This document shows positions 1 to 64,000 of a stretch of 64,000 nt of DNA, piece after piece. Below the pieces are notes generated by a model. That model was not told where the DNA came from. It made no database searches and saw only the letters and a list, made by a program, of their open reading frames with translations. Every line of letters begins with the position of its first letter. Positions within the stretch are counted from its first letter, which is position 1. The position numbers were made by a program, and so were the translations under genes. The DNA lies in assembly GCA_040954595.2 (NCBI GenBank), contig CM082579.2, forward strand, positions 13,827,834-13,891,833, read 5' to 3'. This stretch comes from Balanoglossus misakiensis (Eukaryota; Animalia; Hemichordata).

Positions 1-3000
1 CGATGACATTGAATCTGATTCTTTGCATCAGGGTATATGGCGTAGCAAGCTTTATGATGCATCAGGGTAGATAGTGATGCAAACACTTCACTTTGACATG
101 GGTATTAAATGCATATGGGGATTTCAGGTTGTTGAAAAATCTGTGGGTTAATACGTGTCCAAAAGCACTGTACTTTGACATTGCTAATGCAACGATGACA
201 TTGAATCTGATTCTTTGCATCAGGGTAAATGGCGAAGCAAGGTTGATTATGCATCAGGGTAGATAGTGATGCAAGCTCTGCACTTTGACATGGGTATAAA
301 ATGCCTACAGGGGGATTTAAAGTTGTCTGTAAATCCCTGGGTTAATATGTGGCGGAAAGCACTGTACTTTGACATTGCATATGCAATGGTGACATTGAAT
401 GGGATTCTTTGCATTAGGGCAAATGGCGAAGCAAGCTCAATTATGCATCAGAGTAGATGGTGATGCAAACTCTGCACTTTCACATGGGTATTTAATGTTA
501 AATGTAAATCCATAGGTTAATACGTGGCCAAAAGCACTCTAATTTGACATTGCTAATGCAACGATGACATTGAATCTGATTCTTTGCATCAGGGCAAATG
601 GCGAAGCAAGGTTGATGATGCATCAGGGTAGATAGTGATGCAATCACTTCACTTTGACATGTTTATTAAATGCATATGGGGATTTCAAGTTGATGATAAA
701 TCCCTGGGTTAATACGTGTCCAAAAGCAATGTACTTTGACATTGCTAATGTAACGATGACATTGAATATGATTCTTTGCATCAGGGTAAATGGCGTAGCA
801 AGCTTTATGATGCATCAGGGTAGATAGTGATGCAAACACTTCACTTTGACATGGGTATTAAATGCATATGGGGAATTCAGGTTGTTGAAAAATCTGTGGG
901 TTAATATGTGTCGAAAAGCACTGTACTTTGACATTGCTAATGCAATGATGACATTGAATCTGATTCTTTGCATCAGGGTAAATGGCGTAGCAAGCTTTAT
1001 GATGCATCAGGGTAGATAGTAATGCAAACACTTCACTTTGACATGGGTATTAAATGCATATGGGGATTTCAGGTTGTTGAAAAATCTGTGGGTTAATACG
1101 TGTCGAAAAGCACTGTACTTTGACATTGCTAATGCAATGATGACATTGAATCTGATTCTTTGCATCAGGGTAAATGGCGTAGCAAGCTTTATGATGCATC
1201 AGGGTAGATAGTGATGCAAACACTTCACTTTGACATGGGTATAAAATGCCTACAGGGGGATTTAAAGTTGTCTGTAAATCCCTGGGTTAATATGTGTCCA
1301 AAAACACTGTACTTTGACATTGCTAATGCAGCGATGACATTGAATCTGATTCTTTGCATCAGGGTAAATGGCGAAGCAAGGTAGATGATGCATCAGGGTA
1401 GATAGTGATGCAAACACTTCACTTTGACATGGGTATTAAATGCATATGGGGATTTCAGGTTGTTGAAAAATCTGTGGGTTAATACGTGTCCAAAAGCACT
1501 GTACTTTGACATTGCATATGCAATGGTGACATTGAATGGGATTCTTTGCATTAGGGCAAATGGCGAAGCAAGCTCAATGATGCATCAGAGTAGATGGTGA
1601 TGCAAACTCTGCACTTTCACATGGGTATTTAATGTTAAATGTAAATCCATAGGTTAATACGTGGCCAAAAGCACTCTAATTTGACATTGCTAATGGAACG
1701 ATGACATTGAATCTGATTCTCTGCATCAGGGCAAATGGCGAAGCAAGGTTGATGATGCATCAGGGTAGATAGTGATGCAATCACTTCACTTTGACATTGG
1801 TATTAAATGCATATGGGGATTTCAAGTTGATGATAAATCCCTGGGTTAATACGTGTCCAAAAGCACTGTACTTTGACATTGCTAATGCAACGATGACATT
1901 GAATCTGATTCTTTGCATCAGGGTATATGGCGTAGCAAGCTTTATGATGCATCAGGGTAGATAGTGATGCAAACACTTCACTTTGACATGGGTATTAAAT
2001 GCATATGGGGATTTCAGGTTGTTGAAAAATCTGTGGGTTAATACGTGTCCAAAAGCACTGTACTTTGACATTGCTAATGCAACGATGACATTGAATCTGA
2101 TTCTTTGCATCAGGGTAAATGGCGAAGCAAGGTTGATTATGCATCAGGGTAGATAGTGATGCAAGCTCTGCACTTTGACATGGGTATAAAATGCCTACAG
2201 GGGGATTTAAAGTTGTCTGTAAATCCCTGGGTTAATATGTGGCGGAAAGCACTGTACTTTGACATTGCATATGCAATGGTGACATTGAATGGGATTCTTT
2301 GCATTAGGGCAAATGGCGAAGCAAGCTCAATTATGCATCAGAGTAGATGGTGATGCAAACTCTGCACTTTCACATGGGTATTTAATGTTAAATGTAAATC
2401 CATAGGTTAATACGTGGCCAAAAGCACTCTAATTTGACATTGCTAATGCAACGATGACATTGAATCTGATTCTTTGCATCAGGGCAAATGGCGAAGCAAG
2501 GTTGATGATGCATCAGGGTAGATAGTGATGCAATCACTTCACTTTGACATGGGTATTAAATGCATATGGGGATTTCAAGTTGATGATAAATCCCTGGGTT
2601 AATACGTGTCCAAAAGCAATGTACTTTGACATTGCTAATGTAACGATGACATTGAATATGATTCTTTGCATCAGGGTAAATGGCGTAGCAAGCTTTATGA
2701 TGCATCAGGGTAGATAGTGATGCAAACACTTCACTTTGACATGGGTATTAAATGCATATGGGGAATTCAGGTTGTTGAAAAATCTGTGGGTTAATATGTG
2801 TCGAAAAGCACTGTACTTTGACATTGCTAATGCAATGATGACATTGAATCTGATTCTTTGCATCAGGGTAAATGACGTAGCAAGGTTTATGATGCATCAG
2901 GGTAGATAGTGATGCAAACACTTCACTTTGACATGGGTATAAAATGCCTACAGGGGGATTTAAAGTTGTCTGTAAATCCCTGGGTTAATACGTGTCCAAA

Positions 3001-6000
3001 AGCACTGTACTTTGACATTGCTAATGCAACGATGACATTGAATCTGATTCTTTGCATCAGGGTAAATGGCGAAGCAAGGTTGATGATGCATCAGGGTAGA
3101 TAGTGATGCAAGCTCTGCACTTTGACATGGGTATAAAATGCCTACAGGGGGATTTAAAGTTGTCTGTACATCCCTGGGTTAATACGTGGCGGATAGCACT
3201 GTACTTTGACATTGCTAATGCAATGATGACATTGAATCTGATTCTTTGCATCAGGGTAAATGGCGTAGCAAGCTTTATGATGCATCAGGGTAGATAGTGA
3301 TGCAAACACTTCACTTTGACATGGGTATAAAATGCCTACAGGGGGATTTAAAGTTGTCTGTAAATCCCTGGGTTAATATGTGTCCAAAAACACTGTACTT
3401 TGACATTGCTAATGCAGCGATGACATTGAATCTGATTCTTTGCATCAGGGTAAATGGCGAAGCAAGGTAGATGATGCATCAGGGTAGATAGTGATGCAAG
3501 CTCTGCACTTTGACATGGGTATAAAATGCCTACAGGGGGATTTAAAGTTGTCTGTAAATCCCTGGGTTAATACGTGGCGGAAAGCACTGTACTTTGACAT
3601 TGCATATGCAATGGTGACATTGAATGGGATTCTTTGCATTAGGGCAAATGGCGAAGCAAGCTCAATGATGCATCAGAGTAGATGGTGATGCAAACTCTGC
3701 ACTTTCACATGGGTATTTAATGTTAAATGTAAATCCATAGGTTAATACGTGGCCAAAAGCACTCTAATTTGACATTGCTAATGGAACGATGACATTGAAT
3801 CTGATTCTCTGCATCAGGGCAAATGGCGAAGCAAGGTTGATGATGCATCAGGGTAGATAGTGATGCAATCACTTCACTTTGACATTGGTATTAAATGCAT
3901 ATGGGGATTTCAAGTTGATGATAAATCCCTGGGTTAATACGTGTCCAAAAGCACTGTACTTTGACATTGCTAATGCAACGTTGACATTGAATCTGATTCT
4001 TTGCATCAGGGTATATGGCGTAGCAAGCTTTATGATGCATCAGGGTAGATAGTGATGCAAACACTTCACTTTGACATGGGTATTAAATGCATATGGGGAT
4101 TTCAGGTTGTTGAAAAATCTGTGGGTTAATACGTGTCCAAAAGCACTGTACTTTGACATTGCTAATGCAACGATGACATTGAATCTGATTCTTTGCATCA
4201 GGGTAAATGGCGAAGCAAGGTTGATTATGCATCAGGGTAGATAGTGATGCAAGCTCTGCACTTTGACATGGGTATAAAATGCCTACAGGGGGATTTAAAG
4301 TTGTCTGTAAATCCCTGGGTTAATATGTGGCGGAAAGCACTGTACTTTGACATTGCATATGCAATGGTGACATTGAATGGGATTCTTTGCATTAGGGCAA
4401 ATGGCGAAGCAAGCTCAATTATGCATCAGAGTAGATGGTGATGCAAACTCTGCACTTTCACATGGGTATTTAATGTTAAATGTAAATCCATAGGTTAATA
4501 CGTGTCCAAAAGCACTCTAATTTGACATTGCTAATGCAACGATGACATTGAATCTGATTCTTTGCATCAGGGCAAATGGCGAAGCAAGGTTGATGATGCA
4601 TCAGGGTAGATAGTGATGCAATCACTTCACTTTGACATGGGTATTAAATGCATATGGGGATTTCAAGTTGATGATAAATCCCTGGGTTAATACGTGTCCA
4701 AAAGCAATGTACTTTGACATTGCTAATGTAACGATGACATTGAATATGATTCTTTGCATCAGGGTAAATGGCGTAGCAAGCTTTATGATGCATCAGGGTA
4801 GATAGTGATGCAAACACTTCACTTTGACATGGGTATTAAATGCATATGGGGAATTCAGGTTGTTGAAAAATCTGTGGGTTAATATGTGTCGAAAAGCACT
4901 GTACTTTGACATTGCTAATGCAATGATGACATTGAATCTGATTCTTTGCATCAGGGTAAATGGCGTAGCAAGGTTTATGATGCATCAGGGTAGATAGTGA
5001 TGCAAACACTTCACTTTGACATGGGTATAAAATGCCTACAGGGGGATTTAAAGTTGTCTGTAAATCCCTGGGTTAATACGTGTCCAAAAGCACTGTACTT
5101 TGACATTGCTAATGCAACGATGACATTGAATCTGATTCTTTGCATCAGGGTAAATGGCGAAGCAAGGTTGATGATGCATCAGGGTAGATAGTGATGCAAG
5201 CTCTGCACTTTGACATGGGTATAAAATGCCTACAGGGGGATTTAAAGTTGTCTGTAAATCCCTGGGTTAATACGTGGCGGATAGCACTGTACTTTGACAT
5301 TGCATATGCAATGGTGACATTGAATGGGATTCTTGGCATTAGGGCAAATGGCGAGGCAAGCTCAATGATGCATCAGAGTAGATGGTGATGCAAACTGTGC
5401 ACTTTCACATGGGTATTTAATGTTAAATGTAAATCCATAGGTTAATACGTGGCCAAAAGCACTCTAATTTGACATTGCAAATGGAACGATGACATTGAAT
5501 CTGATTCTTTGCATCAGGGCAAATGGCGAAGCAATGTTGATGATGCATCAGGGTAGATAGTGATGCAATCACTTCACTTTGACATGGGTATTAAATGCAT
5601 ATGGGGATTTCAGGTTGTTGAAAAATCTGTGGGTTAATACGTGTCGAAAAGCACTGTACTTTGACATTGCTAATGCAACGATGACATTGAATCTGATTCT
5701 TTGCATCAGGGTATATGGCGTAGCAAGCTTTATGATGCATCAGGGTAGATAGTGATGCAAACACTTCACTTTGACATGGGTATTAAATGCATATGGGGAT
5801 TTCAGGTTGTTGAAAAATCTGTGGGTTAATACGTGTCCAAAAGCACTGTACTTTGACATTGCTAATGCAACGATGACATTGAATCTGATTCTTTGCATCA
5901 GGGTAAATGGCGAAGCAAGGTTGATTATGCATCAGGGTAGATAGTGATGCAAGCTCTGCACTTTGACATGGGTATAAAATGCCTACAGGGGGATTTAAAG

Positions 6001-9000
6001 TTGTCTGTAAATCCCTGGGTTAATATGTGGCGGAAAGCACTGTACTTTGACATTGCATATGCAATGGTGACATTGAATGGGATTCTTTGCATTAGGGCAA
6101 ATGGCGAAGCAAGCTCAATTATGCATCAGAGTAGATGGTGATGCAAACTCTGCACTTTCACATGGGTATTTAATGTTAAATGTAAATCCATAGGTTAATA
6201 CGTGGCCAAAAGTACTCTAATTTGACATTGCTAATGCAACGATGACATTGAATCTGATTCTTTGCATCAGGGCAAATGGCGAAGCAAGGTTGATGATGCA
6301 TCAGGGTAGATAGTGATGCAATCACTTCACTTTGACATGGGTATTAAATGCATATGGGGATTTCAAGTTGATGATAAATCCCTGGGTTAATACGTGTCCA
6401 AAAGCAATGTACTTTGACATTGCTAATGTAACGATGACATTGAATATGATTCTTTGCATCAGGGTAAATGGCGTAGCAAGCTTTATGATGCATCAGGGTA
6501 GATAGTGATGCAAACATTTCACTTTGACATGGGTATTAAATGCATATGGGGAATTCAGGTTGTTGAAAAATCTGTGGGTTAATATGTGTCGAAAAGCACT
6601 GTACTTTGACATTGCTAATGCAATGATGACATTGAATCTGATTCTTTGCATCAGGCTAAATGGCGTAGCAAGGTTTATGATGCATCAGGGTAGATAGTGA
6701 TGCAAACACTTCACTTTGACATGGGTATAAAATGCCTACAGGGGGATTTAAAGTTGTCTGTAAATCCCAGGGTTAATACGTGTCCAAAAGCACTGTACTT
6801 TGACATTGCTAATGCAACGATGACATTGAATCTGATTCTTTGCATCAGGGTAAATGGCGAAGCAAGGTTGATGATGCATCAGGGTAGATAGTGATGCAAG
6901 CTCTGCACTTTGACATGTGTATAAAATGCCTACAGGGGGATTTAAAGTTGTCTGTAAATCCCTGGGTTAATACGTGGCTGAAAGCACTGTACTTTGACAT
7001 TGCATATGCAATGGTGACATTGAATGGGATTCTTTGCATTAGGGCAAATGGCGAAGCAAGCTCAATGATGCATCAGAGTAGATGGTGATGCAAACTCTGC
7101 ACTTTCACATGGGTATTTAATGTTAAATGTAAATCCATAGGTTAATACGTGGCCAAAAGCACTCTAATTTGACATTGCTAATGGAACGATGGCATTGAAT
7201 CTGATTCTTTGCATCAGGGCAAATGGCGAAGCAAGGTTGATGATGCATCAGGGTAGATAGTGATGCAATCACTTCACTTTGACATTGGTATTAAATGCAT
7301 ATGGGGATTTCAAGTTGATGATAAATCCCTGGGTTAATACGTGTCCAAAAGCACTGTACTTTGACATTGCTAATGCAACGATGACATTGAATCTGATTCT
7401 TTGCATCAGGGTAAATGGCGTAGCAAGCTTTATGATGCATCAGGGTAGATAGTGATGCAAACACTTCACTTTGTCATGGGTATTAAATGCATATGGGGAT
7501 TTCAGGTTGTTGAAAAATCTGTGGGTTAATACGTGTCCAAAAGCACTGTACTTTGACATTGCTAATGCAACGATGACATTGAATCTGATTCTTTGCATCA
7601 GGGTAAATGGCGTAGCAAGCTTTATGACGCATCAGGGTAGATAGTGATGCAAACACTTCACTTTGACATGGGTATAAAATGCCTACAGGGGGATTTAAAG
7701 TTGTCTGTAAATCCCTGGGTTAATACGTGTCCAAAAACACTGTACTTTGACATTGCTAATGCAGCGATGACATTGAATCTGATTCTTTGCATCAGGGTAA
7801 ATGGCGAAGCAAGGTTGATTATGCATCAGGGTAGATAGTGATGCAAGCTCTGCACTTTGACATAGGTATAAAATGCCTACAGGGGGATTTAAAGTTGTCT
7901 GTAAATCCCTGGGTTAATACGTGGCTGAAAGCACTGTACTTTGACATTGCATATGCAATGGTGACATTGAATGGGATTCTTTGCATTAGGGCAAATGGCG
8001 AAGCAAGCTCAATGATGCATCAGAGTAGATGGTGATGCAAACTCTGCACTTTCACATGGGTATTTAATGTTAAATGTAAATCCATAGGTTAATACGTGGC
8101 CAAAAGCACTCTAATTTGACATTGCTAATGCAACGATGACATTGAATCTGATTCTTTGCATCTGGGCAAATGGCGAAGCAAGGTTGATGATGCATCAGGG
8201 TAGATAGTGATACAATCACTTCACTTTGACATGGGTATTAAATGCATATGGGGATTTCAAGTTGATGATAAATCCCTGGGTTAATACGTGTCCAAAAGCA
8301 CTGTACTTTGACATTGCTAATGTAACGATGACATTGAATCTGATTCTTTGCATCAGGGTAAATGGCGTAGCAAGCTTTATGATGCATCAGGGTAGATAGT
8401 GATGCAAACACTTCACTTTGTCATGGGTATTAAATGCATATGGGGATTTCAGGTTGTTGAAAAATCTGTGGGTTAATACGTGTCCAAAAGCACTGTACTT
8501 TGACATTGCTAATGCAACGATGACATTGAATCTGATTCTTTGCATCAGGGTAAATGGCGTAGCAAGCTTTATGACGCATCAGGGTAGATAGTGATGCAAA
8601 CACTTCACTTTGACATGGGTATAAAATGCCTACAGGGGGATTTAAAGTTGTCTGTAAATCCCTGGGTTAATACGTGTCCAAAAACACTGTACTTTGACAT
8701 TGCTAATGCAGCGATGACATTGAATCTGATTCTTTGCATCAGGGTAAATGGGGAAGGAAGGTTGATGATGCATCAGGGTAGATAGTGATGCAAGCTCTGC
8801 ACTTTGACATGTGTATAAAATGCCTACAGGGGGATTTAAAGTTGTCTGTAAATCCCTGGGTTAATACGTGGCTGAAAGCACTGTACTTTGACATTGCATA
8901 TGCAATGGTGACATTGAATGGGATTCTTTGCATTAGGGCAAATGGCGAAGCAAGCTCAATGATGCATCGGAGTAGATGGTGATGCAAACTCTGCACTTTC

Positions 9001-12000
9001 ACATGGGTATTTAATGTTAAATGTAAATCCATAGGTTAATACGTGGCCAAAAGCACTCTAATTTGACATTGCTAATGGAACGATGACATTGAATCTGATT
9101 CTTTGCATCAGGGCAAACGGCGAAGCAAGGTTGATGATGCATCAGGGTAGATAGTGATGCAATCACTTCACTTTGACATTGGTATTAAATGCATATGGGG
9201 ATTTCAAGTTGATGATAAATCCCTGGGTTAATACGTGTCCAAAAGCACTGTACTTTGACATTGCTAATGCAACGATGACATTGAATCTGATTCTTTGCAT
9301 CAGGGTAAATGGCGTAGCAAGCTTTATGATGCATCAGGGTAGATAGTGATGCAAACACTTCACTTTGTCATGGGTATTAAATGCATATGGGGATTTCAGG
9401 TTGTTGAAAAATCTGTGGGTTAATACGTGTCCAAAAGCACTGTACTTTGACATTGCTAATGCAACGATGACATTGAATCTCATTCTTTGCATCAGGGTAA
9501 ATGGCGTAGCAAGCTTTATGACGCATCAGGGTAGATAGTGATGCAAAAACTTCACTTTGACATGTGTATAAAAAGCCTACAGGGGGATTTAAAGTTGTCT
9601 GTAAATCCCTGGGTTAATACGTGTCCAAAAACACTGTACTTTGACATTGCTAATGCAGCGATGACATTGAATCTGATTCTTTGCATCAGGGTAAATGGCG
9701 AAGCAAGGTTGATTATGCATCAGGGTAGATAGTGATGCAAGCTCTGCACTTTGACATGGGTATAAAATGCCTACAGGGGGATTTAAAGTTGTCTGTAAAT
9801 CCCTGGGTTAATACGTGGCTGAAAGCACTGTACTTTGACATTGCATATGCAATGGTGACATTGAATGGGATTCTTTGCATTAGGGCAAATGGCGAAGCAA
9901 GCTCAATGATGCATCAGAGTAGATGGTGATGCAAACTCTGCACTTTCACATGGGTATTTAATGTTAAATGTAAATCCATAGGTTAATACGTGGCCAAAAG
10001 CATGCTAATTTGACATTGCTAATGGAACGATGACATTGAATCTGATTCTTTGCATCTGGGCAAATGGCGAAGCAAGGTTGATGATGCATCAGGGTAGATA
10101 GTGATGCAATCACTTCACTTTGACATGGGTATTAAATGCATATGGGGATTTCAAGTTGATGATAAATCCCTGGGTTAATACGTGTCCAAAAGCGCTGTAC
10201 TTTGACATTGCTAATGTAACGATGACATTGAATCTGATTCTTTGCATCAGGGTAAATGGCGTAGCAAGCTTTATGATGCATCAGGGTAGATAGTGATGCA
10301 AACACTTCACTTTGACATGGGTATTAAATGCATATGGGGATTTCAGGTTGTTGAAAAATCTGTGGGTTAATACGTGTCGAAAAGCACTGTACTTTGACAT
10401 TGCTAATGCAATGATGACATTGAATCTGATTCTTTGCATCAGGGTAAATGGCGTAGCAAGCTTTATGATGCATCAGGGTAGATAGTGTTGCAAACACTTC
10501 ACTTTGACATGGGTATAAAATGCCTACAGGGGGATTTAAAGTTGTCTGTAAATCCCTGGGTTAATACGTGTCCAAAAGCACTGTACTTTGACATTGCTAA
10601 TGCAACGATGACATTGAATCTGATTCTTTGCATCAGGGTAAATGGCGAAGCAAGGTTCATTATGCATCAGGGTAGATAGTGATGCAAGCTCTGCACTTTG
10701 ACATGGGTATAAAATGCCTACAGGGGGATTTAAAGTTGTCTGTAAATCCCTGGGTTAATACGTGGCGGAAAGCACTGTACTTTGACATTGCATATGCAAT
10801 GGTGACATTGAATGGGATTCTTTGCATTAGGGCAAATGGCGAAGCAAGCTCAATGATGCATCAGAGTAGATGGTGATGCAAACTCTGCACTTTCACATGG
10901 GTATTTAATGTTAAATGTAAATCCATAGGTTAATACGTGGCCAAAAGCACTCTAATTTGACATTGCTAATGGAACGATGACATTGAATCTGATTCTTTGC
11001 ATCTGGGCAAATGGCGAAGCAAGGTTGATGATGCATCAGGGTAGATAGTGATGCAATCACTTCACTTTGACATGGGTATTAAATGCATATGGGGATTTCA
11101 AGTTGATGATAAATCCCTGGGTTAATACGTGTCCAAAAGCACTGTACTTTGACATTGCTAATGTAACGATGACATTGAATCTGATTCTTTGCATCAGGGT
11201 AAATGGCGTAGCAAGCTTTATGATGCATCAGGGTAGATAGTGATGCAAACACTTCACTTTGACATGGGTATTAAATGCATATGGGGATTTCAGGTTGTTG
11301 AAAAATCTGTGGGTTAATACGTGTCGAAAAGCACTGTACTTTGACATTGCTAATGCAATGATGACATTGAATCTGATTCTTTGCATCAGGGTAAATGGCG
11401 TAGCAAGCTTTATGATGCATCAGGGTAGATAGTGTTGCAAACACTTCACTTTGACATGGGTATAAAATGCCTACAGGGGGATTTAAAGTTGTCTGTAAAT
11501 CCCTGGGTTAATACGTGTCCAAAAGCACTGTACTTTGACATTGCTAATGCAACGATGACATTGAATCTGATTCTTTGCATCAGGGTAAATGGCGAAGCAA
11601 GGTTCATTATGCATCAGGGTAGATAGTGATGCAAGCTCTGCACTTTGACATGGGTATAAAATGCCTACAGGGGGATTTAAAGTTGTCTGTAAATCCCTGG
11701 GTTAATACGTGGCGGAAAGCACTGTACTTTGACATTGCATATGCAATGGTGACATTGAATGGGATTCTTTGCATTAGGGCAAATGGCGAAGCAAGCTCAA
11801 TGATGCATCAGAGTAGATGGTGATGCAAACTCTGCACTTTCACATGGGTATTTAATGTTAAATGTAAATCCATAGGTTAATACGTGGCCAAAAGCACTCT
11901 AATTTGACATTGCTAATGGAACGATGACATTGAATCTGATTCTTTGCATCAGGGCAAATGGCGAAGCAAGGTTGATGATGCATTAGGGTAGATAGTGATG

Positions 12001-15000
12001 CAATCACTTCACTTTGACATGGGTATTAAATGCATATGGGGATTTCAAGTTGATGATAAATCCCTGGGTTAATACGTGTCCAAAAGCACTGTACTTTGAC
12101 ATTGCTAATGTAACAATGACATTGAATATGATTCTTTGCATCAGGGTAAATGGCCTAGCAAGCTTTATGATGCATCAGGGTAGATAGTGATGCAAACACT
12201 TCACTTTGACATGGGTATTAAATGCATATGGGGATTTCAGGTTGTTGAAAAATCTGTGGGTTAATACGTGTCGAAAAGCACTGTACTTTGACATTGCTAA
12301 TGCAATGATGACATTGAATCTGATTCTTTGCATCAGGGTAAATGGCGAAGCAAGGTTGATGATGCATCAGGGTAGATAGTGATGCAAGCTCTGCACTTTG
12401 ACATGGGTATAAAATGCCTACAGGGGGATTTAAAGTTGTCTGTAAATCCCTGGGTTAATACGTGTCCAAAAGCACTGTACTTTGACATTGCTAATGCAAC
12501 GATGACATTGAATCTGATTCTTTGCATCAGGGTAAATGGCGAAGCAAGGTTGATGATGCATCAGGGTAGATAGTGATGCAAGCTCTGCACTTTGACATGG
12601 GTATAAAATGTCTACTGGGGGATTTAAAGTTGTCTGTAAATCCCTTGGTTAATACGCGGCGGAAAGCACTGTACTTGGACATTGCATATGCAATGGTGAC
12701 ATTGAATGGGATTCTTTGCATTAGGGCAAATGGCGAAGCAAGCTCAATGATGCATCAGAGTAGATGGTGATGCAAACTCTGCACTTTCACATGGGTATTT
12801 AATGTTAAATGTAAATCCATAGGTTAATACGTGGCCAAAAGCACTCTAATTTGACATTGCTAATGCAACGATGACATTGAATCTGATTCTTTGCATCAGG
12901 GCAAATGGCGAATCAAGGTTGATGATGCATCAGGGTAGATAGTGATGCAATCGCTTCAATTTGACATGGGTATTAAATGCATATGGGGATTTCAAGTTGA
13001 TGATAAATCCCTGGGTTAATACGTGTCCAAAAGCACTGTACTTTGACATTGCTAATGTAACGATGACATTGAATCTGATTCTTTGCATCAGGGTAAATGG
13101 CGTAGCAAGCTTTATGATGCATCAGGGTAGATAGTGATGCAAACACTTCACTTTGACATGGGTATTCAATGCATATGGGGATTTCAGGTTGGTGAAAAAT
13201 CTGTAGGTTAATTCGTGTCGAAAAGCACTGTACTTTGACATTGCTAATGCAATGATGACATTGAATCTGATTCTTTGCATCAGGGTAAATGGCGTAGCAA
13301 GCTTTATGATGCATCAGGGTAGATAGTGTTGCAAACACTTTACTTTGACATGGGTATAAAATGCCTACAGGGGGATTTAAAGTTGTCTGTAAATCCCTGG
13401 GTTAATACGTGTCCAAAAGCACTGTACTTTGACATTGCTAATGCAACGATGACATTGAATCTGATTCTTTGCATCAGGGTAAATGGCGAAGCAAGGTTGA
13501 TGATGCATCAGGGTAGATAGTGATGCAAGCTCTGCACTTTGACATGGGTATAAAATGCCTACAGGGGGATTTAAAGTTGTCTGTAAATCCCTGGGTTAAT
13601 ACGTGGCGGAAAGCACTGTACTTTGACATTGCATATGCAATGGTGACATTGAATGGGATTCTTTGCATTAGGGCAAATGGCGAAGCAAGCTCAATGATGC
13701 ATCAGAGTAGATGGTGATGCAAACTCTGCACTTTCACATGGGTATTTAATGTTAAATGTAAATCCATAGGTTAATACGTGGCCAAAAGCACTCTAATTTG
13801 ACATTGCTAATGGAACGATGACATTGAATCTGATTCTTTGCATCAGGGCAAATGGCGAAGCAAGGTTGATGATGCATCAGGGTAGATAGTGATGCAATCA
13901 CTTCACTTTGACATTGGTATTAAATGCATATGGGGATTTGAAATTGATGATAAATCCCTGGGTTAATACGTGTCCAAAAGCACTGTACTTTGACATTGCT
14001 AATGCAACGATGACATTGAATCTGATTCTTTGCATCAGGGTAAATGGCGTAGCAAGCTTTATGATGCATCAGGGTAGATAGTGATGCAAACACTTCACTT
14101 TGACATGGGTATTAAATGCATATGGGGATTTCAGGTTGTTGAAAAATCTGTGGGTTAATACGTGTCCAAAAGCACTGTACTTTGACATTGCTAATGCAAC
14201 GATGACATTTAATCTGATTCTTTGCATCTGGGCAAATGGCGAAGCAAGGTTGATGATGCATCAGGGTAGATAGTGATGCAATCACTTCACTTTGACATGG
14301 GTATTAAATGCACATGGGGATTTCAGGTTGTTGAAAAATCTGTGGGTTAATACGTGTCCAAAAGCACTGTACTTTGACATTGCTAATGCAACGATGACAT
14401 TGAATCTGATTCTTTGCATCAGGGTAAATGGCGTAGCAAGCTTTATGACGCATCAGGGTAGATAGTGATGCAAACACTTCACTTTGACATGGGTATAAAA
14501 TGCCTACAGCGGGATTTAAAGTTGTCTGTAAATCCCTGGGTTAATACGTGTCCAAAAGCACTGTACTTTGACATTGCTAATGCAGCGATGACATTGAATC
14601 TGATTCTTTGCATCAGGGTAAATGGCGAAGCAAGGTTGATGATGCATCAGGGTAGATAGTGATGCAAGCTCTGCACTTTGACATGGGTATAAAATGCCTA
14701 CAGGGGGATTTAAAGTTGTCTGTAAATCCCTGGGTTAATACGTGGCTGAAAGCACTGTACTTTGACATTGCATATGCAATGGTGACATTGAATGGGATTC
14801 TTTGCATTAGGGCAAATGGCGAAGCAAGCTCAATGATGCATCAGAGTAGATGGTGATGCAAACTCTGCACTTTGACATGGGTATTAAATGCATATGGGGA
14901 TTTCAGGTTGTTGAAAAATCTGTGGGTTAATACGTGTCCAAAAGCATTGTACTTTGACATTGCTAATGCAATGATGACATTGATCTGATTCTTTGCATCA

Positions 15001-16985
15001 GGGTAAATGGCGAAGCAAGGTTGATGATGCATCAGGGTAGATAGTGATGCAATCACTTCACTTTGACATGGGTATTAAATGAATATTGGGATTTCAAGTT
15101 GATGATAAATCCCTGGGTTAATACGTGTCCAAAAGCACTGTACTTTGACATTGCTAATGTAACGATGACATTGAATCTGATTCTTTGCATCAGGGCAAAT
15201 GGCGAAGCAAGGTTGATGATGCATCAGGATAGATAGTGATGCAATCACTTCACTTGGACATGGGTATTAAATGCATATGGGGATTTCAAGTTGATGATAA
15301 ATCCCTGGGTTAATACGTGTCCAAAAGCACTGTACTTTGACATTGCTAATGTAACGATGACATTGAATCTGATTCTTTGCATCAGGGTAAATGGCGTAGC
15401 AAGCTTTATGATGGATCAGGGTAGATAGTGATGCAAGCTCTGCACTTTGACATGGGTATAAATTGCCTACAGGGGGATTTAAAGGTGACTGTAAATCCCT
15501 GGGTTAATACGTGGCGGAAAGCACTGTACTTTGACATTGCATATGCAATGGTGACATTGAATGGGATTCTTTGCATTAGGGCAAATGGCGAAGCAAGCTC
15601 AATGATGCATCAGAGTAGATGGTCATGCAAACTCTGCACTTTCACATGGGTATTTAATGTTAAATGTAAATCCATAGGTTAATACTTGGCCAAAAGCACT
15701 CTAATTTGACATTGCTAATGGAACGATGACATTGAATCTGATTCTTTGCATCAGGGCAAATGGCGAAGCAAGCTTTATGATGCATCAGGGTAGATAGTGA
15801 TGCAAACACTTCACTTTGACATGGGTATTAAATGCATATGGGGATTTCAAGTAGATGATAAATCCCTGGGTTAATACGTGTCCAAAAGCACTGTACTTTG
15901 ACATTGCTAATGCAACGATGACATTGAATCTGATTCTTTGCATCAGGGTAAATGGCGAAGCAAGGTTGATGATGCATCAGGGTAGATAGTGATGCAAGCT
16001 CTGCACTTGAACTTGGGTATAAAATGCCTTCAGGGGGGTTTAAAGGTGACTGTAAATCCCCAGTTTAATACGTGGCGGAAAGCACTGTACTTTGACATTG
16101 CTAATACAATGGTGACATTGAATGTAATTCTTTGCGTTAGGGCAAATGGCGAAGCAAGCTCAATGACGCATCAGAGTAGATGGTGATGCAAACACTTCAC
16201 TTTGACATGGGTATTAAATGCATATGAGGATTTCAAGTTGTTGAAAAATCCGTAGGTTAATACGTGGCGGAAAGCACTGTACTTTGACAAAATGCAATGG
16301 TGCCATTGAATGTGATTCTTTGCATTAGGGCAAATGGCGAAGCAAGCTTTATGATGCATCAGAGTAGATGGTGATGCAAGCTCTGCACTTTGACATAGGT
16401 TTTCAATGCATATGCATGGGTGTTTAAAATTGACTGTAAATCCCTGGGTTGATACATGGCCAAAAGCACTGTAATTGCTAATGCAACAGTGATTTTAATT
16501 CTGATCTTTTGCATCAGGGTAAAAGGCGAAGCAAGGTTGATGATGCATCTGGGAAGATGGTGTTTCAAGCCCTTCACTTTGACATTGGAATATAATGCAT
16601 AAGTGGATTTAAAGTTGATTGTAAATGCCCAGTTTAATACGTGTCCAAAAGCACTGTACTTTGACATTGCTAATGCAACGATGACATTGAATCTGATTCT
16701 TTGCATCAGGGTAAATGGCGAAGCAAGCTTGATGATGCATCAGGGTAGATAGTGATGCAATCACTACACTTTGACATGGGTATTAAATGCATATGGGGAT
16801 TTCAAGCTGATGATAAATCCCTGGGTTAATACGTGTCCAAAAGCACTGTAATTTGACATTGCTAATGCAATGGTGACATTGGATGTGATTCTTTGCATTA
16901 GGGCAAATGGCGAAGCAAGCTCAATGATGCATCAGAGTAGATGGTGATGCAAACTCTGCACTTTCACATGGGTATTTAATGTTAA

Positions 16986-18765
16986 AGTGAACCGACACCT
17001 TCCTTGTAGAGAGATTCTAATTTGCGTCGTTTTTATTCACTTTCACTTATCGCGCAGCAGCGTAGCGTCGATCTCGATATGCAGCGTGACGTCACAAACT
17101 AGTCACCAGTAGCAGACGCCACCGTGCGCACGCTAACGTACACAGACATTTGACATGGGTGGCTGCCTCGCAAGTGGGAGCAAAAACAGAGTTGGCAAAA
17201 ACACGGCGAAAGGTTTTATAAAAGTTCCCGACCCTTCAGGGACAGTCAAAATGCAAATCGAGCTGGAAATTGGGTGTCAAACATTGGCATATTATTTCGG
17301 TGCTTATTGCTGAGACAGATGATACTTTTGCTTCGGAAATGTTCGTGTTCAACTAGGCCCTATATCGTGAAGCATATTGCAAAAAAAAACTACACAGCAA
17401 AAATTGTCGAAACAGCCGGGGCTCCTGATTACCTTTGATCACCATATGACGAAACCGATTTTTTGGCACTGTAAATCAAAACTCTGATCGGAAGAAAGTA
17501 GTGTGGCGGAAATAGGCCTACTAGTGAACACTGTGTTTGTCGCGTACCCAAGCTGTGAATGCATCGCAAAACCATTTCCAAAGACAAAAACGACCACCTC
17601 TACCATCTGGAAGCACCACAGATGTACTCGAAACATGACAATCGGAGTTTCTGCCTCCCTTTGATCAACAAAGCCGCATCTTTTCACAGCTGTTGATCAA
17701 CGTAAAGGATGGTAGACACGTGTGGTAGACATTTTCGCGAGAGTGTCAATAGGTTTACTTTCTATTCTTTTGGGAAATCACGAGGGTGCCTATTATGACA
17801 TGGGTGACTAAATGTCAAAAATTATCGCATGGCTTCGTGATATGTCGTTCAAGTCTTTATCTAACGGCCTTGTCAAGAAATCTATTTCATGGCAGCACCG
17901 GCATTCCTTGACAGTAGAAATAACTTCGCATTTACCGCAGCGCAGCTACACCATGAGCGTGATGAAAGACGAAGCCGATCACTCTTCTCGATCGTCTTTG
18001 CTGTCTACACTTGCCTCTGTACTATTGGAATCAGTTTCACTTGAGTCGCCTACCATCTCATCGCTGCTGTATTCGGGTTCGTACAACAATCCGACGATAT
18101 CTTCGTTTGAAAACTCCATATCGCGTGGTCGTTTTTGTCTTTGGAAATGGTTTTGCGATGCATTCACAGCTTGGGTACGCGACAAAAACAGTGTTCACAA
18201 GTAGGACTATTTCCGCCACACTACTTTCTTCCGATCAGAGTTTTGATTTACAGTGCCAAAAATTCGGTTTCGTCATATGGTGATCAAAGGAAATCAGGAG
18301 CCCCGGCTGTTTCGACAATTTTTGCTGTGTAGTTTTTTTTTTGCAATATGCTTCACGATATAGGGCCTAGTTGAACACGAACATTTCCGAAGCAAAAGTA
18401 TCATCTGTCTCAGCAATAAGCACCGAAATAATATGCCAATGTTTGACACCCATTTTTCAGCTCGATTTGCATTTTGACTGTCCACCGAAGGGTCGGGAAC
18501 TTTTATAAAACCTTTCGCCGTGTTTTTGCCAACTCTGTTTTTGCTCCCACTTGCGAGGCAGCCAGCCATGTCAACTGTCTATGTACGTTAGCGTGCGCAC
18601 GGTGGCGTCTGCTACTGGTGACTAGTTTGTGACGTCACACTGCATATCGAGATCGACGCTACGCTGCTGCGCGATAAGTGAAAGTGAATAAAAACGACGC
18701 AAATCACTCATGTTTTTCACAAAGATTTATTAGGAATCTCTCTACAAGGAAGGTGTCGGTTCACT
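16986..18765. mobile_element. Non-autonomous Kolobok-type DNA transposon with very long (~610-640 bp) TIRs
   Basis: TTAA at 16982-16985 and 18766-18769 duplicating the satellite ATGTTAAATG site; termini AGTGAACCGACACC...GGTGTCGGTTCACT (5'-RR..YY-3' with TTAA fits Kolobok rather than piggyBac); TIRs 16986-17597 and 18125-18765. Confidence 0.85.
17810..18119 (-). pseudogene. Frameshifted remnant of a KolX / P2X7-ballast-like Cys-rich protein
   Basis: Manual minus-strand translation: MEFSNEDIVGLLYEPEYSSDE...acidic..., then across frameshifts RLRLSSRSWCSC and CGKCEVISTVKECRCCHEI, resembling the WCxCGxC..ECxCCxE motif. Confidence 0.55.
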
Positions 18766-19160
18766 TTAAATGTTAATCCATAGGTTAATACTTGGCCAAA
18801 AGCACTCTAATTTGACATTGCTAATGCAACGATGACATTGAATCTGATTCTTTGCATCAGGGCAAATGGCGAAGCAAGGTTGATGATGCATCAGGGTAGA
18901 TAGTGATGCAATCACTTCACTTTGACATGGGTATTAAATGCATATGTGGATTTCAAGTTGATTGTAAATGCCCAGTTTAATACGTGTCCAATTGCACTGT
19001 ACTTCGACATTGCTAATGCAACGATGACATTGAATCTGATTCTTTGCATCAGGGCAAATGGCGAAGCAAGCTCAATGATGCATCAGAGTAGATGGTGATG
19101 CAAGCTCTGCACTTTGACATAGGTATTCAAAGCCTTATCACATAGCGAGATTATTACGCC

Positions 19161-19219
19161 ATGAATATTCATAAGACCAGTGTATATAAGTAAGAAGAGA
19201 ATGCCACTTGTGGCCAATC
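19161..19219 (+). promoter_or_regulatory. Putative Pol II promoter in repeat A
   Basis: Palindrome ATGAATATTCAT 19161-19172, TATATAAG 19183-19190, Inr-like CCAATCC 19213-19219 about 30 nt downstream. Confidence 0.5.
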
Positions 19220-19242
19220 CCTTGCTTCCAGACTTAGAAGTG

Positions 19243-19479
19243 ATGATGACTGACGGACGCAGTAATACTCCGGCTACCACAAGCTTGCCTTTATCGGCTA
19301 CCACGGCCACTTTTACACAGGCTCATGTAGCAGGGCCTTCAGCTAGTCAAGGCAGCTCTACACGTGTTTCGGTGCAAGTCCCGGAAGGCGCAGCTTCTCA
19401 GGCTCAGGTGGTGGCAGGCGATACGCCCGCTCAGCATAATAATAGGGATGGCCAAGATCAGCGTTTATCGCAGCAGCAG
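19243..19479 (+). CDS. Putative shared leader exon (79 aa, T/A/S/Q-rich) of the PAT-like element
   Basis: ATG at 19243, open frame to CAG|GTAATT donor at 19479/19480, phase 0. Confidence 0.6.
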
Positions 19480-19627
19480 GTAATTATCAGTTTTTGGCTC
19501 ATTAGCGGAATGTAAATGTCCTTCGGTCTTTGGCTAGGTTTTGTACATACATGTTTCATCGGCCATAGTTTGGTCGGTTTAGTTCGATTATGTTGTTATA
19601 TTTATTGGGTGTACTGTTAACACTATT

Positions 19628-20035
19628 GTGCAATAGTAGGCGCTCTGGGAGCACCAGGTGGAGTTGCACGAATATGTTATTATGGATGGTGCAATAGTAG
19701 GCGCTCTGGGAGCACCAGGTGGAGTTGCACGAATATGTTATTATGGATGGTGCAATAGTAGGCGCTCTGGGAGCACCAGGGGGAGTTGCACGAATATGTT
19801 ATTATGGATGGTGCAATAGTAGGCGCTCTGGGAGCACCAGGTGGAGTTGCACAAATATGTTATTATGGATGGTGCAATAGTAGGCGCTCTGGGAGCACCA
19901 GGTGGAGTTGCACGAATATGTTATTATGGATGGTGCAATAGTAGGCGCTCTGGGAGCACCAGGTGGAGTTGCACGAATATGTTACTGTGGTGGCACAATA
20001 GGTGTTCTGTGAGCACTGGGCGGAGCTGCATGAAC
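19628..20035. repeat. 61-bp minisatellite, 6 near-identical copies plus one degenerate copy, inside the predicted intron
   Basis: GTGCAATAGTAGGCGCTCTGGGAGCACCAGGTGGAGTTGCACGAATATGTTATTATGGATG repeating from 19628 with period 61. Confidence 0.95.
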
Positions 20036-20527
20036 ATTGTTCATGTAGTGGAGAGCAATAAAGGAATATGCGGGGAGCATCGTAGAGTGTGTTAAAAAAA
20101 AAAAAAAAGCATTCGACTGAAGTTCCATGCAATGTTTGATATTCTGTACAACGGTTGGAATGACGGAATGTGTGCAAGGAGTGCGTAATTAGGTAGATTT
20201 GCATATGAATGGGTAACAGTTATTTTAGAGCCACGCACACAATGGACATTGTTTAAGGCATGCCAGGTGGGGCGTGCATTCAAAAGATACCATATGGTTG
20301 TGGAGTGCTCCTGTGAATTTGCATAAGTTCTTTCTATTGTTCTGTATGCTCATAGTATCATGCATGTTGTTTTGTGGAATACGGTCATGATATTGGGTGT
20401 GACTTCGAATGTAGCCGAAATGGTGTCTGGTAGTGGAATTGTCTTACGCATGGGATATTGTAAAGTAACACTGTTAGATGATATCAGGATGTGACGTTGA
20501 CTGATATATTTGCCTGAATTGTTTCAG

Positions 20528-20998
20528 GTTAATGAGAAGTTGACACTGCTAATGAAGAAAGTTGACAAAATCGAAGAAACAGCGGGTGTAGCATCTGTAG
20601 ATGAAGCCTTGCATAAAGTGATGGAATTCGCGCATACCCCAGCCTTCTCATCAAGACCACAGGTGTTGAGTGCTCTACGTACGTTGGTGGATAGAGCTAC
20701 TTTGGTGTCGCATCCTAAGCTGCAGAGATTTCGAGCTGTATTGTCGCAGTTTGAAGCGAATGATTTTGGAGAGGACGCTGGACGCTTGATCATTCTGTTA
20801 CTGGGTAACAAAGAGGAAGAAGAGATTGCGTCGAAAGTTTCAAAATTCTTAAAACACAGGCCTTCCAACGATCGTTTTCGTCCGTATGGCCGAGGAAGGA
20901 GAAGGCAATCGTATGGGAAAGATTTCCGATGTTTTAGATGTGGCCAGCCTGGTCATTTTGCCCGCAATTGTCGAATGAAGCCAGATCAGGAAACGTGA
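20528..20998 (+). CDS. gag: Gag-like protein with CCHC zinc knuckle (main exon)
   Basis: CFRCGQPGHFARNC knuckle after basic GRGRRR tract; TTGTTTCAG acceptor ends at 20527, phase 0. Confidence 0.85.
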   Translation, partial: VNEKLTLLMKKVDKIEETAGVASVDEALHKVMEFAHTPAFSSRPQVLSALRTLVDRATLVSHPKLQRFRAVLSQFEANDFGEDAGRLIILLLGNKEEEEIASKVSKFLKHRPSNDRFRPYGRGRRRQSYGKDFRCFRCGQPGHFARNCRMKPDQET

Positions 20999-21263
20999 AT
21001 TTGTCTTGTAATTCAGTGACTGTAATGACGTTATTTTGGGATACATAATGAAATAAATACACCCGTCTTTATTGTATGCTGCATATTTGTTTATTTGTGT
21101 TGACGAATGATAAGTACATGTCCCATGTTTGAAGATTTGCATGTACGTATGCATATATATAATGTGGTTTAGGTTACCTCTCGATGGGAGGGGCCTTAAC
21201 TAGGCTCTTTGCTTTTGCAACCTGCCATTTGTAGGATCCTGTCGAGGGGCGCCCCCACATTTC

Positions 21264-23486
21264 ATGACGGTTGATATCACCGTTTTGTTGATGGAATCCT
21301 CTTTTGTTTGCTGTTGGTTTCAGCCACCAGTATGGGAAAATGACTTTATGGTGGATATGCATGCTGTCCCGAGAACCCAATATTCGTGGAGAACGCTTGG
21401 GGGCGCCCCTCGTCAGGGTCCTCACCATACCTCGCCTTCAATAGCTATGATAGCACGCGGAGTAGAGTTTGCAACTCCTGATGACTTGGTATTTCGGAAT
21501 ACGGAAGATTTCATGGCCGGGCAGATACATGAACATGGTGATTATTGGGACATGATTACAGACCATATACATAACAAGAATGACATTATGGACTGGATAA
21601 GGAATCGTGTTAGTATTTCACAATATTTTACCCATTTCAAGGGGGAGTTTAAAGGGCAACAGTATGATCATGATATTCCACCCCCTAGGGTGTTTCAGAA
21701 TCATCCGAATTGTCGTCAGCATGGTCGGTTTATCGCTCAGACTATCGCTGAACGTGTTAAAGCTGGAGCAGTATCAGTTTGGGGGTTGGTTGGTCGCCAC
21801 CAACCTCCTTATTTGGTTATGCCGATTTCGGTTGAACCGTCTAAACCGCGTATGTGTATTGACATGCGCTTTCTTAATCTATGGACGGAACCTCGTCCGT
21901 TCCACTTAGATAAGCTTTTTGAAGTCACTAGATACTTGGCTGAAGGCGATTTTCAGTTTAAGTGTGATGATAAGAGTGGGTACGACCACGTTTTAATACG
22001 ACATACTGATAGAATGTATGTAGGATTTCAATGGGCAGGGGTGTGGTATGTGAATAATTCATTACCTTTTGGTTGGAAGTTATCGGCATATGTATATCAC
22101 ACTTTGGGATATTGTGTTACTAGTTATGCTAGATTATTGGGAGTACCTTGCATTCAATATATCGATGATAGGCATGGGGGTGGATTAAAGTTGCCAGCTG
22201 ATGCAAGTTCTTCTTGGGATAGTTTGCAATGTGCACAGGCTGCAGCTTATATATTGTGTAAAATCGCTATTGATGCAGGATATTTTCTCTCTTTGGAGAA
22301 AAGTGTGTTATATCCTGTGACATCTTTGATAATGTTAGGTTTTTCAGTCGATTCGGTGAATAGATCCTTTTCTATCCCGGATGATAAAAAAACGAAGTTT
22401 TTAAATTTGCTGGAGGATGTTCTGTCACAGAGGGCAGTTCCACTTTTGACAATGCAGAAATTAATGGGGAAATGCATTTCATTTACGTTAGCATTACCAT
22501 GCGCTCGGTTATATGTTCGACAAATGGCCAATGCTTGTGGGAAAGCTCAGATATCGAGTAGAGCTTTGATACCTATAAGGGGACGCTTGAAATCTGAGAT
22601 TGTACAGTGGAAATCCATCTTAGATTCGGCGGGTAAATTTATTTGGCCAACCGAAAGTCATGTAGGGGTAAGGGTATTTTCTGACGCAAGTCAGTACAAA
22701 TGGGGTGCGGTTATGTACGTAGCTAATAACAAGGTGGTTATAGGAGATATGTGGGATAGTAAGTGGAAAGATTTTCCCATTATAAAGAAGGAAGCAGAAG
22801 CTTTGTGTAGAGCATTGGTTGGTTTTCAAGAGCAAATTCGTAATACTCGAGTTGATGCATATATCGATGCACTTCCTATAGTACAGGCATGGAATGGGGG
22901 AATTCCGGGAGCAAAAGATGTTGATTTGAATGAAATTTTGAAGCGTATCTTTGACTTCTGCTTTCAGCATAATGTTCGACTCACCCTTACATATATACCT
23001 TCTAAGGCTAATGATGCCGATCTACCTTCTCGATCTACATCATTGTCAAATGCTACTTTGACCGCTGTGGTATGGCAATTCCTGGAGGAAAATTTTGGTC
23101 CTCATCATATAGATGGCATGGCTGATGTTTCTAATAAGAAGTTATCTCGATATGTGTCACAGTTTCCTCAGATAGGATGTGAGGGTGTTAATTTTTTCCA
23201 GCATGTTTTCTCAGACAAGGATACCATTTATGTGTATCCACCATTTTTCTTAGTGGCTGCGACACTTAAACATGTCATTAGTCAGAGATTACATGCCACA
23301 GTGATTGTACCGAGAGGTCGTTTTCTGGCTCCGTATTGGCCCGTTATTAATCAAGTAGCAGCTGAGGTTATAAAGTTGGGTAGTCGAGGGGAAATAGGTA
23401 TTATTCAAGCCCCCTCTACTCAGGGTTATATAGATTATGAGTTGCGGTGTGACCTCTTGGCAGTCAAATTCGATTGGGATGTATAA
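21264..23486 (+). CDS. pol: DIRS-type reverse transcriptase - RNase H - adenine methyltransferase-like polyprotein
   Basis: 740-aa ORF: DDKSGY, LPFGW, YIDD (RT); FSDAS..WG, EAEA, N.AD.PSR (RNase H); IDGMA...YVYPPF (Dam-like MT). Confidence 0.93.
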   Translation: MTVDITVLLMESSFVCCWFQPPVWENDFMVDMHAVPRTQYSWRTLGGAPRQGPHHTSPSIAMIARGVEFATPDDLVFRNTEDFMAGQIHEHGDYWDMITDHIHNKNDIMDWIRNRVSISQYFTHFKGEFKGQQYDHDIPPPRVFQNHPNCRQHGRFIAQTIAERVKAGAVSVWGLVGRHQPPYLVMPISVEPSKPRMCIDMRFLNLWTEPRPFHLDKLFEVTRYLAEGDFQFKCDDKSGYDHVLIRHTDRMYVGFQWAGVWYVNNSLPFGWKLSAYVYHTLGYCVTSYARLLGVPCIQYIDDRHGGGLKLPADASSSWDSLQCAQAAAYILCKIAIDAGYFLSLEKSVLYPVTSLIMLGFSVDSVNRSFSIPDDKKTKFLNLLEDVLSQRAVPLLTMQKLMGKCISFTLALPCARLYVRQMANACGKAQISSRALIPIRGRLKSEIVQWKSILDSAGKFIWPTESHVGVRVFSDASQYKWGAVMYVANNKVVIGDMWDSKWKDFPIIKKEAEALCRALVGFQEQIRNTRVDAYIDALPIVQAWNGGIPGAKDVDLNEILKRIFDFCFQHNVRLTLTYIPSKANDADLPSRSTSLSNATLTAVVWQFLEENFGPHHIDGMADVSNKKLSRYVSQFPQIGCEGVNFFQHVFSDKDTIYVYPPFFLVAATLKHVISQRLHATVIVPRGRFLAPYWPVINQVAAEVIKLGSRGEIGIIQAPSTQGYIDYELRCDLLAVKFDWDV

Positions 23487-23705
23487 ATCATGTAGTTGTT
23501 ACTATTTATGGGATATATGATGGGTATACAGTAAATGGTTTTTCTTCTTTGGTGAATTTGTAGTATTGCAAAAGATCGTTAGGATTTTGATAGAGATATT
23601 ATAAGTGTATCTTCTATTAATGTCAATATTATCTGGTATGAAATAAATAAAATATTTTATGTCTTAGTAGACTGATGAATGGGTGTCTCTTATGATTTCT
23701 TCTAG

Positions 23706-24974
23706 ACATGTTGGATTTGTGGTGCTTTGAATGATACAACATCTCAGTCATGTGGTGTCTGTTCATCAAAAGCGATCCAAGGAACCGGTTTAAATGACTT
23801 CAACGGTGTTGACCTTCATCATATCGACCAACGTATCTCGGATTTATTAGGGGATCGATCTCCGTATGAGAAACAGAAAGACCGCTTAATACAAGAACTT
23901 GAGTTATTCCTTGCAAGACTCCCTGTGCCCAAGCCTGTAAGCCGAGCTAGCCCGCACGATATTGTTAGGTTTTTAGTCTTTAAGGATAAAGATGCGAAAA
24001 CGCAAGTCCATCGTTACACATGTGCATACTTAGGTCAGCCTGGTCGTGCGCCATGCGGTTGTCCTAAACGTCTGAGGATAGGTTCAGCCAAAAACATGAT
24101 ATCTAAGATCTCTTCATATTTTCAAGCACGACAAAAAGAAAATCCGAATCAGCGTTTTTGTAACCCCACTGATAGTATAATGGTGCAAAGGTATTTAAAG
24201 AAAATCTCTGAGGAGCAGGCACAAGCGAATGTGACAGTCAGACAGGCTAAGCCGTTATTTTTGCCGAAGGTCATTTGCGTCTTTGAGCATTTGTTAAAGT
24301 TACTCTCTTCATGTTCGTCACCACTCTTAGCATATATATATGCTAGAGACATGGCCGTGTTTAAGCTTTTATTTTTCTCAGGTGATAGAGCAGGGGATCT
24401 GGGTCACATTAAGACACAGGAGGTTCTTCGTTTCCCCGATAATTCAGGTTTGCTTTTCAATCATACATTTGGGAAGACTCTTCGTGGATGTAATTCAAAT
24501 ATGTTTGTACTTAAGAGATGTGCGGATACCCGTTTGTGTCCTGTAAATACTTTAGAGCGATATATTGATTTGTCTTTAAATCTAGGTGTAGATATCATGA
24601 CTGGGTATTTGTTTAGACCCACTAAACCTAATGGTGATATAGAGAACAAACCTTTGTCATCGCAGGTTATATATCATCGGCTTAAACTTTATTTACAATC
24701 ACTTAATATGGATGAAGGTGAGACACCACACAGTCTGAGAAGTGCGTGTGCTATCACTATGTCGTTAGCGGGTGCTCACGTAGATGAAGTCATGAGTCAT
24801 GTGGGTTGGAAAACTGAGAAGATGGCTGATTATTATACTAAGCTGTCAGTTGTTGCCAATATTGGCCGCCAAGGCAATAGAACGGAGGATTTGCTTGCTT
24901 CCATGCGACATATTGAAAGGTATAATGCAACTGAGAAACTTGTTGGATTCACAAGGGCTTTTCAGGCCAAGTAA
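23706..24974 (+). CDS. Tyrosine recombinase with N-terminal C4 zinc finger and ALOG-like domain
   Basis: Catalytic GDRAGD, HSLRSA, HVGW, YY; KTQVH..C..G.P..APCGCP.R ALOG-like insert; CWICGALNDTTSQSCGVC directly after TTCTTCTAG (23705). Confidence 0.92.
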   Translation, partial: TCWICGALNDTTSQSCGVCSSKAIQGTGLNDFNGVDLHHIDQRISDLLGDRSPYEKQKDRLIQELELFLARLPVPKPVSRASPHDIVRFLVFKDKDAKTQVHRYTCAYLGQPGRAPCGCPKRLRIGSAKNMISKISSYFQARQKENPNQRFCNPTDSIMVQRYLKKISEEQAQANVTVRQAKPLFLPKVICVFEHLLKLLSSCSSPLLAYIYARDMAVFKLLFFSGDRAGDLGHIKTQEVLRFPDNSGLLFNHTFGKTLRGCNSNMFVLKRCADTRLCPVNTLERYIDLSLNLGVDIMTGYLFRPTKPNGDIENKPLSSQVIYHRLKLYLQSLNMDEGETPHSLRSACAITMSLAGAHVDEVMSHVGWKTEKMADYYTKLSVVANIGRQGNRTEDLLASMRHIERYNATEKLVGFTRAFQAK

Positions 24975-25627
24975 AATGTGGGCGACTTTTCTGTGATCTG
25001 TTATATTATACGCAGCTACATGGTAGTTTCAATATAATAAATAGTATATACTTGTGGCTTGGACACTCCTCTTTCGTCCGTTTCCTTATTGACGCAAACC
25101 AGTGGGGGGAGTGGGGATTGAGGTTTGAGGATTGGGGATTTAGGTGGGGGAATCTTTGAGGAGAGTTTTATAAATAATGAATATCGCGGGCAAATGGACA
25201 ACATCAGGCTCTTTAACCCATTCCTTATAATAATAGGTATATCATTGAGCGGAGTGATTAGGCTTTAAATATTATATTATTCAAAGCCTTATCACATAGC
25301 GAGATTATTACGCCATGAATATTCATAAGACCAGTGTATATAAGTAAGAAGAGAATGCCACTTGTGGCCAATCCCTTGCTTCCAGACTTATAGAAGTTAA
25401 GATGTAATTAGGATCGAGTACCCAGGAGGGGGATAAGGTGACTATGTAGGAGGAAGTGGGGATCGGGTAAGGTGTTCGCCCACCCGCCCACCCCCTTTTT
25501 ATCATTTCGCTCATGATTACCAACATCAGGCTCTTTAACCCATTCCTTATAATAATAGGTATATCATTGAGCGGAGTGATTAGGCTTTAAATATTATATT
25601 ATTTAATGCATATGCATGGGTATTTAA

Positions 25628-26421
25628 GATGGGTCCCCCGGTTCTTTTTGCTCGTTGCTATGGGCCTTTGTAGGACATTACACCCCGATTTGGGCTAAGC
25701 CGTTTTCAGAGTCTAACACGGGGCCGGTAACTAGTTAAAAATCTGCACGATTGTGAGCGCGCGCCCCCTGACGCCATTGATATGCAAATTAGCTAGGTCA
25801 AATTTCAAAAGCCTAATGCTTTTTATTCCGTGACCTCAAAAACGAACTCGATACGTATTCATTAGTTGCTTGAACCAGGGAAGATCGTGACGGATTTTGA
25901 TTTCGAATATTATCGTTGTATCCTACGATTTCAGCATACCCGTACCACACCTGAAAAAGTCATCGATTTTGGGTGATTTTGGACACACTCTTCCACCGGT
26001 ATCGCTTCTTAGCACGACGAAAACCGAAAAAACGATCCGTCACACTGTGCGGAAGTGCGTTCTCAACAAGCAGGTCAAATTTGACTGGCGTACGTGGCCT
26101 ATGAAAAAAGCCTTAGGGATTTTCGTGAACGGTACAAAATCTCTGTGTACAAAACATTGGATTTTTAGCGTTCGATCCAGTTACTCTGGTTACAGGACGC
26201 GCACGCCATCCTGACCGCTGCTTTGCCGTATTAGCGTGGCGGCCTATGACCGGGCGGTAGCTGCCGTAAACATACTCGGACAGGGGGTGTGCACACAATC
26301 GTGTGTATTTTTAACAAGTTACAAGCCCCTTGTCGGACGTTCATAACGGTTTCGATCAAAATTGAGTGTAGTGTCCCATAAAGGCCCATAGCAACGAGCA
26401 AAAAGATACGGGGGACCCATC
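25628..26421. mobile_element. 794-bp Kolobok-type non-autonomous element (MITE)
   Basis: ~56-bp TIRs GATGGGTCCCCCG.../...CGGGGGACCCATC; TTAA at 25624-25627 and 26422-26425; no credible ORF. Confidence 0.85.
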
Positions 26422-26661
26422 TTAAAGCATGTTGAGATTTATCGTGTAATGTGCTATATAAGTAATAAATATTGTGTACAATAACACTTGTTTTATTGGA
26501 GTTTAAATGGAGCTGGGATCGAGGATGTGGGAGTTGGTCCTGGGACGAGGCTACCTCGTGGTTTTTTGCCCAGACGGACAGCGGACATTTTCTATGACGC
26601 TCGCCGAAACTGCTTTAATTTCGATCTTTCCCGGACATACCCCCAATAGTCACCAGTTACA

Positions 26662-27651
26662 ATGTCAGAAGATTACAGCTTTGTTGAATGGTGTGAAGCG
26701 GCGGGTCTTTCAAAAGACACTATCAGCTCACTAACCACCTCCCAGGTCACATCCTCCGAAGTACTGTAGTGCCTCAGCGACCAAGACATTGTCGACCTAC
26801 AACTACACATCGGTCAACATGGACTGCTTCGCCAGTTGCGAAACAAACTATGCTCTCAAAAAGCGGAATCCAAGCCCGTGGACACGCCGAAGCCCACCGG
26901 CGAGGCCACCAAAGAGGTAACCACACAAGACTTGGCAAAAAACAAGGCACTGAATGAGCTCCTCGAAGCCCTAGGCAACGATGCCCTCAAAGACGTCCTG
27001 TCCGACCAACCACAGGCCACAAACGCAAAGCCAGCCCCCGGGAAAGGTGAGCGAAAACCCCTACTAATTCCGGACTATGTCACCACGAAAAAGGGTTCGT
27101 TCGATCAACCAGACGAAACTGAACTGGCCGCCGACGGAGACACAAAATTAGTTATGCGAACAGCAAAACAACGACCGCGACCGGACCAAGTTTCACTGCC
27201 ACAGTGGATATCAGCCAATGCCCGCATTTTAAAGGCACTGATCGCCCGCGGTATGTCCACGGAAGAGACACTGGCATATCTCGATCATACAATTAATATT
27301 GGTGACTACACTCAATCATTCACAATCCCATCGGTCCTGACTTACGATCACGAGTGCAGGAAAAAGCAGGCTGCCGATTCGCTCGCGTGGGGAGCCGTAG
27401 ACCTTCACCTGTCACTCTATCACCTTGATGAGCGGCAAGTCGCGCCTCAGCAAAAAGGGAAAAATACCACAGGCAACTCCAAAGGTCGCAGTTATGATTC
27501 GAAAGGCTAGGAAATTTGCTTCGATTTCCAAAACCCACCGGGCTGCAACCGCACCTACTGTCGTTTTGCGCACATATGCATCGAGGACGGGTGCCACAAA
27601 GATCACCCACAACACCGCCACAAATCGCTAACTTCGAACAATCATGCCTAG
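26662..27651 (+). pseudogene. gag: Ngaro ORF1 (gag-like, C-terminal CCCH finger) with premature stops
   Basis: ATG 26662 MSEDYSFVEWC...; in-frame TAG at 26767 and 27508; GERKPLLIPDYV; ICFDFQNPPGCNRTYCRFAHIC after the second stop. Confidence 0.8.
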
Positions 27652-29452
27652 GATAAGGTTGCTAGCCCTCTTACTGATCACCTGGCAACGTGGAATGATG
27701 AACTGGAAAATGACATGGATCGCGACTTCATACTCAACGGTTTAAAATTTGGTTTCGATATCATTACCCCTGGTACCCCCCTTCAAAACGTGGACAGAAA
27801 AAAACTATGCGTCATGCTCTGACCCTGCTAATCGCAAGGCAGTCGAGGAACAAATTATCCATGAGGTTGATGTGGGTAATTACCGTGTCACAGCGGAGAA
27901 GCCTCAAATAATTAGCAGTTTAGGTGCCATCCCCAAGAAAAACTCTGACAAAGTCAGACTCATACACGACTGCAGCCGCCCAGTAGGAGGCGGTGTCAAC
28001 GCGTACGCTTCTACTTCAACTTTTAAATATGAAACTATAGATCACGTGGTGCAACTGTGCAAAGTTGGTTCATATCTCGCGAAAGTGGACTTGAAGTCAG
28101 CGTACCGTTCGGTCCCTATAAGCACGGACTCGCAGCGAGCTACAGGTCTCCGCTACAAATTTTCAGGACAGAATACCTCTACTTATATGGTGGACACCAG
28201 GCTACCATTCGGGGCAGCCAAAAGCCTAGAAATTTTCACCCGCATAACGCAAAGCGTCACCAGAATGATGTGCAGAAAAGGGTACCAGGCGGTAATTGTT
28301 TATCTTGATGATTTTCTGATTATAGCGGACTCCAAATTTGCTCGCGAGCAAGCATTTCTGGCTTTATTACAACTTTTACAGAATCTTGGCTTCACAATAA
28401 ACTGGGACAAAGTGGTAAACCCAACACAGCAGCTGACATTTCTTGGCATAGAGATAAATGCACGCACACGGACGCTTTCCCTCAATAAGGGCAAATTACA
28501 GGACTTGAGCGACCTTTTGCAACACTGGCTTCCTAAGCGGCGAACAACCAAACACGAACTCCAACAACTACTTGGCAAACTCAACTGGGCAGCACGGGTT
28601 ATTCGCGGCGGACGCACATTTTTGAGACGTCTTATTGACTTGTCAAACTCAGTTTCACAGCAGTCTCATCACATACGCCTTCACAGGCACGCGAGAGCGG
28701 ACATCCAATGGTGGACAAATCTGAGCAAAATTTTCAATGGTACGGCTTTCTTCATTGAGGAGACTCCGTTGCCCCAACAGGTTTTCTCCACTGATGCATG
28801 CGCAATAGCGGGAGCAGGTATTTTCGCGAATGACTGGTTTTATACACAGTGGTCGGCCGACCACCCTATCTTGGCAGACATGCACATCAACTTACAGGAA
28901 CTGTATACAGTCCTGATTGCATGCAGGCGATGGTGTTGTTTCTGGGACAAACGCCACATAGTGGTATATACAGACAATACCACAACCATGTACGCCATTA
29001 ACTCTGGTACATCCCGCAACAAAGCGGCTATGGAATGGCTTCGCGAGTTGTTCTGGCTGTCGGCACTATTTAATTTCCACATCACAGCCCGATACGTGAG
29101 CACCAAGGACAACAGCGCAGACTCCTTATCGCGTTTACACTCTGCCAAACACTACTTCACAGCAGTGAACCTTCTCGCCAATCACCAGCTACACCCGCTA
29201 AGAGATTGGTATCGCCATATGACGGATGCTTCTTACTCTCTTCTACTTCAGGGCCTGTGCAGCAACAGTTACACCAGCTGGATATGGACATCGGCAAATA
29301 CAAGCACGCAGCATATGCAGAATCAACAAAGAAAACATACAGCTCTCAACGTACTGCCTACCTCCGGTTTTGTCTCTACTTCGGCCTCAGGCCTGTGCCC
29401 TGCACGCAACTCACCGTCTGCAGATACATTGTCTTCCTGGCTCGGTCACTAA
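27652..29452 (+). pseudogene. pol: Ngaro RT/RNase H, one frameshift at A7 run 27798-27804
   Basis: RLIHDCS, KVDLKSAYR, RLPFG, YLDDF, TDAC, INLQEL, TDN, ADSLSR motifs. Confidence 0.9.
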
Positions 29453-30252
29453 AACCTAGTAGCCTCCCAGGATATTTGAACATTATTAGACTCTTACATG
29501 CTGAAGCTGGCTACGCCAACCCTTTAGAGAACAACTGGCTCCTTTGTATTTTGAAGCGGGGCATAGCTAGGACTCACAGGGTCCCACCCAGCCAAAAACT
29601 GCCAATCTCGCCTTCAATACTGAAGGACATTCACTCACACCTGGATCTGTCAATCCCCTTCAATGCCACATTTTGGTGCGCTTGTCTTTTCGCATTTTTC
29701 ACCTTCGCCAGAAAGTCCACATTGTTGTTAAAAGATCAAACACTGCCAAATTCCAGTAAGTAATTGCGCAGAGATGATGTGTCCGTTCACAACGGTCTGG
29801 CTACCATTACGGTCCGCCACACAAAAACTATCCAGTATGGCCAACGAGTACTAGAGTTGCCCCTTCAACAAATTGCCAACTCCTGCCTATGTCCGGTGGC
29901 ACCTTTCCACCAGATGCTTCATCTCTCCCCATCAGAGGAACCTCATACCCATTTATTTTCATATCGACCATCAGTCAATGCACCCACATCCTGCCCTCAG
30001 GTTCTCACTCATTCAAAGTTTACAAAGACACTCAGACTAGTCCTGAGCAATTGTGGCTACAAACCATCCCTGTATTCGGGTCATTCATTTCGCAGGGGAG
30101 GGGCAACATTTGCGGTGAACTTGGGTATTCCCCCTCTTCTCATCAAATTACAAGGCGGCTGGAGCTCAAATGCCTTCAAACGCTATACTGTCATTTCCTC
30201 GGAAACCAAATGTAGAGTCGCCAAATCCCTGGCGTTAGCCTTATCAGATTAG
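29206..30252 (+). pseudogene. Ngaro tyrosine recombinase with in-frame stop at 29761-29763
   Basis: FARKS, HTKT, CPV, GHSFRRGGAT, GGWSS..F..Y; two same-frame ORFs separated by a single TAA. Confidence 0.9.
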
Positions 30253-30789
30253 TAAGGGCGCTAGCACGCACTGCCTGTGTTGGGGGTATTGTTTGGCGGT
30301 TTTTCAGGCTATTTAGCCGGTCAACATGAGAAATTAAACTAGTTGACCTTTACCCCCAACACTTGTGTCTGTTTTATTAGTTTGTTAGTGATAGTAGTGT
30401 TGCCATTTAAGTGTACAATAACACTTGTTTTATTGGAGTTTAAATGGAGCTGGGATCGAGGATGTGGGAGTTGGTCCTGGGACCAGGCTACCTCGTGGTT
30501 TTTTTGCCCAGACGGACAGCGGACATTCCCCACCCTCCCTCCCATTGTTTAAAAAAATACGATAATGTTATTAAAAGTTAAGAGCTTTATCGTTAGAAGC
30601 GCTTTTAGTGTTACATGCTTCGCCTCTGCATTCTGTAATTCCTGTTCTGGCGGTTTTTCAGGCTATTTAGCCGGTCAACATGAGAAATTAAAATAGTTGA
30701 CCTTTACCCCCAACACTTGTGTCTGTTTTATTAGTTTGTTAGTGATAGTAGTGCTGCCATTTAAATATTAATATTATTACATAAACGAC

Positions 30790-31975
30790 ACTCTTACTTA
30801 GCATAGGAATTGGTCAGGTGAACTATATTCGCAGAGCTGACCAATTGTTTAAGTAAAATTCAAGTTGGGTAATATGGACGTATCCACATTTACAAACTGT
30901 GCTATGTATGGGATAGTGATGTTGCCTAATTTGAACGTCTCCACATTTACTTGAATTCTAGTAGTAGCTAAACAAGGCTGCCTATAAAAAGATCATTGTG
31001 AAACATACACAACACTTTTATTGAGCATGGGAAATGTTAATGAGAACTGTGTTCTCGGAGCTCACAAACAGTGTTATGGGAAATTCAAGCTGCTAAACTT
31101 GCATGTCTCTACATTTACTGAAATTCTGATTATGAGCTAAATAAGGCAATGTATGGGAATGTCATTTTACCGCATACTGTCACACAACATTCCTATTTAG
31201 CATGGGAAATAGTCTTAAGAACAGTATTCTCAGAGTTGACAAACTGTGTTATGTGTAGGATATTCAAGTTGCCTAATTGACAATTGTTAGCAACCAGTTG
31301 TCTTCAAGAAGGTTTGGGGCACCAACCTCAACGTGCTTTATTCTCACTACATTTAGGTACCCAGGTATGCTAGATGGTTTTAGTGATCTATAAAGTTACC
31401 TTGTATATTGAGCAACTGTTAACTTGGAGTGTTGCTCAATGATAGGAAAGTCCTTTGTTCATTTTCAAAAATGTGAACAAAACACACTGAGTTATGTACG
31501 GGATATTGATGTTGCCTAATTTGCATGTCTCCACATTTACTTAAACTCTAAAAGGGAGACAAATGTCGCAGCAGAGGGAAAATAATTATGCCACACGCAA
31601 CACATTTATTGAGCATGGGAAATGTTCATGAGAACTGTCTTATGAGAATTCTCAGGGCTCACAAACTGTGTTATAGGAAATCTGACAAGGAATCCAAACT
31701 GTAACACATACACAACATTGTTATTTAGCCTGGGAAATGGTCCTGAGAATAATATTCTCAGAGTTGACAAACTGTGTTATGTGCATGTTATATTGATGTT
31801 GTCTAATTTGTACGCCTGTACATTTATTAATACTCTGACAGTGAGCTTAATAACGCAGCGCCGGCTAAGGTCATGTTGCCATGTACACAACATTTTTAAT
31901 TAGCATAGGTAATGGTCATGATAACTTCATTTGCAGAGCTGTCAAACTGTGTTATGTGAAATTCATGTTGCCTTT
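30790..31975. repeat. Old degenerate ~175-bp tandem repeat
   Basis: AGCATGGGAAATG...GAGTTGACAAACTGTGTTATG-like motif at ~31024, 31199, 31612, 31727, 31902 (175-bp spacing twice). Confidence 0.7.
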
Positions 31976-33424
31976 TTCGTGATGATGGCTTGTGGTACAC
32001 AAGGGTTAACAGCAATCAGCAATTGCTTGTATGAAGGGTATGATGATTGGTTTACAAATGTGAATGGTATAATAATGGGCAACACACGTGGAAGGGTTTA
32101 ATAAACAGTTAACAAATGTGGTGATGGTTTGCGGTAAAATTGAGTGTACACAGATTATAATGGGCCAAACAATGAGTATAATAAAGATAATTGCACTGTG
32201 CATGTCCCGCACTTTGGCCCCCCACTATTGTATTTTCGACACCCTTACATACCTTTTAATGATGGTGAAGGGTTTTATGTGAATGGTGTAATAAAGGTTA
32301 ACAAATGTGGTGATAGCTTTGGTGTACAGGCTGTAAATATTGATAGTAATGACAAAGGTATAATAATAAAAGCTTAAATAAGTGTCGGGGTATACTCATC
32401 ATGATGGTTCGTTCATTGGTTAATGTGTATATTTTATGAATAACATGCTATTGTTTCTCAGATAGTTCATAATCAGGATTTCTCCATGCACATCGTCATC
32501 ATGATTCAGTGGAATTCTTCGGAATGGTACCTGTGATCATTTTCACGCACCGACACACTGTACGCGGCAGACAGGCAGAAAATATTAACACGTAACTCGC
32601 ACGCATAATGTTAAATCTAAACGACTATATGTTAGGTTAGCTTCAACTCCCCACCCCATCCACATTCCACATTTAGCTTGCAGTGAGGTTTTGGGGTAGT
32701 ACCGATTGGGAAACTTCAAGGTTCATTCACTGTATCAAATATTGGATTTGTCACACTGTGTCTGGGGTGGGTAAAACATGGAGAAATGTTGTCAGTAAAC
32801 TTTAACCAGGCAGGTCACATGAAAGGAAGATTTTATTGTTTGAGTTCGATGACATACATGATAAGATTTGTCACTTTTGACACCTTTTTGCAATTTGACT
32901 TAGACGCAGATGTATCTTTTCATTTGGACACTGTTATGTTTACTGACTCGGTGAGATCAGGTAACGTTTTGTGTAACTCTTTTAATGAGAAACTTCAACT
33001 GGAACACGAACACAACAACTGTACGTTCTGCTAGTACAAGATGGCAGCCATGAACGCAGGGAAAAAACATGACCTTACAATGTCATATAAACTCTGCTAG
33101 AGGGCGCTCTATCAAAGCATTGCATGTGGTATGCTATAGTGGGTTATATGCATATCATAACATCCCCCTCCTTAAGCTGGATAGCAAACTTGTGAAAAGT
33201 GTATTGCGATAAATGTTCAGACACAGAGTCCATAATGTTCTATCAACTGAGAGTTCCTATCAGTCTATGAATTCATGCAGACAGTGTTCATTGTAATGTT
33301 CAAATAACGCTAAAGTTTTGACACTGGGAATAACACCAACACTGTGAAATGTACTGCAAGATTTTCAGCTTTGTGAAATGTTTTAACAAGAATGCAACAT
33401 CAACAACTAATGGTCTCTGGTGAT

Positions 33425-36400
33425 TCACGAGAGTACAAAATCATCGAATTTGCTCGGTAGTTTACTGTTCCGCTTTGGGCGATCCACAGAACAAGGAGCA
33501 AGTGTTTCTTGAGCGGTGTCTGCCTTGAGTGCACATCTGACATCTGGCTGGCGATCACCTGTTTCATCAGTTGCAGTGCGGCTGGATGCTGCATTGTGGT
33601 GCGTGGGCTTTACATGAACTAAATCATGCTGATATTGAACTCCCTCCGGGGTCCGGATGGTGTATCTGCGATCAGACGACTTGTCAATCACCGTAGCTGG
33701 TTGCCAGGTTGACTTTGGTGTCTTCTGAAATCTGCATGGGGAGCCAATATGGAGTGGCATTTTTTCAGCATGTCCTCCATGAGGTATGTAAGAGGTCAAA
33801 ACTCGGTAGTCTGCACCAGGTTCTGCGCCAGGCGCATTTTCATAAAAGGGAACTCTGCGCCATGTGTTTGCACCATGCATTCTGCGCCACCCTTTGCGCC
33901 AAGCGATCTGCGCCACCCTATTCACGTACGTGCATGTGTAGGATGGACGGTAACAACGCAGCGTCCCAGTACACGCACAATATACACGTTTGTACATTAC
34001 ATGTTTATTTCAAATGAAAGGTAATTAAAAAGAACTTTTGTACAGCGTGTAATTTCTGAAAATTGTTGAGAAAAAAAAAGTAAATTCAAGTTCGTTCGCG
34101 GGCTGAATGGGTTAACAGGAACAGTTGGTTTCCTGGAAACTACTGATAACTTCGTAAACAACGTTCAGTCTATTATTTCTTCAGAAAACCGTTGAGAGAT
34201 GATTGTTTTAGGGAACATCGCTTCTGCACAATGGCGTTCGGTCATCGATTTCAAATTCTGGATTTCGGTGAGATAGCGAGTCGCCATCTGGGTCGACGTT
34301 TTCAGTGTTGTCACTCATGTTTTACTGTCATAATTAATATTCACCGATAAGATTAATAAATCGCCGCCCTAGTCAACACTACGTGGCCTCACTGTAGGTT
34401 GTATTGTTTACATCAGAGATTCACACCTCGCCAAGGGGTGGCTTATCAGTAAATTGCTAACGAAGTGTTGACAAACCGTCGTCTTGACTATTGTTCGGAA
34501 GACAGGAAAACCAAAATTAGCACATCGTTGCGGTAATTTTTGATGAAAGACATGATGTCAAACTTTTCAATGAAGTGATCGGTTGAATTTGAGGGGTGGG
34601 ACCGACCAACGCTGTCGGTGTTCGAAGTGGCAATGATCACTTTACGTGATGTCATCACGAGAATGCGTCGCGTTATCGACCAAAATTCGTGTAATAACCC
34701 CTTTATCGTACATGCCTACCTATAAAACAGTACGATTTGCGAAAATGCACCGAGAAAAACAATTTCACGGCCAGAAATTTGAACAGGACGTCCTGAGATC
34801 ACAGCAGTAGCCCATAGCCAAGTGAAACTGGGCGATGCGATCAGGTGATCAACGTGTAGGCAGTAGTATCATTCTAAGGGGCTGGCAGCTTCAATTACGA
34901 TGGGCACATCCGCATTCTGAATAAAATTGTCTACGTTCTCTTTCCAAATAACAAGTTAACAATTATTTTGCATTGAGAAATACGACGCAAGAAAAATGAT
35001 ACATTCAACATGGCAAAACCACCAGGTTTGAAAACGTTATTACATGCTTTATTTTTATCGATCGTCCATCAATGGTCCCCTAGGACTGCGAGGCGAACGC
35101 GAACGAGACCCAGGCTCCACTGGGACGCCGCGTTGTTGCCGTCCATCCTACACATGCACGTACGTACGCAGATCGCTTGGCGCAAAGGGTGGCGCAGAAT
35201 GCATGGTGCAAACACATGGCGCAGAGTTCCCTTTTATGAAAATGCGCCTGGCGCAGAACCTGGTGCAGACTACCGAGTTTTGACCTCTTACATACCTGCC
35301 TCCATTTGAGTTTGCTCGCTGCTCGATTCTGTCTCTGTAGACATCTGAGGCTGGTTGATGACCGTACCGGTACTGTATGAATGGAAGATTTGTCTCCACC
35401 TTTCTGCCGGGGAACATCAACGCGAATGGAGACGGAACGTCTGCTGTGATGGGTGTATCACGTAGCGTTGTGAGGATTTCTCTCAGGTTTTCCTCTCCTT
35501 TCTTGAGCGACTTTTAAGCATGGCTTTCACCGTGCCTCTTCCTGCACGCCCATTCGCTTGTTGGTGATAGGGTGCACTGGTGGAATACCATATTTCATGG
35601 GATCTGCAGTACTCGTGGTATCATTCCTCACTTATGAGTTGTGAGCCGTTGTCGGAAATCAATTTCTCGGGGTAGCCGAAATTGGAGAAAATTTCGTCTA
35701 GCTTGCCAATGACTGTTGAGCTTCGTGTGTTGGGTAGCTTGTTTGCCCAGACGAAACCTGTGTAGTAGTCAACGCTAAGCAGGTACTGAGATGACTCAAA
35801 CTCGAATAAGTCGCTGCCAATCGTCTGCATGGCTTCAATGCTGTGGATTGGTTGTACTGGAAGCTTGGTTTGGCTTCGCTGATATGACATGATATGATAT
35901 GATATTGGTTACAGTCGCGTACCATGTTTTCGATGTCTGCGTTCAGACCGGGCCAGTACACTGATTGTCGGGCTCGAAGTCTGGTTTTCTCGACACCTTG
36001 GTGCTGTTGGTGAAGTACTTGTAGGATGTGTTGACTCATACTGGACGGTATGACGATTCTGTGACCTTTCAGCACAACACCCTTAGAGCGATGCTGTCAG
36101 TATGCGTGGGCTGTTTCGTTGCACTGGTTCTTCTCTTTCGGCCATCCGTTTGTTATGTACACAGACAATGACTGAAGAACTGAGTCAGCGTCAGTCAGTT
36201 GGCGGATCCGATCTATGACAAAGGGCTTCATAGTGGAAATTTCGTGCACATGAACATCAACATCAGGAAACTGATATGTGGTCTGCTTCGTGTCTACGCA
36301 TATGGAAAAACAGTCGGCGAGTGGTACGTCCTGACCTGGGACGTAATGGATAGCGTACTTGTATCCCTGTATGTGTAGAATCAGTCTCTGCAGCCTAACT

Positions 36401-38385
36401 GGCATCTTGCAAATTTGCTTCTTTGCTATCGCTTCTAGTATAGTGGCTTGTGGTCGGTGTGAATGGTATAACGTCTACTAAACACGTAGTGCTTGAAGTG
36501 TATCGTTGCCCATACAACAGCTAACATCTCGCGTTCTATGTTGCTGTAGTTAGACTCAGCGGGGGTGAGGGCTTTCGATGCGAAATGGATTGGTTTGCCA
36601 TTCTGCAGTAACACAGCACCTAGACCTTTGCATGATGCATCACACTGGATCACGATTTCTTTGCTAGCGTCGAAGTAGGTAAGTACTGGCGCTTTGGTGA
36701 TAGCATTTATCCTGTGTAGTGCTTGGTCGTGGCTTTCAGACCAAATAAACAGGACGTCTTTCTGTAGTAGTTTTCTGAGTGGTTCAGTCAGTGGACTCAG
36801 CTTCACGAACTTTGACAGATAGTTTACGAGACTGAGGAGTGACTGTAGCTCTTGTTTGTTTGTTGGCGCTTTCAGTTTCTGGATTGCAGCCACTTTAGAT
36901 GGGTCGGGCGATACTCCATCTTTGCTCAGGATGTGTCCGAACAGCTTAAGTCTGTCTTTGTTAAACTGACATTTCTCGCCGTTGAGCTTGACATTGTTCT
37001 GTCTGCAGGCTTTCATGACATTTTGTATGGCTATGTCATGCTGTTGTCTGGATTCGGCAGCAATGAGGATGTCATCCTTTATGCAGTATTCATTGCTGAC
37101 CTTCTGGAAAATACGATCCAGCTCAATCTTGAATACTTCTTGGGCTGAGATGAGTCCAAACGGTAGGCGTGTGAAGCAATATCTGCCGTATATAGTGCTG
37201 AATGTGGTGAGGAGTTGCGATTCCTCATCAAGTGGGATATTCCAATATCCGCTTCTGAGATCAAGTGTTGAGAAGTACTTTGCGTTCTTCAGCTCTGGAT
37301 GAATGTCATCAAGAGTTTTCGCGTAGTAGTGTGGACGTTTGATGAACTTGTTAAGTTCGCGTGGGTCCAGACATATGCGTAGGGATCCGTCAGCCTTTGT
37401 GACAAGTACAATGTTGTTGACCCATTCAGTCGGTTCCTGTACTTCCCTGATGACGCCGATTTCAATCAGACGGTCAAGTTCTTGTCTGAGAGGGGTTTTC
37501 AGTGCGTCGGGTGTTCTCCTTGTTGCGTTAACTGTGGGCACTGCTCCACCAGACAGCTGGATTTTGTGTTCATTTTGGATTGTGCCAACACCTTCGAACA
37601 CATCAGCGTTGTCATTGATGAAATGTTCCTTGCTGGTGTACGATGCGATTTCTTTCACATCGAATTTCTCAAAGCAGCTGTGTCTATCACAGGGAAATTT
37701 CACAAGTCCTAGCTTGGCGCATAAGCTGAGGCCGAGTAGGTTGTTCCCCTGTTCTGAGATGAAGGACACGACGTTAAGTAGACGGGCGTTTTGATGCTCG
37801 ATGACCGGGACAGTTACTTTCCCATGGTTTGGGAAACGTTTGCCTCCATATCCGCTAAGACGCATATCAGTTGTGTCTGGCTTGTGGTTTGGGCCAAACA
37901 GTGTTCGGTATGTGGTATAGTCATGCGTTTTCTTATCATGCTGATCAGCTGGTTGAGTGTTTTTATTGGTGGTAGAGCGGCATTTCTTTGCCCAGTGGTT
38001 GCGTTTGCCACATTTCCTGCAGTCCTGTCCGAAAGCTGGACATTTTCTTGGCGGGTGGTCCAGGCCACAGTTTCTGCATTCCCCACCTGTGTTTTGCTTC
38101 AGCTTGCTTTGTTTGTGGTTATGCACCTTCGCCCTGGCGGAGTGTACAACTTCTCCTGGTTCAGGCGGCGTTGCTTGCCCCATAGTCTTCAGTGCAGATA
38201 CATGTGCATTGGCGGCTTCATAAGTTCTACCGAGGGCTATGGCTTCATTGAGCGTGTATTTTTTAGGCTTTGTTAACAGCTCTTTCTGGAACTCAAGTAT
38301 TGGCGTAGCGGCAATGATTAAATAGGTCGAAGGATTCAGTTAAATTGTCCGACTCCCAGTTCATAACCGGTATTTTGTTTGCCAT
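33425..38385 (-). pseudogene. pol: Gypsy gag-pol (zinc knuckles, RT, RNase H, integrase), frameshifted, deleted and interrupted
   Basis: CRNCGLDH..CPA..CRKCGKRNHWAKKC; LRICLDP, LDLRSGYW, RLPFG, IKDD; CDAS; HQGVEK..YWP; DLF..VDYY, ISDNG; protease DTG and part of gag missing. Confidence 0.9.
33781..35298. mobile_element. 1.5-kb non-autonomous TIR element with 7-bp TSD (P/Galileo-like, tentative)
   Basis: TIRs 33781-33970 and 35119-35298 with internal CTGCGCCA subrepeats; CCTCCAT at 33774-33780 and 35299-35305; removing it restores integrase-tail reading RANSNGG-HAEK. Confidence 0.85.
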
Positions 38386-38899
38386 GGTCGTTTCGGGAAA
38401 TGTGCTCGCTGTGTGTTGCTAGGTATATGCTATACATTAGGCTAGGCTGTGTTCACATCAAAAGTCAACTTACGCCAATTGCTTCGGATTGGGTATCACT
38501 CGTCTTCTGATGTCAACCGTCGCTGGGTCACCATGTTATGTTTACTGACTCGGTGAGATCAGGTAATGTTTTGTGTAACTCGTTTAATGAGAAACTTCAA
38601 CTGGAACACGAACACAACAACTGTACGTTCTGCTAGTACAAGATGGCAGCCATGAACGCGGGAAAAATCATGACCTTACAATGTCATATGAACTCTGCTA
38701 GAGGGCGCTCTATCAAAGCATTGCATGTGGTATGCTATAGTGAGATTATAGGTATATCATAACAGACATTTTTTTAAATTTAATTTATTTAATTTAATTT
38801 GGGCGATAAAGAATTTTACAGCGCTCAAAAAACAGAAGCTGATACATTTAAAGGTACAGATACAGATTCAGTAACAAATATTACATATTAAATTGTGGT

Positions 38900-41800
38900 A
38901 TATATTAAATTGTTGTATATGCAATTTCAAAGGAGATTCTCAAGTTACAGATATCATTATACATCAACATTTTCCCATTTCAGTAAAGCATTCTCTATAC
39001 AGTTATTTCTTTTGGCAATATACATTTCCACTTTCTTCATAATTCGTACATATATTTTCACAATATTAAAGGAAGGGAGACCTTACAATCATAAATAGTA
39101 TTCTTTGTGACAAGTATTACGTGATTTAAAAGTGAATTAAGAGATGCATCTCCCAAGAGAATTTGTTTAGCGGAAGGATTAGGAGGTGCATCAAGTGCAG
39201 AGCCCCACAGGAGCAAAAAGCTTCTCCATAAAGTTTGTACACATTCACACTCTACAAATAGATGAAGAATGGTCTCGTCGACTTTTTGACAAAAAGTACA
39301 AAGACTACTGTTAACTCTGGGAGGATTCATACGAAACAAAATACGGTTTGTACATAAAACATTATGATTTAACTTCCACTGGAACTCTTGCAATTTTTTT
39401 TCTATTGTGACCTTGAATGGTAGTGCAAAAATATGACACCACTCATTTTTGTCCACAGTTAAAAAACTGTGAAAAGTACAGCACACTCTTTGGAGGAAAT
39501 ACATAACTTGCTGTGAAAAGTTTTCTAATATTTTTCACCGTACACTTCCTCAATGGCATAACTTTGTTACAAATTATTACACTGATAGGCAATTCTGGCC
39601 TAATTACTTCCACATTACATTTCTTCCAATTTGATGGAATTGACTGTAAAATACCTTGCCATTGTAAAAGATGGTTAAGAGTACATCCCATAGCAGATAA
39701 ATCAATCCACGTTTTCAAATTATTGTATTGATTAAAGATGTCTACAATGTACACTATACCTTTTTGGAAGAAAAGCTTATTAAAAATTCAACAATTGTTA
39801 ATGAGAATTTCTTTGTTGTCCCAAATGATTTGTTGCGTAATACCAAAATAATTACAAGGATTAATGTCACTCCAAAATTCCAACATTTCAATGACAAAGT
39901 CTGGTAGTTGAATGGGAAGAGGTTTTACACTGTAGTTACACCTGAAAATGAGTCTGCCACCAATTGGTTGCAGAAAAAAATCCAAAATTAGTTTCCATGG
40001 GAGCTTTGTCTCAGACACGTAGCGCTTAATCCATGAAATTTTAAAAGCTTTGTACAATGCAAAAATGTCTATCATGCCTATTCCCCCTTCTCTAATATCA
40101 CCGATTATCGTATTTCTGCTGACCCTATCAGGGCCATTCCAAATAAATTTGTGGATGACATTGTTAATTGTTTTGATATCTGAGAATTTGATATTTATAA
40201 GGTTGAAAATGTACAGAAACTTGGAAATGATCAATGTTTTAACAATCTGGATTTTACCAATTAAGGTAAGCCCTCTGGACCGCCAGTGGCAAAGCAAACG
40301 TGACATTTATAAGCAGCAGCAAGGTTATAAGAAAAGAAAATGCCCACAATTTTAATTGGCGTCTCTGGCCATTTTATACCAAAAGGTTTATCCTCTCTGT
40401 GCCTCCCTTTGCCAAGCCACATAGCTTCCGTTTTGTTACGATTTATACATAAACCAGATGCTAAATGAAAATTGTTTAAAAGAGAAAAAAGATTCACAGC
40501 AGATGTTTCGTCTGCCAAGAAACATGTCAGATCATCTGCAAATGCAGCATTTTTGATTTCTTTGTTTAATATACCAATGCCATGAATATTATCATTTTGT
40601 TGAAAAGCAACTGAAAGTACTTCCAACCCAATGATAAAAAGAGCTGGGGATAGAGGGTCTCCTTGACGAACACATCGCTGTAAATCAAAATATCCTGTTG
40701 AGAGGCCACAATTAAGAACACAGCTGGTTGGATGTGAATAAAAAGTGCGAATCCAATTCATAAGAGAAGGGCCAACATTTAAAGCTTCAAGAGCTTTATA
40801 CAGAAATGGCCATTCTAGGCTGTCAAAAGCCTTCTCAAAAGCTACTGCCATAAGAATACCAGGTAAGTTTTCCATTTTTGTAAACTCCAAAATGCTATCT
40901 ATGATTCTTACACAATCACCTATTTGACGACCCTTTATAAAAGCACACTGGGTCTCATTAATAATATTATGCAAGATCTTGTCTAAACATCTAGAAATAC
41001 ATTTCGCACCAATCTTGTAATCAACATTTAAGAGTGTAATGTGCCTCCAGTTTTTAACAAAACGTTTGTCTTTACCCTTTTTCTCAATGCTTCTGACTGT
41101 TTGACAAAACACCCATCTCATAACCTTTGTTTAAAGAATTAACAACATAGTAACCTATAAGAGGCCAAAATTTCATATAAAATTCAACAGACAGGCCATC
41201 ATTACCTGGAGTTTTGTTTGATGGCATACTAGAGAGGGCCTGGAACGCTTCATCATAAGTGATGAGGCCATCACAAGAGGCGCTATCTGTATCAGTTAAC
41301 ATGGGCAAGTTTACCATGTTGAAAAAGTCAGTAATGGAGTTCAGATTTTCATGATTTTGTTTACTATGATAAAGCTTGGAATAAAAAGACTTAAGTTCTC
41401 CTAAAATCTCTTGAGAGTCCGTAATCCTCCTCCCTTCATCATTTATAATTTGGACAATGTGGGACTTCTTAGAATTAACCTTTTCCAAACTAAGAAAATA
41501 ATTTGTATTCTTTTCCCCCAGCTCATACCAGTTTGCTCTTGAACGAATAATGCTACCTTCAACAACGTAATCTAATTCTATCTGCAATTCCTTTCTTATA
41601 CATTCAATCTCATCCCTAATCTCATTGGATGGATCAGAAGCTAGAGCTACCTCCATATGGGTAAGCTTGGTCTCAAGCTCAGAAATATTATCTCTTCTAG
41701 CTTTTGCCTTTTGTTTCCCATAAGAAAGAGAGGCTGTCTTAATTTTGTACTTCAAAAAATCCCAAACTTGAATTGGCTCTTGAGAGTGCTACTCATCTAC

Positions 41801-42623
41801 CCAATTTTCAAAGTTGCCATAAATAAGTTTGATAAACTGATCATCTAGAAGAAAGCTATTATTGAACTTCCAGTAGGAACGCCCAAGCCTGGCTCGACTA
41901 TCACCAATGGAAAGAGTAATTGCAGAATGGTCACTATAATTACAAGAAATGATATCTGTATCTGAGACAGCTTGCTGCAGAGAGCTGCTCACTAAGAAAT
42001 AATCTAAATGACTCTGAATTAACTCGGGACGCAATTTGCTCCAGGTAAAACGTCTCGTGGAAGGATTACGGACTCTCCAAATATCCGAAAGATCAAATTT
42101 AGCACAAAGCTCACTCAAAATAGTAGCTGACTTTTTCCACGTGGTTGGGTTTCCACCTTTCCTGTCAAGTTAGGATTTATAGTCATATTATGATCCCTTA
42201 CCCAAATAATCTCTCTATCTGGTTCTATTTCCATAGCATAAAGCATTTCAGTGATCTGTGAAAGATATAAAACATGCGCAGTTTCATTATTTGGACCATA
42301 ACAATTTATGAGTAAATACGGCTTTTCAAAAATATCTTCTGAAATAATAATCCGACAATCTTTATCGGTACTTACATTATAAATAGAGAAATGTACATTT
42401 CTAAAAATAACAAGTACACCTCTACTATTGAAGGTACCGTGTGAAAAAAATGGCCAGGGAGTAGACTTGGCCACAGCTGTTCATCTTTAGGCACACTATG
42501 AGTTTCTTGAAGGAAAATGATATTTGGATTTTTCTTTTGCAACCACTGAAAAACACCTTTTCGTTTCTTATAGTTAGCAATACCACGCACATTTGCTGAA
42601 ATTACATTATAGTTCTCTGACAT
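38900..42623 (-). pseudogene. L1/Tx1 ORF2 (APE endonuclease, RT, C-terminal Zn finger), multiple frameshifts
   Basis: NVRG..LQETH, LDYF, SDH (EN); PGNDG, FEKAFDS, RQGDPLSP, FADD (RT); CTFC..ETILHLFVEC. Confidence 0.93.
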
Positions 42624-44345
42624 CAAATTTGACAGAAAATAACTGTACAAAGATGCACTGAATTTTTTCTAAATCTCCCAAAATTTTCAAAATAGAAAAG
42701 AAAAAAGGAAAAAAAATGAACTCTACAAAGAGCTCAGCAAAGACCGAAAACAAAAGAAAAACAAAACAACAGGCAAGGTGGAGGATCTGGTACATGGCGT
42801 AAAGCAATTTAGGGAGGTGTGGGGAAAGAATATCTCCCCAACAGCGATAACCATAGTCAAAAGCATAATTGACTAATGCAGTAAAATGAGAAAAGAGAGA
42901 GAGAGAAAAAACAAGACATGAATGATCACAACATCGAATAACAGGTCAACAAAAAGCATTTCTCTAATGGCAGGTGTCCATGTATACAGACAAGTAAAAG
43001 AGGACTGATCACCAGTAGCGACATTGCTCTCACACTGACATCAAAAGGATATGATAAATTAAAGCTGCAAGCAGCGTTGGCGGGGCACAAGCGGTTCCCA
43101 TGGTAACCAGCAAATGCCAAGGCTGTATCTGCTGTGGATGCCAAGATATGGGGAAAGTAGGTCAAAGGTCACCTGAGGTCACGCCAAATTTGGGGAAAAC
43201 AGTTTGACACTGTACAGGTCCATGTCCACCAAAAACCCAACCTCTAGCTTGTGGTTAGCTTGGAATGAAATATGTGCATAATTAATGAGGTATTGTGTAA
43301 GACTCCATTATGTGCTCAAATTCCCCAAATGCCAGGGCTTTATCTGTTCTGGTACCCATGTCCACAATAATCAAACATATACCTGCATTTGTTGGTGTAG
43401 TATATTAGACATGTGCATATAATTAAAAAAGCGCTGAAACAATGTGAAAATTGGAGTGCAAAGTTTGCTTCTATACCTATTCAGGCTATTCAAATACCAA
43501 ATTAAATTGTGCCTGCATGTGTTCATAAACGTTTAAATATGCTTGACATCCATTAGTGGTATGAACTTTCGCTCGTTCACTCGTACAACTATTTTGGTGT
43601 TTTTATTATTAGCTCTTTTGTTGATGATGATGACATTAAGTGACAAATGCGTTAAATATGTATTTGTGACAACTTTCTTTCAAGAATAGTTGTTCACTGT
43701 TCTACCCAGGTGAATACGAGACTATTTCAGTCATTTTGCAGAAATTTATACTGCTTCCAGCTGTGGTCTATCTTTACAGGTACTAACAACAATTTCCGTG
43801 CCCAATAACAATTGTTTCAGAAGGCTGAATGTTTATGCCTGTACATATATAAATTCAGTACAGTGCATACACTGGAGAAATATTTTAAACTCATTTCTGT
43901 ATTGAAAACCTTTTGGACGGTGCATACATGTATCTGTGTCATGTATATTTTTCTATAACCTTACCTGATTCAAATAAATGAAATGAACATCATAAAAGCA
44001 GACCTTTTTGGTAGCTTAATCATAAAATAAGGGATGATCATAATAATTGGAATTCAATAAGGTCAGGTTCATCCAAAATAAGTTTCAGTGCCACATACAT
44101 AGTGCAAAGTCCATGAACTGCCAATTTGCCCACCCACTGTATATATAGGCTCCTATACCGCTCAGCGCCACCAACGGAAGAATGGAGAGAAGAGATTTTC
44201 ATTCACGTTGATCTTATCATTAGATGTTTGCACCAAAATATAATAAATGAGCAATGATAACGATGGGGAAATTAATTATATGTTGATTGAAACATAACAG
44301 TCATCGCAAGTGTAACAACGAACTCGTTTATTTGAACGTCTTGGG

Positions 44346-44436
44346 CGGAAGTGACGTACAAAAGAAAGGCAGAATACCAATGTTTGGGGGCGCTATACCA
44401 ATTACAGCCACACTCTATACTGAACTACTGGTGAGT
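44346..44436 (+). promoter_or_regulatory. Putative Helentron promoter and first splice donor
   Basis: CGGAAGTGACGT (ETS/CRE-like) at 44346-44357; CTG|GTGAGT donor at 44430/44431. Confidence 0.4.
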
Positions 44437-44814
44437 ATTATTTTGTAAAGCCCGTCTTTCGAAAATTAGTTTTAGATAAGCGATCCCGATGTTTCAAGGC
44501 ACGAAAGATATATGACACTGTGCGGGAAGATGTTGGGTTATGAGTACTTGATGGCCATCATCGAAGTTTAATTCGATTGTGTGAAATTATTGACGATTCT
44601 TTTCGATCGCTGACACAGCTGCCTAAAAAGTAGGGTTAGGGACTTAGGGTAAAAATAGAATCGCGACCACCACATGCGGTCTGCAGGTGAGTTTGTTTTG
44701 GTTCTTTCTTGAAACGTGCAGCTTTTTGGATGAAATAATACATTACAGAACCCAGCAAAACTGTAAGTATCTGTGCAAATGGTTCGCTAAGCCTATGTAA
44801 TCGAAGGGAAATCC

Positions 44815-44909
44815 TTAGCTGCAATGATTGTAGCGGGTGCTGCTAGGTTGACTGATGCTGCGGACACACCAGTCAACCTAGCAGCACCCGCTACAATCAT
44901 TGCAGCTAA
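44815..44909. repeat. Perfect 40-bp inverted repeat with 15-nt loop
   Basis: Arms 44815-44854 and 44870-44909 are exact reverse complements. Confidence 0.95.
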
Positions 44910-45787
44910 TAAACACATTCTCAGTTTTGTACATTTCATATTAGTGTCATTGAGGAAGAAATTGCAGTTATATTAAACCTTGGGAATATGTTCAAGAAGC
45001 AACGAATTGTAGTTTTAGCTGTGAATTGAATAAGTCATTTCTATAGTCTATTAGAGGTATATGCATAGATTGCAAATAGTATTGCTGGGTATTCTTATGT
45101 TGCATTTAGACTACAATGCTGCACAAGTAGAATGAACCACAACAAAGTCACCAGGGTGAAGTGTTCATGACATACTGTAAAACAGGTCATTGGCATGACA
45201 TGAAATTTTTGCTATATCAAAAGAAGCAACTGTTACGTGAGGATTAATTTTTGCTTGGTTTCATGTCTGTTCGTGTGCCAGTTTAGTTGAGTGTGTGGCA
45301 CATATGTGAATGTTGGTATATACAGCCTGTGCACAGTGTATATAATTGCACCATGTGATTGCGTGTGTTTGGACCTTTGCACCTCTTTGATGCCTGTCCG
45401 TCTGTGTGCTAGTTCATCAGAGTGTGGATGCGTGTGTGTAGGTATGTCTATGTATCATGTGTTTGCATCTTTTTCTGAATCTTTGTCTGCATGTCTTTGT
45501 TGATTCATGTATGTCTGGAACTCCTGTCTGTGTGCAAGTTTATCAAAGTGGGTGTGTGTGGCTAGGTATTAGTACTACATGTACCCTTTGTTTATGTCTG
45601 GGTGTGCACTGTCAGCCGTTCTGGATTGGCTGTGTTGTATATGTACATTGAATGATTTTTGTGTCACTATGCATGGTTCTATTGTGTATGCAGAAAACAA
45701 TGTACTTACATGTATTTTGATATGCAGTATTCAGTCTTTGTAAAGGTGTTTGAATGTAAAGTGTGATGATGGGGAATGGGATCACTC

Positions 45788-46520
45788 AGGGACCGTTCAG
45801 TTTTTACGGCCGGGGGGGGGGGGGTGGCGGGGGGGGGGGGGGGATCAAAATCCAGGGGGGTGACTTAAGTCCAACAAGAGGGGGGGGGTCATCTGTTTTT
45901 TTAAATGTTTAGGGGGGTCACATACTTTTGCCACCGAACTTTTGCTTTTGAGTACACAAAATTGCAGTTTCACGCCCTTTATTTTACAAAATTTTCTAAT
46001 GTGGGAGGGGGACACCAACCCCCTCCATTCTCCCCCACATTGCATTTATTCGCTGGTTTGTCTAGTGTACAGGGCAGACTTCTTCCCACCCTACCCCGAT
46101 GCTTCTTTTGAGTGGAGTGGCAAAATTAAAATTTGTCCTCCCTAACATTAAGTTAATTTGCTGAGTTCATTAAAATGCAACTTTGAGCACTGTATTTTAC
46201 CAAATTTTCTTATGTGGGAGGGGGACACCCCCGCCACTTTTCTTTTTTTACCAATTCTACCAACTATTGTATTGGATTGTCATTTTAGTTTGTTCATTTA
46301 ATTTAATGTCTAATTGAGGCGAGAGGAGCCTCATTCCATTTATTGCATACAGTGTACATAGGTTCATGTTTTCGGCATGGGGGGGGGGGGTCATCATATT
46401 TTTGGGTCTGTCAAAGGGGGGGGGTCATCATTTTTTGGTCCTTGGTGAAGGGGGGGTCGGCCTGATTTTGAAAATCGATGACACAAACTTGCCCCCCCCC
46501 CCCTGGCCGTAAAAACTGAA
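45788..46520. mobile_element. G-run-rich MITE-like element with one truncated TIR
   Basis: TTCAGTTTTTACGGCC + poly-G at left; poly-C + GGCCGTAAAAACTGAA at right; outer AGGGACCG has no partner; no TSD found. Confidence 0.6.
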
Positions 46521-47761
46521 AAACTGTTATAAGGGTGGTAATTTCAATGACTCCTTTATGATGTTATATCTGGCACTGTCTTTTATCTTTTTGTATGTGG
46601 TTGTATGTGTTTGCTTTGATTGTATTGGCGCATATACTGTAGTCTGTTATGTTTAGTGAAGATAAAGAGGAAATGCCTGATGGAAATAGATGAACTGGAT
46701 TTTATGCAGAAATAATATGCATGTATTCTGTTGGATTCAGTGGCAAACATGTACACCTATAACCAGTAATGATAATTTATATTATTTGCTTTCTTGCAGT
46801 TTTGTATAACCAAAGATATCCCAAGGTAAGTGTGTCTGCCATGTGAAGAGACCTTCAGCATAATGCACTGCAGTACAGTTCTGCATGTGATTCATTGCAG
46901 GTTACTTGTCATAACTCTGCTCTGACACAGAGCTTATCAGATAAGACAATTGTTCATAGGTTGTCTGTCATGTGTCAACACAAGTGTTCTGTTAAATAAC
47001 TAGTGCAAATGTGTTTAAATTTTATATGCATGTTTGGCCTTAGTATAGTTTTTGGAAATTGTGAAATTTGGGTATATAATTAAACCCTCTTAGTATCCAA
47101 GTGTCCAATTGCCTTGAAATGTACAGTCACTATGTGTAAATACAACAAATGCCATAATTTGAGTGGGAAATTTTTGCTGAGCTAAATTTCTTTAATCACG
47201 TCCTGTGTGAAAAAAATGTCTATAGTTTGTTTGAGAATGGCACATGCTGTCTTACTACTTTGACTTTATTGTATGTGCATGAAGTCAACAGATGTTGGAA
47301 TAGTTTCTACAGAAATGTCTACTTGTCTTACCCAGATTGCAAACAAATATTTCAAAAAGGTAAATGAGAAGAAAGTGTGATCGGCTGAATCTATGAATCT
47401 CAAACTTGGCACAATTATGTGGGCCTATGTAATTTCATGCATAACACTCTTGAATTTTTAATTACTCACTGTAATTGTCAGCTTTGATTGGAATTTTCAT
47501 ATGGACCTTATTTATATTAAAATGTGGAATAAAAAATCTGTTGACAGTCCTTGTACACTACATGTACCGGTATATGGTCAGGATCCCACATGCCAAATTT
47601 CAAGGTTGTGGACCATGTCAACAGGTTTATCCGTGACCTTGACCTACCCATAGGCCTATACCTCTACAGTGAAGCTATCACCACATTTTATTCTGGCATT
47701 CTGGTCTGTACAATAGTCCCGGACATTAAAATGTTAACAGTTATGTATTTATTGATTTCAG

Positions 47762-50700
47762 ATGCCACGCTCTAGGAACTGGAGGAAGAAGAGGAGTCAG
47801 ATGAAAGAGGATGCTGCCCTCTCAAAAAACAGCTTCGATATGACAGAGGATGCTGCCCTCTCAAAAAACAGCTTCGATATGACAGAGGATGCTGCCCTCT
47901 CAAAAAACAGCTTCGATATGACAGAGGATGCTGCCCTCTCAAAAAACAGCTTCGATATGACAGAGGATGCTGCCCTCTATAATCTCAGCGACAATACCCT
48001 TCGGGGTGCCAGCCTTCGGTGTTCGAAGGATCAAAACTGTGAAACTTCCCTTCGGGGTTCAAACCTTCGGTGTTCGAAGGGTCAAAACTTTGAAACTTCC
48101 CTTCGGGGAACCAATGAATCTAGGGTACCTGCAAATGGTGACATTGTCACTTATGTTAATGGCAATTTACAGATTGAGAAAGCAGTTGATATTGCACACA
48201 AGAGAAATGACAATGAATGTATTCTTCATAATGTTACTGCGAATGAATTTTTGTTCTCTCCTGTAACCACCACCATATGCCAAGAGTTATGCTGTAAGCT
48301 TCACATTAAATATGGAAATAAAGTTGAAATGCTCGATGAAATTCATAGTGTTGAAATTGGTGAACCATGCAATATCAAATCTATTGTCGGTGATGGTAAT
48401 TGTTTGTTTAGAGCTTTGTCGTATGCCATAAGTGGCAGTGAACGTAACCATGCTGTAATGCGAAAGGCCATTGTAAATCACATGATTGCAAATGACAGTG
48501 CATATTTTGGTTGGCTGGACCCAGACCAAGGATATACATCAGTTGCTGATTATATTGCAAAGTCTAGAATGAATTGTCTAACAATCTGGGGTTCCGAAAA
48601 TGAGATCTTGGCTGCTGCCGATCTCTTACAAACTGACATCTATGTGTATAGTTCTGGAACATGGCTGAGACATTATTGTAATGCAATTAATAAAAGTAAT
48701 GTTGATAAAGGTGTAGGTATATACCTGAACCATCGCAACAGAGACCATTTTGAAATTGTCAAGAGTGTAAAGACACCTGAGATGGTAACATCTGACTCTA
48801 CACACATTGAATGTGTTGAACTTGTCTCAAGTGAAGGTATGACTAATGAATTCCACAATGAGGCAGATAGTGGCAGTTGTGTTCCACTAAAGAGTCCATT
48901 GGACAAGAAAGGAAATTTCCACTTAAGTGATGAAACTGAAAGTGTTACAAAAGGAAGAGGTAAGCGACCAGCAATGAGTGAACGATTACGAAAGAAAATC
49001 AGAAAACAAAAATATGAATGTAATGAGACCACTGCAAAGAGCTGCAGGGCAATATCTGAATCAGAATTGTACCACAGTAATTCTCAATATAGAGAGACGA
49101 AGAAGTTAAAAAGTAGACAGCATTATCATCAGATCCGAGAAAGTAAGAAACAAAAAATGAAAGATTTATATGAACAAAATGCCGACTATCGGGACGCCAA
49201 AAAGACACAGTCCAGGGTTAAATATGAACAAAATCCTGATTTGCGGGAAGCAAAGAAGGCACGCATAAGAGTAAATTACGAACAAAATCCTGATTTTCGG
49301 GAAGCACAAAAGGCACGCATAAGAGTAAATTACGAACAAAATCCTGATTTTCGGGAAGCACAAAAGGCACGCATAAGAGTAAATTACGAACAAAATCCTG
49401 ATTTTCGGGAAGCACAGAAGGCACGCATAAGAGTAAATTACGAACAAAATCCTGATTTTCGGGAAGCACAGAAGGCACGCATAAGAGTAAATTACGAACA
49501 AAATCCTGATTTTCGGGAGGCACATAAGGCAGAAATGTCCAAAAAATTATCAAAACAATATCACACAGACATAGGCTTTCGTGAAGCAAAGAAGGCAAAA
49601 TTGGTAGAGAAATACGAACAGAATGATCTTTACAGAGAATGCAAGAAGGCACAGAGTATTCAACGATATGAGAATGACCCTCATTACAAAGATAATGCAT
49701 TGAAGAGAAGCAGGTGTCAGATGATACAGAATGACATTGACAAGCAAAATGTTCAGCATGTTATTGCTAATTTTAGAAATACTGCCTCAGAAGGTCCAAA
49801 TTGTGTATGTTCAGTTTGTCATCGTCGACTTTTCAGGAAACAAGTAATTGTTTGCAACAAGGATAAATATTACAGTAACAGAATTACATCTGATATTGCT
49901 GTGAAATGTATATCAGAAGAATATGTTCACAAATGTGCCTCGACATGTATGGCTGACTGCCCTCTCAAGAATAATGCAGCCAGTAAATTGTGGATTTGTT
50001 TCACATGCCATAGAAAACTTTTACGTGGAGAGATGCCAGTTCAAGCTGTTGCAAACAACCTTCATGTCACATCAGTCCCTCCTGAATTGAAATGCCTCAA
50101 CTCACTTGAGCAACATTTAATTGCATTAAATATTCCATTCATGAAAATGTTGGCATTACCTAAGGGTGGTCAGAATGGAGTCCATGGACCTGTAGTGTGT
50201 GTCCCTTCTGATATAAAGAAGGCTACAAATATTTTGCCACGGAATGAGTTTGATGATCAGATGATAAGGGTGAAATTGAAGCGAAAACTGAGTTATAAAG
50301 GTTACTATGAATATCAGTTTGTAAACAAACGACACATTCAGAATGCTTTGGAATACCTACAGACAAATAATCAGTATTACAGTGATATAACATTCAATAT
50401 GAATTGGAAAAATACTCTTGAAAAGACTGAAGAAGTTATTTCAGATGCTGAAAGCGAATCAGAAAAGTCTAACACCAAAAGCAATGATGAAAACAATGAA
50501 AAGACCAAAGGAAATGTTTCAGATACTGAAAGTAATGATGTGTCATCAGACACAGAAGATAACAATGTGTCCAACAAAGATACTAATGGAATATTGATGG
50601 ACACATGCCTCCAACCAATTGACATAGGTCAGGATATTCTTGATTATCACTTTGAGGATATATCTTGTGTTGCTCCTGCAGAGGGTAATAAACCTGTTAG

Positions 50701-53700
50701 TGTGTTGATGGAAAAGTTGAATGAAGCCAAGTGCTTTCCTGTGCTATTCCCAACAGGGTCACCCACATTTCACGATGACCGAGAGGTTAGGATAACAATA
50801 GGACGATACCTGCAAGGTCGTGTAATGAATGCAAGTAACAGATTTTCAAAAAGCACAGACTATATATTTTATGCGCAATATCTGTCAGAAATGAACCAGG
50901 TTGTATCCAATGTGTCAATTGCTTTGAGGAAAGGAACTGCTAATGCTTGTGGCAAAAAAGTGACATCTGATGTTTTAAGTGACAGTGAATCTTTGAAACA
51001 GATTTTGAAGTCTGATGAAGGCTATAAGTTTTTAAAACCTATAAGAGGAACTCCTCCTTATTGGCAAGCAACACAAAAAGACCTGTTTGCAATGATCAGA
51101 CAGTTGGGTATCCCAACATGGTTTTGCTCATTTTCTGCTGCCGATTTACGGTGGAAAGAAGTTATTGAGACTATACTTCGTGGAGAACGAGATGTACGTA
51201 ATGTTGAGGATCTTGATTGGTCTGAGAAATGTGCTATCTTGAGACGAAATCCTGTAACAGCAGCCAGAATGTTTGATCACAGATTTCATTGTTTTCTGAG
51301 AGAAGTCATCATGTCACCAGCCAATCCTATTGGAAATATCAAAGATTATTTTTATCGAGTCGAGTTTCAACAACGAGGCTCACCACATACACACTGCCTA
51401 TTTTGGGTTGAAAATGCACCAAAGGTTGATAGAGATACTGATGAAGATGTAGTTGATTTTGTTGACAGATATGTAACATGTCAAATGCCTTCTGTTGAGG
51501 AGGATGAGGAATTGCAAGAGATTGTGAATAAAGTTCAGAAACACAGCTCAAGGCACTCCAAATCTTGCAAGAAAAAGGGCACTAGATGCAGATTCAACTT
51601 TCCACGACCACCATCAAAGAAAACGTTCATATGCCGTCCTGATATAGATATAGAAATGACAGGTGAAGGTGAGAAGTCAAACCTTGATGACGATAATGCA
51701 ACACTTGAAGAGAAATGTCAAAGTGACACGACTCAGTTAATTGATAATGTGATGAGCCAGATGGCTGCTAGGAATATTCTAGAAAAAGTGTGGACATGCC
51801 TGCATGACAAAGAGAAACAGATTGATTCGGTTGATGCACTGTTTAATGAAGTCAGCATTTCTCAGGAGATGTTTGAGAAAGCACATGCAATTTTGGCAAG
51901 GAAAACAAGTGTTGTATTAAAGCGTGAACCAAATGATGTTTGGGTGAACCAATATAATGCCAACCTTCTCCGTTGCTGGGATGCAAACATGGACATTCAG
52001 TTTGTTGTGGATGCTTATGCCTGTGTTGTGTACATTGTGTCATATATCTCTAAGGCAGAGAGAGAAATGGGTTTACTGCTGGAAAATGCACAGAGAGAAG
52101 CAAACAAAGAGGGAAATGTGGATGCTAAATCTGCACTGAAACAATTAGGCAGTGTTTATCTGCACAACAGAGAAGTAAGTGCTCAAGAGGCTGTATATAG
52201 ACTGTGTGGATTGAAACTGAAGCAATCATCTCGAAAAGTCCAGTTCATTCCAACTGGAGAAACCCCTATCAAAATGAGTTTGCCATTGAGTGTAATACGT
52301 AGCAAAATGACAGGAGATGATTTCAATGAGGATGATATCTGGTACAATAGCATTGTAGACAGATACAAGAACAGACCAAATGATGACGAGTTTGACGACA
52401 TGTGTCTTGCGACATTTTGTTCAGAATATCGAATAGTGTCAAAATCAGAAGTGACAAATACCACCACTGAGAAACGTGCAAATCCAATAGTCAAGTTGGA
52501 AAATGGTGCAGGTTACATGCAAAAAAGATCTCGAACTGATCCAGCTGTCATTAGATATGCAAGATTTTCTGTGACCAAATTTCCAGAAAAGTATTACCGC
52601 ACTATGTTAGAACTCTTCTTGCCACACTGGGTTGATTCCCAATTGAAACCAAATGGGTTTGAAACATATGAAAATTTCTATTCTGCGGGTGCAGTGAAGT
52701 GTGGATCTGCTTCTATACAAACAGTGAAAGTCATAGTAGATGCAAATAAAGCAATGTTTGAGAAAGAGGCTGATGCCGTTGATTTAGCTGAAGAGCTCCT
52801 TGAAGGAAGTGGTCCTCTGGAGGACGCATGGGCCCAAATCTGTCCAGAAAGTGAAATAGACAGATTAGAATGCATTGATGAACGTCAACAATTGCCTGAT
52901 GATGATGTAAATGAGGAGGATATTCCAGATTTGGTGCACAAACCAAAAGGTGATTGCCACATAGAAATTTCTACCTCTGAAGTAAGGAGGGCTGATGTTC
53001 AAGCAATGTGTAGGTCACTGAACAGGAAACAGGCAGAAGTCTTTTATAATGTCAGACAGTGGTGTCTGGATAAAAGCAATGGCAAGAACCCAGAACCTTT
53101 TTATTTGTTTGTCAGTGGTGGTGCTGGCACAGGGAAAAGCCATTTAATCAAAACCATATATCATGAAGCCAAACGAATTCTATCTCGTGTAATGGCTAAC
53201 CCAGATGAAAAATCAATACAGGTAACAGCCTCAACTGGAGTTGCAGCATTTAATGTAGGAGGTGAAACTCTCCATCATGCATTTTCAATAGCAGTAGACT
53301 CAAAACTACCATATGAGCCACTACGTGAAGAAAAACTCAACACTCTTCGTTCCAAATTGGGAAATCTTCAGATTTTAATAATAGATGAGATTTCTATGGT
53401 AGACAGAAAATTATTTCACTACGTACATGGACGATTACGACAAATCAAACAAACACCAAGTGGTTCACCATTTGGAAATGTGTGTGTTATTGCTGTAGGT
53501 GACTTTTATCAGCTGCCACCTGTGAAAGCAAGTCCACTGTGTGTGGAAAATGATGCCATCAATATGTGGAATAATTTCACAATTGTGGAACTCACTGAAA
53601 TAATGAGACAAAAGGACTGTGCATTTGCAGAAGCACTAAATAGAGTAAGAATTCACAAGAAAGGGCACACACTGAGTGCAAATGATCTAGAAATGTTCAA

Positions 53701-55099
53701 TAACCGTGTGACTGGTGAAGCATCTGAGGCAATTCACATCTTTGCTACAAATGCAGAAGTTAACAATTGCAATATCACAATGCTACATTCCTTGTGCTCT
53801 GATCCTGTATGTATTGAAGCACAAGATTTTAGTAAGAATACTAAGACTGGGAAACTCCAAAGAAAGGAAGGCCATCATGCCAAGGTCTATAGGACCACTT
53901 TACCAAAGACTCTCACTCTAGCTAAGGGTGCACGAGTGCAACTGACACAAAATATTGATGTCTCTGATGGATTGGTGAATGGTGTATTTGGATCAGTATG
54001 TCACATTGATGTGAAACCAAATGAAAGCTTTCCAACTGCTGTTTATGTTGTATTTGACAATGTGAAAGTTGGCCAAGGATTGCGAAACAAGAACCGTGTA
54101 AATATATCTGACCTTCCTGAAAACACCACCCGTATAGAACCTCAGGAAATGTCTGTTGCAAGTAATGGTGGTATTAGGAGACAATTTCCTCTGAAACTAG
54201 CATGGGCATGTACAGTGCATAAGGTACAGGGATTAACAGTTGAAAAAGCTGTTGTCAGTTTAAAGAAGATGTTTGCACCAGGACAGGCATATGTTGCATT
54301 GAGTCGAGTGACATCATTAGATGGGCTAATAATTGATGAATTTAAGACATCTTCTATATATTGCAATGAAAAGGTTCACGCAGCCTTGGAAATGATGCCA
54401 AAGTTTGTTGACGGGTGCTTTGAGCAATTACAGCCAAACTATAGATGCTCTTTTATACTTCATAATGTTGAAGGTCTTCTGAACCACATGGAAGATATTC
54501 GTAGTGGCAAGGAATACTTGGAGTCAGACTTTATTTGTTTGACGGAAACATGGCTAACTGAGAACCAGACAAAATGTGATGTGATAGTGAATGGATTTGA
54601 ATTCAGTCACAAGCCTCGGTCAAAATCGTATAACAACTTTGATATGAATACTTCACAGTTGCAGTTGCAACATCATGGTGGTGTTGGCGTCTACATGAAA
54701 GGAAGTCAATCTGTTGAAATTTTGGATTTGCCTGTTATTAATTTGGAATATCTTACATTTTATGTCAAAGATATCAATACAGTGGTAGCAGTAATTTACA
54801 GACCATCATCCTATAAACCAGTCGAATTCAGGAAAAACCTACTTCTGTTGGTGAAGAAAATGTCAAAGTATTCAGGTGCTGCAGTGATCATGGGTGATTT
54901 CAATGAAAATATTTTAACCTCGTCATCTCTTGTGAAACTCATGCAAGACCATGGTTTCAAGCAACACGTGAGCAAACCAACCACAGAAGCTGGTACATTG
55001 ATTGACCATGTGTATGTGAAAGGAACAGGAAAGGTGGAAGTCCACATTGTGCCAAAGTACTTCAGTTTTCATGAAGCCATCAGCATTAAGATCTATTGA
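47762..55099 (+). CDS. Helentron polyprotein: OTU protease, Zn-binding region, HUH Rep, PIF1 helicase, APE endonuclease (2445 aa)
   Basis: [15 protein letters not shown] (OTU); [12 protein letters not shown] (HUH); [38 protein letters not shown] (PIF1); LTETW, YRP, GDFN, IDHVY (APE). Confidence 0.97.
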
Positions 55100-58000
55100 A
55101 ACACATCATTGTAATATGTGTAACATGGTTATCTGAGAAGCAAATACAATGTGAGATACCAGAGAATGGATTTGAATTCAATCACCCGCCTCTGTCAAAA
55201 TCATATAATGAATTTGATGCAACTATGCAAAATATGTTACTGTGTTGAAATTAACATCATTGAGGCATTATGCATATAGTAATTAAAACCCGTGTTACAT
55301 ACAACTGGTAAGAGGGAGGGATAATGGGGTTTGAGACTTACGGGTCCCCATTGGGAGATTGTTGGGCTGGGGGGGGGGGGTGTAAACAAATTAATATGTT
55401 ACTGTTAGGTTACCCTGGTGCTAATTGTCACATTTGATATCAAACTGTTACTGTTTTTGTGTTATGGGAAACTAATGTATTTGATTGTCTATCATTTCAG
55501 AGGCATTTCTTTGACATGGCTGCAGTGATTTATTGAAATGACATGGTTCACATGCAATCAATTACATGGATCATGATATTATAATGTTGTAGGTCATTGT
55601 GCAGACATACCTGCTTATTGATGTATTTCACACAACAATTTATAATGTGCTACAAAAAAAGACATCAGTGGTGGCATGGCCATTTATGATTTTTGATGCA
55701 TGTGACTTTTACGTAAATATACCAAAAATCTTGTGTTCACACTGGATGTGACCATGTTGTTGTGATGTTATCCATTATACCGTATGCACCTGACTGTCAT
55801 TTTATTTATTCAAGAACTGTCAATTGAAATATATATTTCACCTGATTTCATCAAAACTCACAGTTGTTAGTCCTACGTGAATGTACATGTATGTCATAAT
55901 TCCAACCTGACACGTTGTCACTGTTATTAGCAGACATGCTATCAAAAGTCAGTAATAACAGTCTCAATAACCTATTTTGCATTACTGCTTACACAGTGTT
56001 CTCCACAGAATTTTTAGAAAGCCTGGTTGAGAATTTACATAACAATACAATCAATTGTTATTTTAATTAAGTTATATTGTCTTCTCAAAATTAAAGATTG
56101 TTGGCCACCATGCTGTAATTGCTCTGGGGAGAACACTGTGCTTACATATTTGGAGCAGCATCTGATCCTAAGTATACAGACAACAACATTTTGAATATAT
56201 GCAGATTTCAATATCCATGTGCATACTAGAATGAGTGTCAGTACTCTTACAATGGAGGACTGTAGAATAGATGGATGTAGCATCTGTTTATGATTCAAGT
56301 TAGTCATATTTATTATGCAGCCTTAATCAGAGGTTCACACTATGTTTTGTGTAATACCCATCAGTAAGGCCAAATAAACAAACATTTCTAGGCTTATTTA
56401 AAGAATCCATTGTAAATTTCAAGTTAATCATGACAAATATGTAAAAATTGCAAATATTAAATCTTTATACAGATCTTAGTCATTTACCAGGTCATTTTCA
56501 TTCTGCTGACAATGAAATGGAAATTGGTAAATGGTGCATTGGAAATTCCGTAAGAAGAAGTTGAATTTACACGTAACTATGATTACACGATTGAATATTA
56601 TGAATGGATTTTTTATCTCACTGTATGTAAAGTACCATTTGGGGAAATGTGTTAAACACATAGTTTGATTTATAATTGGTAAAACATTAGCACCAGGGTA
56701 GCCTAGGTTTATAAATGTTTAATGTCATGTTGAAATTTTTGAAATCAATTTTTTCTCCATTTTCCCTATGTTATCTACTTGGTGACTACATATAATACCA
56801 CAGTCTACCATTGCGTCTGTCAGGCTGTCATGAATGATTTAATACACTGAAGTTAAATTCATTTACAGACATTTGTGAAGTGATTTTAATATAGTATGTT
56901 TGAGTGCATAAGGTTTGCTTTCACAAAACAATACAAATTGCCCAGGAAAGAATCAATTTTTAGAAATACATGCACCAAGAAAAACATCCTGGAAATGGCA
57001 ATCCTGAAATTATCATTGATATCTGGTATTCAGACTTGTATTCTGTGAATCATCATGCAGTAGCAATAACTGAACCATTGTGTATAAAGCAAACACTGCA
57101 TGTACACTGAAATACATTAACTATCGCTTTAATCCCGAACATTTAGAATGAGCATGGTTATTTACAGATCCAAAGTAACCTACAAATACCGACACTACAA
57201 ATTCTGCAGCACGGACGTGTCATTCGCCAAAATGTAGTAGTTATTTAATTTACATGTCTTTATATTTATTTGCTAGTTATGGAGAATCTCTTATACACCA
57301 CACTGCACAAAGGAAACTGACTTTCATACTAGTACTACACTATAGTATAAATGTATTAATTATTTCCAAAAATTTCCACAGCACTGATAGCAAGAACTTA
57401 TGTAACTGTATTCATACCTTGACGTTTATAAAAGTGTAATATATAAGTGCATGTAATCAGGAATTATTGTTATCAGTTTTAAATGTCTTATTCCATATGC
57501 TATTATTGTCAAGAGGTGATTTATATTCATGACCTGCACTAACCTATACATGTACTTAGAATACCATATGTATTGAGTGACAGTTGTGTTCAACAATTAT
57601 GGCTTTAAACATTCATGTAACTCTAACCTGGTAGTAACTATACAGATCTTGGTCTTTTTTGTTACTGAACAGAGAGCTAACAGTGGGCTATCTTAATGAT
57701 AAGCACACTCGAATCAGATTAAGAATTGTTTTCCAGAATAATGTCACCTGTCATCACCCAACAATGATTTACTTTTATAGTGTCAGGAGATATTTTTATA
57801 TGTTGAACATTTTCCAGAAGGTCCACTGTAGTGCACTACTTACGTCAGTGTAATGATTACATAAGATTCCATGTCAGTTGAAATGACTGGGTTCTTTCCA
57901 TTTGTATAGTGATATGTTTACACCTGGTATTTACTACTTAGGTGAAGTTGATGACCTAGTAGTCTGATGAACTTAAGTGCAAACAATAGAAATTTAAATA

Positions 58001-58689
58001 CACACTTCAAGCAGTCCAATCAATTCTGGGTAGGTTTCAGTGGGATTTGTCAGTAGACTTTCACAACTCACTGGGAGTGCCTACAAGACTGAACTCTACT
58101 AGTTTTCTGTGTCACTCCAATCTGTTCACTAGTTCAGCAAATTGCAGTCCAGAAAATCTAGGAACTGTTCATTCTTCAGCAAGTCCATTATGGAAGGGAT
58201 GCCACATCTCCAACATTGCAATCTTTGTAGACCTACCAACCTATTGTATTCATCACATCGAGCAATTCAAGTCTTACACATTCGCGCTTCTAGCTAATCC
58301 TCTACACCCCTCAACTCGGACTTCACCTGGGATCAATTCTTTGGCATGCTTCGTGCATGGAATGTTTACAAGACAAGATATATGGGACTGAATTTAGACA
58401 ATATGTGATAGCTTTCGTGTAGGTTTATTCTACAATACTCGTTCAATATAGTTTTTCAGTGAAATTATATTATAAACATAATTTATAGTTATACATGTAC
58501 TTTATAAAATAAACATAATTCAATTTGTGTCAGTGTGGTCTTCTTTCTACCCCAATATTCTACCCTGGCCAGTAATTTTTGGTTAGGAATAAATTACATC
58601 GCAATGTGGCATTTGACCATTTTGTGACACATACCTGTTGTTTTTTAGGTACACAATGCAATTGATAATATAAGTTGACCTGGAATGAG

Positions 58690-59990
58690 ATATGCACATA
58701 ATTACTTAGGCAAAGTGTAAGACTGCAGTAGGTGTTTCATCCCTCCATATGCCAAGGCTCTATTTGCTGATCCAGCCTCAGGATGCTGAGATATGGGGGA
58801 AAGGTGCAAGGTCTCCTGAGGAATATAAATGTTGACCCCATACTGGTCAATGTCCAACAAAAACCAAACCTCCAGCCGTATTGGTAAGCCAGGAATTGGA
58901 TATGAGCAGAATTAATGAGGTAATGTGTAAGGTGTTCAATCCCTCCAAATACCAAGGCTCTGTCTGCTCTGGTTGTAGAGATGTAGGGAAAGTTCATCAA
59001 AGGTCACCCGAGGTAACCTGAAATTCCAGCAAAATTGTGACCCCGTACTGTTCCATGTCCAACAAAAACCAAACCTCCAGCCCTATCTGTTAGCCTTTAA
59101 TTAGGTATACACCTAAATGATGAGTGAAGCAGTTGTAACAGGTGACCCTAAAATTGGGCTGTGTTATTTGGTCCCTGGCATGCAGGGCTCACTGGTCAAT
59201 AGACTCTTGCATAAAAAACTAAGTCGTAGCCCTATAGGTTAGCCTTGAATTAGATATGCAGAAAAATGAAGTGTCAAAAGTAGGTCAAAGGTCATTGCCA
59301 AAATTAGCGAAATATTTGGGTCATGTCCTGGCTGCGGTAGTACCCATGTGCACAAAATTCATGACTGTGGTGCTTTTACAACAGGAGGTATGGGGAATAT
59401 GCATATGGCTGTATCTGCTGTGGATACCAAGATATGGGAAAGTTGGTCAAAGGTCACCTGAGGTCACCCCAAATTTGGGCCAAAAATTCGGACCCCATAC
59501 TAGTCTAGGTCCAACAAAAACCAGACCCCTAGCTCTATTGGTTCGCCTAGAATTAGGTAGGCACATAATTAATGAGGTCTTGTGTAAGACTCCATATGTG
59601 CTCCATCACCCCCCCCCCCCCCCAAAAAAAAAAGAAGCCAGGACTCTAACTGCTGTGGATGCTGAGATATGGGAAATTAGATCAAAGGTCATCCAAGGTC
59701 ACCCAAAATTTGGGCATACAATTTTGACCCCAGAGTGGACCATGTCCAACTAAAACCAGACCTCTAGCCCTATTGGTTAGCCTTGAATTAGATATGCAGA
59801 AAAATGATGTTTCACAAATAGGTCAAGGGTCATTGCCAAAATTACCAAAATATTTGTGTCATGTCCTGGCAGCATTGGTACCCATGTCCACAAAATGCAT
59901 GACTGTGGTGCTTTGGCAAGAGGAGGTATGGGGAATATGCATATATAATTAGTTGTTTTAAAACTGGGTCAAAGGTCATGTGAAAATTGC
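58690..59990. repeat. Helentron subterminal degenerate repeats, also present at 43110-43340
   Basis: GGCTGTATCTGCTGTGGAT.CCAAGATATGGG..GGTCAAAGGTCACCTGAGGTCAC at ~43121 and ~59407; ~59230-59400 repeated at ~59765-59940. Confidence 0.75.
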
Positions 59991-60708
59991 CCCGAAAAAT
60001 TGTGACAACCTCCGGTCATATGATGACTCATATCCAGAAAAATAATTTTCGTGCTGTCAATATTTTGGCTACAAAACGGAATTTTCATTTTTCAATGGTT
60101 TTCCGAAAATCCAACATGGCCGCCATAATGATCGACCAATCACAGTGCGCTTCGCAAACTTGATAGATATAGGTTAGATGACCACATACCCCAAATCCCG
60201 TGATTCGGCAATCGCTGGTTCTGGAGAAGAAGATTTTAAAAGTTTTAAGTAGTTTTTCAGAAAAACAATTGTAGCAAAAAAACTTTATGTGTGACGTCAT
60301 GATTTCAATGAGGTAAAATGATGCACATAAGGTAGGCTACCTGCACACCAAATTTGAACTCGATAGGCCCAGTGGTTTTTGAGAAGGACTCGTTTAACGA
60401 TTTTCAGGAAATCCAATATGGCCGCCAGGTCACGTGACTAATTAAATATTCACGAGCCACTGCACGTCTACTCATTGGCCCCTATCATCCCACCAAGTTT
60501 CAGCCCCCTAGGTGCTGCCGTTTTCCAGATCTACCTGGCCGAAAATCTCAGAAGAAGAAGAATAATAATAATAATAAAGAAGAAATATTCCAACAATACC
60601 AATAGGGGCACAAGCCCGATAGGCTTGTGCCCCTAACAAGTCAATGTCTTTGCTGGTAATCTTGTGGTGAAGGCGTGTATTTTGAGTTGTTGATGTAGAG
60701 TTGACCAT

Positions 60709-61481
60709 TTACGAACTTGACTTTCTTTTTTTCGTTGTACGGAGGCTTTGCTTGACTTTATAGTCCGCTGGGCACAAGTCTGGTTTGACAAAAATGTCCG
60801 TACCTCTGAAAGCCGTACGCCAGTTTCTCAGTAGTTCACTCCGCTGTACTCGAAGAGGGAGTTTAACGATGATATGCCTCGGTTTGCCAGATTTACTGCG
60901 AGTGTCTTTCACACTTGGACTGCGTTGGGCACTGTCAATCAAAATGTCCGCCATCTTGAACTTTTCTGCAGCGAGTCTCTTTATGGTTTCAATGCAATTT
61001 CATCATCTTTTTAGGGTATGCCTCCAATACGGAGATTGTAGTTTCGGGAGTATCTTTCAAGCCTTGTCACCGAACTCTCAACTTGTTCATTTCTTTTGGT
61101 AAACTCCTCTAATTTTGTTTGAAGTTTCTGAAAATCTGCCTTCAACTCCACGTTCTCTCCCTTCAGCGTATCTATGTCGTCATCTGCATACTGCATGGCC
61201 TTTTCAAGTTCAGTGTATTTCGTTTCAACAAGTTTCATTCTTTCAGATAGCTTTCGTTGTTCAGTTATAATCGTTGAAACCCGGTCAGATATCGAGCCCA
61301 CTTTCTCCTCTAAGTTCTGCAGACATTCCTTCATTAAGGCTTTCAGCGAGTCACGAGAGAAGCCACTCTCACCTTCTCGCACGCACGGTTCTGATGTACC
61401 GCCGCCATCTTTGAAGTACGCTGCGATGTCTTGGTTGTCCGTACCGACTTTTTTGCTCTTATTTCGGGTTGCGTTTGCCAT
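60709..61481 (-). pseudogene. L1/Tx1 ORF1 (coiled coil + RRM-like), frameshifted
   Basis: Heptad region then LERYSRNYNLRIGGIP; IDSAQR..PRHIIVK..IFVKPDL. Confidence 0.85.
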
Positions 61482-62907
61482 ATCGCTTCCAGGTCCGCTA
61501 CAAGCGTTCTAGGTAACTTTAAATCAGTAACAGTAACGTCAAATGTTAAACCTGGTGGACTATTACCATGAAATTTCGACCTGCTTTTAGTGACGGTGTG
61601 ACCACACTGTTCACTCCAGCGCCATGACCTATGACCCCTGTAACATAACAGACATAGTAGTCAAAGTCCAGTATGTGTTTAAAATGATACCCTGGTCACA
61701 CACAGTGACAAATATCAGCCTTTGACTATTGTGTCAAATTATCTAATTTGTGCATTGTTAATAACCCACTGTGAAGTTTAGTCCAGGTAATTCTTTTTCA
61801 GTGTGGAAACATACTATACTTTGAATACATGTTGCATATGGAGTGTTGAAGGTTATAGTTGGATGCAGTTTTCCAAGCAATTAGGAAATTTTTATATATC
61901 GCTTTATACTATTTCATTGGTTGATAAACATCATGATTCTTCACGTCACGATGAAAACTGAAAAATAAAAATGTTGCTTTATATGCACCAAAAACTATTT
62001 TTTTCACCATTGCTATGAAAAATAAAGCACAAAAAACGTAACACTTTACATCTTACAGTAAAGGGCATTGCCTGTCGATGTGATACACTTTATCATATAA
62101 CTTCAAAACTGGTAGCTAGGGCAGTGTTTGCACAGAGGAGTCCCTTAAATGCCTTCGCTCATTCACACCTCTTCAGTGATGATGCCTGGATTATATTGAC
62201 ATGAAGCTGTTTGTTCAGCAGTGTTTCAACTGCCAGCCACCTGAGTTCATTTTAACACCCAAACACTGAAAATATTGTAGCAATCAATAATATAACCTAC
62301 ACGCGGGGTAAAAGTCATCGTGTTTTAAAGTTATGTTGATGCCTGATGTGCATTGTGACTCACGGGGCATGCAAGGGTAAAGCTTGTCCAAAGTTGACAA
62401 AGCAAAATACCAGACTAAGTGCCTGTTTTAAAATGTACCTCTTTCCAAGGACCTTGGTGACGAGGCATAAATTTGGGAACGTTCACGGGACCCATTTTTT
62501 CACTGGACCCGCACATGTAATTATATAACCATGAAATTGAACTGTTCCCGGGAGCTACCGAGTGTTGCCTTGTTTCACCCGCAGGTTACTAGCTAGGGTT
62601 TTTACACTGCCGGCAGTAGTTCCAAAAACTAGCTACACTGCGTAGTGATTGGTTGACTATATATGAATATGCATGAGGTCTGGTTTATAAGGTTCTACCC
62701 AGATGTAGTGCCCATGCCTTCTCACGGCGGAGCGTGACAGAGAGCATATTCCGTGTACCTCGCTCGTCATCAAGTTTTCTAGGTGGAATTCAGAATGGCA
62801 ACTACAACCACAAAAGCAACAGTTGTAACAGCACTGCAAACACCAGTTCTCAATACTTTGGCTGTGAGTAGAATGTCTACAACCAGGACTGCGACTGCCA
62901 ATACCAC

Positions 62908-64000
62908 GAGCAGAATGGGTTTCGAAGTGACAGATCATGTGAAGATCACATTTTCACGCTCACTTCCATTATCAGAAATAGGCTTTCAAATGGTCTTTCT
63001 ACTTTTGCTACTTTTATTGATTTAAAAAAAGCCTTTGATTATGTGGATAGATCTGCGCTTCTGTATAAACTATTACTCCATGGTATTGATGGCAAAATGT
63101 ATAGCAGTATTAAGACAATGTACTCTGACACCTTATCATGTGTTAAGGTAAATGATATGTATACAGACTGGTTTACTACAAACATTGGAGTAAGGCAGGG
63201 AGACAATTTGTCACCCTCTTTATTTTCATTTTTTATTAATGACTTAGCAGTTGAGCTTAAATCATTGAACAAAGGTATTTCTATTGATAACTGTAATATC
63301 TGTATATTGTTATATGCCGACGACATTGTCTTGATTTCGGATAATGAACTTGATATGCAAGCAATGCTTGACCATGTCGATGATTGGTGCTCCAAGTGGC
63401 GTCTTCTAGTTAATTGTAGTAAATCAAAAGTTGTCCATTTTAGGAAAGAAACCATGACAAAAAGTGCATTTGATTTTCATCTTGGTGTAAATTCTGTTGA
63501 ATATGCTCAGAAGTACAAATACCTTGGGATTGTATTAAGTGAATTTTTGGATTTTTCTGTTACTTCAGAAGCGTTGTCACAAGCTGCCAATAGAGCATTG
63601 GGTGCCTTGAATTCAAAAGTTAAAGTTTTGAAAAACTTTGGCTTTGAATCCTATACAAAACTATATAATGCATGTGTTACCCCTATACTAGATTACTGCT
63701 GTGCAATTTGGGGGTTCAGAAAACATGATAAATGTGATGTAGTCCAAAACCGTGCCTTAAGATTTTATTTGGGGGTTCATAGGTTTACTCCAACTCATGC
63801 AATTATAGGTGATACTGGTTGGTACTCTTGTAGAAATCGCAGACATATTAACATGATTCGTTATTGGAATAGGCTTCTGGCCATGGACGAACAAAGACTT
63901 ACAAAAAGGGTCTTCTTGTGGGACTTTGCCTTAAATGATTACAATAATTGGTCAAATGAAATCTGTCAGATTTTTGATATTTTAAACGTAGATGTGGAAA
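62908..64000 (+). mobile_element. 5'-truncated RTE-X-like LINE; RT frame open to the window end (absent from ORF track)
   Basis: Manual translation: EQNGFR..SCEDHIF, FIDLKKAFD, GVRQGDNLSP, LLYADD, YKYLG, LGVH..TP..AIIGDTGW; no stop 62908-64000. Clade call less certain than the RT call. Confidence 0.88.

Follow-up and report, generated by a model that had tools for sequence, protein, structure and literature searches.

An intact ALOG-type retrotransposon of Balanoglossus misakiensis likely splices one coding leader onto gag, pol and tyrosine recombinase exons

The window analyzed here (the whole 64,000-nucleotide stretch of Balanoglossus misakiensis contig CM082579.2) contains an intact ALOG-type tyrosine recombinase (YR) retrotransposon at 19124-25603, with identical split direct repeats. 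Coordinates are those of the window, and features lie on the + strand unless given without one. The element likely splices a 79-codon leader, in phase 0, onto the gag, pol and YR exons, while a predicted stem around the pol acceptor would damp splicing to pol or mark the unspliced template RNA. Conservation and database proteins strongly support the core of this reading, a coding leader that phase-0 splicing would attach to gag, pol or YR. The original prediction had proposed such a programme, likened to the adenovirus late unit; that core stood, whereas its separate poly(A) signal for pol and its option of an antisense template fared less well.

The element is delimited by split direct repeats in the order A1-B1A2-B2, a PAT-like trait. 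A1 (19124..19236), which includes a 4-nt core shared with the target (19124-19127), is identical to A2 (25278..25390) over 113 nt; B1 (25199..25281) is identical over 83 nt to B2 (25521..25603), the right end of the element, and the overlap of B1 and A2 is the predicted circle junction. A 192-bp satellite flanks the element, continuing in the left flank and resuming without duplication in the right one. The core was found at both element ends and at B1/A2, and the flanks match satellite units. The element inserted into the satellite at this 4-nt shared core without duplicating the target, which fits the DIRS order. The gene set of that order (gag, RT/RNase H and tyrosine recombinase) is present, and a DDE integrase and a protease were absent by Pfam, homologue searches and motifs. 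The inverted terminal repeats and internal complementary region of the DIRS1-like superfamily were absent, the terminal repeats all being direct. Compared with Ngaro elements (split direct repeats without a methyltransferase), the repeats fit, but a weak methyltransferase-like region argues against that assignment. Because the repeats are identical and the frames open, the copy is young. A search of 19000-25700 against Rfam gave no match at E<=0.1, and a viral-contig collection yielded no relatives. The features described in the original prediction were present, but the split direct repeats and the stem had been overlooked.

A TATA-like box inside A1 (19183..19190) may serve as the promoter; by-eye inspection showed similar boxes in the A1 repeats of relatives. 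A transcript begun in A1 would meet the ATG of the leader (19243) first. The coding part of the leader exon (19243..19479; 237 nt, 79 codons) is of low complexity, and its product has no Pfam match. It ends, as predicted, at the phase-0 donor CAG/GTAATT (19479/80), which outscores every other donor within 450 nt downstream of the ATG; T content there changes from 0.18 before to 0.42 after. Relatives of the element were drawn from 82 loci. With TATA anchors picked by eye, a short low-complexity leader ORF ending in G/GT with a jump in T content was found in 10 of 11 loci (8/9 families). Under a strict first-ATG rule, the top donor was in phase 0 and inside the ORF in merely 5 of 11 loci, which counts against the proposal.

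Three acceptors were predicted downstream, and each opens in frame with an exon free of internal stops. The gag exon (20528..20998) encodes 156 aa with a CCHC knuckle (zf-CCHC, E 3.5e-07 in Pfam). The pol exon (21324..23486) encodes 720 aa with an RT containing YIDD, RNase H and a putative Dam-like methyltransferase remnant. Its Pfam matches were weak (RVT_1, E 0.009; Dam, E 0.01; RT_RNaseH, E 0.095), and the methyltransferase-like region (residues 582-696, with a YPP motif at 638) scored 16 bits, under the cut-off of 28.1; pol homologues numbered 71, the best at 65%. The YR exon (23706..24974) encodes 422 aa, with a zinc ribbon, an ALOG domain (PF04852, E 9.4e-19 at 51-168) and a tyrosine recombinase (Phage_integrase, E 4.6e-11 at 198-380); ALOG lies N-terminal to the catalytic domain, as in ALOG-type retroposons. 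The N-terminal ribbon has a four-cysteine motif at residues 2-19, a pattern that recurs in 41 other places. Taken alone, the acceptors of this copy are unremarkable: by a simple score, those of YR, pol and gag ranked 3, 11 and 35 among the 355 AG sites in 19500-25200. The argument that more than chance is at work draws on the relatives and not on this copy alone.

The TAG of the YR acceptor was confirmed to be an in-frame stop. The first ATG after it is codon 131, inside the ALOG domain, which agrees with the prediction that YR would be translatable only via splicing. Among relatives, AG sites were scored over the 150 nt upstream of the zinc ribbon, and the best one was in phase 0 at 31 of 35 loci (20/21 families); of the other AGs in these stretches, 87 of 215 were in phase 0. 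Twenty-four of these 31 lay at exactly 42 nt; the acceptor was TAG in 24 and CAG in 7, always behind a pyrimidine tract. No ATG in an open frame preceded the acceptor (0/31), and one occurred between acceptor and ribbon in 5/31. The original prediction had suggested looking among related families for conserved sites and phase; the leader donor and the acceptors are kept across divergent families, as are the poly(A) signal of gag and the stem around the pol acceptor.

That stem is new here. Its intronic arm (21233..21257, inverted repeat I6) would pair with an exonic arm inside the pol coding sequence (21398..21422) and enclose the pol acceptor; in this copy the fold z was -5.1, and 0 of 200 shuffles were as stable. 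In relatives, with pol acceptors picked by eye, an intron/exon duplex of 20-60 bp enclosed the acceptor at 20 of 22 loci for pol (p<=0.03) and at 0 of 24 for YR; L037 and L071 were without a significant stem. The stem co-varies by family: in 14 of 17 families no other exon made a better partner than the own one (mean 56, against 27 across families), and two-sided changes occurred at 4 of 21 stem pairs. Fold z was -3.9 (17) vs -0.4 (20). The notion that the stem directly occludes the pyrimidine tract and AG was unsupported as a general rule, neither being consistently paired.

That lack of consistent pairing would also suit a stem with no role in splice choice, one whose sole function is on genomic RNA, in packaging, RT binding or priming. 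Such a stem would form only in RNA retaining the gag-pol intron, as a genome-specific signal requires, and DIRS priming is unexplained in the account consulted (PMC7192593). We consider this a genuine possibility, though not the one we favor. It leaves unaccounted for that the stem was centered on the pol acceptor in every one of the 13 loci scanned. In each of these the stem was the strongest duplex of the element. Also against a role outside splice choice, the intronic arm often lies 20-60 nt upstream of the pol AG, where a branch point is expected.

The need for the leader differs among the three frames. In this copy an in-frame ATG, missed in the original prediction, stands at codon 9 after the acceptor of both gag (20552) and pol (21348), so YR alone strictly needs the leader. 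Splicing might therefore be partial, with the leader joined to YR (perhaps also to pol) and with gag and pol starting at their own codon-9 ATG or from internal promoters. The low rank of the gag acceptor would agree with this, as would 3 of 13 families in which a Met lies upstream of the conserved motifs of pol. Most relatives, however, lack an early Met in both frames. In gag, an in-frame acceptor was found at the frame start in 8 families (19 loci examined), and of these 8, 7 had a first Met within codons 47-111 or no Met at all; in pol, conserved W[ED]/F.P motifs were reached before any Met in 10 of 13 families. An automatic test placed the pol acceptor in phase 0 in 11 of 18 loci, which counts against the full programme, although many loci are decayed and frameshifted copies confound the test. 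Bivalve relatives differ in that gag is read through the branching donor.

Databases also contain proteins in which the leader is joined to gag and to pol. In oyster, one leader with the same end residue precedes gag (P0150, P0152), YR (7 models) and pol (P0309); a mussel leader precedes gag (P0137) and pol (P0365); and amphioxus and acorn-worm RefSeq models join a leader of 70-73 aa, with Gln as its last residue, to pol at the start adopted here. These proteins are gene models or unnamed ORFs, and P0309 and P0365 are without a stated source. Models from acorn worm and Saccostrea join the leader to a 5' piece of pol and then YR, a route that counts against the proposal and for which this copy has no matching strong donor; no conserved internal donor was found in the 5' part of pol in 13 families. 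With such proteins on record and the leader ATG coming first in a transcript from A1, we consider partial splicing unlikely and prefer a leader spliced to all three exons.

Each ORF was predicted to have its own poly(A) site. In this copy that holds: AATAAA follows gag (21052..21057) and YR (25036..25041), and two overlapping copies follow pol (23642..23651, starting at 23642 and 23646), 55-64 nt upstream of the YR acceptor. Two further sense hexamers had been missed, AATAAA at 20057 in the first intron and ATTAAA at 22184 in pol. Poly(A) hexamers are enriched downstream of all three stops in relatives. The signal after gag is general (14/18 loci, 9/13 families, vs 1.5 expected); a hexamer within 200 nt after pol was present in just 12 of 24 families and missing from the other 12, and after YR it was missing in about 22 of 39. 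Between 25041 and the end of B2 there is no canonical poly(A) signal at which a full-length RNA could end, which counts against the proposal.

Since integrated copies keep their introns, the original prediction called for an unspliced or an antisense template. Splicing as described could be combined with copying of an antisense RNA begun in B2, which would escape these splice sites; antisense hexamers were fewer than expected from shuffles, both after pol (6.2 vs 9.2) and after YR (6.9 vs 14.3). There was no such depletion after gag (8.2 vs 5.9), and the element itself has 9 antisense hexamers. The conserved stem tolerates G-U pairs on the sense strand (G-U 44 vs A-C 10, p 3e-4), and the sense strand was the better folder in 12 of 16 families. 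These biases disfavor an antisense template, which we regard as slightly less probable still than partial splicing. An unspliced sense template, proposed as the reason that introns are kept, is retained in our reading. Reading the YR TAG as a nonsense mutation or read-through stop, with YR starting at ATG 23679 (in frame, 8 codons upstream, opening an 8-codon frame that ends at the TAG and was missed originally) and the splice sites arising by chance in AT-rich spacers, was rejected as highly improbable given the TAG/CAG alternation behind a pyrimidine tract, an upstream Met with TAG ignored in merely 5 of 31 phase-0 loci, and the youth of the copy.

In the preferred reading, transcription would start from the TATA-like box in A1, and cleavage at each poly(A) signal would compete with splicing to the next acceptor. 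With gag first, the pol acceptor looped out and YR last, the order may favor Gag strongly over the enzymes. The template would be a minor sense RNA, unspliced, that runs past every poly(A) signal into B2. The same N-terminal leader on all three proteins could provide a route to co-assembly without a Gag-Pol fusion.

The adenovirus major late unit and the IgM secreted/membrane switch likewise pair a shared leader with acceptors and poly(A) sites that compete. The adenovirus leader, unlike that of the element, is non-coding, and with a DNA genome no unspliced RNA template is needed. Some fungal Ngaro elements contain introns.

ALOG-containing DIRS1-like retroposons were described by Iyer and Aravind (2012, PMC3537659), who called the animal copies mostly disrupted. 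They share with this element a zinc-knuckle Gag, RT-RNase H, a YR with N-terminal zinc ribbon and ALOG, direct repeats and marine animal hosts; their methylase-like domain has a weakly matching counterpart here. The copy here is intact, and the main text of that paper describes no leader exon, acceptors, poly(A) signals or stem and contains neither 'splic' nor 'intron'. The PAT-like superfamily, compared by its definitions (PMC4157794, PMC3266345), shares the A1-ORFs-B1A2-B2 repeats and insertion without target duplication, and its methyltransferase-like domain has a weakly matching counterpart here; the ORFs here do not overlap, and the parts of those accounts consulted mention no splicing programme.

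Foamy viruses, as far as covered in PMC7828637, also express Pol separately from Gag, from a spliced RNA made via a suboptimal splice site, and package Pol through genome RNA elements. They are retroviruses with LTRs, protease, DDE integrase and env, an unspliced gag and a single 3' end, whereas this element has a shared coding leader and a gag with its own poly(A) signal. In plant Ty1/Copia elements such as EVD (Oberlin 2017, PMC5580714), splicing linked to early termination yields a Gag-only RNA and excess structural protein, but EVD is an LTR element with a single splice and Pol from full-length RNA, as described there. The LAP2alpha exons of TMPO and ZNF451 (PMC4495291) represent a DIRS gag used as an alternative terminal exon, and the authors reason that an acceptor and a poly(A) signal were already present in the donor element; this was capture by host genes from an ITR-type DIRS1, and splicing within the element is undescribed in the sections consulted. 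Neither the leader-splicing programme nor the stem is described in the literature covered; Repbase reports, Goodwin and Poulter 2004, Poulter and Butler 2015 and supplements (Iyer Additional file 1; Ectocarpus annotation notes, PMC12477816) lie outside that scope and could mention splicing.

These results bear on how DIRS-order elements express their three ORFs, which RNA they reverse-transcribe and how they prime that step. A conserved splice programme would explain the frequent lack of a start codon in their YR and pol frames, which had been taken as broken, and exact junctions can now be sought in existing RNA data of oyster, coral and amphioxus. The stem is a defined, mutable cis element for separating splice control from packaging or priming. 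Cassettes of acceptor, ORF and poly(A) signal are ready-made terminal exons, by which hosts may capture gag, ALOG or YR domains, as inferred for LAP2alpha. More tentatively, frameshifting and overlapping frames might have given way to a cascade of leader splicing and polyadenylation throughout a clade of YR retrotransposons found in cnidarians, molluscs, acorn worms and amphioxus. The pol-acceptor stem might then be a dual switch, limiting pol mRNA and acting as an epsilon-like packaging or RT-loading signal of unspliced RNA; this could explain intron retention and perhaps how DIRS reverse transcription starts.

The predicted first intron also contains a 61-bp tandem repeat (5.9 copies, 19628..19984, no strand assigned), and unrelated tandem repeats occupy the same place in many relatives.

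The element occupies 6.5 kb (19124-25603) and ends in split direct repeats, of which A1 (19124-19236) equals A2 (25278-25390) across 113 nt and B1 (25199-25281) equals B2 (25521-25603) across 83 nt. A 4-nt core is common to both element ends and the B1/A2 overlap, with no duplication. The gag, pol and YR frames are non-overlapping and free of stops: gag has a CCHC knuckle, pol has weak matches to RT, RNase H and Dam-like domains, and YR has an ALOG domain. The element belongs to the class that Iyer and Aravind described (PMC3537659) and has PAT-type ends. In homologue searches, the nearest named proteins came from acorn worms (65% and 61% for pol, 48% for YR). Two strong donor-like sites (25438 and 25467) lie between A2 and B2, 3' of the second promoter copy, and could affect read-through or be spliced to flanking DNA.

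The original prediction joined one leader donor (19479/80) to three phase-0 acceptors, before gag (20528), pol (21324) and YR (23706), each frame being followed by AATAAA (21052; 23642 and 23646; 25036). All these signals were found in place on re-checking. Among 355 AG sites, the gag, pol and YR acceptors ranked only 35th, 11th and 3rd by our score. Further sense poly(A) hexamers occur at 20057 and 22184; no canonical signal lies 3' of 25041 in the element, nor was one seen by eye in A2-B2 of 7 relatives. Against the original wording, gag and pol each have an ATG at codon 9 in this copy, and an ATG at 23679 starts an 8-codon frame running to the YR acceptor TAG.

Employing a 53-sequence YR alignment, we fetched 79 metagenomic loci of relatives (80 of 192 confirmed metagenome matches were retained) and 3 loci from MAGs; with the window they formed 47 families at 78% DNA identity. 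The zinc ribbon was located 42 times, and the 35 cases with 175 nt upstream were scored for a YR acceptor. In 31 of 35 loci (20 of 21 families) the top-scoring AG lay in phase 0, in 24 of them at exactly 42 nt, and it read TAG in 24 and CAG in 7; all other AGs in these stretches were in phase 0 in 87 of 215 cases. Two of the four misses were displaced by an indel, and one hit (L077) probably does not mark the genuine site. In none of the 31 phase-0 loci did the open frame contain an upstream ATG; five had one between acceptor and ribbon, and five would gain an upstream ATG if the TAG were ignored. This rules out the alternative that the YR TAG is a nonsense mutation.

An in-frame acceptor stood at the start of the gag frame in 8 families (19 loci checked, the remainder frameshifted or ambiguous), with the first Met at codon 47-111 or absent in seven and at codon 9 in the window copy. 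The automatic test placed the pol acceptor in phase 0 in only 11 of 18 loci; by eye, the pol frames were open behind an in-frame pyrimidine tract and YAG, and in 10 of 13 families conserved motifs stood ahead of the first Met. Downstream of a TATA-like word picked by eye as anchor, 10 of 11 loci, representing 8 of 9 families, had a low-complexity leader ORF of 41-85 codons that ended at a G|GT, where T content rises from 0.15-0.20 to 0.42-0.57; L071 showed no clear donor. Under a strict first-ATG rule, the top donor was in phase 0 and within the ORF in 5 of 11. None of these donors has the complete consensus sequence, as might be expected of an element that requires unspliced RNA. The first intron of many families holds unrelated tandem repeats (19628-19984 in the window; also loci L001, L012, L016, L020, L022, L023, L031, L051, L071, L081 and L082), which may play a part in RNA export or be tolerated filler.

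A separate poly(A) signal for each frame (AATAAA or ATTAAA within 200 nt of the stop) was well borne out after gag (14/18 loci, 9/13 families; 1.5 expected) and less widely after pol (14/37 loci, 12/24 families; 5.0 expected) and YR (28/61 loci, 17.2/39 families; 6.5 expected). Where pol adjoins YR, pol RNA probably uses the YR 3' end.

Database proteins, which are predictions or unnamed ORFs without visible read support, contain the same joins. An oyster leader with a common end residue is followed by gag in proteins P0150, P0152 and P0143, by YR in 7 models, several of which are annotated as isoforms, and by pol in P0309. A mussel leader precedes gag in P0137 and pol in P0365, and in scallop models a leader is attached to pol. 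In RefSeq, amphioxus P0217 and acorn-worm P0122 carry a 70-73 aa leader with terminal Gln, joined to a pol start homologous to 21324. The bivalve leader seems to comprise two exons, with gag translated across the donor at which the paths branch: the P0143 frame runs uninterrupted on contigs as long as 5.9 kb, and locus L011 has a strong phase-0 donor within the gag frame. Bivalve leaders (N-termini of P0150, P0137 and P0275) carry a conserved globular domain of ~105 aa without a Pfam match, whereas corals and deuterostomes have low-complexity leaders. Acorn-worm and Saccostrea models have the order leader, pol 5' piece, YR; no donor matching this order was conserved among families. Loci L080-L082 are animal-type retrotransposons inside contigs of bacterial MAGs, most likely through mis-binning of host DNA.

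Around the pol acceptor, a 25-nt inverted repeat (21233-21257/21398-21422) closes a predicted rod-like fold with the acceptor at its tip (z -5.1). With pol acceptors assigned by eye in 22 loci, intron/exon pairing beat shuffles in 20 (p<=0.03), the stem being non-significant in L037 and L071; neither the 24 YR acceptors (0/24) nor the gag acceptor in the window (p 0.47) showed such pairing. With each family represented by a single locus, the intron paired best with its own exon in 14 of 17 families (mean 56 vs 27 across families), and fold z averaged -3.9 vs -0.4. The stem was the strongest duplex of its span in 13 of 13 elements, which were chosen for length (L037, L071, L063 and L023 among those excluded). 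Among the six loci that could be aligned, both sides had changed at 4 of 21 pairs and 96% of cells pair, in a test covering four families with the structure derived from two of them; RNAalifold recovered the helix unprompted in two groups, and Rfam returned no family match. Since G-U oppositions exceeded A-C by 44 to 10 (16 families, p 3e-4, strand-neutral scoring, L071 dropped), the stem appears to act in sense RNA. Direct occlusion of the tract and AG fails as a general rule because their pairing is inconsistent among loci. As it requires the intron, the stem should be confined to pre-mRNA and genomic RNA, as expected of a packaging or RT-loading signal.

We consider the leader-splice programme highly probable. 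In the most likely scheme, transcripts from A1 would have their leader spliced onto gag and would terminate at the first poly(A) signal. RNA that reads through would encounter the pol acceptor, which the stem loops out, and further on the YR acceptor; the latter follows the pol signal by 55 nt and would be its competitor. The template for copying would be a minor sense RNA that stays unspliced and extends to B2. Antisense hexamers are scarcer than expected after pol and YR, the sole result that leans towards an antisense template. With the sense template, ends would be restored from B1A2 and the circle integrated by YR, in line with the general model of end rebuilding and circle insertion (PMC7192593, PMC3266345).

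The portions consulted of the DIRS, PAT and Ngaro literature describe overlapping or separate ORFs and do not mention splicing within the element. In the openly readable texts covered, literature searches gave no account of the splice programme or the stem; from these texts, foamy-virus pol, EVD and the LAP2alpha inference are among the nearest analogues. The element class is known, and the expression programme and conserved RNA switch are apparently undescribed in that literature.

The element's host sequence is a 192-bp satellite (~90 copies, 1-16981 and 18650-19141) that is also the landing place of other insertions. A non-coding insertion at 17020-18704, with terminal inverted repeats of ~580 nt (98-99% identical), is likely a young non-autonomous DNA transposon inside the satellite. 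A MITE-like insertion of ~800 nt (25623-26426) has inverted ends of 144 nt (79%). A neighbouring, Ngaro-like element at 26474-30764, with split repeats of 94 and 117 nt, has pol and YR frames that overlap, a separate ATG for gag (26662) and in-frame stops; this classic layout contrasts with the spliced element. Pieces of LTR-type pol and LINE RT lie at 36435-38339 and 39058-41788 (both minus strand), and 47756-55099 (plus strand) holds a Helitron-type open frame of 2447 aa with OTU protease, Rep/helicase and endonuclease domains.
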